This document shows positions 1 through 64,000 of a stretch of DNA of 64,000 bases, in pieces (the first letter of the stretch is position 1; every line of letters starts with the position of its first letter). The position numbers and the translations under genes were made by a program. Origin of the DNA: a virus; IMG/VR virus record IMGVR_UViG_3300020162_002681, positions 64,001 through 128,000 of that record. One strand, written 5' to 3'. The notes beneath the pieces were generated by a model. It was not told the DNA's origin. It did not search any database and was given only the letters and a program-made list of their open reading frames with translations.

Positions 1-78
1 GCCACTAATTCAGGCAGCGACGTTACTGTTACAATAAGTACAACGACAGGACTTTTTGAATACTTTAATCTGATATAA
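1..78 (+). CDS. 3' end of an upstream structural (tail-fibre-like) gene, partial
   Basis: Frame 1 reads ATNSGSDVTVTISTTTGLFEYFNLI and stops at TAA 76-78, just before the next ATG at 81. Confidence 0.55.
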   Translation, partial: ATNSGSDVTVTISTTTGLFEYFNLI

Positions 79-80
79 AT

Positions 81-461
81 ATGGCTTCCCCTAATTTTGC
101 AACATTTCCTAGAACAGAAGCAGTAAGAATTTCTACTGCAAACGCTAATAGAGATGGTACAGGCACTGTAGCGGATTTATGGGTTGCACCTGCGGCTGGA
201 AGTCGTATTGACAAGCTTTCCTTTATGGCTACAGGAACAACAAGTGCGGGAATGATTAGATTATATACGAAAAAGTCCTCTGTTTATAGATTTTACAAAG
301 AATACCAAGTTACTGCTACTACACCATCAGATTCAGCGCTTGCTTTCAATATGCAATTAAATGGTTTAGCTATAATTCTTGGTAATGCGGTAACTTTGTG
401 TGTTTCTACCAGTAAAGGAGAAACTTTTGATATAACCGCAGAAGGTGGGGATTTCACTTAG
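81..461 (+). CDS. Phage tail-fibre-associated structural protein
   Basis: 126 aa, beta-rich; ISTANANRDGTGT N-terminus resembles small proteins next to phage fibre genes; tightly coupled to neighbours. Confidence 0.55.
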   Translation: MASPNFATFPRTEAVRISTANANRDGTGTVADLWVAPAAGSRIDKLSFMATGTTSAGMIRLYTKKSSVYRFYKEYQVTATTPSDSALAFNMQLNGLAIILGNAVTLCVSTSKGETFDITAEGGDFT

Positions 462-1478
462 ATGAACTACGGAACTTTTGGAATTATCAACCCCAATGGA
501 AATGGATTGGTTGGTGGATTAAATGCTATCAACAAAGCAAGTATAACTCAAACTTCTCCTCCTAATACCTTATATTTTGACTCTAATTATTTAGGAAGCC
601 CTTACAGAGCAAGATATTTTTCGTCTATAGATAAAATTATGGTAGGTTTTTATGCTGCTAGTGGATATACCTATCCTGTAGTAGTAAATCCTAATAATAA
701 TAGTGTAGAAGCAGTGATTCCTTACACTATCTCTGGTGATGCAATGAAAGGTGTCACAGATATAGCTATGAATAGAGATAAGTTATATTTCCTTTCTTAC
801 AATGACAATCCTAATAGAGTTTATGTAACAGATGCAAACAGCTATTTTATTTCAGGTTGGCTATCTGTAGGGGGTTTTCAGTGTGCGGAGATACTCTATA
901 GTTCTACGACTGATAAATTTTACTTCCCTAATTCGGGCAGTGGTAATTGCACAACAATGAATACTGCTACTCAAACATTAAGCACTACTTTTACTGGGCT
1001 GGCAAATTGCTCTGGTGGTTTAGTTGTTGATTCTTTAAATAAATTGTATCTATCTTCTTATGGCTCAAATTTTGTAAACATATATAATTTGACAACCGAA
1101 GTTCTAATAACCTCGATTAGTTTGAGTCTTGCTTATGATTTAGCATATTGCCCTGTAAATAATTATATATACGCTTGCTCATACAATGTAAGTGCCCCTC
1201 TAGTGAGAGTTATAGATGGAACAACTAATTCTGTCGTAACTACTATAAATTTAAGCGCAGGACATAGACCTTTTTCTATAGAGTACAATCCTAGCAATCA
1301 GCTAATGTATGTAGGAGGTGTCAGTACTATTCCTATAGCTATAATAGACCCAAGTAGTAACACTGTTATTCAAGAAAGACGAGATTTTATTACTGGTTAT
1401 TATCCAACATATTGCCCAACAAGAAATTCTATATATTTCTGCGACTCTAATTTAAGGCAACTTAGGGAGATAATCTAA
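462..1478 (+). CDS. YVTN/YncE-like beta-propeller protein, possible receptor-binding component
   Basis: Repeated blades such as AYCPVNNYIYAC, VRVIDGTTNSVVTTI, IEYNPSNQLMYVG; noticeably AT-rich. Confidence 0.7.
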   Translation: MNYGTFGIINPNGNGLVGGLNAINKASITQTSPPNTLYFDSNYLGSPYRARYFSSIDKIMVGFYAASGYTYPVVVNPNNNSVEAVIPYTISGDAMKGVTDIAMNRDKLYFLSYNDNPNRVYVTDANSYFISGWLSVGGFQCAEILYSSTTDKFYFPNSGSGNCTTMNTATQTLSTTFTGLANCSGGLVVDSLNKLYLSSYGSNFVNIYNLTTEVLITSISLSLAYDLAYCPVNNYIYACSYNVSAPLVRVIDGTTNSVVTTINLSAGHRPFSIEYNPSNQLMYVGGVSTIPIAIIDPSSNTVIQERRDFITGYYPTYCPTRNSIYFCDSNLRQLREII

Positions 1479-4177
1479 TGACGGTAATCAAACCTTCCAA
1501 TACTTACTACTATCGAGTTAAAGCTGTAAATCTTAACGGTGAATCGGCTTACTCAAATATAGTCTCCGTAACTACTCCCGCATCCTCTATTAGTGTCGGA
1601 ATTACTCCTCCTTCACCATCGTCACCAGTAATTATAGCGACAGAAAAAAATAGTAACTCAATTAGAGTAGAAATACAAAAAAATCTATCTAATGAATACA
1701 TAAAAGAATTAAAGCTTGACGTATCAGTAAATTCAGACTTCAGCGCCCCACTTTATTCTGGACTGACATTCTTGCTTACGCAAAATATTGTGGCGACAGA
1801 AAAGGAAACTCTGGCACTTACTATTGGAGGCTTAGCGGCAAATACCCTTTACTACTACCGCTTACGCTTCTCTAATGCAACTGGACTCTCTGCATGGACT
1901 TCATCTTCCCTTACGACTATAACTAATTTCCCTATTCCCGACCTCTTAGGCATAACCAACCTCACTGCTATTGCGGCTAGGCTTAATTGGGGCAAAGTAA
2001 CAGGAGCGACCACTTATTTTGTAGATTTGGCGACTGATTCTGCATTTACTTCCTTAATTCTTAGTAATGTTAACGCTGGCGATGTCAGTTTTCGCGATGT
2101 AGGGTCATTGACGGCGCTCACTCAATATTATTATCGTGTAAGAGCCTCTGATGGCACAACAACCTCATCTAGCAGCAATGTAGTTACTTTTACGACGCTC
2201 CATGACGCTGTAACGTATGATGACCAATTTCAAAATCTCGCTATACCGAGCATCAGCAATATCACTGATATCTACCTAACTTCCTTTTCTGCCTCTTGGA
2301 ACACAGTGACTTTGGCTGACAGCTATAGCATCCAAGTATCAGTAGCTTCAGATTTCAGTAGTATCGCTCAGACTATAGCAACAAAAAACACTTCAGCAAG
2401 CTTTGCTGGATTAACTGCTGCAACCGTCTACTATGTGCGTGTTAGGGCAATTTCTACGTGGCAAACGACTGCATATTCAGCAACTCAAGTCGTTACTACA
2501 CTCTCATTAAATGGTTCTCTTAATCCTCCTCAATTATTGACCCCAACTACTATTACATCTCGCAGTATCTTGTTCCAATGGGTTCTACGCAGCTATGCAA
2601 CCAGATATTTGTTTGAGTTAAGCACTTCATCTATTTTTGCTTCCATTGCTTACTCAACTATTGTGGGGAATGTCGGGTCTTTGTTGCTAAATGAAGGTAT
2701 TAGTCCTGCAACAACCTATTATTCGCGCATCAGGGCGCTTAATTCTAGCCAGTCCTCGGATTACTCTAATTCGGTCACTACAACGACCTCCGCAGCCCTT
2801 ACAAGCATCACTGGAGTCACTACAACTAGTATTACCGATACTTCGGCAGTCATTGGCTGGACTTTGAATGGGAGCTACACTGATTATTTACTTTCTGTGT
2901 GGAAAACGGAGTCAAATGCTTACTTAGGGGTTAGTTTTTACCGTAATAAGAGCCTCGGTAATACCAATACACACACAATTGACCTATTTCTAGAGCCAAG
3001 CAGCAATTACAGCTACACAATCACTGGAAAAACAGCGTCTGGGGACACAAAAACGACTGCAATACAGACATTTTCTACAAAAGCGGCTGCACCTATACTA
3101 CAACTAGCTAAAAATCTGCTCACTTGGACTTATAACCTTAATAATTTAGAAGTTAGCACTGATTCGGACTTCAAATTCTTACTTAAGGGGTATCCAAGGG
3201 CTGTCACCGATAATGGTAGCTTCAATGTAGAGAATTTGCTCGATTCCAGTACCAATTACTATATTCGAGGCAACTACAATGGAGGCATTTACTCGAATGT
3301 GGTTAGTACGCCAGCTTTAGGAGTCTACAAAGGCATTATTGGTAAAACTTCTTTTTCTGCTTTCTGGAAGCGTAGTGTTGGAGCTACTTCCTATAGCGTT
3401 CAACTCAAAGTGCTAGATACGGGCAATTATGTGCCTGTAAGTGGCTTCACGTTCCCTAAAAACATAGGAGATGTGAGTAGCTATGCATTTGAATCCCTCT
3501 CACCAGACACTCAATATCAGGTAATAGTTTATGACTCCAATTCAAACGTTTCTATCCCATACTTATTCAAGACTAACTTGTTTAGTGATTCAACAGAACC
3601 TAGTACTGCATCTCTTACGATTCCTACAATAACTCTTAGTGGAAGTGCTGATTTTGACCGAGCTAACATAGTGTTAAGTGGTTATTCCAAGTATCTACTC
3701 AATTTGGCGAGAGATAGTGCATTTACGCTCGACAATACTTATTTTGAGAGTAGTTCTAATGACTTAGAATTGCTACTCAAACCTAATCGAACATATTACT
3801 TACGTGCTTATGGATATAACGGAACTAACCGCACAACTTTGCCCTCGACCACACTTACAATCAATACACTAGCCGAGCCGTACACTGAGCTGACTATTTC
3901 TTCAGCACCAAGCATTATTAACGTTAATATATTAGATGAAAGTCAAGTTGAACTAACATTTAGCCAAGTAACCAATGCAACTGACTACACCCTTGAAATC
4001 AGCCGAGCCAATACATTTACTATTCTTGAAGAACTTAGTGTGACGAGAAGTGCCGATAACAAGTTTCTCGTAAACGGACTTTCAGGGACAATAACTTATT
4101 ATTTAAGAATGTATGGTTTTAACAACCACAAAATTTCAACCTATTCTTCTACAGTGACTGTAGATACTACACCATAA
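1478..4177 (+). CDS. Fibronectin type III repeat virion protein
   Basis: Multiple FN3 signatures (W..V..AT.Y....., L...T.YYYRVRA) across 899 aa. Confidence 0.85.
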   Translation: MTVIKPSNTYYYRVKAVNLNGESAYSNIVSVTTPASSISVGITPPSPSSPVIIATEKNSNSIRVEIQKNLSNEYIKELKLDVSVNSDFSAPLYSGLTFLLTQNIVATEKETLALTIGGLAANTLYYYRLRFSNATGLSAWTSSSLTTITNFPIPDLLGITNLTAIAARLNWGKVTGATTYFVDLATDSAFTSLILSNVNAGDVSFRDVGSLTALTQYYYRVRASDGTTTSSSSNVVTFTTLHDAVTYDDQFQNLAIPSISNITDIYLTSFSASWNTVTLADSYSIQVSVASDFSSIAQTIATKNTSASFAGLTAATVYYVRVRAISTWQTTAYSATQVVTTLSLNGSLNPPQLLTPTTITSRSILFQWVLRSYATRYLFELSTSSIFASIAYSTIVGNVGSLLLNEGISPATTYYSRIRALNSSQSSDYSNSVTTTTSAALTSITGVTTTSITDTSAVIGWTLNGSYTDYLLSVWKTESNAYLGVSFYRNKSLGNTNTHTIDLFLEPSSNYSYTITGKTASGDTKTTAIQTFSTKAAAPILQLAKNLLTWTYNLNNLEVSTDSDFKFLLKGYPRAVTDNGSFNVENLLDSSTNYYIRGNYNGGIYSNVVSTPALGVYKGIIGKTSFSAFWKRSVGATSYSVQLKVLDTGNYVPVSGFTFPKNIGDVSSYAFESLSPDTQYQVIVYDSNSNVSIPYLFKTNLFSDSTEPSTASLTIPTITLSGSADFDRANIVLSGYSKYLLNLARDSAFTLDNTYFESSSNDLELLLKPNRTYYLRAYGYNGTNRTTLPSTTLTINTLAEPYTELTISSAPSIINVNILDESQVELTFSQVTNATDYTLEISRANTFTILEELSVTRSADNKFLVNGLSGTITYYLRMYGFNNHKISTYSSTVTVDTTP

Positions 4178-4183
4178 AACATC

Positions 4184-4315
4184 ATGAAACACTTTGCAGA
4201 ATTTGAGAACATTTATCAAACTGGATTGAAAAATCTCCTGACAAACAACACAGAACCTGCTGTGAAGAAATACATCAGAAAGAAGAAAGAACAGGCAGAG
4301 ACAGAAAAAGAATAA
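4184..4315 (+). CDS. 43-aa micro-protein beginning MKHFAEF (not in the ORF track)
   Basis: ATG 4184 to TAA 4315, 6 nt after the FN3 gene stop: MKHFAEFENIYQTGLKNLLTNNTEPAVKKYIRKKKEQAETEKE. Confidence 0.65.
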   Translation: MKHFAEFENIYQTGLKNLLTNNTEPAVKKYIRKKKEQAETEKE

Positions 4316-4498
4316 TAGGGCGCAGACCAGTTTCAGCTTAACGTGGTAGAGGCTTGGTCTGCTGTTTCGGTTCCTAGTTTGAGCATACTTTCGCATAGGC
4401 TTAAGAACCCTGTTAAAAATCGGATGCCCCAGACTGCAAATCGTTCCCGCGAATACCCATAACAACTTTTTATATAGAGTGTAATTAATATAACACAA

Positions 4499-6040
4499 CT
4501 ATTGTGCTGGCGGCGCTCCCTCTTCAGGAGGATATGCTTCGGCTCCACCTCCTTCTGGTGGGGTTGGGGGCATCTGCATCTGCTGTAACTGTGCCTGTAG
4601 CTGTACAACTTGTGTTTGGTCTTGTAGCTCCTTCTGTATTTGGGCTTTGAGGGCATCTTCAGCTTTTTTCTCTTTCTCAGTTTCGTCGAGAGAGGGCAGT
4701 CCAAGATTTTTGTAGATGAGGTTAAGAACTTGGACGTTATTGGTGTCAATGATACCACTTGCCATGAGCGAAGTGATGGTGCTGAGACGACCATTTACAG
4801 TAGCTTGGTCTTCCTCTACATCGAATACAAACTCGCCCCAATCTTCGCTGAACCAGCTTGAAGGGAAGTTATCGTGAAGCAAGCCACGAATCATCTTGTG
4901 AATAATTTCGTGCTTGAGAGTTGTTGTCAGTGCAAAAATGGTTGAGTCAAAGGTCATCTTGAAATTCTGACCAAAGCCGTTATTGCCTAAATTTGTCGTG
5001 CCAGAGCCACTGTTAACATCAAAGATGCCTGAAGGTATAGCGAAACTGGATTGAATGCCTCTGTCGATGTATTCTAGTGCCTTGAAATGATTGTCGCTAG
5101 TGTTTTGTATTTGAATGCGTTGCAGGTCTACATCACTATCGGTGACAATAAACCCACGTTTTTGTATATCTTTCAATTGGTAACTGAGCGCGATTTGCTT
5201 TGTCACCTGCATAGGCTTTTTAGTTTTTTCATCGATTTTTACTTTGCCCTGAGCATCCACTAAGGTTGTTGTACCATTGGCAGGGGTTTTTGCCCATAAC
5301 AGACCTTCGCTGTCATTTTTGATGCGGAGAGCTAGGTGTGTGAGTACCACGCGCTTTAATTTGTAATACGGCAAAGCTGAAACCCCGTCTCCCACACCCC
5401 ATACAGCCGTTTTATCGAATGTAGCTCCGCTATTATTTACGATGTGCAAGCATTTGGAATAAGGTATCTTTACTTGCTTTCCAGAACCATTATCATATAA
5501 AATCCACTCAATTTTCCCAGAACTTTTAGATGATTTACCAAAAGATATGATTTGGTCTGGATTTAAGACGTTTAAATTTGCAATTCGCCACTGCCCCCTG
5601 TATCCTCGCAACTTAGATGATTTGGTAAATTCTACTACAGCCACCCCATGTAAAATAACTGAACTAAAAATTTTAAATATTGTTTGTTTGAAGCTTTTAG
5701 ATAAAGTTTTTAAGTTACTATTAACAAAAGCCTCTATTTCTTTCTTGGGATGTGAATATTCTCCGAAACTGCTGGCGCACCTCAAAGCCTTAAAAGCTAA
5801 ACACTGACTGACTATGGGGTCTTTCGCAGCCATGATGGATAAGTCCTTAATGGCGGGACGCTCGACCTCCTGTGGGTGGTTTATCTCAGCAAAAGCTAAT
5901 CCTGTGAGCGCCGCGATTTCTGTGCTATACATCCCTTGGACGGAGGCATTGAGGGGCGTAGGAGTGCCAGCAAAAAGTAACTCGTTATCAAGTTCTGCAA
6001 GATTAAGTTCTAACTGGTTGACTTCTTGGAAAAGAGGCAT
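4499..6040 (-). CDS. Portal protein (Mu gp29/DUF935-like)
   Basis: 513 aa; DPIVSQCL, ILHGVAVVEF and WGVGDG motifs; acidic, Pro-rich C-terminal tail typical of portals. Confidence 0.8.
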   Translation of the reverse strand: MPLFQEVNQLELNLAELDNELLFAGTPTPLNASVQGMYSTEIAALTGLAFAEINHPQEVERPAIKDLSIMAAKDPIVSQCLAFKALRCASSFGEYSHPKKEIEAFVNSNLKTLSKSFKQTIFKIFSSVILHGVAVVEFTKSSKLRGYRGQWRIANLNVLNPDQIISFGKSSKSSGKIEWILYDNGSGKQVKIPYSKCLHIVNNSGATFDKTAVWGVGDGVSALPYYKLKRVVLTHLALRIKNDSEGLLWAKTPANGTTTLVDAQGKVKIDEKTKKPMQVTKQIALSYQLKDIQKRGFIVTDSDVDLQRIQIQNTSDNHFKALEYIDRGIQSSFAIPSGIFDVNSGSGTTNLGNNGFGQNFKMTFDSTIFALTTTLKHEIIHKMIRGLLHDNFPSSWFSEDWGEFVFDVEEDQATVNGRLSTITSLMASGIIDTNNVQVLNLIYKNLGLPSLDETEKEKKAEDALKAQIQKELQDQTQVVQLQAQLQQMQMPPTPPEGGGAEAYPPEEGAPPAQ

Positions 6041-6067
6041 ATCTATAGTGAATTTTATCGATTAACC

Positions 6068-6805
6068 TCATTGTACCTTATTAGACATATAATTACGCTT
6101 CTCTTCATCGGTAGCATTTCTCCATCCAGACCATTTAGGGTCATTAGATGCAATTCTGGCAGACACAGTTTTAGGAAATACATTTTCCGCTTCTGCTGCA
6201 AATTTTCTTGCCGCATAGTATTTCCCATCGACTATAATAGCTACACACATAGGATGTTTTTCTCCACTACGAGAGGCGCTTAATCTAGCTTTAGCTTCTT
6301 TTGTACTGTGAGCAGCCGCAATCTTAGCTTTGGTCGCCTCTGTATGATGCTTCCCGTATAAGTGGTGATTCACTCCTCCATTTGCCGCTCTAAATTTTTC
6401 CGTACTTTCAGGTCTACTACGTCCCGCCGCAATCTTAGCCTTATGCTCTTCACTTTTAGGTTTGCCTTTAGTTGCAGCACTTATCTTTGCTCGGTGTTCT
6501 TCGGTAATGGCAACTCCTTTACACCCAAAGCCACCAAGACATATATTATAAGTATCTGGGCGACTAACAAACTCTTCAGTGACCATGTTGGCTTCCGCTT
6601 CATAAGCATCTTCAGCGCGACTAAATTCAGCTAGTGTAGTTCTAGTGAATTTATCTTTACCATACTTTTTCATGGCTAACTGCAAACCATCTCCACTACC
6701 GAGATAATGCCTAGATTTAGAGGTATTTTGAAGCTTATGAACCCCCACATAAATCTTGCCATTCACCAAATTTTCAGTACGATACAATATCCAAGTCTCA
6801 GCCAT
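6068..6805 (-). CDS. Free-standing GIY-YIG (Seg-like) homing endonuclease with NUMOD3 repeats
   Basis: ILYRTENLVNGKIYVGVH...YLGSG...YNI catalytic domain; repeated (H/K)(T/S)EEHKAKI motifs. Confidence 0.9.
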   Translation of the reverse strand: MAETWILYRTENLVNGKIYVGVHKLQNTSKSRHYLGSGDGLQLAMKKYGKDKFTRTTLAEFSRAEDAYEAEANMVTEEFVSRPDTYNICLGGFGCKGVAITEEHRAKISAATKGKPKSEEHKAKIAAGRSRPESTEKFRAANGGVNHHLYGKHHTEATKAKIAAAHSTKEAKARLSASRSGEKHPMCVAIIVDGKYYAARKFAAEAENVFPKTVSARIASNDPKWSGWRNATDEEKRNYMSNKVQ

Positions 6806-6859
6806 TGCATATATCCCTTTTTAATGTATAATTAAACTATAACACATTGTGAGTACAAA

Positions 6860-7006
6860 ATGCGTCCTGATAAATCAAAACGGCTGAATGCGAAATTATC
6901 CGTAAAAAGACATGAAAAATTGGCAAAATATGCTGAGTCACAAGATAAAGATATGACATCAGTGATAGAGTGTTGGATTGATAGTTTACCTGAAGTACTA
7001 GAGTAA
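6860..7006 (+). CDS. Small ribbon-helix-helix (CopG-like) protein of cyanobacterial type (not in the ORF track)
   Basis: MRPDKSKRLNAKLSVKRHEKLAKYAESQDKDMTSVIECWIDSLPEVLE; beta-strand plus two helices; divergent from the GIY-YIG gene. Confidence 0.75.
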   Translation: MRPDKSKRLNAKLSVKRHEKLAKYAESQDKDMTSVIECWIDSLPEVLE

Positions 7007-7009
7007 ATA

Positions 7010-7756
7010 ATGCCTGATTTCACTTTTCCAGTAGTCGAGGGACATACTTTTCTTGCGCCGAGGAATTTTGTAGGAAAACCATTCTCTACGCTATTTATTG
7101 CTGATGATAATGATGCCCACTATCGCTTGAATGGCACGTATGACAAGCACTTTGGGTTGTATATATTAACAAACATTATAGGTGCAAAAACCGACTACAG
7201 ACCCAGCATCAACCTAATTAATGCAACTGGCACTGAAACAAAGCTAAAAGGTGCAGCAACCCCGACAATATTCAAAGAAAAGATAAACAGGCGTGAATAC
7301 GGCAAAAAAAATGATGTACACCCCACTCTCGGCAATCGAAATCTCGCCTTCAATAAAATTTACTACAGAGAATTTCTAATCCCCAAATTTGACCCACGCT
7401 ATTCTCTGGTTGTAGATAGCAAATTCATCACCAACACAATTCAAAAGCCAGCCGACCAGTTTACTGACCTTGGAGCAAGTCCTAGCAGCGTCTTTGAGCC
7501 ATTTGCAAGAGGTAGCTTAGTAAAGTATTCCAATCAGTACTGGAGATGCCTACAACCCACAAAAGCCTACCCTAGCAGTGAAAATACAGATTGGCAGCAA
7601 CTGCCGCAGCAACAATCGGTGTTTACGGCTGATATTTACTCGATTTTTGGCAGTAACGTGCAATTTTTACAAACTTACAGTGAAGACCGAAATTTTCGAC
7701 CAGAGCAGCAAGATACCTCTCTGGTTGCATATAATGTTTCATGTTTTTATGGTTAG
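7010..7756 (+). CDS. Hypothetical protein with a small carbohydrate-binding (CBM5/12-like) module
   Basis: FARGSLVKYSNQYWRCLQPTKAYPSSENTDWQQL matches the G..V.Y....Y.C.......P....W pattern. Confidence 0.55.
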   Translation: MPDFTFPVVEGHTFLAPRNFVGKPFSTLFIADDNDAHYRLNGTYDKHFGLYILTNIIGAKTDYRPSINLINATGTETKLKGAATPTIFKEKINRREYGKKNDVHPTLGNRNLAFNKIYYREFLIPKFDPRYSLVVDSKFITNTIQKPADQFTDLGASPSSVFEPFARGSLVKYSNQYWRCLQPTKAYPSSENTDWQQLPQQQSVFTADIYSIFGSNVQFLQTYSEDRNFRPEQQDTSLVAYNVSCFYG

Positions 7757-8025
7757 ATAGTAATTATGAATATCTTATTTATACTATTAGCTGGTATCTC
7801 TCTAGCTACAACGCTTCTCGCTCTTTACACTTTACTTCTATGATTATATTTCTTTTGGTTTTAGTGGTGCTTGGGATAGTTCGTATGATTTTTTACAAAG
7901 AAATTTTAGATTTAATCGAGAAAAATAAATGATTACTTGGATTTTGGCGATTCTGCTTGTATTAGTTACAAGTTTTGCAGTTTGGCTTGTTTGGCAACTT
8001 ATGAAATTTGTTCCTCGGAGATAAT

Positions 8026-8439
8026 ATGTCTAAATGCTCAACACTACGATTTAAAATTTATTCGCGAGACTACGACAAACTCCGAAAGCACACCGACAAC
8101 CTTAATACAAATCCTGCTACACAAGCTCGTTTGTGGGTACAGCAGCAAATTAATAGATTGCCCGATGAAGTTGAAGAACGTGACCCAGACTTTAAACTGG
8201 AGCATCTTGAGTCTGCTCTACAACACTGGGGATTTATTAAAATAGATGCTAATCAATGTGCTCCTGAATACTGGTTTTCTAAGGTACTTGATAGGCAATT
8301 AACTGTTGTAGAGCTTAATGATGGAGTTTGGCTTTCTTATACTCAAGGAAGAGACTTAATACCTAATTACCACGCTTTTCCACATATTTTGCGACGTAGA
8401 GTGAGTTTATTGATGTCAACTCACACTATTAGACCATAA
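8026..8439 (+). CDS. Hypothetical protein, possible N-terminal RHH DNA-binding domain
   Basis: Likely start MSKCSTLRFKIYSRDYDKLRKH... (ATG 8026) within track ORF 8008..8439. Confidence 0.5.
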   Translation: MSKCSTLRFKIYSRDYDKLRKHTDNLNTNPATQARLWVQQQINRLPDEVEERDPDFKLEHLESALQHWGFIKIDANQCAPEYWFSKVLDRQLTVVELNDGVWLSYTQGRDLIPNYHAFPHILRRRVSLLMSTHTIRP

Positions 8440-8476
8440 TATGAGTCTTAAGACAGATATATACGCATATAGTATG

Positions 8477-8485
8477 TGTTATATT
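8477..8485 (+). promoter_or_regulatory. Extended -10 promoter (TGnTATATT) for the tRNA cluster
   Basis: TGTTATATT ends 5 nt before the first tRNA. Confidence 0.45.
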
Positions 8486-8490
8486 AACAA

Positions 8491-8571
8491 ATGAGGTACA
8501 TTAGCGACAGTCAGGCTTAAGTGGTTCATACCCACTCACAACAGTCAGTGCAATTCTGACACCTCACCCCA
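8491..8571 (+). tRNA. tRNA-Met (CAT), atypical and initiator-like, CCA encoded
   Basis: Acceptor ATGAGGT/ACCTCAC with 1:72 mismatch; anticodon stem AGTGG/CCACT, loop TTCATAC; T-stem GTCAG/CTGAC; ends CCA. Confidence 0.7.
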
Positions 8572-8575
8572 ATTT

Positions 8576-8658
8576 GGAAGGTTGAACATAGGCACGTTAA
8601 GCTCTTTGCTAAAGAGTCGAGGGTAATACCTCTGTAGATTCGACTTCTACACCTTCCG
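8576..8658 (+). tRNA. trnS: tRNA-Ser (GCT)
   Basis: Acceptor GGAAGGT/ACCTTCC; loop TTGCTAA; long variable arm GAGG/CCTC; T-arm GTAGA-TTCGACT-TCTAC. Confidence 0.85.
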
Positions 8659-8661
8659 TTT

Positions 8662-8742
8662 GGAAGAATGCGCTCATGGGGGCAAACGGTCTTGAAAACC
8701 GCGCTAGGGTCACACCTAACAGTTCGATTCTGTATTTTTCCT
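8662..8742 (+). tRNA. trnS: tRNA-Ser (TGA)
   Basis: Acceptor GGAAGAA/TTTTTCC; CGGT-CTTGAAA-ACCG; variable arm TAGG/CCTA; T-loop TTCGATT. Confidence 0.85.
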
Positions 8743-8761
8743 TTGGCAATCGATTGCCAAA
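8742..8761. repeat. Perfect 20-bp palindrome TTTGGCAATCGATTGCCAAA
   Basis: Equals its own reverse complement; directly follows tRNA-Ser(TGA). Confidence 0.9.
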
Positions 8762-8770
8762 AACAAAACA

Positions 8771-8990
8771 CCCTTCCGAGTGTCTCGGATTGCTTAGTGA
8801 AAGTGGCAGCTTCAACGCTGCGTCTAGCCGCATAAAGGCTAGGCTACCACAGGTGGAGACGGAAGCTAATATTGGTGTTCATAACAATAAGAGTTGCATT
8901 ACGTGAGTATGCAAAGTTGGGGCTGGTAATACTACAGGCTGTCAGAAGGTTCCAAGAACGGTTGCAAAACAGTTGAGAGCTGACCTCTTA
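8771..8990 (+). ncRNA. Candidate structured ncRNA inside the tRNA cluster
   Basis: Dense nested stems: TCCGAG/CTCGGA; GTGG...CCAC enclosing GCAGC/GCTGC and CTAGCC/GGCTAG; TATTG/CAATA; TTGCAT/ATGCAA; a GCAA-capped stem; no credible ORF. Confidence 0.5.
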
Positions 8991-8998
8991 TTTAACTT

Positions 8999-9072
8999 GC
9001 GGAACTAGCTCAATTTGGTAGAGCAAGCCCCTTCCAAGGGAAAGGTTAAGAGTTCAAGTCTCTTGTTTCGCT
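8999..9072 (+). tRNA. trnG: tRNA-Gly (TCC), weak anticodon stem
   Basis: Acceptor GCGGAAC/GTTTCGC; D-arm GCTC/GAGC; loop CTTCCAA; T-arm AAGAG-TTCAAGT-CTCTT. Confidence 0.85.
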
Positions 9073-9773
9073 TTTTTAGTAATTCCATATTCCTTGCATC
9101 TATTTCTTATAGTTATATCGCTTACGCCATATATTTTAGAGATTTTTATCATAGAATATTTATTTACAAGGTCTTGTAAGGTATTTCTATCTATGTGAAA
9201 TTTTATAGTTTGATTTTTATATCTATTAGAACATTTTACACATCTCTTAGACTGCCTTAATATATCTAATCCACAATCAACGCATTTTAAATTGGGCTTT
9301 ACTTTAATGTTTTTACCTGCATAATTATCTGTTTGGGAATGGCAATTTGGACAAAGTATTCTTAAATTATCGATTCTATTGTCGTTATTTATACCGTTTA
9401 TATGGTCAAGCTGTAAACTAAGCTTAGCTCCATTCCATTCCCCAAGATTATTGCAAATAGCGCAAGAATAGTTCAAAATACCTTCTTTTACTAGTCTAGC
9501 TTTTAGGTTGGAAGTGTTATTATACTTAGAATTTTCTACTAAGATTAAATCTAAATCTATTTTCGATTTAGGTTGGGATTTTATATATTTCGCCCTATTT
9601 ACATCCAAATTATTCAAACATAAACCATTTTCACCTATGAGTTTTTTAAGGCACTCATAATTTGTGCTGTGTACAGGAACACCGACGTTTGTTAAAACTT
9701 GTTTGAGTGTATCCGACTCATTCAATAGTTTTTGTAGGTCGATAGTACTTAAACTTTTTAATTTTTTACTCAT
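9054..9773 (-). CDS. HNH homing endonuclease antisense within the tRNA cluster
   Basis: CAIC...LQLDHINGINNDNRIDNLRILCPNCHSQT, extra CxxC pairs and a C-terminal HTH. Confidence 0.92.
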   Translation of the reverse strand: MSKKLKSLSTIDLQKLLNESDTLKQVLTNVGVPVHSTNYECLKKLIGENGLCLNNLDVNRAKYIKSQPKSKIDLDLILVENSKYNNTSNLKARLVKEGILNYSCAICNNLGEWNGAKLSLQLDHINGINNDNRIDNLRILCPNCHSQTDNYAGKNIKVKPNLKCVDCGLDILRQSKRCVKCSNRYKNQTIKFHIDRNTLQDLVNKYSMIKISKIYGVSDITIRNRCKEYGITKKAKQET

Positions 9774-9852
9774 AATCCCAATTATACACTACCTTAAAAC
9801 AGGTATTCCCTAAAACCAAGAGATGAGATATCGTAATTCTCTAACCGCTTAA

Positions 9853-9923
9853 TCCTTTGTAGTGAAATGGCATCACACGACACTTTGATTGTCGCATTCT
9901 ACGTTCGACCCGTAGCAAAGGAA
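9853..9923 (+). tRNA. trnQ: tRNA-Gln (TTG)
   Basis: Acceptor TCCTTTG/CAAAGGA; CGACA-CTTTGAT-TGTCG; T-arm CTACG-TTCGACC-CGTAG. Confidence 0.9.
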
Positions 9924-9933
9924 TTGGGATGCT

Positions 9934-10008
9934 GAGATAGAACCCAAACGGCTAGGGACATGACTGTGAATCATGGTTTAGTGAGTTCGACCCTCACCTA
10001 TCTCCCCA
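9934..10008 (+). tRNA. trnH: tRNA-His (GTG), CCA encoded
   Basis: Acceptor GAGATAG/CTATCTC; CATGA-CTGTGAA-TCATG; GTGAG-TTCGACC-CTCAC; C73 then CCA. Confidence 0.9.
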
Positions 10009-10011
10009 AAT

Positions 10012-10083
10012 GGCTCTCTAGCATAATGGTATTGCACTTGCTTTGTAAGCAAAAGATTGTCAGTTTGATTCTGACGGGAGCCT
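10012..10083 (+). tRNA. trnT: tRNA-Thr (TGT)
   Basis: Acceptor GGCTCTC/GGGAGCC; TTGC-TTTGTAA-GCAA; GTCAG-TTTGATT-CTGAC. Confidence 0.85.
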
Positions 10084-10124
10084 TTATTTTCACTGTATAA
10101 TGAGAAAAACAGGGGAAAATTCTC

Positions 10125-10382
10125 ATGCAATACGCCGCACTCTTAGTCATAGTAGCTCTAGTTGTCTTTATTATCACTCCAAACCTAAAGAAGAGTGACG
10201 ATTCTCCAGCACGTTTAGACCTATTTTTCCGAGAGGTTCAATATAAGCTTGGCTTGCCTAAAAGCGCTGGTCAAGGAGCTGGTACTCGATTCAAACCCGA
10301 AGGTCGTAAACCACCTGAAAAAACACAACCTCAAGGAAGTCGCATAAGCGAAACTGAACCAGAAGTAAAAGAAAAGGACTAG
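10125..10382 (+). CDS. Small membrane-anchored protein
   Basis: N-terminal hydrophobic helix YAALLVIVALVVFII; TGTATAAT and AGGGG upstream. Confidence 0.6.
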   Translation: MQYAALLVIVALVVFIITPNLKKSDDSPARLDLFFREVQYKLGLPKSAGQGAGTRFKPEGRKPPEKTQPQGSRISETEPEVKEKD

Positions 10383-12277
10383 CTGTAGAAGCCATTCGGA
10401 AAAATCGACGGTTCCTCACTCATTCTCAACTTCTGTTCTGGATTAGGTGAGCGCACAAGTATAGACTCGGTATCACTAGCTGCTATCGGTCTATACCCAA
10501 TATTAAAACTGCTGACGCTACCACCACCTAAAGCACCAAGAATTTGCGTATATATTGCTATGTACGCATTTTGTTTGGCGTTTGGATTTGTACTATCAGG
10601 AGAAGAAAAGCTTGGCGCTACACTAAAACTAGGCTCGTTAGGCGTAACAGTATTGTCGTAAAATCTATCACCAGACGACGAGCTTGACCCTATACGCTCT
10701 GGATTGACCTGATAGTAGTAGCAACCATCATGCGAGAACAGTGGAGGCATTGAGTAACGGAGCACAAAGCTGAACTCTCCTCGACGAATAGGAAAATAGC
10801 CAGTTTCAGGGAAAGGTGGTGCATCCCAAGTAGTTATCGCTTGATTTGGCAATGTTTTATACAAAGCTCCATAAGGCGCAGCTCCTTCAACAAATAGCAG
10901 TGATTTCCGCTCTAAATTTGTAGCTCGGTCAGTAAAATAGGTATATTGATTTTTGGTCAAGGGGTACACATCAAGAATTTCACCATACGCCCACCAATAC
11001 TTATATTGCCACTCGTAACTAACTCCACGTTTGCCTACAGCGCTTTTAATCTCATAGGGATGGTTTATTTTTCCTTCTGCCGTACCCATATCAAGTCGCA
11101 ACATATTCACACCTTCTTTAGAGGAAGCAAGTATACCCCAAGGGTTAGGGCGAATTACATTTGATTGCTGTGTGTACTTTTGCAAACTGAATCTAGCTTG
11201 GTCAGTTCCGTAGTCAGGGGATTGGCGCGGAGAAAACAAAGTATAGTTAGTATTCCCAACATAAGTTGCAGTTGAATTACAGAACTCAGTAATATTCTTT
11301 TCTGTCAGCGTAGCCGATTGTGAAGGACGAAGTACTAATTCCAAATTGTAGTTAGAAGCTCTGTTGTGAACAATTACGCCTGTGGCTTCTAGAGCCTTAG
11401 CATCATCTGAAACTGAGTAGCTACGTTCGCGATATCTGAGCACTGACTGACCACGACACCACGTAAAAGCATATGTAGGAGTGACACTGTAAGAAGTTAC
11501 CGTAAAATTAACTCCACTAACTGTTGAAATCTTTTTGTAGCGTGTATCAGTAGCTGGAGCCACACCTTCAAGGGGAATCCTATCTTCGGGGTCGATTACC
11601 ATACATGACCATATACCTCCACCAAGATAATTCAGATTATCTAGGGAGAAATTCGATTTGAAGCACTTCGGTAATCCAGTTGCATCTAAGTCAAGCTGAT
11701 ATACCTGCCTTTCGGCTATGTTGATGTTGTTATTAGTTGGAGAGATGTCTGAATTATCGATACTAACTAATTTCCAATCGATTTCCTTTAAACCATCTTG
11801 TTTGTCCTTGACTGACTTGACATAAGCCAAATGTACACTCCAGCCTCCTCGATTAGCAGAGTTTGCACTGACGAACGCTTTTATCTGGGTCTGGTAGCTT
11901 GAAGAGAAGAACGTGTAGATTGGCTCGTTAGTCCCTCTTAAATCTTCATCAATGTAAACCGAGAAGTAATTAATAGTATTCTCGCTAGTTTCAGGAAACT
12001 TGACAGGAGCAGGAATAGGGAATTTTGCGAGTACAGCACTTTTTTCGAGGTTTGCTTGTGAAACTCTTAGTCTAGAGATAATTGTGTCTATGGGAAGCCC
12101 AGTAAGTCTACGAACCGTGACCAATTTGAATAACGATTCCGAATTAATTTTTTGCTTATTTTTTTTCTGTACCTTAGTATCAACAGTAGACTGGTTAGAT
12201 ACTAAAATCCATTCATTCGTCTGATTTTCACGTAAATAAATTTTCCCATTATTTTCACGTTTGATAAATCTGCCCAT
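10379..12277 (-). CDS. Hypothetical (probably virion) protein, 632 aa
   Basis: Long ORF co-oriented with the tail genes; no family recognised. Confidence 0.6.
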   Translation of the reverse strand: MGRFIKRENNGKIYLRENQTNEWILVSNQSTVDTKVQKKNKQKINSESLFKLVTVRRLTGLPIDTIISRLRVSQANLEKSAVLAKFPIPAPVKFPETSENTINYFSVYIDEDLRGTNEPIYTFFSSSYQTQIKAFVSANSANRGGWSVHLAYVKSVKDKQDGLKEIDWKLVSIDNSDISPTNNNINIAERQVYQLDLDATGLPKCFKSNFSLDNLNYLGGGIWSCMVIDPEDRIPLEGVAPATDTRYKKISTVSGVNFTVTSYSVTPTYAFTWCRGQSVLRYRERSYSVSDDAKALEATGVIVHNRASNYNLELVLRPSQSATLTEKNITEFCNSTATYVGNTNYTLFSPRQSPDYGTDQARFSLQKYTQQSNVIRPNPWGILASSKEGVNMLRLDMGTAEGKINHPYEIKSAVGKRGVSYEWQYKYWWAYGEILDVYPLTKNQYTYFTDRATNLERKSLLFVEGAAPYGALYKTLPNQAITTWDAPPFPETGYFPIRRGEFSFVLRYSMPPLFSHDGCYYYQVNPERIGSSSSSGDRFYDNTVTPNEPSFSVAPSFSSPDSTNPNAKQNAYIAIYTQILGALGGGSVSSFNIGYRPIAASDTESILVRSPNPEQKLRMSEEPSIFPNGFYS

Positions 12278-12281
12278 AATC

Positions 12282-12374
12282 TTAGTTCACAACTGTCGGT
12301 AAACTGTCAATCCAGCACTCTATCACTGATGTCATGTCTTTATCTTGTGACTCGGCATATTTCGCTAACTTTTC
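12282..12374 (-). pseudogene. 5'-truncated copy of the RHH gene at 6860..7006
   Basis: Reads EKLAKYAESQDKDMTSVIECWIDSLPTVVN*; 26 codons match copy 1 in protein with 8 synonymous differences; no upstream in-frame start. Confidence 0.85.
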
Positions 12375-12376
12375 TA

Positions 12377-12766
12377 CTAGAAATTTACAAAGTGCTGAAA
12401 ATTGCCACTGAAACCGCCGTATTGCCCTTGGAGAGCCGCCTGTTGACTACGCCAAGCACTCGCAGGAATTTTTTTACGTGCTACACCTGCTGCATCAATG
12501 AAGCTATTTTCACCTAATGGTCTTTGAGGGTTTCTAGGTGCTTGTTGCTTTGCCATGCCTCTACCCACGCTGGCGCTAGCAATTGCTTCCTGTCTGTTCA
12601 GGCTAGGAGGGGAGTTCTGCACCACTGCTGACCTCTGATTTCTCGTCAACGCTAGAGGTGAGGAATTAATAGGAGTCTCACCCCAAGTTGGAACTTCAGG
12701 TGCTTTTGGTTTGAAACTTTGACGAAGCTGATTTGCTTTTTGCCCGATAGTGGAGGTAGGTAGCAT
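12377..12766 (-). CDS. Disordered basic protein ending in QHFVNF (putative internal head cargo)
   Basis: 129 aa, P/Q/R/A-rich; the HFxNF motif is at the C-terminus. Confidence 0.65.
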   Translation of the reverse strand: MLPTSTIGQKANQLRQSFKPKAPEVPTWGETPINSSPLALTRNQRSAVVQNSPPSLNRQEAIASASVGRGMAKQQAPRNPQRPLGENSFIDAAGVARKKIPASAWRSQQAALQGQYGGFSGNFQHFVNF

Positions 12767-12813
12767 AGTTTTTAGGTAGAAATCTTTATACTTTAGTTTA
12801 ACATCGTTAGTTA

Positions 12814-15800
12814 CTAATCTTTTGGCAGTGGCAAGCTTGGAGGTACAAAGTCAGTAGTATATCTGGCTTGACCTAATGTTGCACGAAAAGATTGAATGTA
12901 CCCTTGGAAATTTGTTAGGGCGTAGCCGATATTTAAACTTGCATCCCAACCCATATCACTATTCTTGAGCTTATCAACCAAAGACCCGTCAATAAAAAGT
13001 TTAGTGGACTTTGCAGAAGAATTATTAGTCAGAGCAACGTGATACCACTGTTTTGCTTCAAGGTCTTCAGCAACCATTGGACTTGTATAGTTTGGTTGTG
13101 ATTTGTAACATCTGAGCGTATTCTCATCGTTGAACGCAAAGATTTTAGGCGAGGATGAGCCTGACGAAAGGATTCCTTGCAAAATACTGTTAGAACTATA
13201 TGAACCTGATGAAGAGCCGCTATCGACCACTACAGGCTCTGGCGTATATTCAACCGCATCAGTCACATCTCCAATCGAAATGTTGTTACTACGAGTGAAT
13301 ACTCCTGAAATCGCTTGTATGCTTGTGTCGAACGTGCTTGACAACGATGAATATACGCGATACCCGACAGCTCCAATTTTTTTCTGCCATTCCGCAACAA
13401 ATCCTTTTTCTGCCTTAACTCTATTTGGAACTACTTCAGGAGACTCAATCGCTGAATTGCTAGTGACTGAGACACTGTTGACATCTCCCACCAACATATT
13501 GTCAAATCCATCTAATTTTCTCGAAAAGTCGCTCGTATTTGAGATATCCACTAAATAATCGGTAGCACCATCTACATCACTCCAGCTAATATCAAACGAA
13601 GTAGGCGTAACCGACGATGCAGGGCTTGCGATGGGGGCAGAAAGAGAGAATGTAGTGAGTGAGGACAGATAGATATAAAACTCGATGCAATAGTCTTGGT
13701 TTGCACTCATGGGTTGATTCAGCGTCGCCACAATGCTCGAACCTTGACCGTTGAACCGCATAGACTTCAGTAGCCCTGTAGGATACTCATCTGCGACCAC
13801 ATCAACATTGTTAATTGCCAGCGCACACTCATATTGACTTTCATCAACGATACTACTCCCTTCGGGTTGCAAAAACAGTAAAACTTGCCCAAAATAAGAA
13901 TCTGGAAGATAATCTGGAACTACTGCGGTGCGCGTGAGAGTGTTGGAAGCTAAGTTAAGTGTGCCAATCGATGAAGCCACTGCACCTGCCTCGACCTGCA
14001 AGCTAAAATCACCACTTGTAAGAGCCTGTACCTCGAAATTATAGACATTGTTGTTACTAGCCTTAATAAGACCACCCACAATGCAATTATCGAGCGTCAG
14101 CGAGGCAAGATTGAAGGTTGAGGCATCTTTGTTGAGTGTTGCTGTTGCATATAGCTTATAACTGTTGTCGTTAGGCTGAGTAGTGGACAAAACGATAGTA
14201 AAATCGCTGTTCTCAATGAATACCGCAGTTCCGTTAGTTGTGGAGCTGAAATCCTTATTCGGAAGACTTGGTTCATCATGAATAGCGATATTGAAATACA
14301 CTTGCTGGTCAATCGTCTCATCTACCAGAAGCGTAGCGACGTAAGTATTGTATATCGTGTTAGTAACTGTAGCAGCTTGCCCTAGAATCGTCACTAGAGG
14401 CAATTGAGTAAGGTTGATGATGCTATTGAAGGTAAGTGATAGCGTATTGCCGTTAACAGCTTTATTTGATACATAGTTGTCCGATACCAGCGAAATGTAG
14501 TCTAGCAACTCACTGACATCAAGGATATTTGTAATCAAAGAATAAGGAATCAATGGAACGTCATGTTGGTATGCCGTGTAGAGTGCCTTTCCGACAGTTA
14601 GCCGTACATTTGACAGGAAGTATGCAGCTTGAGTAACACGATTCTCGTAATAACCGACCTTGAGAGCACCACTGGAGATGTTAATGTCAGTATTAGATTG
14701 AGCCAACCCAATACGCACTCCATTACGGTAAAAGCGGTAAATATTGCCTTTTTTAGTAATTGCAAAGTGAGGGAACTTCTGTTGTAGGGTGTAGGCTCCG
14801 TTTTCGTAAGCTGGGTAAATTGGTGTGGCTCCTGAGAATATATCGGACTCGCGTAAAACTACACTGGAGAACAGATTACTAGACTGGTCAATGCTCCGAA
14901 CTATCTGAATATTCCCATTGACCGCAAGTACTGCAAAGCCAGTATTTTCACGTTCGACAGAAAAAAGATGAGTTGTGTTCTGTGGGCTGAAAGTATTGCC
15001 GCGATAATGAAACTCAATAGTCCAATCACCATTCATTACCAAAGATGACCCTTGACCGATAGCTTCAAAGTTTTCATACGTTAATCCAGACTGCTCTAAT
15101 TGAGGCACTACGGCAAGGGAACTATTTGTGCCGATAGGGAAGACTGTAGAAGAGAAAAGCGTGTTGTTAGCGACGATTTCATCGAGCTGATAAGCATTTG
15201 GTGAAACATCGTTGAAAGTAGTTGAAAGGTCGAGAGGTAATTGCAAAATAGGGAAAGACTCGGCGTAGACCCTCGCAAGTAAATTACTCTTAGACGAACT
15301 GACATCACCATCAGTAATACCTGCACCTTCAATTGCCTGAACGTATACTACACCTTGTTTTTCGGGAGTAACATTGAATTGATAGCTCTGTTTTACTTCG
15401 TCGAGGAGAATAAAGTTGGAAAGAACTCCATTGCTTACACCAATTTTGGTGATATCGAACGTTTCAATAGATGCATCCCAAGTCAGGGTGCAAGTGAAAG
15501 TTTCGTTGATATAAGGGCTTGAGCCACTGGTTATGGTAGGTATTGGTGCGTTTTTGTTGATGACATAGAGCTGACCTTGGAAATTTAGCTCACCAGTAGA
15601 GTTCGAGATAAAAACGTTGATACCTTTGTACTTGACTGTTCTCCTATCGACAAAATTGAGTCCGAGCTTACCGTTCCCCGTTCCAGTAGTTGCAGTAACA
15701 ACATATTCCAACTCATTATTTTTGACAAGTGAAACCAGTGCTGCTCCACTGACCCCTTCTATTTGTGTAAGGCTAAAATCTGCTAATACAAGGCTATCAA

Positions 15801-17709
15801 CTGCCTGAGCCATGTATACATACCACTGACATGTACCAGTACTGATTGAAGGATTGAGAATAACTGGAACAATTGAAAGAACTCTCGCTTTGGGATGTGT
15901 AAGGGCGTTAGTGGTTAATAGTAGAGGCTGCAAGCAATGCCCGTAAAAATAATCGTTGGGAACTGTGGTACTTAAAAATCTAGAAGTATTGGTTACTCGT
16001 AAACCTTTGACACCTATGCTTCGTTTGGCTGAGGAAGTTGACGCTACCCAAGGAGTATACAAACTGCCAAAAGTCAGCTCCAGTTTGTCAGTTTCTTGAT
16101 ACAAAGTCCCAGAATACGCTACCGTTTTTACGTTGATGCCATTTACATAAAAATACAGATTGTTTTCAAATCTAGAAACTGCTAAATGTGTGTTAGGCTC
16201 AGCAAAAGCCGAGGCGATAGCCGTAGTGCTGGCTGTAATATTAGAAGTGATGCCAGCATTATGATAAAAAACGATGTCCGAGCTTGGTATTGCTAGTGCT
16301 GTGGTTGGAAGTGTGGCATTGATAGTATTGCTACCTTCAGAACCAAATGTCTTCCATGATGTGCCATTCTCACTGACACTGAAACTTAGGTAAGGGGCAG
16401 TTCTGGCAAAACTCCCTTCCCCAGCGTAGTCAGCATAAAAATTGAGGTCGATACTAGCTACTAACTTATCATTAGATGTCAGCTTAAGAAGATTGATTTT
16501 CTCAATTCCATCAGTGTTGGATAAATTAGCAGAAAGCCACTCCAGTAATGTTTTTGGTGTGGTGATTGGCGCATTATTCTCAAATAGCCCCAGATAAAGT
16601 TCGAGTGTCCACTCTGAAGTCGAAAGGTTATCGACGACCTGCTCAGACACATATACAGTATCTCCGTCAAGTTCTAAGAAGCCTGTATTGAAATTCGGCG
16701 TATCTTGACGTAAGGTGGAGTTAGCTAATCTCTTCAGGTTCGAGGCATAGTTGTAAGCATCAAATTGGAGGGGGAAGTTAAAAAGTACGTCAGCATAGCT
16801 TGGGTCAATTCGATTTGCTACGGAATTAAAGGGGAAATGCGCTGTAGTTGGGTAAAATGTTGAGGGATATCTTGCAATAGTCTTTGTGATGCGGAAATCT
16901 GCTATGCTCCCGCTGAAGCTGGTATCGATTAGGTTATCGTAAACAGTTCCACCTGTAGTAGCTGTCATAAATAAAGCAGCACCAAGAGCTAAGCGATTTT
17001 TCAGTGTATTTGCATTGGTATCTTGCGTGAAAGTTAGGTCGAAGCTACAACTGTAAGAATTTGTTTGTGTAAAAGCGAGAAAGGTGCGTAATGTAGACCC
17101 CTCACGTTGAATAGCGACTTTGTATACTGCATCGGTCACTATAGGGGAATTATTGACTTTGAAAGTAGTTCCCTTGGCTGCAAAATACAGGTCGGTATTA
17201 AAAAGAAAAAGCCCGTACCCTTTGTTGTCGGTTAGGACTGGCGGAGCCGCAGGAGTGAAAGTACTCCATGTCAAGCTGCTACCTACAGTGAAGATTGTCT
17301 GCACAGGATATATATTTGAGGTAGAAAAAGAAATCTCAATGGTGAAATTGCTCGTACCTAACGAAAAACCCTCTTCCCAACCACTCAGTTGTACATCTGC
17401 ATAAGTTGGCTTGACAGCCGATACATTTTGTCCCAAGTTAAGCTCGGCGGCTCTATTGATGCGGTTTAGGTTATTAGGAAGTACTAAGCCATTGATTCCG
17501 TAGGTGATAGCTGACTCGGTGTTGCTGCCAGTGAAATTCTTGACATGACGCTGGTATCGTGAATAATCGCGGCTGAAAGGTAGACCTCGACTGTTATCGT
17601 TGAAGTTGCCTGAGATGAGCAAGATAACATCGTTGAAATATACGTCCTCAACCACAGAGTTAGTGGCATCGGCGCTTGCTAGGTATTTTGTGAGAGTTTT
17701 GCCTTCCAT
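12814..17709 (-). CDS. Large tail-tip/fibre protein with LamG (concanavalin-like), Ig-like and FN3 domains
   Basis: Repeated LamG signatures (FTIE/WTIEF, WYHVAL, FRITK..ARY...F.P) and FN3-like segments. Confidence 0.8.
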   Translation of the reverse strand: MEGKTLTKYLASADATNSVVEDVYFNDVILLISGNFNDNSRGLPFSRDYSRYQRHVKNFTGSNTESAITYGINGLVLPNNLNRINRAAELNLGQNVSAVKPTYADVQLSGWEEGFSLGTSNFTIEISFSTSNIYPVQTIFTVGSSLTWSTFTPAAPPVLTDNKGYGLFLFNTDLYFAAKGTTFKVNNSPIVTDAVYKVAIQREGSTLRTFLAFTQTNSYSCSFDLTFTQDTNANTLKNRLALGAALFMTATTGGTVYDNLIDTSFSGSIADFRITKTIARYPSTFYPTTAHFPFNSVANRIDPSYADVLFNFPLQFDAYNYASNLKRLANSTLRQDTPNFNTGFLELDGDTVYVSEQVVDNLSTSEWTLELYLGLFENNAPITTPKTLLEWLSANLSNTDGIEKINLLKLTSNDKLVASIDLNFYADYAGEGSFARTAPYLSFSVSENGTSWKTFGSEGSNTINATLPTTALAIPSSDIVFYHNAGITSNITASTTAIASAFAEPNTHLAVSRFENNLYFYVNGINVKTVAYSGTLYQETDKLELTFGSLYTPWVASTSSAKRSIGVKGLRVTNTSRFLSTTVPNDYFYGHCLQPLLLTTNALTHPKARVLSIVPVILNPSISTGTCQWYVYMAQAVDSLVLADFSLTQIEGVSGAALVSLVKNNELEYVVTATTGTGNGKLGLNFVDRRTVKYKGINVFISNSTGELNFQGQLYVINKNAPIPTITSGSSPYINETFTCTLTWDASIETFDITKIGVSNGVLSNFILLDEVKQSYQFNVTPEKQGVVYVQAIEGAGITDGDVSSSKSNLLARVYAESFPILQLPLDLSTTFNDVSPNAYQLDEIVANNTLFSSTVFPIGTNSSLAVVPQLEQSGLTYENFEAIGQGSSLVMNGDWTIEFHYRGNTFSPQNTTHLFSVERENTGFAVLAVNGNIQIVRSIDQSSNLFSSVVLRESDIFSGATPIYPAYENGAYTLQQKFPHFAITKKGNIYRFYRNGVRIGLAQSNTDINISSGALKVGYYENRVTQAAYFLSNVRLTVGKALYTAYQHDVPLIPYSLITNILDVSELLDYISLVSDNYVSNKAVNGNTLSLTFNSIINLTQLPLVTILGQAATVTNTIYNTYVATLLVDETIDQQVYFNIAIHDEPSLPNKDFSSTTNGTAVFIENSDFTIVLSTTQPNDNSYKLYATATLNKDASTFNLASLTLDNCIVGGLIKASNNNVYNFEVQALTSGDFSLQVEAGAVASSIGTLNLASNTLTRTAVVPDYLPDSYFGQVLLFLQPEGSSIVDESQYECALAINNVDVVADEYPTGLLKSMRFNGQGSSIVATLNQPMSANQDYCIEFYIYLSSLTTFSLSAPIASPASSVTPTSFDISWSDVDGATDYLVDISNTSDFSRKLDGFDNMLVGDVNSVSVTSNSAIESPEVVPNRVKAEKGFVAEWQKKIGAVGYRVYSSLSSTFDTSIQAISGVFTRSNNISIGDVTDAVEYTPEPVVVDSGSSSGSYSSNSILQGILSSGSSSPKIFAFNDENTLRCYKSQPNYTSPMVAEDLEAKQWYHVALTNNSSAKSTKLFIDGSLVDKLKNSDMGWDASLNIGYALTNFQGYIQSFRATLGQARYTTDFVPPSLPLPKD

Positions 17710-17745
17710 TACCTTCCTTTTCTGTCTGCGAACGTCAGTGAGCTA

Positions 17746-19359
17746 CTAACCAGCATCAGTAGTTGCAATCTTACCACGCTTCTTCACTACACCAGAACTA
17801 TCTTTCCTTGCCGAAAAAATTACGATATCTGATTTACCATTACCTGAAAGAACAGGAGTCGCCCCACTAGGAAACAGAATAGTGTTATCGAAAGCTACTA
17901 CTCCTGTCTGCTGTACCAATTCGACTATAAGTGCCTTAGTTTGGTTATTGGAAAGCGTAGCGGTGAAATTAATGTTCGTTACTGTGTTGCTGATATCTGT
18001 TAGTGGGCATTTTAGGATTAAGTAGTCATAATCTGCGTCAAGGTCAATCGTATAGTTGGTCGGTGAGCTAATAGTGACGGTGTTGGTTTTAATTTGGTCA
18101 CCAAGAGCCGTTATGACTTCATCGGCTAGTTTGTCCAGTCCGATACTTCCATCGGGCAGTGCAGGGTCAAAAACTATCCACCTACCAGTCGTCGGGTTGG
18201 TGTTGGGAATCAGAACTGTATCGCCATTGTCACTTGCAGTAGATGCAGCGTCATATTTGTAAGGTCTGTTGACCGATTCAACCAAGCGTACTTGTCCAGA
18301 TTTGTACTGAACAGAGTTGAGTGACTTGAGAGCCGCTATGTTGTCTACTGGCGCATCCCAGAAAAGAAGGTCTTGTAAAAGTGCGTAATTGACCAGCTTA
18401 GGGTAGATACTAATGAAACTCTGTGCCGATACCCCATCTAGAAGCTGTGAAGATGGTGTGACCTCGATTACTACTGCTGAGCCATCGGGAATACCTTTGT
18501 TGAGCGCAATATCAAGTGTTGGGTACTCTTGCACCACTCCGAGGTTGTCGATGCCAGTAGTGTCCAAGGCGAAGGAACTGAGACTGATGTAGCCAATGAT
18601 TTTAACACCAAAGACGAGCCTGATAGCTGGGTCAGAACTGTATTCGCTTAGGTTAAGTCGCAAGCCAGTCAGAGTGCCGCCAGTGTCGTTCACAATCCAG
18701 TATTTGATAGGCACTGGTATGGAATTGATATTTTCGAGTGGGGCAACGAGTAATGTATCTTGGTCAGCGCTGATTACGTCTATTTCGGCTAGGGCGGTCG
18801 TTTCATAGAGGCTAGCTTCTCTTGTCTTGAACCACCTGCCGCTTGAGTGCGTGAGGATTGTTACGTTATCAATCTGAACTACCGAACCGCTAACAAATTC
18901 GTAGCAAAAACCATTTCCGTTGAGCAGTACCCTGAAGCCTGTTAATAGACCTGTGAGCGCACTGATGTCTGCGGGATTAGAGTAGCTAGTAGGACTGTTT
19001 AAAGTGGCGTTAGCAGTGATTACTACGTCACTGGGAGTGATTGGAGTAACGTAGTCATCTTCAAAGTGCGAGAACTTGTAGATGATTCGTGAAGAAGCGT
19101 AGTCATTGGTGGTGGATACGCTGATTAGGGTTTCATGGATGTCTTCGTATGAGAGGGCAGTGAAATTTTCAGATTCGAGGGTAATGCTGCCGCTTGCGCC
19201 TACGACAAGAGATTTTACAGGGCTTTCAGTAGTATACCCAGCTCTGTTTCTTTTTACAACCCAGAAAAAATATGTGTCTGCATCGATTGACCCACCAGAT
19301 GTGGTTGTGATGGTGGGAGCTACAAGTGTTTTGCTGGAGGCGTAGATTGTTTTAGACAT
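17746..19359 (-). CDS. Tail fibre/baseplate-associated protein
   Basis: YDAASTASDNGDTVL...GRW tailspike-head-like motif; C-terminal FPSGATPVLSGNGKSDI domain also seen in 53664..55508. Confidence 0.65.
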   Translation of the reverse strand: MSKTIYASSKTLVAPTITTTSGGSIDADTYFFWVVKRNRAGYTTESPVKSLVVGASGSITLESENFTALSYEDIHETLISVSTTNDYASSRIIYKFSHFEDDYVTPITPSDVVITANATLNSPTSYSNPADISALTGLLTGFRVLLNGNGFCYEFVSGSVVQIDNVTILTHSSGRWFKTREASLYETTALAEIDVISADQDTLLVAPLENINSIPVPIKYWIVNDTGGTLTGLRLNLSEYSSDPAIRLVFGVKIIGYISLSSFALDTTGIDNLGVVQEYPTLDIALNKGIPDGSAVVIEVTPSSQLLDGVSAQSFISIYPKLVNYALLQDLLFWDAPVDNIAALKSLNSVQYKSGQVRLVESVNRPYKYDAASTASDNGDTVLIPNTNPTTGRWIVFDPALPDGSIGLDKLADEVITALGDQIKTNTVTISSPTNYTIDLDADYDYLILKCPLTDISNTVTNINFTATLSNNQTKALIVELVQQTGVVAFDNTILFPSGATPVLSGNGKSDIVIFSARKDSSGVVKKRGKIATTDAG

Positions 19360-19510
19360 TTCGAGCTAATTTCTCAGTTTCTTTTGTAATATATGCTAAC
19401 CAATCTCGACCTTCAGCCACTTTTAGTTGTGGGTACTCAGGCTTGAAGGACTCGGCACGTTCTAGCCAGTCTTGGTCTATTTTACAGAGGTTATTTATGG
19501 CTTTTGGCAT
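19352..19510 (-). CDS. 52-aa peptide containing the capsid-identical segment GRDWLAYI
   Basis: ATG 19510, 4 nt after the upstream stop; stop overlaps the next start; MPKAINNLCKIDQDWLERAESFKPEYPQLKVAEGRDWLAYITKETEKLARNV. Confidence 0.65.
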   Translation of the reverse strand: MPKAINNLCKIDQDWLERAESFKPEYPQLKVAEGRDWLAYITKETEKLARNV

Positions 19511-19514
19511 ATTG

Positions 19515-20078
19515 TTAGTAACGAATACGGGCTTTAGGCATTCTAACACCTGTAGATACCATGTCAACAGGTTCTTCCATCATTCCACCCATTCCTTTGT
19601 ATGAGTCAGTTCTAAATCCTAAGTATCCTGTTGGACTTGCAGCTTCATCGGTTGTTTTGCGAATATCTGTGAAGCCTTTAGTGTCTGGGGTTTTCACGTA
19701 ATCTCTTTTTAGTGGGTCAGGTGCATAGAGGTCTTTATATTCGTACCCTTTAGGCTTACGCATTAGTTGTGGTAATCCAGCCTCTTTTCTTAGTCTGGTT
19801 CTATTGCCGCCTCGGTCGTTATACCACTCATCCTTTAAAAGAGTATTTCCACCATCTCTAGTATCGAAACTATAAGGCTTTAATGACTCTCTAGCTACTC
19901 TAAGTGTATTTGCAGGTTTAGTCTGGCTTCCAAACGGTTTTAGTTTCTCATTTAGAGTGTCTTCTACTCCCTTACCGTACTTTTTTGTATATATTTCGTC
20001 AGCTTTACCTAATTGAGCATTTCTTTTCAGTTGTTTGTTTTGCTGCTTGATTACACCAAAATCTGCGAAGTGTTGCAT
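19515..20078 (-). CDS. Basic protein starting MQHFADF (putative internal head cargo)
   Basis: 187 aa, K/R-rich, N-terminal HFxxF motif. Confidence 0.7.
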   Translation of the reverse strand: MQHFADFGVIKQQNKQLKRNAQLGKADEIYTKKYGKGVEDTLNEKLKPFGSQTKPANTLRVARESLKPYSFDTRDGGNTLLKDEWYNDRGGNRTRLRKEAGLPQLMRKPKGYEYKDLYAPDPLKRDYVKTPDTKGFTDIRKTTDEAASPTGYLGFRTDSYKGMGGMMEEPVDMVSTGVRMPKARIRY

Positions 20079-20080
20079 AG

Positions 20081-20233
20081 TTATTTAATATCCAATAGTG
20101 TATTTGCGCCCCTTTTAAAACTCACCCAAGCATGGTAGGGGATATTCACAAAACTTTTGTAAGGTACACCAGAAAGTCGCTCATCAGGGATAGTGAGGTC
20201 AACTTTTAGCTGCTTAGTTCTTTTTCTGTGCAT
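20081..20233 (-). CDS. 50-aa hypothetical protein
   Basis: MHRKRTKQLKVDLTIPDERLSGVPYKSFVNIPYHAWVSFKRGANTLLDIK; 2-nt gaps to both neighbours. Confidence 0.5.
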   Translation of the reverse strand: MHRKRTKQLKVDLTIPDERLSGVPYKSFVNIPYHAWVSFKRGANTLLDIK

Positions 20234-20235
20234 AT

Positions 20236-20406
20236 TTATTTCATGATTGTAGAGGAGGTCACTGGAGGAGAGATATTGAAAACGAACGTGTCGCTGCCTT
20301 GGACTAAAGTTACTTTGTTGCCAGAGACTTGAACCCTCGGTAAAACGTTTTGAAAACCTTGCTTGATGTCGGCTAATGCTTGTGCGTAATCGATGTTTTG
20401 TGCCAT
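20236..20406 (-). CDS. 56-aa hypothetical protein
   Basis: MAQNIDYAQALADIKQGFQNVLPRVQVSGNKVTLVQGSDTFVFNISPPVT...; TATACTTA motif directly upstream. Confidence 0.6.
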   Translation of the reverse strand: MAQNIDYAQALADIKQGFQNVLPRVQVSGNKVTLVQGSDTFVFNISPPVTSSTIMK

Positions 20407-20428
20407 TTATTAAGTATACCGCAGGAGG

Positions 20429-20457
20429 TTGACAGGTTGTATTAGCTAAGATAGACT
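20429..20457 (+). promoter_or_regulatory. Sigma70-type promoter TTGACA-N17-TAGACT
   Basis: Perfect -35 and 17-bp spacer upstream of ATG 20481. Confidence 0.65.
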
Positions 20458-20480
20458 TAGATATCTTATAAATAAAGTAT

Positions 20481-20912
20481 ATGATTATTATCGATGATGT
20501 AATTGTTCCACCTCCGACATCAGAACAAAAAGCAAGTATGCTCAGGCTGTACCAAGAACATTTGCGATTTGACTATCTAAATGTTCTTGGTATTTCTAAT
20601 TACAATCACAATTTTGGGGTTGCTAACACTGCTGAGCTATAGAATAGACTTGCCGCTAAGAAGCTAGACGAAGAGCTATGCGAGAAATTCAGAATCCGTC
20701 ACGCAAATTCAGAACAAGAACTGCAAAAAATGTGGGGTTGCAACGAGATTTACCGCAACTTTGGTACAAGACTTATTCTCCTTAATATCGAAGAAAGCTT
20801 TTTACGAATTACGACTAATTTTGGTGTGTTGGAATTTTTTGCAAAGCCAGAAGAGGAATTTTTTCGAGGAAAAGACCGTAGTTTACCCGTAGTAAGTTTG
20901 ATTGATTATTAA
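20481..20912 (+). pseudogene. 143-codon hypothetical gene interrupted by one in-frame TAG at 20640-20642
   Basis: Frame is open from ATG 20481 to TAA 20912 except codon 54; track ORF 20730..20912 is the same frame. Confidence 0.65.
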
Positions 20913-23599
20913 AGTCCACTTCCTCCATTATCGACCCAGCGCCCAAAACCAGCACTGATTCCACTGATGTCATTGCCAATCAAGTTCGGTAAATTTGTAA
21001 CTTCAACAGTAGTCACCAATCCACCCTTGATAGTATTTAGCGCCGTAGCGGTCGTGCTGACTGTCGTGAGGCTAACTGGTATCACTTCCCCAAATGTGAC
21101 GTTGACAGGCTGATTAAGCGCACTTCCGTTGATAATCTGCGTAGTGAACGTACTCGACTTGGCAGCCCACTTTTGCCCGAAGTATTGAAACACGCTATTT
21201 GGCTTCACCGCGTTTTGTGTCCATGTAAAGGATGTGCTCAGGCTGGCTCCATCGAACACATCTTTATGCAGCTTGAATGTAGCTCCCTTAATTGCTTCTT
21301 GTATGTTGTTTGCTCCAGTGATTGTTACGTCACTCAGTATGTTGCGGTCACGTACATTTGAGGTTATATAGGTCAGCGAGTCCTTAAGTCCATCCTTATC
21401 CTGCTTGGGGTTTAGCTGATTGATTGGCTTACGAACTGTGGCACTAGGAGGTCGCCCAAGAGCTGTACTGAAACTCGAACTCTGTATATTGCCTTTAAAG
21501 CTTGCATCTGCAACGGTACGGATAGTCCCATAGACAGAATAAGAATCATCCTTAAAGCTGGCATCATTACTTGCAGTCGAATAGCTTGGAATTGTGTCAG
21601 GGTCTTTCTTCTGTTGTGTAGCAATAACTCTGCTAGTATCAATAGTCGGTAGCACACCAGTACCAATAACTGCATTGTCAGGGACATTCATATAACTGAA
21701 AGGTCTATAGAACGTGCCAGTGTATAGCTGATTCTGGTCAATTGAAGTCAGTAGACCGCCAAGGTCATTAAAAGTTTCGTAAATCCTGTCAATATTTGGT
21801 TTAGTCGTCTTGCTAGGACGAATCATGTAGCGAGTATGTTCGTAAACCTCTTCACCAGTGGTCAAATAAATAGGATTCTTGCCCCATAAACTTGCAGCTT
21901 GGTCATTATACTCAGGATTCCCGCTAACACCCGCAGAAATTGAATATCGGGACTTAGCGACAATCATCAAGTTGGGAACCCAGTCAGGACTAGGGAACAG
22001 TACTGCTACAGGGTCTTGGGTACTCGCTACATTAGGTAATTGTGCTTTGGGAATATACTCAACATTCCAATCAACTTTGTCGCCATCTTTGTAATATTTG
22101 CTGAATGGTTCAATAAAGTAATCGACACGCTCAGTAATAGGTATTTTGCGGTATAGGAAGCTTTCAAGAGCACACTTCGCCTTGTAGACAGAAAGATAGT
22201 AGTATTGAAGGCTTATTGGGTCATTAGCGACCAGACTGCCAATTTCAAGCAGGTATGTCAGCCGTATCCATGCTTCGATACTTCCTTTTGACCAGTTAGC
22301 CGCATCTTCATTAGCAAACCGCTTCACAGCCCAACCTTCAGACTGCTCAGCTACTAGAACTTGAGAATGGCACTTGAGCAGATTGTCGAACTGAGGGGGA
22401 ACTGTAGTTGCAACATAATTGCCGTTGGCATCTCTGACTTGCGGTTTAATGTTGAGGTCAAGATTCTGATAAAGGAAATCTGTCTGTTTAATACTCGTAA
22501 CGCGCCACACAATAGGTCTTGCAAAGATATTCGCACCAACCATACCCATCGCACTATTAGCAAGGTCTTTGAGTAGTCCACCGAATGCATTTGCTTGAGC
22601 TGCTGGATTACTTTGCATCCTATCGAGAATAGAATAATCGATGTTGAGTGGAGCTAGAGGATTGCTAACTAATTCGAGCGCTGAGTGACTAAATCCGTAA
22701 GTGCCAGATATTTCCGAGCTTGGTTGCCCATATTTATACAGCGTAATCTTGAATTGCTTGCTCAGACCGCCATTATCTACAAATACACTGAGGTCGCGAG
22801 GAACCAAACTTCCATCCCCAACTTCTACTGGAGGTAAGTGAGGATTGCTATCACCTTCATATAGCACATATTCATCATCAGTTACTTGGACGTAGGTGTT
22901 TTGAAGCGCGTAGTTAGTCCCACCATTCCAATTCAATAAGGTGTTCTTATAGCAAGGCGTTTCATTATCAGATAAAGTTACCTCAGTAAGTGGTGCTGAG
23001 GTAATGGCGCGACCTGACCCCAAATCAACATAATCAATACCTGACTTGGAGAAAACTGCTACTTTGGCATCTAGGGCAGCACGTTCATCAAGAAAAGAGC
23101 GAAGCGTAAAGAAATCCGTGTTAGCTGGTCGGTAAGGTAGATTGACAAAACCACTAAGCCCTGTGATTGGGCAAGTGATGCCAGTAAATGCCGAAACTTG
23201 AGCTAGTAAGCCTGAAAGCGGAAAGCGATAAAACTGTTCGCCAATGATTTGAGCCGACCGCCCATAAGCCAAAACAAACTTAGCTGTATTAATTCCTTTT
23301 TCTGTAAACAGCTTGCTGACATGGGCGTAGCTGAGAGAAACTTCGTACCGAACAACTGCATTACCTATCTTTTGTACTTGAGGAGATTCTTTATAGCTGT
23401 AATTGGTTAGATAGAAATCGTAGTTACCAAATGTCAAGTCACTTCCCAAATTTGGCACATCTTCAAGAGTTGCAACATAAATGATGGCAGAAAGAGATGG
23501 AGGTTGGTTAAGCTCCTGATTTAAGGTGTAAGTGCCTACAACGGCTCTGAGAGGATTTTCGGCGCTACTGGATAGATTATTTGCTACGGGCACAGGCAC
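20909..23599 (-). CDS. Putative tail tip/hub protein
   Basis: 896 aa, downstream of the tape measure and two small distal-tail-like genes. Confidence 0.55.
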   Translation of the reverse strand: MPVPVANNLSSSAENPLRAVVGTYTLNQELNQPPSLSAIIYVATLEDVPNLGSDLTFGNYDFYLTNYSYKESPQVQKIGNAVVRYEVSLSYAHVSKLFTEKGINTAKFVLAYGRSAQIIGEQFYRFPLSGLLAQVSAFTGITCPITGLSGFVNLPYRPANTDFFTLRSFLDERAALDAKVAVFSKSGIDYVDLGSGRAITSAPLTEVTLSDNETPCYKNTLLNWNGGTNYALQNTYVQVTDDEYVLYEGDSNPHLPPVEVGDGSLVPRDLSVFVDNGGLSKQFKITLYKYGQPSSEISGTYGFSHSALELVSNPLAPLNIDYSILDRMQSNPAAQANAFGGLLKDLANSAMGMVGANIFARPIVWRVTSIKQTDFLYQNLDLNIKPQVRDANGNYVATTVPPQFDNLLKCHSQVLVAEQSEGWAVKRFANEDAANWSKGSIEAWIRLTYLLEIGSLVANDPISLQYYYLSVYKAKCALESFLYRKIPITERVDYFIEPFSKYYKDGDKVDWNVEYIPKAQLPNVASTQDPVAVLFPSPDWVPNLMIVAKSRYSISAGVSGNPEYNDQAASLWGKNPIYLTTGEEVYEHTRYMIRPSKTTKPNIDRIYETFNDLGGLLTSIDQNQLYTGTFYRPFSYMNVPDNAVIGTGVLPTIDTSRVIATQQKKDPDTIPSYSTASNDASFKDDSYSVYGTIRTVADASFKGNIQSSSFSTALGRPPSATVRKPINQLNPKQDKDGLKDSLTYITSNVRDRNILSDVTITGANNIQEAIKGATFKLHKDVFDGASLSTSFTWTQNAVKPNSVFQYFGQKWAAKSSTFTTQIINGSALNQPVNVTFGEVIPVSLTTVSTTATALNTIKGGLVTTVEVTNLPNLIGNDISGISAGFGRWVDNGGSGL

Positions 23600-24249
23600 A
23601 CATCCCCATTAAGCTTGAAGAAGGTATTTTTAGGGAAGTCTAAGTATTTGTCGAAGCGATAGACTTGACCGTAATAGCTGACTGTATTTGAATTAGGGGC
23701 AACACCAACAATTTTCAGCAGCTTCTTTTTTCGTATAAATGGGGAAAAACCTAAGAATGGGTAAAATAAATCAAAACTAATGCGTACTCGAATAGTTGTT
23801 CGGTCAGTTATGGACAAGCCTTTGAGGTCGGCTACTTTATACTGTGTGGGTTCTCGGTCTTTGTAGATTGCCGCTTCATTGGCGTAATAATTCACCCAAT
23901 CCAAGTCTCGGTAGCTGTTGAGGTCTGTAAAGTAAAACTCCAGTTCCGCTTGTTTTGATGTAGGAAAATCTCCAATAGTCAAGTAATAGCAAGCATTGAG
24001 GTCAACGGTAGGTCGTCTCGAAGCCGAGTTGTTGTATCCATCTACACCGAGATTGGTAACTAAAAATCCCGCTAGAAATGGCAACTTACTTTTCTGCACG
24101 AAGTTCATGGTAGTCAGGTAAGAAGCTTGTGCTTCGTAGCTGTTGAGTGAAATGGTTTCTGTAGTTAGAGAAGCATCATAAGGAGACAAGGATGTACCGC
24201 CTACCCAAGTTGGTAATCGTTTGGGAGTGTCTTGAAGAATTTTCCACAT
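23584..24249 (-). CDS. Putative minor tail protein
   Basis: Position in the tail operon, overlapping its neighbour. Confidence 0.5.
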   Translation of the reverse strand: MWKILQDTPKRLPTWVGGTSLSPYDASLTTETISLNSYEAQASYLTTMNFVQKSKLPFLAGFLVTNLGVDGYNNSASRRPTVDLNACYYLTIGDFPTSKQAELEFYFTDLNSYRDLDWVNYYANEAAIYKDREPTQYKVADLKGLSITDRTTIRVRISFDLFYPFLGFSPFIRKKKLLKIVGVAPNSNTVSYYGQVYRFDKYLDFPKNTFFKLNGDVCLCP

Positions 24250-24258
24250 GAGTCTCGC

Positions 24259-24630
24259 CTACTGTATCGTAAATTCTGGGGTATTGATTTCAACTGCTTG
24301 GAGTGTATATGTTCTATAGCACTGGTCGGCTCCGATAGTATAAATACCTCCATAGTCTATTCCAGTAACTACCCAAGTCTTGCCCCGAAAGGTGAACGTT
24401 TGATTTCCAAAAGTAGTTAGTGTAGGTTTCTCGAAAGGGATATCTGCAACTTTGATTCCCTCAATTGTTACCGAGATTGTCTGATAGGAGACAACTCCAG
24501 CAAGCAAAGTCGAGTTGTTGAGTAGGAAGAAGGCGTTCGCGTTTTGAGCATTAATTTTCCCAAAAGAAATTGCCCCCGATTTTAAGGGGTAGCCAAATAA
24601 CTTCTCTTGGGAAAAACTAAGCCCAGCCAT
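24259..24630 (-). CDS. Putative distal-tail/minor tail protein
   Basis: Beta-rich; resembles 24634..25041 (K.FG.P start, Y..GGI..GA end), probably a paralog. Confidence 0.5.
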   Translation of the reverse strand: MAGLSFSQEKLFGYPLKSGAISFGKINAQNANAFFLLNNSTLLAGVVSYQTISVTIEGIKVADIPFEKPTLTTFGNQTFTFRGKTWVVTGIDYGGIYTIGADQCYRTYTLQAVEINTPEFTIQ

Positions 24631-24633
24631 AGG

Positions 24634-25041
24634 TTAACCCAGTTTACCGATATATTTGTTAGTGACAAAAGTAACGGGAAACGATTTGAGGGTTTCTTCA
24701 GTCGCTCCTACACGAATACCACCAGTTTCCTCATATTGGTAAGGGTACATGGTGTTACCGCGATAGAGAATACCTCCAGTCAAGCCAGTACCAGCAGTCA
24801 AGTTTACCTGACCTAATAGCATAGCTTCTTGGTTGGCATCGCAAATAGCTTGGATGTCTTCAGCAGCAGAAAGAGAGATACCACCGATATCGAAGGTGTA
24901 AGTACGGGCAGAGATGTTACCAGTAGCAACAAAGTCGCCAAGGTTAGCAACTGTAGAGTCGATAGATAGTTCACCAGCAGTAATTTTGTCTGCGGGAACA
25001 GGGATGCCATAAATCTTTGTTTGTTGAACGTTTAGAGACAT
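24634..25041 (-). CDS. Putative distal-tail/minor tail protein
   Basis: First gene after the tape measure; beta-rich. Confidence 0.5.
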   Translation of the reverse strand: MSLNVQQTKIYGIPVPADKITAGELSIDSTVANLGDFVATGNISARTYTFDIGGISLSAAEDIQAICDANQEAMLLGQVNLTAGTGLTGGILYRGNTMYPYQYEETGGIRVGATEETLKSFPVTFVTNKYIGKLG

Positions 25042-25101
25042 TTATTTTAGTTTGTTCACTATTTTCTCCAATTATACCACCGAGGAAGGATTGACAAAAA
25101 G

Positions 25102-28100
25102 CTACACTCCAAAGGCAGTTTTAGACAAGTCAAGAAATTGTTTGCCAAAATCATTGAATGCCTTAGAAATAACATCACCACTCTTACCGACAGCAGCACC
25201 AACTTTATTAAGGCTATCTCCACTAAACGAAGTCTTAACTCCATCAAGGCTAATAGTGTTGTTAACGACTACAGATAGATTTTGCTGACTAGAAGCTGAT
25301 GCGGGGTTCTGAGGCTTGTTAGGAGATGCAGCAGCAAACTCATTGGTGATTTTCTTTGCATCTTTTTGCAGGAATGCTTGGTACTCTTGAGCTTGCTGTT
25401 TTATAGTATCTCTAGTGTTTCCGCCAATACCTTGCAGTTCCTTTTGTGTTTGGTCAAACGAAGCACCAAAAGGCTTGCGCTCCTCTATTTGTTGAATAGG
25501 TTGCTGCCTAGAGAGGTTGATTCCATTGCGTAACGCTGCAAAGACTTCGGGCGAACCTAAGCCAGCCGTAGGATTATTTTTAGCAATTTCCAAAATTTGA
25601 GACTGACCACTCAAATCAATGTTACGGATTTTGCTTTGAGTTTCCTGTCTAACTACGTTTTGAGTATCAGTATTCAGTGCTAATGACTTAGCTGTTTGTG
25701 CTTGCGCGTCAGCAATGTTTTTTGGTATGTTTCCGATAACTTGATTGACTGAACTGATGTCGCCAACTTGAATACCGCTTGTAGGGTCAATTTTTTCTAC
25801 GAGTTTGCCTAGCAACTGAGTCTGAGTCAACGCATTAGTCAACATCAAATTCTCAGTCAGTAATTGTTGGCGCTGAACTTCTAGTGTATTGAGTTCTTTT
25901 TCCCCAGTTCGACCAGCTTCATTCTTATCGGCTTTTGTTTTGTCGATTGTACCGAGAATTTCGTTGCGTCCAACTAAGGCTTGAGCCGCAGGGTTGTTTT
26001 GTCCAAACAAGCCAAGAACTGAGTTGCTGAAACCTCTGGTAGCCTGATTACTTTGTAGTGTAGTCTGTTCTCTTCGTCCTTGCAGGTCTAGCCGCGCATT
26101 AGCTAGATTGGCAACCTTATCAAGTTTGTCTGCCCCTTCTTTAGCAATTGCGCCAAATCTTTCAAGGGAAGCGTTTACTCCTTCGAGAATAGTGCGTTGC
26201 TTGATATACTGCAAGTCACGGTCGGCTTCAGCTTTAGCAGTCTTAAGTTGTTTTTCAATATCCTTTTGTTGTTTTTCAAGGTCAGGATTACTTACACCAC
26301 TTTTTTTAGCATCGGCATTGGCGCTAGCTACTCGGTCACGAACAACTTGAACTGTGTTTAGTCGAGCAGTTATTTTGCTGATTTCTTTGTTGGCATCAAG
26401 AAGTACTTGACCAGTCCTATCGGATAGCTTAGAGCCAATATTACTAAAGACAGAGCCAAGCGAAGAGGCAGAAAAGAGAGACGAGGCAGTGGAGCCAAGC
26501 GAACTAAATGCATCTCCTATACCTTTAGAGATATCTATTAGACGTTGTTGCCCAGCAAAGCTTGCGTCAATGGCAGCTTCATTACGTGCAATAGTCTCAG
26601 CTAACGCCCCAATCTCTTGTTTGAGGCGATTAGCTACGACTGTGAACTTAAGGTCTTGCTCAGCTTGCTGAACGACTTTCTTGGCACTTTCGAGGTCTAT
26701 GCTATTCACACGCTCTTTAAGTTGGTCAGAAGCGCCTACTACATCGCTAGCACGTTTTTTTGCGGAGTCTATATCAGATTGTTTAGAGCTTTCTGATTTT
26801 TGAGTGTTTGCAAGCAATAAGTCAGCTATTTTTGTTGCTTCATCGCCTTGACCATTACCTAAGTTTTGAAGTTCTCTCAAATTAATAAATTTGCCGTCTT
26901 CATTAGAGGTAACTATGCTATTGACCTTTTCATTAGCAATCTTATCTACTTTAGCTGTATTGCTTACCCTACCTGAATTACGAAGCTTAGTCCTTTGCTC
27001 TTCTATTAGGGTAGTTATTTGCGAATCATCAATTTTGACTAAACCTTTATCGGTAGCCTCTCTGCTTTTTTGCAAAGACTGTTCAGCTAAAGTCTGGTCT
27101 TTTTTAGCTGTATCTTTTACTTGTTGCACTGCTTGGGTATTTGCCAAGTCAATTTTGGTATTTGCTGCCCCACTTGAGCTAGAATCTTCTACTGAAATAT
27201 TTCCAGATTTCAAGACTTGTTGCAGTTGTTTTTGCCTGTTACCCAGTTCAGCTTGTGCAGCTTCAAGAATATTGTTTTTCGTGATTTCTTCTTCTCGCGC
27301 CGAGATAGCCAAAGACTCTTGCTTGACAGACAATTCCTTTTCTGCCGCAGCCAGCTTAGCTTGTGCCAATGAGACACTAAAGGAGCCAAATTTACTTTCT
27401 TGTGCAAATACAGAGACAATATTTTTCTGAACTTCAAGCAAGCCTTGATTGAAAGTCAATAGTTGCTTACGTTTACCAAGTTCTTCGCTAATTTGCCCAG
27501 AATTTTTTACACTAAAAGCTTCGGCACTTAAATCCGCAATCTTACTTAATCTATCTGCATAGTCCTGAGCGCTAATGTTGGGAGCAGCAAGAGAGGCACG
27601 AAGAGCTTCGATGTTACCTTTAATGCCTTGAAGACTTTTCTTAGTCGCACTGCCAATAGCTTCGCCCCCAACAGCACCAGCCCCTGAAATTACTGAGAAT
27701 AATTTTGTGTAAGAATTTGTTACGGTGTTGTTGTAGCTAAGTATTTTATCAGTGGCAACCTTAAAGGCTTCATCCATTGCTTTTTGAGCAGTGGGGTCTG
27801 AAGCAACAAATTGCATCACTCTAACATCTTTAGTTAGTCTTTGTAGACCTTCTATAGCTCCTTTAGGGTCTATATCCGCTTGAACGGTAATATTGCTCAA
27901 AACACCCTGTAATTTAGGAAGTATCTTGGAAAACTCTTGTGGGTCTACTTTAGAGATATCAATTTTATCTATAACAAAAACTTTATCCAGAGTTTCTTTT
28001 AGTTGATTAAATTGAGCCTTTGCTGAACTGTTAAATGCTACGCTGGTACTTACTGCAATAGGAACTGCACTATTAAAACTTTGGAGTTTCCTTAGTTGAC

Positions 28101-30873
28101 TAGAAAGGATAATTCTTTTTTGTTCATTATCCGCAGCTTTCTCTTGTTCTTTACTTTGAGCTTGTAAGGCTTGTAGTTGGTCTTGAAAATCTTGAACTCT
28201 TTCCCGACTTCCAATACCACCCTTCTCTTCTTCACTCTTTATTTTTGCGCGAATACCTTCAAGACGTTTTTCAATTATATCTTTCTGACCTTCAAAAGAA
28301 CTCTTGACAGCTTGAACATCTTCTTCATTAAGAACAATCCCAAGTTGAATTTTCTGCTTTACAGTTTTTTCAGACTCTGTAATAGCTTTAAAATCGCCAG
28401 TCTTTATATTTGCTTGGTCAGTATTGATTTGGGAAGTTAACAGTGCTGTTGACTGGTCTATCTTCTTTTGGAATACGTCATTTTGAGCAGCATTACCATT
28501 GAGTATATTGAAACTTTGACCTAGGTTACTGATTACAGTATTGAGTACTCTCGCTTCTTCGCTCATAGCTTTTAGTTGAGAGCGAGTATCTGTAATACCT
28601 TTTACAAAGTCGTCAAGTCCTGCAACACCCTTAAGTTCCTTTAAATTCTCAGTAAGCTCCTGTACTTCGGGAATACTAGCAGCATTACTATAAGCGTTGA
28701 AAGCTGTGATACCTCCAGCTATCGCTGTGGTGGCGAGGGCAATCCCTCCTCCGACAAGACCTGTAGACAAGGCAAAACTTCCAAGCTCTTTAGCCGCACC
28801 GCCAATAACGTTACGAATTGGTGCAGTAGCTTTACCTAATTTGCTTATTGCTCCCCCTGCTTTATTAAGTAAATCATTATCGCCAGAAGCCAACCCAATA
28901 ACACCACTTACAGTACCTTTGACAGTATTCCCTACTGCTCGACCAGCACGTAGAATTTCACTGCGCTCTGTTATAGATGCAGGATTTTTAACGGGGGCAG
29001 GTTTTGTGACTACAGGAGAAGTTTGTGGTGTCTGTACTTGGGGGGAAGATATAACATCGGCAGCTACTTTTGCGGTATCACTGCCAACCTTAGCAATTTC
29101 GTCATTAACTTGAGTTACAAGCCCCTTAACTCTCTTTACTACAGCACTAGCTAGACGAACTACAGCATCTTCAATCTTTTGAGCTAAGGTCTTAACATTA
29201 ATATCCCCCTCATCAAGTTTCAATGCAGATTTAATTGTCTGACCTAAACGACCAAGATTCTTAAACAGAAAGGAGAAAAATGCAAGAGGAGCGACCACAC
29301 TGAATACGCTACCGATAAACCCAGAGACAGCTTGAAACTTATTAGCTATACCATCAAGTTGACCTGCAAATGTACCAAAACTACTGCTGCTCTTAGTCGC
29401 AAGAACACCAAGCAATGTATTGGTATCTTGGAGGTTCTTTTTGACTTCTTCCCCTACACCAGAGCCAAAATCTTCTACAGCAGCTTGAGACTTATTAAAC
29501 GAAGACCTAAATGCTCCTTCAAGAGTTTGCCCTCTTTCTTTGGAGCTTTGGGTTAATTTATCTTGACCTTGAGTAGTTCCAGCCTCCTCGATAGTGGCTC
29601 GGAAGTTCTTACGGTTTTCACCGCCAGATTGCAACAATGCGTTAGCGGCTTTGACTGCTTCGCTTGAACCAAAGACTTTATTAAGAGCATCACGACTTCC
29701 TCCAGTCGCTTTACCCAAACGTTCAATAAGTTTTACCAAACCCTCTTCTTTAAGAGCGCCAAAACCAAATTGAATAGGCTTACCAGCTTCGTCTCTTAAA
29801 GTACCAAGAGCTTCCTGAGCCTTAGAGCTATTATTGACAATTTCGTTGACAAGAGATTTAATTGCAGTAGAGCCTTCCCCTGCTGAAATACCTTGGGTAG
29901 TAACAAGAGCTAACGAGGTAGCCATTTCCTCAAAGGAAACTCCAGCAGACGCACCAGTTGAGGTTAATTCAGCCGCCTCAGCATTTAATTGGTCAAGGGT
30001 GAGAATACCTACCTTAGTCGTTGCAAAGAGCTGTGCAGCCCGTTTGTCGGCATCTCTAAAGCTGTCACCAAGATTCTTGTTTGCAGCAAGTATTTTAACA
30101 ATACCTTCGTTAGTTCCTTCCAGATTACCGAAACCAACTTCCGAAAGATTTACGGAAGCTTTACCGACACTTTTTTGAGCTGACTTAGAGTTAAAGCCAG
30201 CAGAAGCAATATCATACTGAGCATTTAAGGTTTGTGCAGAATTAGTTGCAAAGTTTGTTTCGCGTTGCAATTCTCGTAATGCTTTGATACGAGCGCCAAC
30301 CACACTCAAGGCAGACTCCTCTGACGAGGTGGTGATTGTGGCAAGTCGGAATGCTGCACTCTCTACTTTGCTGTAAGCTGCAACTGCGCCAATAGACCAT
30401 TTTTGATACGATTGGTTGTCAAAGATAATTTGACTGGCAGTACTGATACGGTTGAACGTGGTATCAGAAGTTTCTTCAAGAATTTTAATGTTGGCAGCAA
30501 ATTCTTTTGTCCCTAGAATCGCTTCACTGAAACTAATGCTTTTACTTACACCCGCAAGACTTTTTAAAGATTGCGCAGCCGCATCTATAATGCTTTTTGC
30601 ACCTTGAAGCTTACTAAAGGCACTACTAATATTTGCAATACCGAATGTGGCATTTACCGCAATAGAGCCAACCGCAGTGAGAGATGTACCTAGCTTAGCC
30701 GTTTGACTTATATTAGACGACCAAGCCCCTGATAACTTTGTAAGCCCTTTTTCAAGCTCTACAACGTTACCAAGCGTACCTTTAATATCGTCCCCAATAT
30801 TTAGAGTGCCTTTATTGATGGCATCTCTAAGCCCTAACTGAGCTGGAGTTGTATCTATTGCTGGCGCTGCCAT
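25102..30873 (-). CDS. Tail tape measure protein
   Basis: 1923 aa, A/Q/K/S-rich helical; TP901-type core GVSFEEMATSLALVTTQGISAGEGSTAIKSL; follows a chaperone pair. Confidence 0.9.
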   Translation of the reverse strand: MAAPAIDTTPAQLGLRDAINKGTLNIGDDIKGTLGNVVELEKGLTKLSGAWSSNISQTAKLGTSLTAVGSIAVNATFGIANISSAFSKLQGAKSIIDAAAQSLKSLAGVSKSISFSEAILGTKEFAANIKILEETSDTTFNRISTASQIIFDNQSYQKWSIGAVAAYSKVESAAFRLATITTSSEESALSVVGARIKALRELQRETNFATNSAQTLNAQYDIASAGFNSKSAQKSVGKASVNLSEVGFGNLEGTNEGIVKILAANKNLGDSFRDADKRAAQLFATTKVGILTLDQLNAEAAELTSTGASAGVSFEEMATSLALVTTQGISAGEGSTAIKSLVNEIVNNSSKAQEALGTLRDEAGKPIQFGFGALKEEGLVKLIERLGKATGGSRDALNKVFGSSEAVKAANALLQSGGENRKNFRATIEEAGTTQGQDKLTQSSKERGQTLEGAFRSSFNKSQAAVEDFGSGVGEEVKKNLQDTNTLLGVLATKSSSSFGTFAGQLDGIANKFQAVSGFIGSVFSVVAPLAFFSFLFKNLGRLGQTIKSALKLDEGDINVKTLAQKIEDAVVRLASAVVKRVKGLVTQVNDEIAKVGSDTAKVAADVISSPQVQTPQTSPVVTKPAPVKNPASITERSEILRAGRAVGNTVKGTVSGVIGLASGDNDLLNKAGGAISKLGKATAPIRNVIGGAAKELGSFALSTGLVGGGIALATTAIAGGITAFNAYSNAASIPEVQELTENLKELKGVAGLDDFVKGITDTRSQLKAMSEEARVLNTVISNLGQSFNILNGNAAQNDVFQKKIDQSTALLTSQINTDQANIKTGDFKAITESEKTVKQKIQLGIVLNEEDVQAVKSSFEGQKDIIEKRLEGIRAKIKSEEEKGGIGSRERVQDFQDQLQALQAQSKEQEKAADNEQKRIILSSQLRKLQSFNSAVPIAVSTSVAFNSSAKAQFNQLKETLDKVFVIDKIDISKVDPQEFSKILPKLQGVLSNITVQADIDPKGAIEGLQRLTKDVRVMQFVASDPTAQKAMDEAFKVATDKILSYNNTVTNSYTKLFSVISGAGAVGGEAIGSATKKSLQGIKGNIEALRASLAAPNISAQDYADRLSKIADLSAEAFSVKNSGQISEELGKRKQLLTFNQGLLEVQKNIVSVFAQESKFGSFSVSLAQAKLAAAEKELSVKQESLAISAREEEITKNNILEAAQAELGNRQKQLQQVLKSGNISVEDSSSSGAANTKIDLANTQAVQQVKDTAKKDQTLAEQSLQKSREATDKGLVKIDDSQITTLIEEQRTKLRNSGRVSNTAKVDKIANEKVNSIVTSNEDGKFINLRELQNLGNGQGDEATKIADLLLANTQKSESSKQSDIDSAKKRASDVVGASDQLKERVNSIDLESAKKVVQQAEQDLKFTVVANRLKQEIGALAETIARNEAAIDASFAGQQRLIDISKGIGDAFSSLGSTASSLFSASSLGSVFSNIGSKLSDRTGQVLLDANKEISKITARLNTVQVVRDRVASANADAKKSGVSNPDLEKQQKDIEKQLKTAKAEADRDLQYIKQRTILEGVNASLERFGAIAKEGADKLDKVANLANARLDLQGRREQTTLQSNQATRGFSNSVLGLFGQNNPAAQALVGRNEILGTIDKTKADKNEAGRTGEKELNTLEVQRQQLLTENLMLTNALTQTQLLGKLVEKIDPTSGIQVGDISSVNQVIGNIPKNIADAQAQTAKSLALNTDTQNVVRQETQSKIRNIDLSGQSQILEIAKNNPTAGLGSPEVFAALRNGINLSRQQPIQQIEERKPFGASFDQTQKELQGIGGNTRDTIKQQAQEYQAFLQKDAKKITNEFAAASPNKPQNPASASSQQNLSVVVNNTISLDGVKTSFSGDSLNKVGAAVGKSGDVISKAFNDFGKQFLDLSKTAFGV

Positions 30874-30917
30874 TCCTACCTACATTCTTTTCTGCCTCTG
30901 TTTATTGTACCATCAGG

Positions 30918-31370
30918 CTAATTGAAAAACTCAAAGCTGTATTTCTTGATACCTCTTAATGTCTTTTTCTGTTCAAGTCCTCGCCAAGAGAAAGGTTTGT
31001 CGGACACTTCATCCAACAGCTCGTTGAATTTTTCATTCTTCAATTCTTGGATTTTAATATCGGGAGAACGTGCAGATTCGCGCTTAAGGGCTAAAAGTGT
31101 GCGAATTTCCCAGTAATCGAGAGTTCTCCACAACTCCAAAGCATTCTCTGGATATGCAGAGAGAAGGCAGTCGAGTATAATATCGCTGCCCTCAAATTCT
31201 ACAGGGTCTTGAAACTGAGGGAAATACGGTTCGGTTAGTTTGCTTCTGTTTTTGGTTTTGACGCTTCCACCAGAGTCTCCAGTTCCTTCTCTCTGTCCAG
31301 AAGAATCTTGCCTTGACTCAATCTCCACTGATGCCAGTGAATTTGGAGTTGAGACTGGAAGGGCAAAAAA
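30918..31370 (-). CDS. Tail assembly chaperone, -1 frameshift extension (gpGT-like)
   Basis: The -1 frame opens just before T TTT TTG (31370-31364) and runs to TAG 30918; ALELWRTLDYWEI segment. Confidence 0.6.
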   Translation of the reverse strand, partial: FFALPVSTPNSLASVEIESRQDSSGQREGTGDSGGSVKTKNRSKLTEPYFPQFQDPVEFEGSDIILDCLLSAYPENALELWRTLDYWEIRTLLALKRESARSPDIKIQELKNEKFNELLDEVSDKPFSWRGLEQKKTLRGIKKYSFEFFN

Positions 31371-31765
31371 TGTAATTTACTTACCTCTGGTTCGGTAGCA
31401 CCTTCTACATATGCGCGAGTTTTTTCGTCAATTGAACCGTTAAAAATTAGCTTAACAAGTTGCTCCCAATTGTCTTTGATGTCTTCATAATCTAAATAAA
31501 CATCATTGTTGTCTGCATCTTTTTTACCTTGTACTGGAAGTAGCCCCACATATTCTCTGATAAGCTCTACTACATCGTCCTCTACAAAAAGTTCAGCAAT
31601 AGCACCATTGGATTGTACATACTTGCCAGTCAATTCACTTTGTAATTCAATAAGCCGTTTCAAATTGCTTTGAGGTGTACGTTTAACTCGGCATTTAGTT
31701 CCATCATCTAGAACGACTTCGAGGGTTTGGTAAGATGGTTTGCTTGATACTGATGAGGCTGCCAT
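31235..31765 (-). CDS. Tail assembly chaperone (gpG-like)
   Basis: Upstream of the tape measure with an overlapping -1 ORF and slippery heptamer in the HFL codons. Confidence 0.65.
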   Translation of the reverse strand: MAASSVSSKPSYQTLEVVLDDGTKCRVKRTPQSNLKRLIELQSELTGKYVQSNGAIAELFVEDDVVELIREYVGLLPVQGKKDADNNDVYLDYEDIKDNWEQLVKLIFNGSIDEKTRAYVEGATEPEVSKLHFLPFQSQLQIHWHQWRLSQGKILLDREKELETLVEASKPKTEAN

Positions 31766-32141
31766 AGAATTGTCCTAGTTCTGTTTTTTCGTTGAGTAAA
31801 GTATTGTTTTGTAAAATCAAGTCTGGCTGGAAGCTGTATATTCCTTTATAGCCATAAGACTCATTTCGAGGCTCTTCAGTCTGATGCACAGACCTTAGAA
31901 AGAAGGTTTCTATTTTTCCGTCAAAAGATATAACGTAGAAAAATAAGTCAAATATGTAGTCCAATACGAGTGGACTTTCGTAGTAACTACTATAGCATAG
32001 CTCTATGGTGCTATTTTTCTTGAAGTCAGACTCGATAATTACACTGTAAGGTGAAGGAAATGTAAAAAAATTGCCATCAATATCTCTAATAAAGAGGCTA
32101 CTGATGGCAAAGTATTTAGTTCCAAGGCATTCGATAGCCAT
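31704..32141 (-). CDS. Hypothetical protein
   Basis: 145-aa ORF in the tail operon. Confidence 0.45.
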   Translation of the reverse strand: MAIECLGTKYFAISSLFIRDIDGNFFTFPSPYSVIIESDFKKNSTIELCYSSYYESPLVLDYIFDLFFYVISFDGKIETFFLRSVHQTEEPRNESYGYKGIYSFQPDLILQNNTLLNEKTELGQFYGSLISIKQTILPNPRSRSR

Positions 32142-32147
32142 GCATTA

Positions 32148-32999
32148 TTATACGCCAGTTGGAGCAGCTACACCAGCAAGAGTGCGGTAGGTGTCGAGGT
32201 CAGTTTCATAACGACCGATGTTGTTGTAGGTCAGGCTGTCGTATACCAAGCCGTTAAATCCCTCAGTACTACCCTTAACTTGAGAACCGTTAAGTGCTGT
32301 AGTGTCAATGGTAATAACTGCTTTGGCAGTTGTCAAGCTATCGACTGGAGTTACTTTCAATACGGTGAATACTCCATCAATTGCGCCACCCTTGATAGTA
32401 ACGTTGCCAGCAACACCAGTAGTTGCTACCGTAGAGTCGAAATCAACTTCGTTAGGGTTAGAGGTTGCTGTGCTCTTGCGAACGGCTGTGACACGAATTT
32501 TAGGGGTAATGGTGAGGTCAGCAATCTTACTTTCCGTAAGTGTTTTGTCAACGTAAATTTTCCTAGCTACATAATCAATCTTAGTAACAATTGTACTAGC
32601 TGGGATGCCAGTACCCGCAGAAGCTACTGTAATTGCGTCACCAGATTTCACACCAAGGTTGGTGCTGTTATAAGTTTCGTCGAAGGTAATCTCTTTCAGT
32701 CCAGAAGCGAGGTAAGCGTCAGCAACAGTAACGTTGCTCTTTGCGGTCAGCGAACCAGTAGCAACCGCAGTAATAAAATCGCCTACACGAACACCATCAA
32801 ATGCACCAGCAACTTCAGCCTTCAGCTTGGATTGAGTAGCGATAGGGATGACCGACGCAGTGATGTCAGCTTGAGCAAGAGCGATAGTGATAGGGATGTA
32901 CTCAGAATCACCAATTGTCTTAATTGGGTTAGTACCGAAGTCTAGAGTTGTGAGAACTTTAGGGTTAGCTACGCCCAAAGCAATTTGAATATTTGACAT
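32148..32999 (-). CDS. Abundant tail structural protein (possible major tail protein)
   Basis: 283 aa T/A/V/G-rich; own TATACTTA promoter; lies between neck genes and chaperones. Confidence 0.5.
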   Translation of the reverse strand: MSNIQIALGVANPKVLTTLDFGTNPIKTIGDSEYIPITIALAQADITASVIPIATQSKLKAEVAGAFDGVRVGDFITAVATGSLTAKSNVTVADAYLASGLKEITFDETYNSTNLGVKSGDAITVASAGTGIPASTIVTKIDYVARKIYVDKTLTESKIADLTITPKIRVTAVRKSTATSNPNEVDFDSTVATTGVAGNVTIKGGAIDGVFTVLKVTPVDSLTTAKAVITIDTTALNGSQVKGSTEGFNGLVYDSLTYNNIGRYETDLDTYRTLAGVAAPTGV

Positions 33000-33047
33000 T
33001 TAGTTTTTGTTCTTATCGATAAGATTTACTTTAAGTATACCATTTGC

Positions 33048-33539
33048 TTAATAGGCAAACACAGCGCAATTAATTTTAGCGTAATCGTATACAAGGTCAG
33101 TAGTTGTAGATGATTCATATTTGATAGTGATACCTTTCTCTTTGTCGATAGTAAAAGGTATAACATCGTCAACTTCACTATTTTGAAGAATGCGCTTAAT
33201 TTCTTTAGCTACATGAAAAGTTAGTCCTGATGCTGTATCTTTGGCACTGTAGGCTAACACATAAGCGATAGTGAGACTGACTATATCTCCATTACCAATT
33301 TGAAATAGAGAAGATTCCTCATTTCTAAATATCTTCAAAAGGGGGTAGATATTCGTCCCTAGAGGCAGTTTATTAGTATTGTCTACTGTGTAACTAGAGA
33401 TAGCTTTCTTGCCACCTAGAGCCGTATTAAACGTAATGTTGACTTCATTACGGATATAAGCTGCAATAGTTTGTAAATCTACATCAGGGAATTTATAGTT
33501 AGCTACATAGTTGGGGCGCTCAATAAACATAATTACCAA
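33048..33539 (-). CDS. Putative tail terminator/neck protein
   Basis: YPLLKIF beta pattern, size and position after the head-tail connector. Confidence 0.5.
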   Translation of the reverse strand: MVIMFIERPNYVANYKFPDVDLQTIAAYIRNEVNITFNTALGGKKAISSYTVDNTNKLPLGTNIYPLLKIFRNEESSLFQIGNGDIVSLTIAYVLAYSAKDTASGLTFHVAKEIKRILQNSEVDDVIPFTIDKEKGITIKYESSTTTDLVYDYAKINCAVFAY

Positions 33540-34231
33540 AAGCTCACTGTATCTTGGTTACGCATATCAGCAGAGTAGTATGGGTAGCGCGTTCGTCTTG
33601 TTTGTACATTATTTCTGATAAATTCACCATCCATGCCGCCCACTGACTCACTAAAATCATCCGCACAGTAAAAGCTAGGTTCTATACTATTTCGTTTGAA
33701 AATATCTGTGTCGCCGTTACCATCATTGTTATAGTCATAACCAATGTAGTCCTTAAGAACTTCACCAGCAAGTACAATATTTTTATTAGCTAGTTGAGGT
33801 GCGTTGGCATCATTCTGAATAGCTTGTAGACTAGCATTTGCACCAGCTACAAAGATGCCTGTACCAGCAAATAGCGATTGCAAGCGGTCTAAGCCACGTT
33901 GTAGAGTTACCTGACTAAATCCATCGTTATTGGCATCTCCATCGGTTTGACGCGGAAATTTGAAATCGACGATTTTGGCAATAGCTAGGTCTTCAGCAAT
34001 CATCTTCAGATAGTTGACCGTAGATGCTTCTGTAAGCTTTAGAGGAAATTCATAGAGCATTTGAAGGTGAGTATCCATATCTCCAATTTCTACTTCCTCT
34101 ACAAGCATTTCTACAGTAGCTTCATCGATTTCTTGAGTAGCAATTCCTGTGATGCCAGAGGTCTCTTGTTCTACAACTTCGAGACGACCTTTGAGTTTGC
34201 GTGTGAGTGAAACTAGATTTGCGTATTTCAT
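33533..34231 (-). CDS. Head-tail connector (Mu gp36/DUF1320-like)
   Basis: MKYA start; DTHLQMLYEFPL...LKMIAEDLAIAKI matches the gp36 pattern. Confidence 0.7.
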   Translation of the reverse strand: MKYANLVSLTRKLKGRLEVVEQETSGITGIATQEIDEATVEMLVEEVEIGDMDTHLQMLYEFPLKLTEASTVNYLKMIAEDLAIAKIVDFKFPRQTDGDANNDGFSQVTLQRGLDRLQSLFAGTGIFVAGANASLQAIQNDANAPQLANKNIVLAGEVLKDYIGYDYNNDGNGDTDIFKRNSIEPSFYCADDFSESVGGMDGEFIRNNVQTRRTRYPYYSADMRNQDTVSFW

Positions 34232-34765
34232 TTAACCGTACAGTAATTTTCCAGCGTAGGGTAGATAACCTTGACGAATTGCAGACTTACCTTCCCTAAA
34301 GGTGTCTAACTTGGCTCGATAGTTAGCACGTTGGTTAGCACTCTCACGGATTTTATTCTTGGCTTCCACTTCTTGCTGACGATGGATTGCTTCGTTAATC
34401 TGTTGGTCAGACATTTCCGCTAGTTCGTCGTCAGGAATGTCGTCGATGCTGTAGTATCTTTGACGACCTGTTAGGTTGAGAAATTCGGCTACTCCGCTAC
34501 GCTCCGAGGCAGAAAAAAGAATTGAGGGCTTGCCAGAACTGAAAGAAGTGATGTCGGTATTCATGAATGCGAATGTCATGTTTTTGCCCATACCTTCTGA
34601 GATAACACCTTTGCGGCGTTTTACGACTGGCGCTGTGAAACCACCGCTTTTCTTGTTGGTTGCGTTGGGACGAGACTGGGGCAACCGTTCACCGAACATC
34701 GGTTTCATTGCCCCTTGCTTCATCTTGTTGGGTAGCGAGTTAGTTGGAAGTTGATTGGTTAGCAT
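34232..34765 (-). CDS. Hypothetical protein with internal VAEF motif (possible head cargo)
   Basis: Disordered basic N-half, SGVAEF, then helical C-half. Confidence 0.55.
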   Translation of the reverse strand: MLTNQLPTNSLPNKMKQGAMKPMFGERLPQSRPNATNKKSGGFTAPVVKRRKGVISEGMGKNMTFAFMNTDITSFSSGKPSILFSASERSGVAEFLNLTGRQRYYSIDDIPDDELAEMSDQQINEAIHRQQEVEAKNKIRESANQRANYRAKLDTFREGKSAIRQGYLPYAGKLLYG

Positions 34766-35273
34766 TGATATTCTCTGCGGTGTAGCCGAATGTCTTTAAG
34801 CCTTCATAAACTAGACCTACTGTGGGGTCGGGTAGTTCAAAGTCGATAACGGCGATGTCTTCCCATTTCTTGCTTTTAAGTGGGGAAATTTTGTCTAGTT
34901 GACTGTATGATTCAATCTTAGCATCTTTACGATATTCGACAATTTTTTGGGTTGCTACTTTTCCTACGAACTTAAGAGCTTCGATTTCGGATGCGGCGCA
35001 AGAGTTAATCTTCAGCTTTTTGACACTGGCGATGACTGGAACGTTTTGGAACGAGACATCGTTGCTGGAGACGAAGTTGATGTCAGGTGCTGCGGTTGTG
35101 GGTTGGATGGACTGGAAGTCTGAGGCATTCACTAAGATTGCAGTGGACTTAGCTCTAGCTTCTGCAATGTCGATTTCATATTCTTTATACTCACCTGCTA
35201 AGACAGTGTGACCATCTGAGTTGATGTACGCAGGGAAGATGCGGTAGATGCGTGGAGGTGTTTTTTGGGTCAT
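34740..35273 (-). CDS. Helix-hairpin-helix (ComEA-like) DNA-binding protein
   Basis: LKINSCAASEIEALKFVGKVATQKIVEYRK...YSQLDKI; likely start MTQKTPP at 35273 with a TATACTTA motif upstream. Confidence 0.75.
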   Translation of the reverse strand: MTQKTPPRIYRIFPAYINSDGHTVLAGEYKEYEIDIAEARAKSTAILVNASDFQSIQPTTAAPDINFVSSNDVSFQNVPVIASVKKLKINSCAASEIEALKFVGKVATQKIVEYRKDAKIESYSQLDKISPLKSKKWEDIAVIDFELPDPTVGLVYEGLKTFGYTAENINANQSTSN

Positions 35274-35295
35274 TTTTGTATAAGTATAGATGTAT

Positions 35296-36112
35296 CTATG
35301 ATAGCAGAGATTGGAGAGCTTCTTGCCTAGCGGTATAAGCAAGTTCTGGTGTATCAAACGTACCAATATAGATTTTTTGTTTGTTTACGACTAATCGAGC
35401 TTCATACTTGTCGTATTTACCTTTTTTATACACACCAGACGGTAGCTTTCGGGATTTTTTGGGGCTGGTCAGTTGAGCCTTATCTAATTCTTCTTTTACA
35501 GAGCTATCTTTGTCCCAGTAAAATTTTTCAGCTAAGATTCTAACATAACAAGCTTCTTTCTCTGTTTCGTAAGACCCCAGATAGATTGATTTTTTTATTT
35601 ACCTTAATACTTGTTTCCCACCTTGCACCTTCGGATTTCCTATAGGCACTATCTCCCCTCTTTCTTCTCGATTCTATCATAAGCGTCTTATTTTCTTCTG
35701 AATGAGTTTTTCCGTAAAAGGGATTATTCTTACCTAATGTTTGCTGTTTCTTTTTTATTTTTCTGTGAGGCTCATCTTCAGATATTTTACCAAAAGCTCT
35801 AGTAGACCTAGTTTGGTTGTAGCAAAGTTTCCAATCTGTAATTGAATCTAGGTAAGTTTGTTCAATATCTAATAAATCCTCATTGCTCTTATTTTCACAA
35901 TTTTCTAAAACTTCTATATTAAAAATAGAATCCCCATGCAGATTGAAAACTCTTTGTAAATGCTTATTATTGTGTGTCTGCTTCCTTAATTTGTAAAAAT
36001 GCTCCCTAATCCTAATTCTAATGTTTTGGCTACTGCCAATGTAGAAGAATTTAGAGTCTGTATTGGTTATTTTGTAAATACCTTTAATATTAGGTATATT
36101 GTTTAAATCCAT
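35296..36112 (-). pseudogene. GIY-YIG-NUMOD3-AP2x2 homing endonuclease split by a frameshift in an A7 run (35590-35596)
   Basis: GIYKITN...FYIGSS N-domain; removing one A restores KVNKKSIYLGSYETEKEA... and a second AP2 ...YIGTFDTPELAYTAR to TAG 35296. Confidence 0.85.
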
Positions 36113-36120
36113 AATTTTTT

Positions 36121-36192
36121 TACTGGTTAATCTGGAAAATTAAAAAGTGGCAGGGTTCCAGAAACCTTTTCCCGTAGCTATCGGTATCCACA
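36121..36192 (-). ncRNA. Structured leader upstream of the GIY-YIG gene (possible pseudoknot or antisense switch)
   Basis: Minus strand GTGG[CCG-ATAGCTA-CGG][GGTT-TCTGG-AACC]CCAC, then TCCAGA and ACCAGT complementary to the TCTGG loop, just before the ATG. Confidence 0.45.
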
Positions 36193-36207
36193 TACCTATA
36201 ATAACAA

Positions 36208-36244
36208 AAATCCCTCAACCAACAATCTGTCGGAAGAGGGATTT
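36208..36244 (-). terminator. Rho-independent terminator after the major capsid gene
   Basis: AAATCCCTC/GAGGGATTT stem with inner stem, followed by TTGTT on the minus strand. Confidence 0.7.
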
Positions 36245-36268
36245 AATTTTTGATTATCTCAACTAAGA

Positions 36269-37504
36269 TTAGGAGATGATTGTTTGACCCCTAGAACTAT
36301 CGAAAGTCAGGAAGTCTGCAAGAGAAATAGACGACGCAATATTTACATTTTTTGCAACCTTACGTGCCATTCCGCATTTCGCGATAGTCGGACACGCTAT
36401 GAGCTGCATCGAGACCGACTCAGAAATATCTAAAATTGGGGTCTTAGACCATGTTCTTTGGAAAATTCCTGCCCGTTGATTGTTCTCGATAGTTCCGCCA
36501 AGAATACGGTTAAATTGTCCTTGACGAGACAAGAATACAACAGTACCTTCATCCAACAAACGAGTCGGTGCTGAAGCGCCATTCGCATCACTAAGCTCAA
36601 CTTGTCCATCTTCAAGAACAAACTTAGGCAAGAAACGACGACTCATTACTTCGTTAAGTTGGTCAATAGAAGGTGTGCCAGTGATTACGTTACCAATAAC
36701 GTTAGCAGCAACTACAGCTTCTTTAACAGACTTACAACGAGCAATATTCAAAAGCAAGCGCTCAGAGATTGCAATTTCGTCAGCAGGGAAACCATTAGTG
36801 TACTTGTACTGAGTGTGCATATCTGCAAGGTCTTGCAGAGGGTCAGCAGTTTCGTGCTGAGTCCAATCACGCTTCAATGAGTCAACAGTTTCAGTCCCAG
36901 CAAAGTCGGTTTGGTAGATTGGAAATGGAAAGTGGTTGGCGCGAATGCCGATTGCCTTTGTCCAGTCCAAGTCTGCGCGTAGACCTGTACGTTGGTCAGT
37001 GTACTGCATCTTACCAGTCTGCAATGTCTGCCAAGCCAAGTAGTCGATAAGGTTAATGTGACCGCGAACAAGCGAAGCAAGAGTACCAAAGATATTCTTG
37101 GCGAGTTCGTTATCTTGACCGAGTTGAACCTTACCTTCCGAAACTTGAATGTTCTGAATGGTGATGTTGCGAATCTTAGCAAGCTCAGAAACCTCAGCCA
37201 TTCTCCATTGGGTATCTTCATCCCAGTGGTAAGCAATCGCAGCTTTGTAGTTACGAGCTTGAATTTTGCTGAAGTCTCCTTTTTTAGCTTCAGGATAATC
37301 TTGTCCTGTAGCTACGAGAGACGCAATGGGGTCAACAGTTGTCGAGATGTAAGCAAGCCAGTCACGACCAGTCTTCTCAACCAAAGGAACGTAAGTATTG
37401 AGAACCTTAGAGCGTTCCTTCAACTGACGGAGGGTGTTGTTTACAACGAGGTCGGCAGCTTTAGCAGCGCGTCCTTCTTTTAAGAAATTTTCAATGTATG
37501 CCAT
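36269..37504 (-). CDS. Major capsid protein (lambda gpE-like family, HK97 fold)
   Basis: 411 aa; YLAWQTLQTGKMQY, W...ADPLQDL and EGTVVFL motifs; order protease-scaffold-decoration-MCP. Confidence 0.88.
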   Translation of the reverse strand: MAYIENFLKEGRAAKAADLVVNNTLRQLKERSKVLNTYVPLVEKTGRDWLAYISTTVDPIASLVATGQDYPEAKKGDFSKIQARNYKAAIAYHWDEDTQWRMAEVSELAKIRNITIQNIQVSEGKVQLGQDNELAKNIFGTLASLVRGHINLIDYLAWQTLQTGKMQYTDQRTGLRADLDWTKAIGIRANHFPFPIYQTDFAGTETVDSLKRDWTQHETADPLQDLADMHTQYKYTNGFPADEIAISERLLLNIARCKSVKEAVVAANVIGNVITGTPSIDQLNEVMSRRFLPKFVLEDGQVELSDANGASAPTRLLDEGTVVFLSRQGQFNRILGGTIENNQRAGIFQRTWSKTPILDISESVSMQLIACPTIAKCGMARKVAKNVNIASSISLADFLTFDSSRGQTIIS

Positions 37505-37522
37505 TTTTTGTATTATTCTCCG

Positions 37523-38434
37523 TTATTTGTTGAAGTATGGTTTAATGTGCAAGTGCAGACCAAACAAACGCTTCAATTGGCGGTCAACGTAGGGCAAGTT
37601 ATTTTGGTAGACTCCTGCAATCTCAGAGATAACTGCAAAGTCCCGTTTAGGTTCGCCAGTCAAATCTACAGGGTCAGGATATAAGCCAAGAACTTCAGCA
37701 ACATCGATACCAACAATAGAGTTGATAGGTAGAGCTTGAGCAGCATTAGCAGCCAAAGTTACAACACGAACACCAGTGGTAGCATTTTCAGCACCAATTG
37801 CAAGAATCGTACCAAGAGGAGTGAGGTTGTTACCTAAGAAACCAGCTTCAGTGGTTTGAACTACGACTTGACCAGCAGCTCCTGTTGTTGCGAAGTAAAT
37901 ATCGTAACTATCGTCAGCGTAAATGGTAGCAGCAGCCGTCGAAGAGACTTGAGCGATTGTGATGCCAGCAGCCAACAGAGCAGCAGCATTAGCAGTGATA
38001 AAGTCAGCAACAGCACCAGCACCAGTTTGAGTAGCACCAACAGTAGCCGAGTAGGTCACACCAGCGATACGAGCAGTGATAACATCAGAAGTTGCAAAAG
38101 TACCGATGAACTTAACTAGAGCGTAGCAATGCTTTGCGTATAGAACGTCGCCCACTTTAAATTGAGAGCAAGGAGACTTGAGAGAAACAGAAGCCGAGTT
38201 AGTTGCGGTTGCAGCAGCAAGGCGAGTGCGAGGCAAGAAACGTGCGACTCTAGAGCCAGAGACACCAGTAGTAGCGATAAATGAACCTTCGGGAGCTACA
38301 GTCTTCCCTTCGGCATTAAGTAGGATATCGGCGCTATTAATCTGAACGGCATCGATTGCAACTTTCTTAGCTGCGGCGTTGAAGATAATAGCTCTACCGT
38401 TTTTGGTAATTGCTTGAGTTGTTAAATAAGTCAT
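37523..38434 (-). CDS. Head decoration protein
   Basis: Between scaffold and MCP; EGKTVAPEGSFI and GVYQNNLP motifs; A/T/G-rich insertion. Confidence 0.7.
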   Translation of the reverse strand: MTYLTTQAITKNGRAIIFNAAAKKVAIDAVQINSADILLNAEGKTVAPEGSFIATTGVSGSRVARFLPRTRLAAATATNSASVSLKSPCSQFKVGDVLYAKHCYALVKFIGTFATSDVITARIAGVTYSATVGATQTGAGAVADFITANAAALLAAGITIAQVSSTAAATIYADDSYDIYFATTGAAGQVVVQTTEAGFLGNNLTPLGTILAIGAENATTGVRVVTLAANAAQALPINSIVGIDVAEVLGLYPDPVDLTGEPKRDFAVISEIAGVYQNNLPYVDRQLKRLFGLHLHIKPYFNK

Positions 38435-38449
38435 TGTGTTTTATGCTCC

Positions 38450-39331
38450 TTATAGTCCGAAATCCAGACCCATAGCAATCAAGTCACCTTTGGCGGCTTC
38501 TTCAAGGCTAGATGAGAAATTAGCAGTTGCAACTTCTTCAGCACTAACACTGAAATCGGTGAACTGAGTAACATTAGCAATATTACGGAGCAAGCTATAA
38601 GCGAACTCCGACATATTAAGTTGTTCTTGCAAGTCACGCGCACCGTTAGTTTGAGCGATACCACTAAACTGAGCTACTCGTTGGCGAGGGTCAGAGAAGT
38701 TACCGATAAGAGCTTCCTTCATTGCTGGGGTAATAACACCATCAACAACGTCTTGGCTAATACGTGCGTTCAAGTCGCTCAACGCTTGGGAAAGTTGTGC
38801 TTCAAAGTTAGCTTGTGCAAAGTTAGCTTCAAGAGCTTCTTTTTCTGCGCGTAGCTTTTGAATTTCACTAACTACAGTCTTATTAAAGTTAGCTTGGATT
38901 GCGGGGTTATAAGCAGCCGCATAATCTGCTCCTTCTTGTGCCATATCTGGTTCTACGCCTCCTTCAGCGTCATCCGTATCATATTGAGCTTCTAGAGCTT
39001 GTTTATCCTGTTCTAAGACTCCATCAGCAACTTCGATAATTTGTTCAATATCTTCATCGTTAGCGTCAGGGAAAGCTCCAATCATTGCTTCGAGAATATT
39101 GACATCATCAACAATGTTTTCACCGCTAATGTAGCCAGTTACATCTTCTTCACTCAGTCCAGTAGATTGAACGAGAGCTTGAATACCAGCATCAATGTCG
39201 CCTTCATATTGGGCTTCAATTAAGTCTAGAAGTAATTCGCCAAAAGCATTGGTTGGATTGAGTTCGGTCATTTCCTGACCTGCCCCTTCCATACCAGCGT
39301 CCTGAGCGCCTAAATCTTGTTCTTCATCCAT
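38450..39331 (-). CDS. Capsid scaffolding protein with four ANF sites
   Basis: Very acidic coiled coil; DGVITPAM motif as in Mu-like protease/scaffold C-termini. Confidence 0.75.
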   Translation of the reverse strand: MDEEQDLGAQDAGMEGAGQEMTELNPTNAFGELLLDLIEAQYEGDIDAGIQALVQSTGLSEEDVTGYISGENIVDDVNILEAMIGAFPDANDEDIEQIIEVADGVLEQDKQALEAQYDTDDAEGGVEPDMAQEGADYAAAYNPAIQANFNKTVVSEIQKLRAEKEALEANFAQANFEAQLSQALSDLNARISQDVVDGVITPAMKEALIGNFSDPRQRVAQFSGIAQTNGARDLQEQLNMSEFAYSLLRNIANVTQFTDFSVSAEEVATANFSSSLEEAAKGDLIAMGLDFGL

Positions 39332-39362
39332 TTTTATTATTTTCGTTTTTTAGGATTAAAAC

Positions 39363-39398
39363 AATAATGCCACACTAATTTCTCAGCATGGCATTATT
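39363..39398 (-). terminator. Inverted repeat, probable terminator
   Basis: AATAATGCCA/TGGCATTATT 10-bp stem followed by GTTTT on the minus strand. Confidence 0.6.
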
Positions 39399-39421
39399 TA
39401 TGGTTTTTTCCCGTAAGTGGA

Positions 39422-41074
39422 TTATTCTATAGGAATGTTAGGAATTTTACCCCTTTCTTGGGGGTTTGGGTTGGTTTTTGCCATACCTTTATTTTTACTT
39501 CTCCAGTCTTGCAGTTGCTTTTGATTGAGTCCGTAGCCAGCCGCCGAACCAACTCCACGACCCACAGCTCCCCCAGCAGCACCTAGTCCAAGCACTTTAC
39601 CAGCACGCCCAACCAAACCTGTACTTCTGCGTTGCTCTTCTGTCTCATTAATCCCAGCTCCCTCAAGAACCCCCAAACCAGCACCTACAGCAGTACCTAC
39701 ATTAGCAGGGTTAATTTGTGGAGAGAGATTCATAAAACGTTTTGCAGTTCCAGCAGCAGCCTTTTGAGCGCCTTGAACCAGACCCGTAGGAATCATGCCA
39801 AATGATGCAGACTTACGAACTGTCTTATTGTAACGAGCTTCATCTTCCTTTTTTCTTAGCCCATTAGCGGCAAGCAATCCACCACCAGCAAGTGCAGTAC
39901 CACCAACTCCGATAGCAGCAAGTCGAGCAGCTTTATCAGTGTCAAGAACCTTGGCAGCACCTTGTAATGCATCGTAAGTACCAGCAGCCGCCTTGTTAGC
40001 TCCTCCATTGAGTCTAGAGCCAATAATAGGAATACCACCTAAAAATTTATCTGTGGTGTTGATTTTGCCAGCAGCCTTACGAACTGCTTTAGCTGCGGGT
40101 TGTGTGATATACTTACCTGCCGAGGTCAACGCACTGTTAATTTGTGCACCAATTCCAAAATTCGCTTCTTGTTGGTGTTTTAGGAAGTTTGCAGATTTGC
40201 GGATTTCTTTATTAAAGTACTTACCAGTTGGCTTGCCAGATTCAATCATCGAGTTGATGTCCTTAACTCCCATGCTTGCTGGGATTTTAGGTTCTCTCAA
40301 CTTCTTTTTCTGCATCTTACCTTTAAGTGTTGTTTCAAGGGTAACAACTCCAGTATTGTCTTGAGGGATATAGGTACTACCTTTTTGGATTAGTCTTTGA
40401 ATTGTAGCTGGGTCTTGGAAATTAGCCGCTTTGCGAATTGATTTGCTCATATCTATTGTTTGTCCATTAAGTCCTTGGTTAGTTGCTCCTGTTGGCTTGC
40501 GTCGAAACACATTACCAAAGAATTGCTTAGTTGTTTCAATGTCTTGTTGTGCTTTACCAGCAGCCCTGTCTAGAAGTGAAGGTTGACTACCACTAGACTG
40601 ACGTTGTAAATCTTCATTCATTCTAGCTTCACGTTGCTCTAGATTAGGATTAACAATCTTTTGAACTTCCTGCTTAACATTCTGAATTTCGTCACTTACA
40701 GCTCTTCCAGTATCTTTGACTACTTTAACTGCTTTACGGATGCCTCTAGGGTTAGCTGCTTCATGTTCAGCCACAACAGCTTCTCTACGTTGTAACTCTC
40801 TTTCTGGAGCTTTAGATAAATTGTAGCGATTAGCCGCATATCCAGCACCAGCCCCCAGTCCAGCACCTACAGTCGTGCTTGTCAGTACTTTACCTAAACG
40901 ATTGCCAACATTAGTAGCTTTCTTTTCTGCATCTGACTCCAGAACTCCAGAGCCTTGTAGCAATCCAACTCCAGCACCAACACCAGCACCAATTTTCACT
41001 GCGTTAGGGAGGGCAGAAAGGAGGGATGGTTTGGCAAACTCAGCTTTTTTTTGTAGTAGTGATTTTTTATTCAT
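39422..41074 (-). CDS. Modular internal-head/ejection polyprotein (two Gly-zipper hairpins, KTSC-like unit, hydrophobic helix) punctuated by AxF sites
   Basis: Likely start MNKKSLLQKKAEF at 41074 (TAATG overlap with the upstream stop); AEF, ANF x3 and ASF at module edges. Confidence 0.65.
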   Translation of the reverse strand: MNKKSLLQKKAEFAKPSLLSALPNAVKIGAGVGAGVGLLQGSGVLESDAEKKATNVGNRLGKVLTSTTVGAGLGAGAGYAANRYNLSKAPERELQRREAVVAEHEAANPRGIRKAVKVVKDTGRAVSDEIQNVKQEVQKIVNPNLEQREARMNEDLQRQSSGSQPSLLDRAAGKAQQDIETTKQFFGNVFRRKPTGATNQGLNGQTIDMSKSIRKAANFQDPATIQRLIQKGSTYIPQDNTGVVTLETTLKGKMQKKKLREPKIPASMGVKDINSMIESGKPTGKYFNKEIRKSANFLKHQQEANFGIGAQINSALTSAGKYITQPAAKAVRKAAGKINTTDKFLGGIPIIGSRLNGGANKAAAGTYDALQGAAKVLDTDKAARLAAIGVGGTALAGGGLLAANGLRKKEDEARYNKTVRKSASFGMIPTGLVQGAQKAAAGTAKRFMNLSPQINPANVGTAVGAGLGVLEGAGINETEEQRRSTGLVGRAGKVLGLGAAGGAVGRGVGSAAGYGLNQKQLQDWRSKNKGMAKTNPNPQERGKIPNIPIE

Positions 41075-41523
41075 TAGTTGTTCCAGTGATGTGCTACAGT
41101 ATTTCCGAGTAGACCTGTTACAGCACCTAATCCAGTATAGCTTGCTTGTTGACCTAAGCCTTTTAGACCAGCCCAACGTTGCAGTTTAGCGGATTCATAG
41201 TCAGCTTTAGATTGTGCTTTTTCGATTGCCGAAGCACGTTGCTTAGGGTCTTCAAGTTGTTGTGCAGCCTCCAGTTGAGCAGTTAAGGCTTGGTTGTGAC
41301 GCTCAGTGGGGTCAGCACTACGTCTCAGAGCTTTCGCTTTGGTTTGAGCAGCAGCAGCCCGACCTACTTCAGAGCCAGCAAGACCTCCTAAAGTAGTACC
41401 AAGATAATCACCAACACCTTCACTTACTAAGGCTGAAGGGTCGAAGAAGTTTGCAACCGCTTTATCGTATGCACGTTTGAACTGCGAGTAAGTTGAATTA
41501 TGTTTGCGAAAGAATTTAGCCAT
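41074..41523 (-). CDS. Gly-zipper/coiled-coil putative ejection protein with ANFFDP site
   Basis: KAVANFFDP then GVGDYLGTTLGGLAG, coiled coil, GLGAVTGLLG. Confidence 0.6.
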   Translation of the reverse strand: MAKFFRKHNSTYSQFKRAYDKAVANFFDPSALVSEGVGDYLGTTLGGLAGSEVGRAAAAQTKAKALRRSADPTERHNQALTAQLEAAQQLEDPKQRASAIEKAQSKADYESAKLQRWAGLKGLGQQASYTGLGAVTGLLGNTVAHHWNN

Positions 41524-41531
41524 ATATTTTC

Positions 41532-42860
41532 CTATTGTAATGCCTCCCAGTTAGCACGTTTTAATCCAGTCCTAAGTACTGACCTAACATCTCCATTGAG
41601 AACTGAATCAATAATTCTATTCTTGGAGTCATCATCGATAAACCTATTCTGAGCTTTGTTTAGCAGTCCTCGGCGCAGTTGCTTATCCTTAATACCATCA
41701 AGAGCAGCTAACTTCTGAGCTTCAAACACTTCACTCTGTTCATCTGCGGCTTTCTTTTTGTTGTAAATACCATAAGCTGCACTACCGATAGCTAGGCTAG
41801 GGGTAATGAAAGGGTCGAAGAAGTTGGCAGTCTTACTTGTACCTCTAGAGTATTTAGCAGTACCTTTAGGTTTAGCTTGTTGTTGTGCAGGAGTTAGTCT
41901 ATCAAGGGGATTGTCTGTAACACTAGCTAACAAAGGATTACCAGTAATATTAGCAGCCTCACGAATCAGATTATCTGCGTGGTACTGAGGACTGTCGAAA
42001 TAATTAGCCGCAAAGTCTTGGGCATTCTTATCTTTGAGGCTATTTACCTTGTAAGCATCCAACGCTCTTTGCTTATTGAGCTTAGATAACAAACCGTACC
42101 CAGCTACTAAGGTTCCCCCAACAGCAGCTAAAGGCAGAGCTTTTTCTTTTTTAACGAAGAAAGGATTGCGAACACCAATTTTAGGGAATGCAAAATTCGC
42201 TGGAGCCACTAAAGGCGCAGCACTGAAGAAATTGTAAGGTACTTTAGGCTGAGTAGATTGTTGTTGTGCTTGTCTTTGTTCCAATAGCAGATTCCTCTTT
42301 GCAATAATTTCAGCCACCTTATCTCGATGACCTTGTGCCTGTGCTTGCTTTTCTTGTTCGACTTCTTTGTTTTTGTTATTTTGGTATATGGCTGTACCTG
42401 CGGCGATAGGGGCAAGGGTCAGTCCTCCTAAAGTTCCGTAGATGGCATTCTCACCAAAGCCTCTATCAATCAACTTATTGGCGACATGATTGACGACAGG
42501 AGTGACCAGAGGAATTCCACCACCACCCGAAAATTTGTCCCGCAGTCTTTGAGTTTCTGCATCGGCAAGCGCAGCTCTCTTAGCAGCTACTCTTTGACCT
42601 TGAGCACTACCTATCTCTGCTTGTGTGGGAGGGACTACAGGAGGCGCAGGAGGATTTAATTCTTGCAACCTCTTGTTATATACATCTTTACCCTCGGCTT
42701 GCAATCTTTTTTGTGCGAGAAACTTCTCAGCCTCAGTCATTGCAGAAGGTACTGGGTTTGCAGTAGCTTGCAACCTTCTCTTCTGCCTCATCCCAGCATT
42801 ATAAATGAGAGCAGACTTCCCGCCTCTAGGATTTTGTCTCACAGCAAATTCGCTTAGCAT
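41532..42860 (-). CDS. Modular putative internal-head protein with three hydrophobic units
   Basis: MLSEF, APANF and KTANFFDP each open a unit containing a G/A-rich hydrophobic helix followed by a basic stretch. Confidence 0.6.
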   Translation of the reverse strand: MLSEFAVRQNPRGGKSALIYNAGMRQKRRLQATANPVPSAMTEAEKFLAQKRLQAEGKDVYNKRLQELNPPAPPVVPPTQAEIGSAQGQRVAAKRAALADAETQRLRDKFSGGGGIPLVTPVVNHVANKLIDRGFGENAIYGTLGGLTLAPIAAGTAIYQNNKNKEVEQEKQAQAQGHRDKVAEIIAKRNLLLEQRQAQQQSTQPKVPYNFFSAAPLVAPANFAFPKIGVRNPFFVKKEKALPLAAVGGTLVAGYGLLSKLNKQRALDAYKVNSLKDKNAQDFAANYFDSPQYHADNLIREAANITGNPLLASVTDNPLDRLTPAQQQAKPKGTAKYSRGTSKTANFFDPFITPSLAIGSAAYGIYNKKKAADEQSEVFEAQKLAALDGIKDKQLRRGLLNKAQNRFIDDDSKNRIIDSVLNGDVRSVLRTGLKRANWEALQ

Positions 42861-43876
42861 TTAGCTGCACTTCCTCTTACATACTTTTTGACAGTACCTT
42901 TCGATAGGTTAAACAGAGCCAACTTATTAGTCCCCCGCTTGTATGTGGTTTGTTGTTGTAACTGAGGGATAGTCATCCCACTCTCAGTCCCTCCTTGCAA
43001 CTGTGCTTGGGTCTGTGCCGCTTGGTCTTGAGGAGTCATTACCCCAGCCTGTGCTTGCTGATTCATTTGTTGCATCAACTGAGTCAAACCGAGTAGTTCG
43101 ATAATCTTGACGCTGAATCCATTCAATTGTGAGTAAATCAACTGCAATAGAACTTCGGGGCTGTCAATGTTAATCGCATCATTGTCGTAAGCGTTCTTGA
43201 GTAGGAGCCAAAGCTTTTGGCAGACATCATTGTACTCTTCTTGCAAGTCATCGATTTGTTGGTCACTAGCATCAAGCTCGTCCCAAGTTACAGCATTCGA
43301 GGAGTCTGGAATACCTGTAAAGTTAGCAGTCATTGCTTTGCTTACTTTCTTGTGGAAAAGCCCCATGTTAGGGATTGCTGGAATAGGTACTAGAGACAGC
43401 TCCATAATACGATGTTCATTTGGGTCAAGGTTTAATCCCATGCTGACGCTCTTAACACCACTACGCAATGCTTCGATTCCTTTGGCTGCTGCAACTTTAA
43501 CACCAGACAAGAACATTCCAAGCTTACCAACTAGATGCTGAGAATTTTGGTTAGGTAAATCTTCTTCTGTGATAACTTTGGTGTAAGCGCGTCCACTAAT
43601 GCTTCCGATAGTATTTGGAATATCTTTCTTGTGGTCTGCACAAACGGGAACGACAGTACCGCTATCAATAGCTCGATTAGTATGCTCAACGATTGTATTT
43701 AAACGTTCGGCACTAAAATCGTGTTCAATATCTGTAGAGTCGGTGAACTTACCCTCAGTGGCAACGAGTGCGGTATATTCACTTTTAATTGGAGTGCCAG
43801 ATACCAACACCTGCCCCAACTCAAAGTTGGCTCTTGATGCTGGGGCTTTAAAATAGGCGATGTTGGTTTTCTTCAT
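42854..43876 (-). CDS. Prohead protease (Mu gpI-like)
   Basis: ATEGKF..., VPVCADH, KSVSMG and ELSLVPIPAIPNM motifs; ANF on both sides of the catalytic domain. Confidence 0.8.
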   Translation of the reverse strand: MKKTNIAYFKAPASRANFELGQVLVSGTPIKSEYTALVATEGKFTDSTDIEHDFSAERLNTIVEHTNRAIDSGTVVPVCADHKKDIPNTIGSISGRAYTKVITEEDLPNQNSQHLVGKLGMFLSGVKVAAAKGIEALRSGVKSVSMGLNLDPNEHRIMELSLVPIPAIPNMGLFHKKVSKAMTANFTGIPDSSNAVTWDELDASDQQIDDLQEEYNDVCQKLWLLLKNAYDNDAINIDSPEVLLQLIYSQLNGFSVKIIELLGLTQLMQQMNQQAQAGVMTPQDQAAQTQAQLQGGTESGMTIPQLQQQTTYKRGTNKLALFNLSKGTVKKYVRGSAAKC

Positions 43877-43902
43877 TGTCAGTTAATAGGTCTTTAGATT
43901 AA

Positions 43903-44685
43903 TTATATACCAAACGCTTGCTTAGCTTTAGTTAGGTATGCTAATCTATCATCCCAACCATTTGTCCCACCATTTATGATGCGGGTGATACTCTCGAAAT
44001 CATCTGCATCTGCGTAATCATTTAGGTTTCGACTTGACCAGAACCACCCTGCACCAATAGGGGCAAGTTCGTCCGTTCCTAGCAACGAAGGGTTAGCTAC
44101 CAAGTTAATACCCTTGTACTTAGGGTCAAGGTCAAGGTAGTCAGTCAATTCCTGATAGTTAGCTCTCCCAGTTACTTGAATAAAACTGCGTCCTTTAAAA
44201 CGTACACCATCACCTTTATAATTATTGCCGAGGTCGCGCCGCCATTCGTAGTCAGCACCACTTGCATACTCTTCATTAGTATTGAAGCCGTCACTCTCAT
44301 GGGCAATTTGGGCTAAAAAATGACAAATACGAAGAGGTGTATTGATTCCGTACTTAAAAAGAGCTGCGTTGATTGGTTCGAGTATAGCTTCTATCCTTTC
44401 CCATCCAACATGTGTAGCAATGTTCCCTAGTTGCTCACGCGACAGAAAAAAAGGTTTGATGAATTTAGGGTCGTTAAGCTCAATGTGGAGTCTCCACGCA
44501 TACACGTAAACATTCTCAGCTACTTCAAGTTGTACATGACCATCATCAGTGTCACTCCAAGATAGAAACTCACCAACCTTTTGACCTTCAAGAAATTCGC
44601 GCTTCTCTCCTTCTTTCAACGCAGAGGATTGAAGCGGTTTTAGCTTGAACCAAGTGTTCTCTTTGATAGTTGCTATGTATTTCAT
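43903..44685 (-). CDS. Endolysin, glycoside hydrolase family 19, with cyanobacterial-type N-terminal domain
   Basis: FLAQIAHES, FKGRSFIQVTGRANY, ITRIINGGTNG; N-terminal TWFKLKPLQSSAL..EK. Confidence 0.92.
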   Translation of the reverse strand: MKYIATIKENTWFKLKPLQSSALKEGEKREFLEGQKVGEFLSWSDTDDGHVQLEVAENVYVYAWRLHIELNDPKFIKPFFLSREQLGNIATHVGWERIEAILEPINAALFKYGINTPLRICHFLAQIAHESDGFNTNEEYASGADYEWRRDLGNNYKGDGVRFKGRSFIQVTGRANYQELTDYLDLDPKYKGINLVANPSLLGTDELAPIGAGWFWSSRNLNDYADADDFESITRIINGGTNGWDDRLAYLTKAKQAFGI

Positions 44686-44689
44686 CTTT

Positions 44690-45103
44690 TTACTTGATGA
44701 GCTTCAAAAGGTTGAGAGGGTTCTTGACAACATCAACTACTTCTTGTGCATCATCAATCACATCTTGCACAGTATTCAGTGTAGTATCTACAACTACATT
44801 CACAGACTCATCTTTGCCTAGTGGCAAGCTGATTGTTTGGACTTCTGGGTTTTCAAGCACTTGCGATTTACTCTTCCCAAGAGGTTCCCAATTTGGCGTA
44901 TAAAGATTAGGCTCATTCTTCATTTTTTCAGCACTAACTCCAAGTCCCGCTAAAACTACAACTAGTAAATTCAAGTACTTATCTACTGTCCCGCCATTTT
45001 TAATGATGTCACTGATATTGGGGGTAGATGCAGTTATTAGACCTATTGCCAAAGAAATAAAAGTGTTGGTAGTGAACAGATTTCTAGGTTGAGGAGTAGA
45101 CAT
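44690..45103 (-). CDS. Putative holin
   Basis: Two hydrophobic segments; directly upstream of the endolysin. Confidence 0.55.
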   Translation of the reverse strand: MSTPQPRNLFTTNTFISLAIGLITASTPNISDIIKNGGTVDKYLNLLVVVLAGLGVSAEKMKNEPNLYTPNWEPLGKSKSQVLENPEVQTISLPLGKDESVNVVVDTTLNTVQDVIDDAQEVVDVVKNPLNLLKLIK

Positions 45104-45143
45104 GAGGGATACGCTATTATAGGTATATGGTCTTTATTTTATC

Positions 45144-45386
45144 ATGAACGACAAATTACTATTTAACCAGCAAGTCGGAGAGAAGCTGCGTAGCTTACGC
45201 AAGGCTAGGAATAAGTCTCAGGCTAGTGTTGCGGCAGATTTTGCTTTCGGGCAAGATGTTGTTAGTGAAATTGAGCGTGGGGTTAAAACAATTAGTGCAT
45301 TTGAGCTGGTAGCTTTCAGTGCATATTACGAAAAACCGATTACCTACTTCTTTATGAACTCGGCGCTACCCACTAAAAATTCTTAA
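45144..45386 (+). CDS. XRE/Cro-C1 helix-turn-helix regulator
   Basis: VGEKLRSLRKARNKSQASVA...VSEIERG...YFF. Confidence 0.9.
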   Translation: MNDKLLFNQQVGEKLRSLRKARNKSQASVAADFAFGQDVVSEIERGVKTISAFELVAFSAYYEKPITYFFMNSALPTKNS

Positions 45387-45957
45387 AATGTTTGAACGAA
45401 CTAGACATCGGTGCTATTTGAGGGGAACCTTTTCCACGTAATTTAGACAATACTCCGCCAGCACTTTTTATAGCTGCTAAACCTATCTTTGGCGCATCAT
45501 GAAAGTACATCTTAGGTCTTGTCACTATTTGCTTTTTAGCCGTCTCTAGTGCAGCTTTACCAGATTCCTGCATAACCTCTCTTGGCGTTAATTTACGTCC
45601 AAGCTGTTTACTTTTATCCGCAACTCCTCGAACATTTCGATAGGTTGCCGCCATACCATCAGCAATCGGATTTCCCCAGCCTTCACTATCACGCAACACA
45701 TGACCACCAGTTTCAAGTGCTGCCTTAGCAACTCGTTGTGGCAGCTTATCGCCAGCATTGGCTTGGTAAGTGTCTTTAGCTGTCTTTGCCCATTTAGGGA
45801 AGTTAGGGGCATTCATGGCTACGGGAAGTGCACTCATGTCACCAAAACTAGGATGATAACTATATACCGCATTTCTAGCTGCATCAAAAGCTGAAGGAAT
45901 ATCAACGTGTTGCAGAGCTTGAAGCCCCTCAAACATAAAGTCAGCTTGTCTGGTCAT
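45373..45957 (-). CDS. Basic protein with N-terminal QADF and C-terminal KHFKNF (putative head cargo)
   Basis: MTRQADF..., ends SSFKHFKNF*. Confidence 0.65.
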   Translation of the reverse strand: MTRQADFMFEGLQALQHVDIPSAFDAARNAVYSYHPSFGDMSALPVAMNAPNFPKWAKTAKDTYQANAGDKLPQRVAKAALETGGHVLRDSEGWGNPIADGMAATYRNVRGVADKSKQLGRKLTPREVMQESGKAALETAKKQIVTRPKMYFHDAPKIGLAAIKSAGGVLSKLRGKGSPQIAPMSSSFKHFKNF

Positions 45958-46065
45958 GGGTGTAAGTGTTGAAGCAAGTAAAGTAGCGCATAAAATAATC
46001 TCGCTAAGTTAATTCTATCAGGGTCGGGAGGAAAGACCAATAGAAAAAGTAGGGCTATACCTACA

Positions 46066-47706
46066 CTAAAAGTGACTGACGATTTGGACACTTCGAGCCA
46101 CGTTATTAACTATATTTTTTTCTGCCCCAACAAAGTTGAGTGCCTCTATTCCTGATTCTACTATTCGGGGTAAGTTAGCTGCATCAGGTGACGGTAATCT
46201 AGGTGTTGTGAAAGTCGAGTATATGGCTTTGGCTGTTGCATTTCCTAGTGATTTATTAGAGGCAAGTAGTGCAAGTCCAGCAACGAATGCAGTAGCTGCA
46301 ATAGCAATCTTAATTGGTGTACCTAAACCGCCTTGAGGTGGTCGATTAGGAGGTTGTTTCTTAGGGTCGAAATCTTCTTCATCAACGTCTTCCACTAGAG
46401 TCCAGAAGCACTGGCACTGTACATGAAAAGGTATAGAAGGTTTGCTGTGATTACGCCACACAGTTCCCCCGCCTTTTTTATAATTAATAACGTCACCTGC
46501 ACTTCTTTGGTTTTCAAGTATCTCAAATAGGAAATACTCAAGTCCATCTTGAAGTTCACAATCTTCACATGGTACAGGGTCAGTTCTTTTACTGCCGCTT
46601 GCTAATCTTTTGTAACGACTAATCAGCGCATACTCTCTATCAACATTCCATCTGAACCTCTTGTATCTATCAGCTTTTCCTCCAAATGCAGCTATCTTCC
46701 CAAAATTGTATGCGATGTTCAATTCAGTCTTTACAATGACATCTGGCGATTGTTGCTTAAATGCACCTTGCAAGCCAGTTTGGTCTTTGTTAATAATATT
46801 GCGAATACGCACTTTTAATAGGTTGAGGTCATATTCATATTTGTTTCGTTGAGACTTGATGTTGGTGATGTACTCGCGGTTGTCTGCGAGAAATAGTGCG
46901 ACAGCTTTGCGGATTTGCTTATTGCTTTCAGTCGAGTAAGAGGCTTGTAATACTCGACGGCGCTTACCTAAATAGTTGCTCGATATGAAGTTCTGTTTCT
47001 CGTCACTACTACCATACAAAAAGTTCATCATGGCAGCTTTACCTGCATTGGTGCTATCACTTATCTTGTTGAGCATATAAACGTTGCGGGATACTTCATC
47101 GGCTATTTTGACTCGCTCTTGCACGTTGGCTAAGTCATTAATATTAGTTTGCTCGGCTCGTTGCTTCAGCAGGTTGTTGACGGCATTTCTGGTCAAGCTA
47201 TACCTTGCTCGATTTTGCATATTTTGCCCGTAATCATCATTGGCTGCAAACTCAGCCGCTAACTCTTTAGTGTCTTCTGCAATAACTACACTGTCAAAAT
47301 ACTTGCGAATATCGTCATCACCATACTCATAAAGATAGTCATACATCTGATGCCTCAGCGCCAACTTAATCATCGACTCAAAATTAGTGGTCAATACCTT
47401 GTTAAACTCAACTTGCACCTTTAGAAAGTACTTGTCGGTAACATCGCTTACATTCTTTTCTGCAAACTTGTCAAACAATTGGTCTGGCACTTCATAAATA
47501 CTTGCATTCGATTTAGCAATCCACTTAGCTAGTTCATCGACAAACGTGGTCTTAGCAAACTCACTATTAATTGCCATACGAACACCCAAAATAGATTCAG
47601 CCAAGGCTTTGAAGTACTCTTGCGTCTTAAACTCTTTGAAACTATTGGACTGTCTACGCATGGTGCTAAGATTATTAAGAATATGTATATCTATATAGTA
47701 TGACAC
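46066..47706 (-). CDS. Head morphogenesis protein (Mu gpF/SPP1 gp7-like) with hydrophobic C-terminal extension
   Basis: IVKTELNIAYN, CEDC and PFHVQCQC signatures; true start may be the ATG at 47661. Confidence 0.8.
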   Translation of the reverse strand: MSYYIDIHILNNLSTMRRQSNSFKEFKTQEYFKALAESILGVRMAINSEFAKTTFVDELAKWIAKSNASIYEVPDQLFDKFAEKNVSDVTDKYFLKVQVEFNKVLTTNFESMIKLALRHQMYDYLYEYGDDDIRKYFDSVVIAEDTKELAAEFAANDDYGQNMQNRARYSLTRNAVNNLLKQRAEQTNINDLANVQERVKIADEVSRNVYMLNKISDSTNAGKAAMMNFLYGSSDEKQNFISSNYLGKRRRVLQASYSTESNKQIRKAVALFLADNREYITNIKSQRNKYEYDLNLLKVRIRNIINKDQTGLQGAFKQQSPDVIVKTELNIAYNFGKIAAFGGKADRYKRFRWNVDREYALISRYKRLASGSKRTDPVPCEDCELQDGLEYFLFEILENQRSAGDVINYKKGGGTVWRNHSKPSIPFHVQCQCFWTLVEDVDEEDFDPKKQPPNRPPQGGLGTPIKIAIAATAFVAGLALLASNKSLGNATAKAIYSTFTTPRLPSPDAANLPRIVESGIEALNFVGAEKNIVNNVARSVQIVSHF

Positions 47707-48257
47707 AACCTACACCACTCCAACCTTACGTCGATACTGTAAGGAAGCAGAAAGAGAAAGACCTTATCAATGTCACGAAGAGGACTCGTAAACACATCCC
47801 TGCATATGTGTTTCAAGCTCATGCCAACTTGCTCGCCCGATTCCCAGATACAGGTAGTTTCTTGACACCAGCATTCGTCTATCAAACTCTGAGAGAGATT
47901 ACCAAAGCTATTGAAGCTCAGCTATGTGCTGATGAAACTGCGCCTATCGATATCTTTGGTCTTGGGAAATTCATACTACTTCGTAAGAAAGCCTACAGAA
48001 GTGAGGATAAAACAAAAGAACAACTTTACCTTAAGTTTCGCCACTCTCAAGTCTTTTTGTATAAGCTGAGACGACATCATGGTACAGCTACACCAGCAGA
48101 ACTAAAGACGTTGCAGAAGTCAGATAACTACATGAAAGAGTTGAAAGCCAAACGCGAGAAGTTTTTGCGCGAACGGGAGATGAAGCGGAAAGGAGAGTTG
48201 GACGAACTTGACCCAAGCAATTACGTTGCTCAGTTTTCAAGTATCTTAGAACTCTAA
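47700..48257 (+). CDS. HU/IHF-like DNA-binding protein
   Basis: ITKAIEAQL...IDIFGLGKFILLRKKA...LKFRHS..LR fits the HU fold pattern. Confidence 0.6.
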   Translation: MTQPTPLQPYVDTVRKQKEKDLINVTKRTRKHIPAYVFQAHANLLARFPDTGSFLTPAFVYQTLREITKAIEAQLCADETAPIDIFGLGKFILLRKKAYRSEDKTKEQLYLKFRHSQVFLYKLRRHHGTATPAELKTLQKSDNYMKELKAKREKFLREREMKRKGELDELDPSNYVAQFSSILEL

Positions 48258-51200
48258 ACTGCATAAGCACTACTAGGTAGGGCAAAACTTGTACCATTGT
48301 AAAGTGAAATCCGCCTGTACACCACAAATGAATCTAAATTGATGTTCAAGCCACTTGTAGTTATTGCAGTGGCTTGCCCTATTTGTGCGTTAGTGTTCCA
48401 GTCACGATACTCATAGTCGTCAGCAGCTTCGTATACTCGTACTCCACCAACATACAATCTAAGTGTTCCATCCTGTCTTGTAAGAGCAATATGATTGAAC
48501 ACAGTTGAGGATATAGGCAAAGCTATAGAGAAGAGGGCAAATCCAAGTATTAATGAGCGCCCCAAGTATAGTCGGTCGGCTGAAAAGAAGAGGCTGAGTC
48601 CTTGTTGTGTGTAGATGTTGATAACTTCGCTTCCAGTGGTAGCTCGGTCAGTAAGTAACCAACCTGCAACTGTGAAATCATCCAACAGAAAAGAGAAATC
48701 TGAGTCATTAGGTATTTGCACATAGGCTGGCGCACTGTTCTTGCTAATAGGGAAACTGGCGGCTCCAAACTTCTTGGTCACGGTGTCCAGTATAGAGATG
48801 TTGCTAGTCAGGGTCTTAGCGCGGTAACTCTGGTCAATGATACTACTATCGAAGTTCAACAACGTAACTATCTTAGCTGGCTGGTAATAGTCTCGAATGC
48901 TTCGCTCGATGGCAGAAAAAGAAGTTGGGCTTATCTTGTAGTCAATGATGCAAAACATGGCTACGCTACCTTTCACGCTTCTATCGTCAAACACCCTGTC
49001 CTTGGCAATAGAGTTAATGGTCACTAGGTCGGTCGAATTGAATATCACTACACTTAGAGATTCTTCAGGTAGCACATAATCACGTTCTCTTTCTGCCCCG
49101 TTTGCCCAAACGTCACCAAAAAAGTCTGTTGCTAGGAGTTCGCCGTCATTGCCAGAGTTGAATATGTTGTTGCTGGCTTGCCCGAATAAGAAAGCTGCTC
49201 CAGTTTGCCCTGCTTTGCGAATGTATGCCATGATAAAGCAATAACCACTACTGCTGCTAGGTGTGCCAAAGTCTAGCCGTGAAGAGCCATCTATGTTAAA
49301 TCTAGCTGCGGGTAGCCCGTCAAGTTGTGCTGGTGTGATGTAGTTGACTGCGTTTGCTCCAATTAGTTCTTGACCATTAGTTCTATATTCAACTAATTGC
49401 ATAATGTTGCCACTGGATAAGGTGACAACATCAGGGGTGACGATGAAGAATGAGCTGAAGGTATTAAGGAGAGTTTTGAGATTGATGTAGAGTTGGTTAG
49501 TTAGTAATGTGATACTGATGTTGAAACTGAATGTGAGTGATTCAGTGCTAGTGTAGGCGCGAATAGTGAAGCTAATGAAGTCGTCGGTCGGGCAAGTGAA
49601 TGTGAGGTCGTTCCCAGTTATCGTTGCTGAGTAGTGATTAACAAGTATCTCGTAGTCTACAGTGTTGCCAGCTATCTCAGTGACTTTCTTGTTGAGGTTA
49701 ACAATAACGTCTTCAGTGTATCGAAATTCTGTCTCGGTACTAAAAAGCAATAACGTAGAGTCAAAGAATTTATTTGCAAGAAGATGAGTCGCCTCTGCTA
49801 GTTCGCTATCATTCAAAGCAACTGACCAGCCTATAAAGTATAGCAATTCTCCTTTTAGCTGTGAAGTAAAACCATTGAAAGGTATTGCGGCTCCAGTGTT
49901 TGTAGCTGTAATGATTGCTCCATATTCAGTGGGAAATTGGTAGTTAAAGGCATTGACCCCAATTTTGTTCACCTTCGTATTTAATTGGGTTACGGCTGTT
50001 GTGCCGAATATCTCTTCACTAGTGGGAGTAGTCCATAGAACTCCATTAGCAAATATGTCTGGAAAGCCATTCGCAATGAAACGTTCCCCAATTTGTTTCT
50101 GCTTGTATACCCAGATGTAGGTCTTGCAGTTGACTGATGTGCCAGATAGTGATTTGGGGTTGAGAGAACTGTTGGTAATGAAAGATGCTTTGACTCCATC
50201 GTAAGTAATCTGGTTAACTCCTACGTCACTTGCTATGTAAAGAGGCTTGCTAGGCAGTCGTCGGCAGTCTTCCCACTGAACTATATTGCCAAACGTATCA
50301 GTATAAATCCCGTAAGGAATGTCGTCACCATCTTTAAGTGTTGATAGGGACGCTGCAATATTAAATTGCTGAGGGAAATCAAGAATAAAAGGGTCTGCTA
50401 TTACAGTTTCTAGCGAAAAACTAAAATAAGACACCATAGAGTTGCTATTAGTGATGCTGATAGTGAAGTTACCGTCAAAGACCTCTGGGATATAGCCCGA
50501 TAGAACTGAGCCTGTAAAACTAAGTCCTAGACCACTAGGAGATATGTAGGTGTAAGTAGTGATATCAAAGAACTCATCGACAGCAATAGTCGCAAAGTCA
50601 AAGCTGAAAAATGCATCAACAAAATTTCTGAATGAAGGTTGAGACGAAATTACTACACCGTTGTAGTTGACATATATCTCTGCTAACTTAGCTTCCACTG
50701 CTGCCAATGTAAGCGATGGACAAGGCGATTCAGCCGTGATGATTGCTGCAATTTTTCCTCTTACACTCAGCCCTCCAGTAACTGCGCTTCCACCGAATCC
50801 GCCGACTATTTCATATTCGTTTGCATTATCTATATTAGTGACACTAAGTATTCTTGGATTGTTGGTCGGTATGAAGGCTGTAGGAGGCACACTGCGACTA
50901 TTGATTCGTGAAGTAGCATTATATACAGAGTTACCAGCTAGAGGTGCTTCAGCCCACAAGGTAGTACTACCTGAACGAAAGATGTCAAAGTATGTCGGTG
51001 GGTCACCCGCAATAACTCCAGAAGAAGCTATGGGAAAACTTCCAGCAACTCTTGTAAGGTATACGAGTATTAATGTACCTACCTTAACTGGGCTGCGGAA
51101 AACTAAGGACTGATTACCGTTATCTGCAAAATCTATACTGGGTTGACCGTTAAACTGACTATCACTAGTAACCAGAGTGGGAGGATTACTGGAAGCTTGC

Positions 51201-51403
51201 AGGAAATTTCCATCAAATAAAAGGTTGTAGATGGTTTGAACTTGGTTAGCTCCGTTAGACCCTATCTTTGAAAAGGTCAGATATTCTGGGTCACATAAAT
51301 ATAATCCATTCAAGTTGGGAATTAGTTTTGCAACATCATACACCTGACTCGCGTATGAATAGCCAGCAGAAAAGGAATGATTATAAGCTGCCGATAATTT
51401 CAT
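48254..51403 (-). CDS. LamG-domain tail fibre/tip protein
   Basis: Several concanavalin-like repeats (NGQPSIDF; DFTVAGW...FNHIALTRQDGTLRLYVGG). Confidence 0.75.
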   Translation of the reverse strand: MKLSAAYNHSFSAGYSYASQVYDVAKLIPNLNGLYLCDPEYLTFSKIGSNGANQVQTIYNLLFDGNFLQASSNPPTLVTSDSQFNGQPSIDFADNGNQSLVFRSPVKVGTLILVYLTRVAGSFPIASSGVIAGDPPTYFDIFRSGSTTLWAEAPLAGNSVYNATSRINSRSVPPTAFIPTNNPRILSVTNIDNANEYEIVGGFGGSAVTGGLSVRGKIAAIITAESPCPSLTLAAVEAKLAEIYVNYNGVVISSQPSFRNFVDAFFSFDFATIAVDEFFDITTYTYISPSGLGLSFTGSVLSGYIPEVFDGNFTISITNSNSMVSYFSFSLETVIADPFILDFPQQFNIAASLSTLKDGDDIPYGIYTDTFGNIVQWEDCRRLPSKPLYIASDVGVNQITYDGVKASFITNSSLNPKSLSGTSVNCKTYIWVYKQKQIGERFIANGFPDIFANGVLWTTPTSEEIFGTTAVTQLNTKVNKIGVNAFNYQFPTEYGAIITATNTGAAIPFNGFTSQLKGELLYFIGWSVALNDSELAEATHLLANKFFDSTLLLFSTETEFRYTEDVIVNLNKKVTEIAGNTVDYEILVNHYSATITGNDLTFTCPTDDFISFTIRAYTSTESLTFSFNISITLLTNQLYINLKTLLNTFSSFFIVTPDVVTLSSGNIMQLVEYRTNGQELIGANAVNYITPAQLDGLPAARFNIDGSSRLDFGTPSSSSGYCFIMAYIRKAGQTGAAFLFGQASNNIFNSGNDGELLATDFFGDVWANGAERERDYVLPEESLSVVIFNSTDLVTINSIAKDRVFDDRSVKGSVAMFCIIDYKISPTSFSAIERSIRDYYQPAKIVTLLNFDSSIIDQSYRAKTLTSNISILDTVTKKFGAASFPISKNSAPAYVQIPNDSDFSFLLDDFTVAGWLLTDRATTGSEVINIYTQQGLSLFFSADRLYLGRSLILGFALFSIALPISSTVFNHIALTRQDGTLRLYVGGVRVYEAADDYEYRDWNTNAQIGQATAITTSGLNINLDSFVVYRRISLYNGTSFALPSSAYAV

Positions 51404-51917
51404 TTAGTTTAGTGTTGGTGTATGCCGTCAACAGATTGGTTACTGTTTGCTTAGAGTAAGTGAACCCAAACTCTTTCCATATCTGTAAAAAAGTGAGCCA
51501 ACCTTCGTCTTGAGTCACATGATTCTTAATTTGGTCAGCTTCACTTCGGGTTAATAAGGTAGGAGAAAAATACCCTGCGATTCCATTTACTTTAGGTAAG
51601 GGGGGTATATCAGCACTCATATTTATTTCTGGAAGGTTCCTTACTATCCAACGCCACGCTTCTACGGCAGCTTTAGTTTCTTCAGATAGATGTGCTGCAC
51701 CAATTATCCAATCAACACTTGTTAAGGCAGCTTTTCTTTGTTCTTGTGTGGCAGTCTGGCTAACTGTGTTAGTTAGGTCTAGGGCAGGAAAAAATCCATA
51801 CAAGGATAGTGTGTCATCATCAATGTAGGCTGGCTGAACTACACTGCCAAGTTGAGTAAGTATGTTGACAATAGCCGAAGCACGACTAAAAATACTACCA
51901 TCTTTTCTATATAACAT
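51381..51917 (-). CDS. Tail fibre assembly chaperone-like protein
   Basis: RKAALTSVDW...KAAVEAWRWIVRNLP resembles the R..LL..SDW...W..YR..LRDLP chaperone motif. Confidence 0.55.
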   Translation of the reverse strand: MLYRKDGSIFSRASAIVNILTQLGSVVQPAYIDDDTLSLYGFFPALDLTNTVSQTATQEQRKAALTSVDWIIGAAHLSEETKAAVEAWRWIVRNLPEINMSADIPPLPKVNGIAGYFSPTLLTRSEADQIKNHVTQDEGWLTFLQIWKEFGFTYSKQTVTNLLTAYTNTKLNEIIGSL

Positions 51918-52691
51918 CTAAACAATCCTCAGCTTTTTCTTGAACCAATCCGCAACTTTAGTGAAACGGGATGTCCCCCTATCGTATATTAAGCTGTTAA
52001 CTTGCATGGCTTTATCATAGGCAGCTTCTCTTGTGATGTCGCTCCATCCAACTTCAGATTCGTTTTGAACTTCGCATTTTTCTCGACTATCATACTGAAC
52101 AAAAATAATTCCATGAGGGTCTTCTGCCACATCATCTACAAGTAACATCACATACTGCCCAAACATGTAGCAGGTAGATAAAAACCTCTTTTGTTTGTTA
52201 GATATCGTGGGTAAGTCTTGGTGGGTATGTATAAATGCTTTTGCAGCTTGTAATTTGTCTAGGTATTGGTAATCTGCTAAGGACATTATAGAGAAAGTAT
52301 CTACATCTTTTAGCTTAGTTCCTACAGGCTCTATGCCAAGTCTGGTTGCCTCGGCTAATACTGACACTCTCTTCCAGTGGTAGACTGCGTTTTGTTTACC
52401 ATTATGGAAACCAGCAATCAACACTCGGTCAGCTTTAGTGACTTCTCTTAACTCTACTGCAATATCATCAAGACTCTCAAGCAACTCTAAGTCCGAACCT
52501 CGGAGCAGGTCAATTGCAAACTCTACTGGCTTGGACTTGAATAATGATATAAGTCTCTCAAGAACCATCAATAGTATAATGATGTTGGTTATATTTGAGG
52601 GTAAGGTTATAGTTGTCCCAAACAAATCGAACGATGGAGCATCACTAGGGTTAGGTGTAGGTTGGACTTCGTACTGTTTAGTTGTTGCCAT
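51918..52691 (-). CDS. Single-TM plus GAF-like domain protein (T4 holin T-like architecture)
   Basis: TM NIIILLMVL then ADRVLIAGFHNG...GIIFVQY. Confidence 0.55.
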   Translation of the reverse strand: MATTKQYEVQPTPNPSDAPSFDLFGTTITLPSNITNIIILLMVLERLISLFKSKPVEFAIDLLRGSDLELLESLDDIAVELREVTKADRVLIAGFHNGKQNAVYHWKRVSVLAEATRLGIEPVGTKLKDVDTFSIMSLADYQYLDKLQAAKAFIHTHQDLPTISNKQKRFLSTCYMFGQYVMLLVDDVAEDPHGIIFVQYDSREKCEVQNESEVGWSDITREAAYDKAMQVNSLIYDRGTSRFTKVADWFKKKLRIV

Positions 52692-53661
52692 TGGTGAATG
52701 CTTCCATATTGCGGTTTTTGTAAAGAATTATCACCTTTAGTTTAACATCATCCTTATATACCAGTAGAGTGTAGGTATTGTCGAGCTTGCTTATTTTAGG
52801 TAGATAACCATTTTCAAAAACTATATCCGCATCAGCGCTGAAGCTAAGTATTCCAACAAAGTTGATTATGTTGAGTGTGAAGAACTTCAAGTGAGATTGG
52901 TTAACTAATACATTAAGTGATAGCACTTTAACAGTGTCGGCGCAGACTATATTTGTTTCGTTATATGTGATTGTGTCAATAGAGGCGCTAGATAAAGGTA
53001 GTATAGCTTCGATGTCTTGGCACTGATAGATTAGATTGTTGAGTACTTTACCGTTGCAATCAAGTGCACCGCCTAGAATGGGCGACCTATCCCAACTAAT
53101 ATTTAAAGGTAGTATGCGGTAAGATTCTCCAAATCCTCCAGTGCCAGAGGGCGCGAAGAAGGACACAAAAACCCCATACGCAGGTGTAGAAAACGTGACA
53201 TCATCAAATCTTCCGAGAGCGGAAGCTTCGGGTCTATATTCCCAACTTACTCCGTTATAGGTAAGAGCATATTTGTTAGGTGCAACAGTATCTACTACAT
53301 CGCTCAGCTCACTGACACTATATTCTTTTCTGCTTACGTTAGTGACAGTGCCAAGAGTGGTGACTGCAAGATAATCTCCAGCTCCGCCAATGACAGTACC
53401 TTCAATATCTCGGAGGTATATGTTAGGGACAGTAGTAGTAAGTTTGCCGTTCTCAAATCGAAGTATTGAGCCATCGCTGTACGAATAATACTCTATGAAG
53501 TCCTTGAGATTACGTTTGCTATTACCTGCAATGATTACTGTATTCTTGTATGTCTTTGTAGTAATATTCCTAGAAGTGAATCCTAAGAGTAAAGTTCCTA
53601 CTGGAACTAGGTTGTAGTCGGCTTCGCTCTCGTTGATAGTATGTGGAAATATGGTGCTCAT
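52678..53661 (-). CDS. Tail fibre-like protein, paralogous to 53664..55508
   Basis: LSDV-type repeats, DRSPILGGALDCNG, shared MST(I)..HT N-terminus. Confidence 0.65.
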   Translation of the reverse strand: MSTIFPHTINESEADYNLVPVGTLLLGFTSRNITTKTYKNTVIIAGNSKRNLKDFIEYYSYSDGSILRFENGKLTTTVPNIYLRDIEGTVIGGAGDYLAVTTLGTVTNVSRKEYSVSELSDVVDTVAPNKYALTYNGVSWEYRPEASALGRFDDVTFSTPAYGVFVSFFAPSGTGGFGESYRILPLNISWDRSPILGGALDCNGKVLNNLIYQCQDIEAILPLSSASIDTITYNETNIVCADTVKVLSLNVLVNQSHLKFFTLNIINFVGILSFSADADIVFENGYLPKISKLDNTYTLLVYKDDVKLKVIILYKNRNMEAFTNGNN

Positions 53662-53663
53662 TG

Positions 53664-55508
53664 CTATGAAAATATCTGGTTCCCAATACTTCGGTGAAAG
53701 TAGTTGAATGATTGAGAGTGAACCACATCTTCAAGACCACCTAAGCGCCCAAACCTCATAGCTGGTGGTTGGTAAACTGCATCAGTATAGCGCCCCTTAC
53801 CTACTGTCAGACGTACAGAGTCAATACGCCCAAGCATACTTATTTCTGCTGATGCAATAGCCAAGTTAGTAGCAGGAGAATCAGTAGCAAGCCCAGACTT
53901 CTCCGTAAGCAACTGACCATCACAATGTACCTTGATGCTCGTCCCAACTCGCGTGACAGAAAAGAATATGTAGCGACTGTTTTGGTATCTAAAAAGGCGA
54001 TTGGCGTTATCAAATGTGTAGGTGTTAGCACCGATGGTTACAATAAGCGTTAGATTCTGAGTGCTGGTGGTTAGTTGACCTGTGTAGCTAATGCTGAAGT
54101 TGGTGGAGCTGAAATAGTCATGGGTAAGTGTTGTTACCGATTCATAAAAAGCTGTGTCTTGATATTGTAAATAGAACTCGTAAGTAAAGTCTCCAGTTAC
54201 ATTGATGGTGGAAGCGGGAGCGATGGTGATGGTGTCAATTACATTATCAAACTCGGCAATTTGATTAGGAATACCAAAGGTGATGATGTCTGTATCTTGT
54301 TGGGTCACTCCTAGTATTGTTACTGGAACTGACAGACTACTTTTATCCTCGTACCAAAGTTTATCTCGCCATTCCTGAGCCTCAAAGTCGAGCAAGAGTT
54401 TGACATATTTGAAATAATCATCATAAAGTTTAGGAGCTGCTAGGAGTTGAGTCTGGTTGTCGTCGATGTTATAGCGCCAAGCAGGTATGCCCCCCTGACC
54501 TAGAGCAGCTATGTTAAGTGCAGTGGCGGTGACGTATGTAGTTATTACTCCAGCTACGTTTTGGACAGATATTGTGATGATATCTGTTTTCCCAGCGCCA
54601 GACAACCGAATAGCTTTACCGTCTTCATATTTGACGTTAGTAAGCCCACCAATCAAGATTTGTCCAGTGTCTTGTCTTATCTCAATGAGCATCACGGCTG
54701 CTTGATTGGTACTGGGAGATAACTGCGGTAACAAAATGCACTGAGCTTGAGTAGCTACAGGTAATCCAGTGACTATCCAATAATCTGAAGTAGCATAAGG
54801 CAGATTAACAGTAGCGGCGTTACCCACCACTGTAGAAATATTAGTAAAAGAATTATAAAAATAATTACCATTGGCGTTGAGGTTCCCACCTAGTTGTGGT
54901 GATGTGTCACGGACAATGTGCAGGTCTTGATTGCTCCAAACAGTCCCGCTAGCATCAAGCGAGAGTATCTGGTGTCTATGTGGGTCGCCTTCGGTTCCTG
55001 CTGTCGGTACTAGTTCTACGTCATCGAGTTGGTTGACAAGATTAAGTCGAGTTCGGGGTCGCCATCGCGCAGTAGGTAAGTCCCAATAGAGTGTCTGATT
55101 GTTAGTAAGACCTGCTAGATTTACGTCTGTAAGCTGAGATAGAGCGTAAGCTGGGCTTGCATTAACATACGCTTCTTTGAGGGGGTCATAGCGCAGGTAC
55201 TGACCATCTACAGGTGACACTATCTCAAGGTCACTCAGTCGGTTGAGGTTGCCAATCTGCGAAGCTGCTGTAAACTCGTTACCATCCTTAACAAAGAAAT
55301 CGCCATCACGCGCATTGGTTATGTTTACATCTTGAAGCTCAGTAAACTTCTGTACGCCCTTGCCAATCTCGAATACTTTGCCAGTGAAGTCCTTAGTGTA
55401 TAGGACTGCTTGCTCATCCTTAAGTGCTAAGACAAGTTCACCAACAGCAATTTCATAGGGTGCTGGAAGTGAATCGTTGTTAAGGGTGTGCTTAAGGATT
55501 GTTGACAC
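53664..55508 (-). CDS. Tail fibre-like protein with LxDV repeats and a C-terminal LamG domain
   Basis: L.DV repeats, DTSPQLGGNLNANG, GDFTYEF...IDSVRLTVGKGRY. Confidence 0.7.
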   Translation of the reverse strand: MSTILKHTLNNDSLPAPYEIAVGELVLALKDEQAVLYTKDFTGKVFEIGKGVQKFTELQDVNITNARDGDFFVKDGNEFTAASQIGNLNRLSDLEIVSPVDGQYLRYDPLKEAYVNASPAYALSQLTDVNLAGLTNNQTLYWDLPTARWRPRTRLNLVNQLDDVELVPTAGTEGDPHRHQILSLDASGTVWSNQDLHIVRDTSPQLGGNLNANGNYFYNSFTNISTVVGNAATVNLPYATSDYWIVTGLPVATQAQCILLPQLSPSTNQAAVMLIEIRQDTGQILIGGLTNVKYEDGKAIRLSGAGKTDIITISVQNVAGVITTYVTATALNIAALGQGGIPAWRYNIDDNQTQLLAAPKLYDDYFKYVKLLLDFEAQEWRDKLWYEDKSSLSVPVTILGVTQQDTDIITFGIPNQIAEFDNVIDTITIAPASTINVTGDFTYEFYLQYQDTAFYESVTTLTHDYFSSTNFSISYTGQLTTSTQNLTLIVTIGANTYTFDNANRLFRYQNSRYIFFSVTRVGTSIKVHCDGQLLTEKSGLATDSPATNLAIASAEISMLGRIDSVRLTVGKGRYTDAVYQPPAMRFGRLGGLEDVVHSQSFNYFHRSIGNQIFS

Positions 55509-55884
55509 AAGCTTGTGGTACTAATTGTACTTGTAAGCGTTCGAGATACTCTAGGCAGGTAAGGTCGTGTTCAATTGGTGTAAGTATGCGGATGATGCCA
55601 TAGAGGTCATCTATATCAGCTAAACGATTCAACTCATACTTCTTCCAGCTGTTTGCAAGTTTGTATAGTAAGTCAAAGTCATTCTGATACAAGAACTCGC
55701 CAGTTAGATACAAAGCATTAGACAGAAAATAAAGCTGACGTTGAGGTGTGGTTAGTTCGAGCGCCACTACTAGGTCGCGCCAATGCATCATGAACATCCT
55801 CACCTTAGCCATAGGGAAGGATAGGCAAGCTTTATACACAATTTGGTCAGTGATAAGTTCGGTGTTACTAGAAGCTGATACCAT
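55492..55884 (-). CDS. Degenerate, probably non-catalytic GH19 endolysin paralog
   Basis: LTTPQRQLYFLSNALYLTGEF aligns with INTPLRICHFLAQIAHESDGF; W...LNRLADIDDLYGIIRIL with W...LNDYADADDFESITRII; likely start ATG 55884. Confidence 0.6.
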   Translation of the reverse strand: MVSASSNTELITDQIVYKACLSFPMAKVRMFMMHWRDLVVALELTTPQRQLYFLSNALYLTGEFLYQNDFDLLYKLANSWKKYELNRLADIDDLYGIIRILTPIEHDLTCLEYLERLQVQLVPQACVNNP

Positions 55885-57559
55885 TGATGTCGTCGCAGTT
55901 GGGGAAGGTGTCGGTGAATATGAGGAGGTCATTTGCTTCATTATACTCTGAGCTGTACTTACGAGCAAACGCATCAGCCGCCCAATATTCGTCTTCAGTA
56001 AGGAGGTTATTCTTGTCATCGCCAAATATCATTATAGTGTTGTTGCTTGTTTTTTGGCTGAGGTAGCCTATAGCATACGCTGTGCAATCTACCCACTCGT
56101 TAGTTGAAAACAGAGGAAATCCAACCAGCTCGTTGATAGCGTGGTCAGGGTCGTAAGTTTCATCTAAGGTGTAGTCCGTCGAGTGAGGTTTGTAAAAATA
56201 TAGTTGCCCATTCTTGATGAAGGGTACAGCCGCACCAAATCGCTTTTCTTTGTCAGCTTGTGCCTTACCCCCCCATTCGCTAGGTCTGAAAGGGACAATG
56301 TTGGGATACTCACTGGCAAGCAATCGCATCACTGCTTCACCATTAGCTTTTGCCTCAACACCAATTTCAGCTTCAGGATACTTCTTGGCTAACTTTTTGA
56401 TAGCAGTCATTTGCCCCACAATATCCAGCTTAGCTCGAATACCGTCAATCACATAATAGCTGTCTTCTTTTCTGCCCACCACAGCACCGAGGTTCCAGCT
56501 CGTAGAAGCGGTTGATGCCGAAAAGGTTAAGTCCCACATAATAATCATCGAGTCCATCTTAGTCGGCTTCTGAGACACAATGCGAATATCTTTCTCGTCG
56601 AGCGTGATGCCCTTACCACCACCTGAAGGGTCTTGCTGGAATAAGGTCTTGCGTCTAATTGGGTTGATTGTGTTGAGATAACTGAGAGGTAGGCGTATTT
56701 TGTCCATAAGCTCACCTTCAGTCTTACGTGGGTCGTTCCACTTAGCTCCAAGAGGGGAAAAGTATGTCTTACGAGCAGCAAACTCAGCAGGGATACAAAG
56801 CTCGAAGAAGCCGTCTTCACCTCTGTATTTCTCGAATAAGTGAGCAATCAAGTCATCATCACCAAGACGCTGACAAATAGCTATCTTGATGTCTTCATTA
56901 ACATCATTGGTACGCCCGAATAACTGGTCAGTCACCCATGAGTTTCTGTCTCTTCGGATACTCTCATTTTTGTACATTGTCTCATCAATAATATCGTCGA
57001 TGAGGAAGACTGTTGCTCCATTACCAATAATCCCAGTCTCAGGTGAGGATATGTTAATTGCACCATATGCAGTGTTTGTTACTTCTTTTTTAGTTGATTG
57101 GTCATCAGATAACTTAAAGGAGTATTGAGGACTATTTGGATTACAGTATCTATCCTTGTACTTAGGGTTGTTGATAATATTTCTAGTCCCAAGTAAGTTT
57201 TTGGTACATAGGTCTAGTTTGTGGGACGACAGGAAGAAACGCTCTTCGGGATGACTAATCCATCTATATGCAGGGGCTGAAACCGAGGCTATTGTTGACT
57301 TTGAGCTGCGGGGTGATACAGTAATTGCAAGCTTTCTTATCTGTCTATTTAGTGCTGCCTCGATATGTTCAGCAATACAATCAATGTGCCAATTAGATGT
57401 TAAGTTTGTACCTTGATGAAATCCCCATGACCAAGGAAAGAAATGTCGTAGCTTCTTACTCGCTTTTTCTGCCAACACATCATCGAGCGCATCAGTCATC
57501 TGCCGAAGTTCAGCTTCGCTCATGTCATTAGATTGTTTTTGTGTGGTTCTTGCTGCCAT
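55868..57559 (-). CDS. terL: Terminase large subunit
   Basis: NWHID, Walker A variant SPRSSKS, Walker B FLIDD, QRL..DD, nuclease WDLTF...VEAKANG...VD. Confidence 0.93.
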   Translation of the reverse strand: MAARTTQKQSNDMSEAELRQMTDALDDVLAEKASKKLRHFFPWSWGFHQGTNLTSNWHIDCIAEHIEAALNRQIRKLAITVSPRSSKSTIASVSAPAYRWISHPEERFFLSSHKLDLCTKNLLGTRNIINNPKYKDRYCNPNSPQYSFKLSDDQSTKKEVTNTAYGAINISSPETGIIGNGATVFLIDDIIDETMYKNESIRRDRNSWVTDQLFGRTNDVNEDIKIAICQRLGDDDLIAHLFEKYRGEDGFFELCIPAEFAARKTYFSPLGAKWNDPRKTEGELMDKIRLPLSYLNTINPIRRKTLFQQDPSGGGKGITLDEKDIRIVSQKPTKMDSMIIMWDLTFSASTASTSWNLGAVVGRKEDSYYVIDGIRAKLDIVGQMTAIKKLAKKYPEAEIGVEAKANGEAVMRLLASEYPNIVPFRPSEWGGKAQADKEKRFGAAVPFIKNGQLYFYKPHSTDYTLDETYDPDHAINELVGFPLFSTNEWVDCTAYAIGYLSQKTSNNTIMIFGDDKNNLLTEDEYWAADAFARKYSSEYNEANDLLIFTDTFPNCDDINGISF

Positions 57560-57607
57560 GTGTATATTGTGATATATTGTGTAAGTATATCATTAGGATG
57601 AATTTGA

Positions 57608-57850
57608 ATGGTTCCAGACTATTTTCACCAAAAAGCTGCATACAATCATAAAAAAGATGATAACGTTGCTGTATCTAAAGGTTTCCAAGATTTTATAGAT
57701 ACGTTACCTAAGACTTATGAACCTAAAGATATTCGGATTGGTTCTAAAGTACCCATGACCTACAAAGAGCGTGTAAAGTACTTGCACAATTCTGAGTTAG
57801 GTAAATTAATGGGTTTTAAACAAGATGGCTCGATTCAAAGTTCAGATTAA
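57608..57850 (+). CDS. Hypothetical protein
   Basis: First of a tightly overlapping plus-strand run divergent from terL. Confidence 0.5.
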   Translation: MVPDYFHQKAAYNHKKDDNVAVSKGFQDFIDTLPKTYEPKDIRIGSKVPMTYKERVKYLHNSELGKLMGFKQDGSIQSSD

Positions 57851-58172
57851 AGGCAGCATACTCAAGCAGCCAATGAAGCGCTACATTCCTCCAGATGTTA
57901 TTGGTGTGCAGTTCTTGATTGATTTTGCTAAGTGTGATGCTAAGAATCCTCATACTATTGAATACTTGAAGGTCATAGTACCGACAGAAAAGAATGTGGT
58001 AGCTGCCAATGCCGTAATGGTGTGGACAGTATTGCATAAAGAGCTAGACTTGAAGCTCTATAGCCCTAAGCAGAGCGTGGTAGACTACATAGACAATCAC
58101 CTCACTCCGTTCGGGGTGCAGAAAAAAGAGATTAGGAGATGTGAAGCTAGTGGCACAATACAGAGTAACTAA
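57825..58172 (+). CDS. Hypothetical protein
   Basis: 115-aa ORF overlapping neighbours. Confidence 0.55.
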   Translation: MARFKVQIKGSILKQPMKRYIPPDVIGVQFLIDFAKCDAKNPHTIEYLKVIVPTEKNVVAANAVMVWTVLHKELDLKLYSPKQSVVDYIDNHLTPFGVQKKEIRRCEASGTIQSN

Positions 58173-58359
58173 GCTCGATGATGAGTTGTGGGGTGTTCAG
58201 CAAAAGGTATTGTTATGGTGGCTAAACTACAGCGTTGTACAGTGGGTGTCTGAGAACAATTTCCATTCTGTACCTGAGAAGATGGCAGTTGTCTTTTTGT
58301 CTGAGCGAGAAGCTGAAGATTTTGTCGAATTAATGAATAAGAGGGAATTAAATGTCTAG
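58141..58359 (+). CDS. Hypothetical protein
   Basis: 72 aa, YRVTK...VQQKVLLWW...F.SEREAEDF pattern common in small phage proteins. Confidence 0.5.
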   Translation: MKLVAQYRVTKLDDELWGVQQKVLLWWLNYSVVQWVSENNFHSVPEKMAVVFLSEREAEDFVELMNKRELNV

Positions 58360-59077
58360 TCCAATCGAGCAAAAGTTAAAATCACTACGCAACTTGAATA
58401 GTGGTCAGCCCGAATTACAAAAGCTAACTATTCACAAACTCAGCAAGACAAGCTGGGTCAACTGGAATCATATTAGGCAAGCGTATATTCTTGGCAAGCG
58501 TATTGAAGAGTTCGACGAGGAGACGGGGCATACACGAATTTGGTCTGAGAGCTACAACTTAGAGGAACTGGCACGAGAGTTTGGTGTTGGTGTCAGTCAG
58601 CTAACGAAGAAATCTGCAATTGAAGGTTGGGGTGGATTGCGCGATAGCTATTTGGCGCGAGTACAGGAGGAGGCGCTTGGTACTGAGCTTGGCTATTTCA
58701 CTAATGAGGAGAGCGAGACTGAGGCAAACAGCTTGGCTATCATTCGTAAGGGTATGAAGCTGATTAACTTGGGACTTGAGCAAGAGTACGGAGACTTACT
58801 TGAGGCTGTGGACGCTGATGGTGATGTGGACTTGCGTGAATATAGTAAGGTCAACTTGAAGGCTTTAGCTGAGGGAATCAAGGGGTTGAAAGCACTGCAT
58901 GAACTACATGGCAAGATAATGGAAAATGCCCCTAAAACTAATCAGGAGCTGCTAGAACAATTGAATCGCAGTAAGACGGTGGAGAGACTAAAGAATCCTA
59001 AAGAACGTGAGAAACTGCAAAAGGAGCTACAAAAGAAATTGCAACTCCTTAGTCAGATTGAAGAGGATGAGGACTAA
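58352..59077 (+). CDS. terS: Terminase small subunit-like protein
   Basis: NWNHIRQAYILG...LEELAREFGV...KKSAIEGW N-terminal HTH plus helical oligomerisation region; near terL. Confidence 0.65.
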   Translation: MSSPIEQKLKSLRNLNSGQPELQKLTIHKLSKTSWVNWNHIRQAYILGKRIEEFDEETGHTRIWSESYNLEELAREFGVGVSQLTKKSAIEGWGGLRDSYLARVQEEALGTELGYFTNEESETEANSLAIIRKGMKLINLGLEQEYGDLLEAVDADGDVDLREYSKVNLKALAEGIKGLKALHELHGKIMENAPKTNQELLEQLNRSKTVERLKNPKEREKLQKELQKKLQLLSQIEEDED

Positions 59078-60048
59078 GCTAAGTTGTCCATGTCTTGATA
59101 TGCTTTACGTCTCTTGTACATGGTGTTGCTAACCCTTGCGGCGTTCTCACCAGCAAGACCTAAACTTCCGCCGACAACTCCACCAGCAGCAGTGTTACCA
59201 AGAACTTTGCCAAGCCGACCTAATCCTGTAGTGTTAGCTTTTTCTTCTTCTGTCTCACCAATGCCAGCTCCTCTAGCCAGCCCAGCAGCAGCCCCAAGCC
59301 CTGCGCCAATCTGTACACCTCTAGTTGCACCAAATGCTTGAGCCGTATCCTTAAGTGCGCCTCCAGCAGCTTTAGCGTTGTTTAAGTAAGGCTGAGCTTT
59401 GTTTAGCATTGAAGGTAATGGGTTTGTAAAACCGAAGTTAGCGAAGTGTTGCATGTTTTTGTGTTGTGTGAAATTGATTCTACTATTGTAGCCTGTCATA
59501 AATGGCTTGCCTAATCTCTTAGCCGCATATAGGTTCTTTACTTCAGCTTCGTCATACTTATCTTTAATATTCTCAATTGCTGCATTATCGATAAGCCTAG
59601 CTTCGCGACGCTTTGGGTTGGGGTGTACTATATTTCCTTCGTGTATATCGACATGACCAAGATTTTGCTCACGTAGACGATTTTGGATACGACCAACTTG
59701 GCTCCCCAGTTTATACTGCTCCTTTGGTGCTATACCTTTTAATTTGTTAGGTAGAGGTTGACCAGCGTAATCTTGCGTGTAGGAGGTCATATTGCCACGT
59801 TCACGGTAGTTTTGCACTGGAGGCACTAGTCCTGTCGTTGTAGCTGCTTTACCTGCATTTGTATATTCTTTTCTACTGGCTTTTATGGCTGCTGCTCTGA
59901 CTTGAGGTGACTCAGGGTAGTAAGTACCGTCAGGGAGAATGTTGTCGATGCGTACCTTGTTTGTGGCAGGGAAATGTAGTACACGCTTATCTGGTGTGAG
60001 AAGAAGTGCTTTGGCGTTACGGATACGAGCGAAGGATGAGATGTTCAT
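59074..60048 (-). CDS. Protein-kinase-like domain fused via MQHFANF to a Gly-zipper hairpin module
   Basis: KEY, HVDIHEGNIV and RLIDNA kinase-fold motifs; internal MQHFANF at ATG 59454; C-terminal module homologous to those in 39422..41074. Confidence 0.7.
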   Translation of the reverse strand: MNISSFARIRNAKALLLTPDKRVLHFPATNKVRIDNILPDGTYYPESPQVRAAAIKASRKEYTNAGKAATTTGLVPPVQNYRERGNMTSYTQDYAGQPLPNKLKGIAPKEQYKLGSQVGRIQNRLREQNLGHVDIHEGNIVHPNPKRREARLIDNAAIENIKDKYDEAEVKNLYAAKRLGKPFMTGYNSRINFTQHKNMQHFANFGFTNPLPSMLNKAQPYLNNAKAAGGALKDTAQAFGATRGVQIGAGLGAAAGLARGAGIGETEEEKANTTGLGRLGKVLGNTAAGGVVGGSLGLAGENAARVSNTMYKRRKAYQDMDNLA

Positions 60049-60050
60049 GT

Positions 60051-60416
60051 TTAAAATACTTTGTAGAGGATGTCGGGATTCAGCTCCATAATTTTTAACG
60101 ACTCTCTGCTAAGAGGTGTCCTGTCTGAGGTACAGAAATATAACTTAGTACGTGATTCGTTGTAATGCATTGCGTAGTGCCTGAGCTGGGAAATTGCAGA
60201 CTTCAAGCTATTTGAATCATTCTTTCTCTTGCATTCGATAATGTGCCAACAAACACCGCCATTAGGCAAGTATTCGCGCACCAAGCAATCTATACGTCCT
60301 GTGGGTACTTTTACCTCAGTCTGCACAACAAAGCCGCTAGAGCGCATAAAACTGGCAACTGCGTCTCTGGTATATTTCTCAAGCGGTATATTACTTGTTT
60401 TGCGCTTAGCAGCCAT
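60051..60416 (-). CDS. PD-(D/E)xK nuclease-family protein
   Basis: TEVKVPTGRIDCL...IIECK...AISQLRHY. Confidence 0.75.
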   Translation of the reverse strand: MAAKRKTSNIPLEKYTRDAVASFMRSSGFVVQTEVKVPTGRIDCLVREYLPNGGVCWHIIECKRKNDSNSLKSAISQLRHYAMHYNESRTKLYFCTSDRTPLSRESLKIMELNPDILYKVF

Positions 60417-60640
60417 TAGCTTTTGATACGTTCGATGAGTTCTTTAGATTGATTCTGTTTAGCTAACGCCTTGGGCATGAGAGGGGGCTTGGCGACTTGC
60501 TTCTTCATTGCTTTGTCGGCTTTTTTGCCTGTGAACGATTTGAGGTCGGTTAGTGATGGTGGGAAGATGCTGGGTAGCTTGGTGTCTGGCTTCTTGGTCG
60601 TTGTTGGGGTGATGTCGTTCATATTTATGGTTAGGGGCAA
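60416..60640 (-). CDS. Small basic hypothetical protein
   Basis: K/P-rich ORF in the operon run; start uncertain. Confidence 0.45.
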   Translation of the reverse strand: MPLTINMNDITPTTTKKPDTKLPSIFPPSLTDLKSFTGKKADKAMKKQVAKPPLMPKALAKQNQSKELIERIKS

Positions 60641-61038
60641 GTGTCTCCTATGTTTATTCTATCGTACTGAGCTTCGGGCAAGTCTTTGCGAGTCTGGTCA
60701 TCACACTCAATGATGTAGCTGAAATCTTGAGTGAAGAACTTGCGCGATACTTTTGCTGCTGGAGGTGTGAAGGTGGTAACTGTCTTGCTGTCGCCAATCT
60801 TAACCGAGTTGTAGGTCGCTTGCGTTACTAGGTCGTAAGAGCCGTCGCTATAGTAGAGGTAATATTTGTCAGGTAAGGTGAATTGCTTGGCTGTGACGTT
60901 GACATGAGCGGATGAAGTAGTGGAAGACGAAGTGGAGCTGTTTAGTCCTCGGTTGAGTTCGTCGAGTTCGGGGCAACCTACTAAAAGGGGCGTGAGCAAG
61001 AGGGCGAGAATTGACGAAGTGGGGAGTAGCTTAATCAT
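60631..61038 (-). CDS. Lipoprotein with two tandem ~40-aa repeats
   Basis: Signal with LVGC lipobox, Ser/Thr linker, repeats ending YNSVKIGD and YDRINIGD. Confidence 0.7.
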   Translation of the reverse strand: MIKLLPTSSILALLLTPLLVGCPELDELNRGLNSSTSSSTTSSAHVNVTAKQFTLPDKYYLYYSDGSYDLVTQATYNSVKIGDSKTVTTFTPPAAKVSRKFFTQDFSYIIECDDQTRKDLPEAQYDRINIGDTCP

Positions 61039-61453
61039 ATTTGAATTTGTTGCTGTGTTGTTGTTGAACTAATGTGCTGATGTAGTTGAGGATTGAGAAC
61101 ATAGTATTCTTAACGATTTCTTCTCGAAGAAGTTCTGAGTAAAACACGTTGTTGTACTCAGGAATGTTTAGCTTGCCTAGTTGTTTAATTGTACCTTCAA
61201 AGTCCACTTCTTTAGGCAGCTCGAACCACTCGTTGAAGAAGTCGAAGGTATCGGATAGTTCTTGCTCGGTGAGAAATTCCTCGAAGGCAAGGAGCATGTT
61301 GGGTGTTCCGTTGTCCCAGATGGGAGGTACTGGTAGATGCATGAAAGCAGCTTGGACTAGAGGGGCTTGACCTAATGCAACGTAAGCCAGTTTTTTGCTG
61401 GGATGCAGGAATATTTGGATTTGCTGTTTGCGGGTGATTTTAGTGGTGTTCAT
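61031..61453 (-). CDS. Hypothetical protein
   Basis: 140-aa ORF overlapping the next gene. Confidence 0.55.
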   Translation of the reverse strand: MNTTKITRKQQIQIFLHPSKKLAYVALGQAPLVQAAFMHLPVPPIWDNGTPNMLLAFEEFLTEQELSDTFDFFNEWFELPKEVDFEGTIKQLGKLNIPEYNNVFYSELLREEIVKNTMFSILNYISTLVQQQHSNKFKYD

Positions 61454-61489
61454 GGTTTTGGTTTTAGATTAGGTAGATAAATGTCTGTG

Positions 61490-62170
61490 TCATGACTTTG
61501 TGTAGTAAATAGCTCTAGATGTGTCTTTGCGTTCTGTGTAGCCTAAATCTTCCATAATAGATTTAAGGAGCTTCTGTGTACTGTCTGGATAGCCTTCGCA
61601 AGCTTTCTTGATATCTTTAAGGAAGATGCGAGTACGTTTTTTTGTTGTGTAGGTTGAGAAATAGTTTTCAAGATACTCTTCGACGAAATTAACAAGGATA
61701 TTATCTTGTCTACGCAAAATTGCAAAATACCTCTTAATTCCAGTTAATAGTACTCCGTAAGGTATATGCCCAGAAAAATAGTTTTGTAAGTCTATTGACA
61801 AGAATGCTATACAGTCGTCTCCATCTTTTATTGGAGAGTTTTTGTAGAGTAGCCGCTTATCTTCTGCATCATAGCTAAATTTGTCTACAAGGTGGGGGGC
61901 AGTCACAAAAAACTTAGCTAACTTGGTTTCGGTTACTCTGGTATCTTTGGCACTTTCAATTAACTCACGTAATTGTGCGTTAGTTTGTTCCTGATTCTTA
62001 ACTACACTATCTAAATTTTTTACTGTCTCAGCAAGAGTACCTAGAACTACGCTAAGAACATACCTGTAGTTTTCAGTGTTGGCAGCTTCTAAAATTGCCT
62101 CACTGTCTATGGGTCTGGTAGCAAGTGATGTTTCAATTGTATCAGCCTCTATGGGGTTTGCATACTTCAT
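61490..62170 (-). CDS. Hypothetical protein, coiled coil plus possible C-terminal winged helix
   Basis: 226 aa; LKSIMEDLGYTERK...YY terminus; TGCTATACTTA upstream. Confidence 0.55.
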   Translation of the reverse strand: MKYANPIEADTIETSLATRPIDSEAILEAANTENYRYVLSVVLGTLAETVKNLDSVVKNQEQTNAQLRELIESAKDTRVTETKLAKFFVTAPHLVDKFSYDAEDKRLLYKNSPIKDGDDCIAFLSIDLQNYFSGHIPYGVLLTGIKRYFAILRRQDNILVNFVEEYLENYFSTYTTKKRTRIFLKDIKKACEGYPDSTQKLLKSIMEDLGYTERKDTSRAIYYTKS

Positions 62171-62209
62171 ATCTATCTTTATTACTATTTAATAAGTATA
62201 GCATAACCA

Positions 62210-62240
62210 ACAGCATAGAAAAACTATGCTGTCTTTTTCT
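62210..62240 (+). terminator. Hairpin with U-tract
   Basis: ACAGCATAG-AAAAA-CTATGCTGT followed by CTTTTTCT. Confidence 0.6.
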
Positions 62241-63259
62241 GTTTGTAAACTATTGGTAGTCGAGAAAAAGCTAGCGGTATGTCAGGTGTTTGCTGCCTAT
62301 ACTTTCAAATTTGCATACTTATTGAAGTGCCTCAAACGTCGAGAAATCGTTGAATAACCATTGTTTTTGGTGCGCCTTATATTACTGCTTCTTCTTCTGG
62401 TAATCCAAACTTCTACTACTGCTAGGTATGTTTTAGCCATGCGGCGCTTGAGCCAGTACCTCAGTATCTTCCCTATTTAGCATATGAATCTACCCGTTTT
62501 GCCGTACTATCTATGTCATTTCACGATATGTATGAAAGCCCGTCGGCGGTGAGACAATGCTGTGATGGCGCAAACTCGTTGGTATATGTGTAGATGATTG
62601 CAATTGCAACTATGTTGAGGCTGAAATGTAGAGTAGGTTGAAGCAAGTGGGGCAAACTATCATCTCTCGTTTAACTCTCGTATATACGAAGATAACATAG
62701 TTCTCCATTATCCCTCATATCGTGCTATAATCCTTACAGTGAAAGCGTTACAGCCTAATCACTACTCTCTCACACAAACATTACTAAGGAGAAATTAAAA
62801 TGTATTCAGTAAATATTCGTTCAATAAATAGCATATTCAATTTGTTGCATAGCCTAAAAATCGCTCTCATGACTTGCGAGTTAGTAAATGCCCAAACATA
62901 CCTAAAGACATTTTTAAGTAGCTTAGCGGTCAAACTGCATAATACAGAATTACATATATGCAATTGCAAGAAGTGCACATACAAAATCTTGAAACATGTA
63001 CGCGCTATATATGTTAATACGAAATTTACGGGACAAAAAAGAATTTTCAAACTTTTTTCTCTATACGCTGTAAGACTTTCAGGCACTTTTAAACGGGTAC
63101 ATACTGTAAGGGGGGTTTACATTCTACGCGATAGGGTTTATATTGATTCACATGAGATACGAGATAAGCAAAGCCAAGCGGTTAAACGCAAAGTCAAGCT
63201 CTCTATCCTATAGCTGACTTGGTTTCTAGCTAACCTGAAAAAGATTTATTCAAAAAGGG

Positions 63260-63288
63260 TTGACATTCAAAAAGAAACCTACTAAGCT
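63260..63288 (+). promoter_or_regulatory. Sigma70-type early promoter TTGACA-N17-TAAGCT
   Basis: Perfect -35, 17-bp spacer, A/T-rich upstream. Confidence 0.7.
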
Positions 63289-63328
63289 ACTAAAGCGAAC
63301 TAAAAAATCGCAAAACAACAAAAAAGAG

Positions 63329-63374
63329 CGCTTAACTCTTAAATATTAAGCGATTGAACCTTGAAAACTGAATA
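63329..63374 (+). promoter_or_regulatory. boxB-like hairpin plus rrn-type boxA antitermination signal
   Basis: CGCTTAA/TTAAGCG stem then GAACCTTGAAAACTGAATA, matching the cyanobacterial rRNA-operon boxA. Confidence 0.7.
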
Positions 63375-63671
63375 TAGACTAGCGTTAAATCGCATCAAGT
63401 AATCAGTCTTGAGCGTCAAAACTTAGTACCTGTGTAAAAGATATCCTGTGATAAGGTTACGAGTGGAAAAGTACGGTTAGTCAGCTTATCTAGATAGCCT
63501 AGCAAACTACTAGAGACGCTTGCATTATTGCTTAGTGTGAGGCTGAAAAGCTTGTAACACTTATAAAGAGAAGGGTAGGCGTTATTCAACCGCTAAACCT
63601 TAAAAAGTTTTTTCGGAAAAATTTCGCTAAACCTCTTAGTCGTGCTTACTGTGCTGTTAGGGACTAACGAT

Positions 63672-63914
63672 ATGTTAACTACCGAACAATACAAATTACT
63701 AGAAACATTATCTAGCGATGACATCAGACTAATCAAGAGCGCTGTTACTTCTGACAACGTTCTAAACAAAACACGCTTTATTAAAATAGGCGATGCAATG
63801 AAAACCCATAAACTCATAGAGAGAGGGATTATTGAGTCATACACAATAGACGGAAAATATAAAACAAGCGTTACAAAGGAATATTTTTCTTTGGCTTGCA
63901 GACTAGCATCATAA
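63672..63914 (+). CDS. Small hypothetical protein, possible winged helix
   Basis: MLTTEQYKLLETL...KLIERGIIE...VTK; likely ATG at 63672. Confidence 0.5.
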   Translation: MLTTEQYKLLETLSSDDIRLIKSAVTSDNVLNKTRFIKIGDAMKTHKLIERGIIESYTIDGKYKTSVTKEYFSLACRLAS

Positions 63915-64000
63915 AACACCAATTATCAACAGCACAGCAAACACGATTAAGAACTCTCTATAAGTCACACTGTAAGCGCTTAAAACATTCTGAGAATATA

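Follow-up and report, generated by a model that had tools for sequence, protein, structure and literature searches.

What is an exact copy of a capsid-protein segment doing in a 52-aa open reading frame (ORF) that lies among tail genes? The question arose from a first-pass annotation of a 64,000-nt stretch of viral DNA, the whole of which is called the window here. [quoted passage not shown] The window comprises bases 64001-128000 of a complete 146,232-bp IMG/VR record with direct terminal repeats. The corresponding phage is a freshwater Pseudanabaena siphophage, for which Pam2 (ON014754) and PA-SR01 (MT234670) are the nearest named relatives, with approximately 80% DNA identity in the fiber gene and 78% protein identity in the MCP. 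Its genome contains one MCP gene and one peptide gene; a second MCP-like gene was searched for in the same genome and not found. A 303-aa protein is encoded immediately upstream of the MCP (37523-38434), and a scaffold-like protein at 38450-39331. The relevant features are summarized in Table 1.

Table 1. Location of the peptide gene, the MCP gene and associated features, in positions of the window.
Feature	Position	Strand	Remarks
Tail fiber gene, 537 aa, Pam2 gp43 homolog	17746-19359	minus	ATG located within the final codons of the peptide ORF
52-aa peptide gene	19352-19510	minus	Within a long co-directional tail-gene array
GRDWLAYIT codons of the peptide (residues 34-42)	19385-19411	minus	Block common with the MCP family consensus
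Upstream neighbor, 187 aa, member of the MQHFxxFG paralog family	19515-20078	minus	Family member or remnant adjoins the peptide gene in all four carriers
Promoter-like site (TTGACA, 16 nt, TG-n-TAGAAT)	19540-19567	minus	Precedes the ATG of the peptide gene by about 30 nt
GIY-YIG homing endonuclease gene	35540-36112	minus	Directly downstream of the MCP gene
MCP gene, 411 aa, HK97 fold of the lambda gpE / Chi / P23-45 type	36269-37504	minus	phrog_29 major head protein, E 4e-20
GRDWLAYI codons of the MCP (residues 46-53)	37346-37369	minus	Residues 48-53 in model strand 48-55

First, we asked whether the ORF is a gene at all. Its translation contains EYPQLKVAEGRDWLAYIT, and residues 38-54 of the MCP read TYVPLVEKTGRDWLAYIS. 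The exact match of eight residues was found where it had been annotated (19388-19411 for the peptide), with six of the eight codons differing between the two genes. The ATG of the peptide gene is located 4 nt past the stop codon of the upstream gene, it shares 8 nt at its end with the beginning of the fiber gene, and the same tight packing against the neighbors was observed in all loci. Among 5.8 billion proteins three homologs were identified, encoded by a 139-kb ENA contig, a 20-kb JGI contig and a 586-nt contig. All of them consist of 52 aa with the same start and share 75-83% identity. Further searches did not enlarge the family: the ESM Atlas gave nothing usable, a search for longer proteins and a search of metagenomes for related loci gave no homolog, tblastn against 50,697 phage records gave noise only, and degenerate-DNA motif scans of viral and metagenome contigs detected only MCPs and unrelated chance contexts. 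After all homolog searches the peptide family had four members. Searches of Pfam, PHROGs, NCBIfam and PADLOC with the peptide yielded no family match.

Pairwise dN/dS values of 0.18-0.34 within this family indicated purifying selection at the protein level, and synonymous changes (CGA/AGA, TTA/TTG, GCA/GCG) were found within the motif codons of the peptides. RDWLAYIT is invariant in all four peptides, with residue 34 being G in three of them and S in one, and the shared block is part of the longest stretch without variation in the alignment of the peptides. Other conserved features, INN.C.IDQ.WLE and EYPQL, are the peptide's own and missing from the MCP. An internal DWL repeat was noticed as well, its copies 22 residues apart. 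An ORF lacking conservation, or homologs that had lost the motif, would have spoken against a capsid mimic according to the first-pass annotation; three homologs under purifying selection were found instead, and every one of them had kept RDWLAYIT. The 52-aa ORF represents a genuine accessory gene under selection.

Is the resemblance to the MCP chance or homology? In a greedy set of 74 non-overlapping ORFs of the window (20,301 aa), GRDWLAYI was the sole 8-mer common to two proteins. Any shared 8-mer was obtained in 2.6% of 1000 residue shuffles; by itself the rarity of the 8-mer is modest evidence, especially for a scan of many windows. The position of the match within the MCP was more informative. 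In an alignment of 28 MCP homologs, with identities down to 36%, the shared 8-mer ranked first by conservation among the 404 eight-residue windows of the family. Using the MCP-family HMM against the 921 six-frame ORFs of the window, the peptide was the only non-self match (E 4.4e-5, the next at 1.3), and in the reverse search with the peptide HMM the MCP was the best non-self match (E 0.0015). Comparison of the peptide and MCP alignments by hhalign placed peptide residues 17-51 on MCP residues 30-63 with an E-value of 4.1e-8 at a probability of 95%, and with a family profile of 120 MCP sequences the register remained unchanged at an E-value of 4.5e-4. Taken together, the aligned stretch in these profile comparisons covers residues 15-51 of the peptide and 28-63 of the MCP. 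The flanks were also compared on their own, with the nine motif residues removed, the register fixed and column-permuted controls. They exceeded these controls in similarity for the MCP clade at 53-60% identity (z 3.6, p 0.0008) and for the close MCP clade (z 2.2, p 0.02). When gaps were allowed, the comparison of the flanks did not reach significance (p 0.09 and 0.14), and the homology outside of the motif is based on the fixed-register test only, with more than one test design tried.

These results bear on the simplest explanation, namely that this small protein has no relationship to the MCP, or is a mere upstream ORF which couples translation to the fiber gene, and that the 8-mer arose by chance. 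The overlap of its stop codon with the fiber start fits such a role, large collections contain about 20 unrelated occurrences of [RS]DW[LF]AYIT, and an event of the above per-window frequency becomes common over many windows. Against this stand the coincidence of the match with the top-ranked 8-residue block of the MCP family and its extension to the ninth consensus residue, flanks alike in fixed register, profile comparisons significant across the whole window, purifying selection on the whole peptide, and the uncoupling of the peptide gene from the fiber gene in two genomes. Chance was already disfavored, and we consider it highly improbable.

At the DNA level, the motif showed 15-22 identical nucleotides of 24 between the peptide and MCP genes compared, a level also found among distant MCP genes, and the identity of the flanks was random. 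As motif identity is saturated and the flanks are random, the shared residues appear to be held by selection with no recent copying. The first-pass annotation, which had taken the match as kept at the protein level and not as a recent DNA copy, was right in this respect. A recent DNA copy from another MCP clade was considered as well and discarded, the motif identity corresponding to what invariant residues would produce by themselves and the flanks being random. We therefore read the similarity between peptide and MCP as probably real but old homology, not chance, and the peptide as a putative diverged, free-standing copy of MCP residues from about 26 to 64, that is the end of the N-arm and the first strand of the E-loop. 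It aligns to this fragment of the MCP and does not comprise a full HK97 fold. Overall, it is probable that the peptide is encoded by a real, MCP-derived gene.

Which part of the capsid protein was copied? A first AlphaFold2 run with the 28-sequence alignment left residues 39-146 of the MCP below a pLDDT of 50, and the motif was not placed. Searching 1.84 billion representatives with a profile (203 matches) allowed the alignment to be deepened to 120 sequences, and the resulting model reached a pLDDT of 83 and a pTM of 0.80. It has the N-arm, E-loop hairpin, spine helix, and P and A domains of a lambda gpE-type HK97 fold. Its N-arm consists of helices 3-9, 11-29 and 33-38, followed by a short strand (41-43). 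Then come strand 48-55 (DWLAYIST), a tip at 56-76, return strands at 77-94 and the spine helix at 132-163. The segment noted in the first-pass annotation, which had suggested mapping it on a model of the MCP, could be assigned in this way to strand 48-55, which is modeled with confidence. By HK97-fold topology this predicted strand is read as the outgoing, first strand of the E-loop. Among solved structures, VIA-align placed those of the Chi, P23-45, YSD1 and lambda gpE MCPs nearest to the model, with Z values of 19-21. A sequence search of the PDB with the MCP detected no relative, and hmmscan found no Pfam match at E 0.01 or better. For the 78%-identical MCP ortholog of PA-SR01 an HHpred match to PF03864 (Phage major capsid protein E) was reported (PMC10286775). 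The same protein migrates at its unprocessed size on gels (PMC10286775), which indicates that the motif is retained in the mature protein. In lambda, both strands of the E-loop, the N-arm of the adjacent subunit and the N-terminus of gpD build a four-stranded sheet (PMC5701804). The peptide thus seems to copy a helix-turn-strand element which, in capsids of this type, takes part in contacts between subunits.

The motif is characteristic of this group of capsid proteins. MCPs with at least 53% identity have GRDWLAY followed by I, V or L, with one exception at about 54% identity, which reads NRQWLAYIT. The exact 9-mer is specific to MCPs with at least 53% identity, and below about 40% identity a loose pattern only is found. 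Among the distant MCPs in the alignment of 28 homologs, the majority read GRDWLAYIT, so that the ninth residue is that of the peptide too. Co-variation of the peptide and MCP motifs, which had been suggested as a check, was not observed at position 9, where every peptide has T, as opposed to S or G in the MCPs from the respective genomes. Otherwise, the motif is invariant in both the peptides and the MCPs.

How might a piece of a capsid gene become free? On a 1.9-kb metagenomic contig from a relative (L079), the first approximately 100 codons of a GIY-YIG endonuclease gene are fused in frame to MCP codons 12-78, including the motif. The fusion is followed by a 46-aa ORF and then by a 314-aa MCP-like gene without the E-loop hairpin. 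This chimera indicates that endonuclease-driven rearrangement does yield free 5' fragments of the MCP gene in this group, and we infer that it is a plausible source of the peptide gene. Homing-endonuclease rearrangements might then be a way in which parts of essential genes give rise to new small genes.

Next to its origin, the distribution of the gene was analyzed. In Pam2 and PA-SR01 the peptide is absent from the syntenic site and from elsewhere in the genome, and their orthologs of the fiber gene do without such a peptide. In four complete or nearly complete IMG/VR relatives (98-100%), the only match was the relative's own MCP. All six of these peptide-less relatives have MCPs which keep the motif. 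Six partial records likewise gave only the MCP match, again with the motif kept. The peptide gene is accessory, being carried by a subclade of the Pam2/PA-SR01-like phages, and dispensable across the clade. Since relatives with the same MCP motif lack it, the peptide is not needed for capsid assembly. This weakens the proposal of the first-pass annotation that the peptide takes the place of this MCP strand at special positions such as the portal vertex. Two further functional classes fit poorly. Assignment to gpD-like decoration or cement proteins is not supported by a family match, the MCP gene is 17 kb away, and the six relatives lack the peptide. For a tail fiber assembly chaperone no match in Pfam, PHROGs or NCBIfam was obtained, and no steady pairing with the fiber gene was found: the peptide gene is located upstream of the fiber gene in two genomes, other genes intervene in one of the homolog-bearing contigs (L005), and the 586-nt contig (L078) shows only an MQHFxxFG gene after the peptide.

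The MQHFxxFG genes are indeed the steady neighbors. Proteins of this family start with M[QK]HFxxFG and end with a conserved TGYLGFR..YKG.GGMMEEP block. The region between the gene for an 896-aa tail protein and the fiber gene is a hot-spot of gene turnover, where MQHFxxFG paralogs come and go and homing endonucleases occur; in L005, endonuclease genes lie beside the peptide locus. We therefore considered that an MCP-derived piece was co-opted to bind or regulate the neighboring MQHFxxFG proteins, for example via their N-terminal tag, as the capsid interior might do. The link to the MCP would then be historical or reflect a shared surface for binding of the tag. The turnover of paralogs at the locus is consistent with this idea, as is the gene order, since the peptide gene directly follows an MQHFxxFG gene or its remnant in all four carriers and is itself followed by another one, not by the fiber gene, in two of the four. 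On the other hand, Pam2 with four MQHFxxFG genes and PA-SR01 with one do without the peptide, and the family found no match in Pfam, PHROGs, NCBIfam or PADLOC. We regard this explanation as unlikely.

Expression of the peptide gene was approached via its upstream region. The extended -10 of the promoter-like site listed in Table 1 is kept in three of the four peptide loci, in one of them with a decayed upstream gene. As the number of promoter-like sites in the region is not above that in shuffled sequences, the site is only a candidate promoter. A phage-specific promoter word, GTGTTAWAWT, was tested and found not enriched. Late co-expression of the peptide with the MCP is plausible, since the gene lies in a co-directional array of tail and fiber genes and overlaps the fiber start.

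What could a free, conserved copy of the E-loop base do? The reading that we tentatively prefer, as a possibility with less than even support, is mimicry of an interface within capsid assembly, by which the peptide would cap or tune contacts of capsid proteins. Selection has kept GRDWLAYIT, the nine most conserved residues of the MCP family, in the peptide, which would be made late, along with the structural proteins. It would offer the element at the base of the MCP E-loop as a free ligand and occupy the surface normally contacted by this element. Candidate surfaces may be the return strand of the E-loop, the N-arm of the neighboring subunit or an auxiliary head protein. The outcome would be that contacts between capsid proteins are capped or tuned. 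The freezing of the same residues amid diverged surroundings, together with the probable co-timing, suggests that peptide and MCP meet the same partner surface. That the peptide binds anything, which partner it would meet and with what consequence is what we infer from this pattern. As expected for a mimic of the CpmB kind, the peptide has a short motif in common with an assembly protein of the phage: GRDWLAYI also occurs in the MCP of this phage, and GRDWLAYIT in the family consensus.

Several observations do not go along with interface mimicry. The peptide is dispensable in relatives, and its steady neighbors are MQHFxxFG genes, not head genes. Moreover, a moment of 1.59 at 100 degrees versus 0.21 at 170 degrees was calculated for the C-terminal half of the peptide. 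This is amphipathicity of the helix type, and the peptide may accordingly not display the motif as a strand. Prediction of a complex of MCP and peptide gave a score of 0.00 in both runs, in which the fold of the partner itself was uncertain; this result is taken as evidence in neither direction.

The same free element might also be directed at the host. As a counter-defense decoy, the peptide would present the most conserved epitope of the MCP and block or titrate a capsid sensor of the host. The mimicked block, being the least mutable part of the MCP, would be a logical target for such a sensor, and a patchy, accessory distribution in a hypervariable locus is typical of counter-defense genes. 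An anti-CRISPR was predicted at the same locus in Pam2 (PMC9382816), and capsid proteins are known to trigger CapRel, Thoeris and other systems (PMC13728456). Nevertheless, the peptide had no match to PADLOC or anti-defense families, and no paper describing a decoy of this kind was found in the literature searched. We know of no capsid sensor in Pseudanabaena. Furthermore, Gol, the known peptide derived from a capsid protein, switches Lit on and does not block it, so a free epitope is expected to trigger a defense and not to protect from it. A decoy of this type appears quite improbable to us.

Related phages could be the target instead. The peptide would then act as a dominant-negative fragment which poisons the capsid assembly of co-infecting relatives that share the motif. 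The flanks of the peptide are closer to the MCPs of the clade at 53-60% identity than to the phage's own MCP, and in genome-wide searches the MCPs of that clade scored 22-24 bits versus 14 bits for the own clade. Satellites do have small competitors for capsid sites, as exemplified by CpmB, which acts against the scaffold of phage 80alpha (PMC5644958). The phage's own MCP, however, carries the same motif, and self-poisoning would follow unless timing or dosage protects; no sign of such protection was found. A weapon of this kind is very improbable in our view. Taken as one proposal, that a free copy of the E-loop base works as a decoy, either by titrating an immune sensor of the host or by blocking the capsid assembly of rivals as a dominant-negative, it still has to be called an unlikely one.

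The proposals of the first-pass annotation are thus partly supported: mimicry of the MCP holds at the level of sequence. Small phage ORFs are mostly unexplained, and here a 52-aa ORFan was traced to a defined structural element of a capsid protein. The same nine residues are frozen in both, which leads to the hypothesis that the peptide and the base of the MCP E-loop see the same partner. If this partner is a component of the capsid, the peptide would be a mimic which tunes the phage's own assembly. If it is a host sensor or the capsid protein of a rival, a new kind of counter-defense or competition factor would result. A decoy or dominant-negative, if true, would stand for a new class of capsid-derived peptides, with gene fragmentation driven by homing endonucleases as a possible source. 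The cultured phages Pam2 (with Pseudanabaena mucicola Chao 1806) and PA-SR01 (with KCZY-C8), in which the motif is present and the peptide absent, offer a ready test bed.

Known systems resemble the peptide in part. Partial gene copies near homing endonuclease genes are a parallel with regard to origin, as seen in the L079 fusion and in the homolog of its endonuclease which abuts the MCP gene of the window. The L079 chimera looks like a by-product of rearrangement, whereas the peptide gene is a stand-alone gene of fixed length, selected in four genomes. In the cases of Gol (from T4 gp23) with Lit and of CapRel SJ46 (PMC13728456), a host defense recognizes a short region or surface of the MCP. 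There, the sensed piece belongs to the MCP and activates, while a free-standing copy that blocks was not found in the literature searched; nor did this literature contain an account of a conserved E-loop segment of an MCP that exists as an independent copy. With regard to capsid architecture, lambda gpD is a separate polypeptide of which a short strand joins the sheet of E-loop and N-arm in a gpE-type capsid (PMC5701804). It is a folded trimer, encoded beside the MCP gene and required in the particle with the full lambda genome, unlike the peptide, which has 52 aa, is encoded 17 kb away beside a fiber gene, is dispensable, and copies a strand of the MCP rather than adding one. The nearest mechanistic precedent is CpmB of SaPI1, a small competitor of the 80alpha scaffold at the site where the scaffold binds the capsid protein (PMC5644958). 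CpmB is encoded by a satellite and competes with a scaffold, as demonstrated by cryo-EM and genetics, in contrast to the peptide, which is phage-encoded and would compete as a mimic of the MCP. Mimicry of capsid-assembly interfaces by small proteins is therefore known as such, and in the case described here the mimicked protein would be the MCP itself.

The gene of the 52-aa peptide was always flanked by the MQHFxxFG family in the four carrier genomes. Members of this paralogue family (see the table) start with M[QK]HF[ATV]xFG..K.ANKQLKR and end in a conserved AAS.TGYLGFR.D.YKG.GGMMEEP block. Between one and four copies were found per genome, all located between the tail protein gene and the fibre gene, and no match to any family was obtained in Pfam, PHROGs, NCBIfam or PADLOC. 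[quoted passage not shown] The [QK]HFxxF word was also observed elsewhere in the window: at the very C-terminal end of one protein as QHFVNF and of another as KHFKNF, internally in a third (MQHFANFG at approximately residue 220) and at the beginning of a 45-aa stop-to-stop frame.

The promoter-like site, a candidate with 11 of 12 positions matching and an extended -10 (TG-n-TAGAAT), sits within the 3' end of the gene upstream of the peptide. At the equivalent place of L078, a short contig with a peptide homologue, a perfect TGTTATAAT was found, although the upstream gene is decayed there. Within the peptide, DWL occurs twice with a spacing of 22 residues (residues 14-16, IDQDWLERA; residues 36-38, GRDWLAYIT), and this repeat in the sequence hints at two similar half-units.

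Besides GRDWLAYI, two 7-mers, VRLTVGK and TNAGKAA, were common to different window proteins; including the two 7-mers inside GRDWLAYI, 4 were observed versus 0.66 expected from shuffles.

Coordinates of the features (window unless a locus is named)
Feature	Position	Strand
Peptide	19352-19510	-
Promoter-like site (candidate)	19540-19567	-
MQHFxxFG member	19515-20078	-
MQHFxxFG members, L001 (Pam2)	5616-6275, 6293-6895, 7070-7651, 8103-8825	
MQHFxxFG members, L005	9451-9999, 10156-10716	
MQHFxxFG member, L006	9515-9961	
MQHFxxFG member, L078	267-584	
Protein pairs with shared 7-mers	12814-17709 + 53664-55508; 46066-47706 + 59074-60048	
[QK]HFxxF-bearing ORFs/frame	12377-12766, 45373-45957, 59074-60048	-
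	4178-4312	+
303-aa protein	37523-38434	-
Acidic scaffold-like protein	38450-39331	
Putative head maturation protease	42854-43876	-

L079, a relative's contig (JGI contig Ga0400258_0031108, 1916 nt; features at 169-1818), carries a 169-aa chimeric ORF, in which residues 1 to ~100 of a GIY-YIG endonuclease (DNA identity 72% versus window 35811-36213) are in frame with MCP codons 12-78 (80%). A 46-aa ORF follows, and then a 314-aa MCP paralogue (34% identical) in which part of the E-loop hairpin is missing (~25 residues, with GRDWLAYI among them).

The putative protease gave only a weak match to head maturation protease phrog_976 (E 1.7e-4); ORF24 of the related phage PA-SR01 was reported as Mu gpI-like protein (PMC10286775). 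The alanine-rich 303-aa protein, without any family match, is encoded between the scaffold-like protein and MCP genes. As lambda gpD holds the same gene position, the 303-aa product is a candidate for a decoration or auxiliary role in the head.

Follow-up and report, generated by a model that had tools for sequence, protein, structure and literature searches.

A recurrent A-x-F motif as a candidate cleavage signal for the prohead protease of a Pseudanabaena cyanophage

Introduction

Protease-processed internal head proteins are known from phage T4 and from giant phages. T4 processing sites follow the motif (L/I)-x-E, T4 leaders measure about 10–19 aa, and the internal proteins IPI-III and Alt carry a capsid-targeting sequence. 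The residue at P1 is Glu for both T4 gp21 and phiKZ gp175, and Ala for herpesvirus assemblin. The T4 leaders are conserved, end in the protease site and stand on dispersed genes for basic, head-packed proteins; the acidic scaffold is degraded. In the jumbo myoviruses SPN3US and phiKZ, the proteases gp245 and gp175 act on themselves and on internal head proteins, and gp245 likewise has Glu at P1 (PMC10052503). Their three-residue P3-x-P1 motif, A-x-E, has been verified by mass spectrometry (MS), occurs several times on some substrates and yields fragments that stay in the head. Phe-directed cutting is described for Staphylococcus Prp (PMC5744158). This cysteine protease of the host, linked to ribosomal protein L27, cleaves F|A in L27 and in the phage 80alpha capsid and scaffold proteins. 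In 80alpha, short Phe-ending N-terminal leaders occur on several non-homologous structural proteins. Mu gpI/gpZ places a protease domain and then a helical scaffold-like domain in one polypeptide.

Here we analyze the head module of a 146-kb Pseudanabaena cyanophage, a siphovirus, within a window of 64,000 nucleotides (positions 64,001 to 128,000 of IMG/VR record IMGVR_UViG_3300020162_002681). Its protease belongs to a family of 168 protease clusters from about 140-kb cyanophages that are otherwise almost unannotated, with only two cultured members in the phage collection searched. An A-x-F motif, a Phe-specific prohead protease or a structure of phage Pam2 was not reported in the literature that we searched. 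We put a probability of roughly 0.6 on the reading that A-x-Phe is the cleavage motif of the phage's own prohead serine protease acting on internal head proteins. A sequence-only reading of this DNA had proposed a new system, which overstates the case; the novelty is most likely a variant of the protease-processed internal head proteins of T4 and the giant phages, with A-x-F as its motif.

Results

The tripeptide ANF is concentrated in the head module. Five adjacent minus-strand genes, in the order protease, three cargo genes and scaffold, contain 12 ANF in 1,774 aa (scaffold 4, c550 3, c149 1, c442 2, protease 2), against 0.43 expected from their own composition (Poisson 5e-14). Our recount thus reproduced both the total and the per-gene split that had first been noticed. 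In a ranking of all tripeptides without bias in these genes, ANF came first and the next best had a P of about 1e-4. Elsewhere in the 146-kb genome, 43,401 tripeptides include 7 ANF (Fisher 5e-13). None falls in the five largest ORFs (1631, 1923, 896, 899 and 1049 aa), as had been said of the five largest tail proteins. Ala occupies position -2 for 33% of Phe residues in the head module versus 6.5% elsewhere in the genome. Three distant relatives were examined with their flanking genes (L024-L026). In relatives whose protease is only 46–50% identical, the corresponding figures are 20–31% for the head module and 6% elsewhere, the same enrichment in the module.

Several observations support an A-x-F motif that is real and selected at the protein level. 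Among the A-x-F of this phage, Asn most often fills the middle position (11/16), and orthologous sites replace it with E, S, D, Q, V or R while Ala and Phe stay fixed. Motif codons differ synonymously across orthologues, which rules out a DNA-level signal behind the motif. The sequences surrounding the sites in scaffold, protease and c442 are mutually unrelated.

The protease gene (42854..43876, minus strand; 340 aa) matches PHROG 976, head maturation protease, at E 1.7e-4. Its AlphaFold2 model has a confident core and divides into a catalytic domain at about residues 30–175, a helical scaffold-like domain at 203–275 and a low-confidence basic tail. Judged by this model, its fold is that of assemblin, T4 gp21 and HK97-type prohead proteases (clan SH): the protein aligns with the VZV protease at Z 9.0 (rmsd 2.8 A over 109 residues) and, through residues 31–177, with T4 gp21 (5jbl) at Z 8.8 (rmsd 2.7 A over 112 residues). 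All of the top 30 Foldseek matches in the PDB are to herpesvirus proteases, though with E values near 0.01; BFVD gave 113 matches at E<=1e-3, led by capsid maturation proteases. In 25 homologues, with identities as low as 25%, H82 and S145, the putative catalytic His and Ser, never vary, and neither does E159. The Mu gpI-type (PF10123) assignment made in the sequence-only reading was not reproduced by profile comparison: hmmscan gave no hit at E<=0.01, a PF10123 search of the whole genome returned nothing at E<=10, and hhalign of the protease with Mu gpI gave a probability of 0.6% (E 0.098). The basis of the assignment is a published match of PA-SR01 ORF24, 91% identical to the window protease, to PF10123 by HHpred at E 4.5e-18 (PMC10286775).

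The protease itself carries the motif at domain edges. As the sequence-only reading had pointed out, sites flank the catalytic domain, with ANF 16-18 (nt 43823-43831) before it and ANF 184-186 (nt 43319-43327) after it; ALF 320-322 (nt 42911-42919) follows near the C-terminus, all on the minus strand. In the model, the A-x-F sites before and after the catalytic domain fall in low-confidence linkers, which are probably disordered. Across the family, A-x-F or L-x-F recurs before and after the catalytic domain and near the C-terminus, where one clade reads L-I-N-F.

At the other end of the module lies an acidic scaffolding protein of 293 aa (38450..39331, minus strand; pI 4.05, net charge -47), encoded just upstream of the genes for a 303-aa virion protein and the major capsid protein. 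Its four ANF (nt 38885-38893, 38819-38827, 38804-38812 and 38516-38524, minus strand), together with AQF and SEF, all fall in the C-terminal half. In 11 orthologues the A and F of these sites are 100% conserved and the middle residue varies.

Between protease and scaffold lie three genes for basic proteins built from modules, and A-x-F precedes each module, either internally or in an N-terminal leader of 4–13 residues. The first, c442 (41532..42860, minus strand; 442 aa, pI 9.9), begins with the leader MLSEF and has ANF at 221-223 (nt 42192-42200) and 345-347 (nt 41820-41828), both on the minus strand, and a Gly/Ala-rich hydrophobic segment in each of its three modules. The second, c149 (41074..41523, minus strand; 149 aa, pI 9.7), has ANF at 24-26 (nt 41446-41454) followed by a Gly-rich module of 123 aa. 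The third, the polyprotein c550 (39422..41074, minus strand; 550 aa, pI 10.3), carries AEF 11-13 (nt 41036-41044), ANF 217-219 (nt 40418-40426), ANF 295-297 (nt 40184-40192), ANF 304-306 (nt 40157-40165) and ASF 423-425 (nt 39800-39808), all on the minus strand; two of its large modules, the first and the last, are double glycine-zipper hairpins paralogous to each other. Among 78 homologues of c550, 43% of Phe have Ala at -2, the consensus reads [FY]NKxIRKSAxF, and about 68 of the 78 have a short N-terminal leader ending in A-x-F.

Modules are shuffled among the window phage, Pam2 and PA-SR01. Separate PA-SR01 genes start with MRKSANF, MKHFANF and MSLKAEF where the window phage has internal sites. 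The earlier claim that sites mark module edges in the three inserted genes holds for A-x-F in front of their modules; as domain edges these cargo positions stay putative, since AlphaFold2 with 32 homologues gave c550 a pLDDT of 41 and no usable fold. The proposed "enzymatic units" were not borne out, since Pfam, PHROGs, ESM Atlas and AlphaFold2 revealed no enzyme domain in the cargo. Pfam, PHROGs and ESM Atlas assigned no family to the cargo proteins or to single modules. The GxxxG pattern is visible directly in the cargo sequence; matches to the glycine-zipper profiles Rick_17kDa_Anti and Gly-zipper_YMGG are sub-threshold only (E 1.8 and 4.4), and only one cargo segment reaches a 19-residue Kyte-Doolittle mean of 1.6.

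The published virion MS of Pam2, a presence/absence record per protein, separates these products (PMC9382816 Table S2). The orthologues of c442 (gp15) and c550 (gp17) were found in virions; the c149 counterpart gp16, the scaffold gp18 and the protease gp14 were undetected. Two of the three cargo proteins thus have orthologues in virions, in keeping with the packaging that the earlier reading had supposed.

An extended form of the motif marks genes away from the head module. HF-x-[NDE]-F occurs five times genome-wide, always preceded by Q or K, in four genes inside the window and one outside it. Each of the four window genes, all on the minus strand, encodes a basic protein. The protein at 45373..45957 (194 aa, pI 10) opens with the leader MTRQADF and closes with KHFKNF, and both motif ends are kept in relatives. 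At 59074..60048, a 324-aa protein contains an internal MQHFANF (nt 59434-59454) directly followed by another double glycine-zipper hairpin, the third copy (HMM 2.4e-26). The protein at 19515..20078 (187 aa) starts with MQHFADF and is a paralogue of Pam2 gp41 and gp44, both virion proteins. At 12377..12766, a 129-aa protein ends in QHFVNF; its Pam2 orthologue, gp46, ends in QHFANF and was found in virions by MS (PMC9382816 Table S2). Of the unlinked genes listed in the sequence-only reading, these four stand; at 4184 the extended motif was searched for and not found. Some motif carriers sit among tail genes. Kinase-like and JAMM-like motifs in p324 and Pam2 gp37 were dropped when Pfam gave them no support.

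Discussion

We favor cleavage at A-x-Phe because ANF tops all tripeptides at 12 copies for 0.43 expected, because Ala and Phe are about 100% conserved around a variable middle residue written in synonymously varying codons, and because the enrichment recurs at 46–50% protease identity. The motif also recurs around the protease catalytic domain in low-confidence linkers, and its P3-x-P1 layout equals that of the SPN3US gp245 A-x-E sites (PMC10052503), both of which argue for processing. Consistent with cutting, the scaffold, with 4–6 sites, is absent from Pam2 virions that contain gp15 and gp17. Modules fused in one phage and encoded separately in another should end up as separate units. The phage protease is the likely cutter since its fold matches VZV assemblin, T4 gp21 and the BFVD prohead proteases, and since searches of the phage and of 81 sampled cyanobacterial genomes found no Prp-type host protease.

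In the mechanism that we propose, the protease would enter the prohead through its C-terminal scaffold-like domain and recognize an A-x-F whose Ala occupies P3 and whose Phe occupies P1, with P2 free. Inside, it would liberate its own catalytic domain and cut the acidic scaffold into pieces that exit the shell. Basic glycine-zipper proteins would lose their 4–13 residue leaders or have their modules separated, and the basic modules would be retained in the head with the DNA; the charges fit such retention of cargo and expulsion of scaffold (pI about 10 versus 4.05). The motif may also help to load cargo. Leading guesses for the released modules are DNA counter-ions or membrane-inserting ejection proteins.

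Not every carrier fits cleavage equally well. Those among tail genes would lie out of reach of a prohead-confined protease unless they are head proteins too, and C-terminal ends such as QHFVNF, KHFKNF and the QHFANF of Pam2 gp46 cannot be post-Phe cleavage sites. A cut after Phe at the extreme C-terminus would be meaningless, which points to a binding role at least for the [QK]HF-x-N-F variant. A-x-Phe might then be a docking or packaging tag only, uncut, which brings cargo into the prohead by attaching to the scaffold core, the inside of the shell or the groove of the protease. Alternating conservation of Ala and Phe would suit any extended-strand binding besides a protease groove, and in 80alpha assembly requires the scaffold leader yet does not depend on cutting it off (PMC5744158). 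We nevertheless regard a pure tag as unlikely: the motif stands on both sides of the protease catalytic domain and in several copies in the scaffold, much as T4 and SPN3US processing sites do, the same modules occur fused and as separate genes, and neither scaffold nor protease appears in Pam2 virions (PMC9382816 Table S2). A combined load-and-cut signal, in which the groove of the co-assembling protease would double as the receptor for cargo, with C-terminal NF ends resembling products that cannot be cut, is a more speculative and distinctly improbable proposal. Its hairpins, ejected before the DNA into cyanobacterial membranes, would provide this long-tailed phage with a peptide-built ejection channel or membrane-depolarising cargo drawn from shuffled polyprotein modules.

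Cutting after Phe by a Prp-like host protease instead of the phage enzyme has a precedent in Phe-ending leaders on phage structural proteins that are unrelated to one another, tail proteins among them (PMC5744158); QHF|A in MQHFANF resembles a Prp site, and the carriers among tail genes would suit a host enzyme. Yet Peptidase_Prp (PF04327) has no match in the phage or in any of 81 sampled cyanobacterial-class genomes (controls positive; the actual host strain lies outside the sample), which leads us to reject host Prp processing on this sample, and the motif accompanies the phage protease family into distant relatives, protease termini included. We consider a host cutter very improbable. Asn-dependent autoproteolysis at N|F, by which tetravirus capsids mature, could release lytic peptides and would profit from Asn being the commonest middle residue (11/16 A-x-F); it is scarcely credible here, as Asn is freely replaced at orthologous sites where Ala and Phe are fixed. 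The reading of the motif as functionless repeats, whether from composition, duplicated linkers or a DNA-level signal, draws on the three IRKSA[NS]F boxes of c550, which look paralogous; the three IRKSANF linkers could indeed be copies of one another and not independent sites. The 12 observed against 0.43 expected, the unrelated flanks in scaffold, protease and c442, the synonymous codon differences and the retention of the motif down to 46% protease identity effectively refute that reading already.

Cleavage by the phage protease would place this locus beside T4 and the giant phages, and the likeness to T4 internal proteins and to the phiKZ/SPN3US A-x-E motif is apt. With SPN3US and phiKZ it would share Ala at P3, repeated sites, self-processing and fragments kept in the head; it differs in a predicted P1 Phe, in belonging to a 146-kb cyanobacterial siphovirus and in cargo made of basic glycine-zipper modules without recognisable enzymes. 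T4 offers the protease fold (Z 8.8), leaders on dispersed genes for basic proteins and, as we propose for this phage, degradation of an acidic scaffold, whereas the cyanophage leaders are 4–13 aa long and end in A-x-F, and many cyanophage modules are moreover joined into polyproteins and reshuffled from one relative to another. Unlike the leaders of 80alpha, the cyanophage sites are also internal and multiplied. Mu shares the order of protease and helical scaffold-like domains, but its gpI has a single A-x-F (AVF, 130-132) inside the catalytic domain and none in linkers, and cargo genes are absent between I and T.

If confirmed, this would be a prohead protease of the assemblin/HK97 fold with an aromatic P1. 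Head cargo could then be read directly from sequence in an about 140-kb cyanophage family, internal head proteins would be seen to evolve as shuffled, protease-delimited modules, and phages of bloom-forming Pseudanabaena would offer packaged, and possibly injected, proteins that can be put to the test.

A sequence search of the PDB with the major capsid protein gave no match. Its N-terminus had been grouped with the motif by the sequence-only reading. It does read MAYIENF, but it is not an A-x-F site: P3 is Glu in all relatives, where the motif requires Ala, and their sequences at this position read IEAF, IESW and IETW.

Results

The tripeptide ANF marks the head module of this Pseudanabaena cyanophage. 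The protease, three cargo proteins (c442, c149 and c550, named by length in amino acids) and the scaffold together contain 12 copies, exactly as the sequence-only reading had counted, where their own composition predicts 0.43 (Poisson P = 5e-14). ANF ranks first among all tripeptides scored alike in these proteins, with the second-best at P ~1e-4, so the motif was not cherry-picked. Elsewhere in the genome ANF occurs 7 times in 43,401 tripeptide positions (Fisher P = 5e-13), and its reported absence from the largest tail proteins holds for the five largest ORFs. Ala occupies position -2 of 33% of all Phe in the module versus 6.5% elsewhere. The motif's nine nucleotides vary synonymously between sites (GCT/GCC/GCA/GCG, AAC/AAT, TTT/TTC), so selection operates at the protein level.

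Orthologues, homologues and distant relatives establish that the true motif is A-x-F, of which ANF is the form favoured by the window's clade. In alignments of 8–11 distinct orthologues, conservation of Ala and Phe is 88–100% at most sites and 78% where the alignment is poor; the middle position is free (N, E, S, D, Q, V or R), and flanks are only 47–96% conserved. The 78 c550 homologues carry 3–7 A-x-F each, with Ala at -2 in 449 of 1,047 Phe (43%) and an extended consensus of [FY]-N-K-x-I-R-K-S-A-[NESD]-F; a leader of 4–13 residues ending in A-x-F opens about 68 of them. Three distant relatives (protease identity 46–50%) keep the same gene layout of an acidic protease, 4–6 basic Gly-rich proteins and a scaffold of pI 4.1, with Ala at -2 of 20–31% of Phe within the module versus 6% outside. 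Chance, paralogy or a DNA signal as the motif's source is ruled out by the tripeptide ranking, the module-versus-rest enrichment in relatives, the synonymous codons and the Ala/Phe conservation. We read A-x-F as the predicted cut site of the phage's prohead protease, with Ala at P3 and Phe at P1.

The window spans positions 64001–128000 of the phage genome, which is 146,232 bp long and has direct terminal repeats. Its head-region DNA is ~80% identical to that of PA-SR01 and Pam2, two Pseudanabaena siphoviruses whose proteases share 91–92% protein identity with the window's. The head gene run lies on the minus strand and begins with the protease (42854–43876), followed by the unannotated c442 (41532–42860), c149 (41074–41523) and c550 (39422–41074), the acidic scaffold (38450–39331), a 303-aa virion protein and a lambda-E-type major capsid protein (MCP; PHROG 29).

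The protease has a prohead protease core flanked by motif-bearing linkers. An AF2 model built with 25 homologues is confident over residues 30–175 and of low confidence at 1–29, 176–202 and 290–340, exactly where ANF 16–18, ANF 184–186 and ALF 320–322 are located. The modelled core resembles VZV assemblin (Z 9.0) and T4 gp21 (Z 8.8). At E<=1e-3 it also matches 113 viral models, among which capsid maturation and HK97-type prohead proteases come first; His82, Ser145 and Glu159 are invariant in the 25 homologues. Throughout the family, which forms 168 clusters at 50% identity, A-x-F or L-x-F reappears on both sides of the catalytic domain and within a conserved C-terminal element, Y-x-R-x(3-5)-[AL]-x-F, that precedes a basic tail. 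Assignment to the Mu gpI family, not reproduced by HMM searches or hhalign, rests on a published HHpred match of the PA-SR01 protease (PMC10286775); unlike the window protease, Mu gpI has linkers without A-x-F. An invariant [GA]-L-F ends the catalytic domain in every family member (F174 here) and could be a structural strand or an additional self-cleavage site. In four distant homologues (P0093, P0096, P0103 and P0133) a glycine-zipper segment and basic tail are fused straight onto the C-terminus of the protease, which makes the association of zipper and protease older than separate cargo genes.

Cargo proteins are shuffled, basic and glycine-rich. Their pI is 9.7–10.3 and net charge +24 (c442), +6 (c149) and +41 (c550), against a scaffold of pI 4.05 and charge -47. 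Every stretch between A-x-F sites contains a GxxxG-spaced segment that is moderately hydrophobic and rich in Gly/Ala, although a single one of these segments reaches the classical Kyte-Doolittle threshold; Pfam, PHROGs, ESM Atlas and AF2 gave no enzyme domain or confident fold. There are two copies of a ~70-aa double glycine-zipper hairpin in c550 and a third in an unlinked gene (59074–60048); they lie downstream of AEF, ASF and MQHFANF, respectively. Module order differs among the window, Pam2 and PA-SR01, and internal sites of the window correspond in PA-SR01 to the starts of separate genes (MRKSANF, MKHFANF and MSLKAEF). Because fused and split forms are interchangeable, the classical argument predicts that fused forms are cut. 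Mass spectrometry of Pam2 virions detected gp15 (c442), gp17 (c550), gp19 and MCP, with gp14 (protease), gp16 and gp18 (scaffold) not marked as detected (Table S2, PMC9382816). This pattern, which bears on presence and not on cleavage, fits acidic scaffold fragments exiting while basic cargo remains with the DNA.

The genome also contains five copies of a second form, [QK]HF-x-[ND]-F, against ~0.1 by chance, as roughly estimated from residue frequencies. Two window genes have this form ahead of a glycine-zipper hairpin, placing it in the same system as A-x-F. In Pam2 it opens gp37, gp39 and gp42 and closes gp46, and closely similar versions are present at gp41 (MQHFTHF) and gp44 (VEHFANF); these six proteins are basic and most were detected in virions (PMC9382816). 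Gene 45373–45957 combines an A-[DE]-F leader with a conserved C-terminal KHFK[ND]F. Where the motif ends a protein there is no bond after Phe to cut, so at least this form is probably also a binding or loading tag, by analogy with the T4 capsid-targeting sequence. The small basic virion proteins sharing N-terminal MQHFxxF (Pam2 gp37, 39, 41, 42 and 44) or ending in QHFANF (gp46) are encoded in the tail-gene block (Pam2 12933–18326 and 23277–23672; window 19515–20078 and 12377–12766), and may be head cargo coded among tail genes or tail proteins with a common docking peptide.

The main alternative to cleavage by the phage protease is that A-x-F is purely a docking tag and is never cut, which we consider rather unlikely. 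Cutting by a host Prp-like protease has precedent in phage 80alpha (PMC5744158), but searches of the phage and of 81 sampled cyanobacterial genomes found no Prp, and we consider this very improbable. Orthologous sites accept other residues in place of Asn, which makes Asn-driven self-cleavage at the motif unlikely. The proposed cleavage by the phage's own enzyme has its nearest counterparts in T4 internal proteins and in SPN3US/phiKZ proteases, the latter cleaving both themselves and internal head proteins on the C-terminal side of A-x-E (PMC10052503). Unlike these systems, the window phage has Phe at the predicted P1, its cargo is polyprotein-like, shuffled and glycine-zippered, and the setting is a long-tailed cyanophage family; our literature search found no paper describing an A-x-F system with glycine-zipper head cargo.

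Several neighbouring genes are also of note. PA-SR01 carries a DEAD/DEAH helicase gene (5958–7754) on the opposite strand between scaffold and cargo genes, an insertion absent from the window and Pam2. Directly downstream of the MCP gene lies a 190-aa ORF that, judged from its sequence, may encode a GIY-YIG-type homing endonuclease (35540–36112, minus strand; KGIYKITN...FYIGSS). The portal may be the product either of 4499–6040 (minus), ~38 kb away from the protease and MCP and the source of the sole Pfam portal signal (PF04860, sub-threshold at E 1.5e-6), or of 53664–55508 (minus), a 614-aa protein adjoining the large terminase whose Pam2 counterpart, gp3, is a virion protein. Upstream of the protease, a 546-aa protein without a Pfam match (46066–47706, minus) has a C-x2-C ... 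H-x-Q-C-x-C pattern reminiscent, at the sequence level, of Mu F/SPP1 gp7 minor head proteins; it has a hydrophobic segment close to its C-terminus and ends in SHF.
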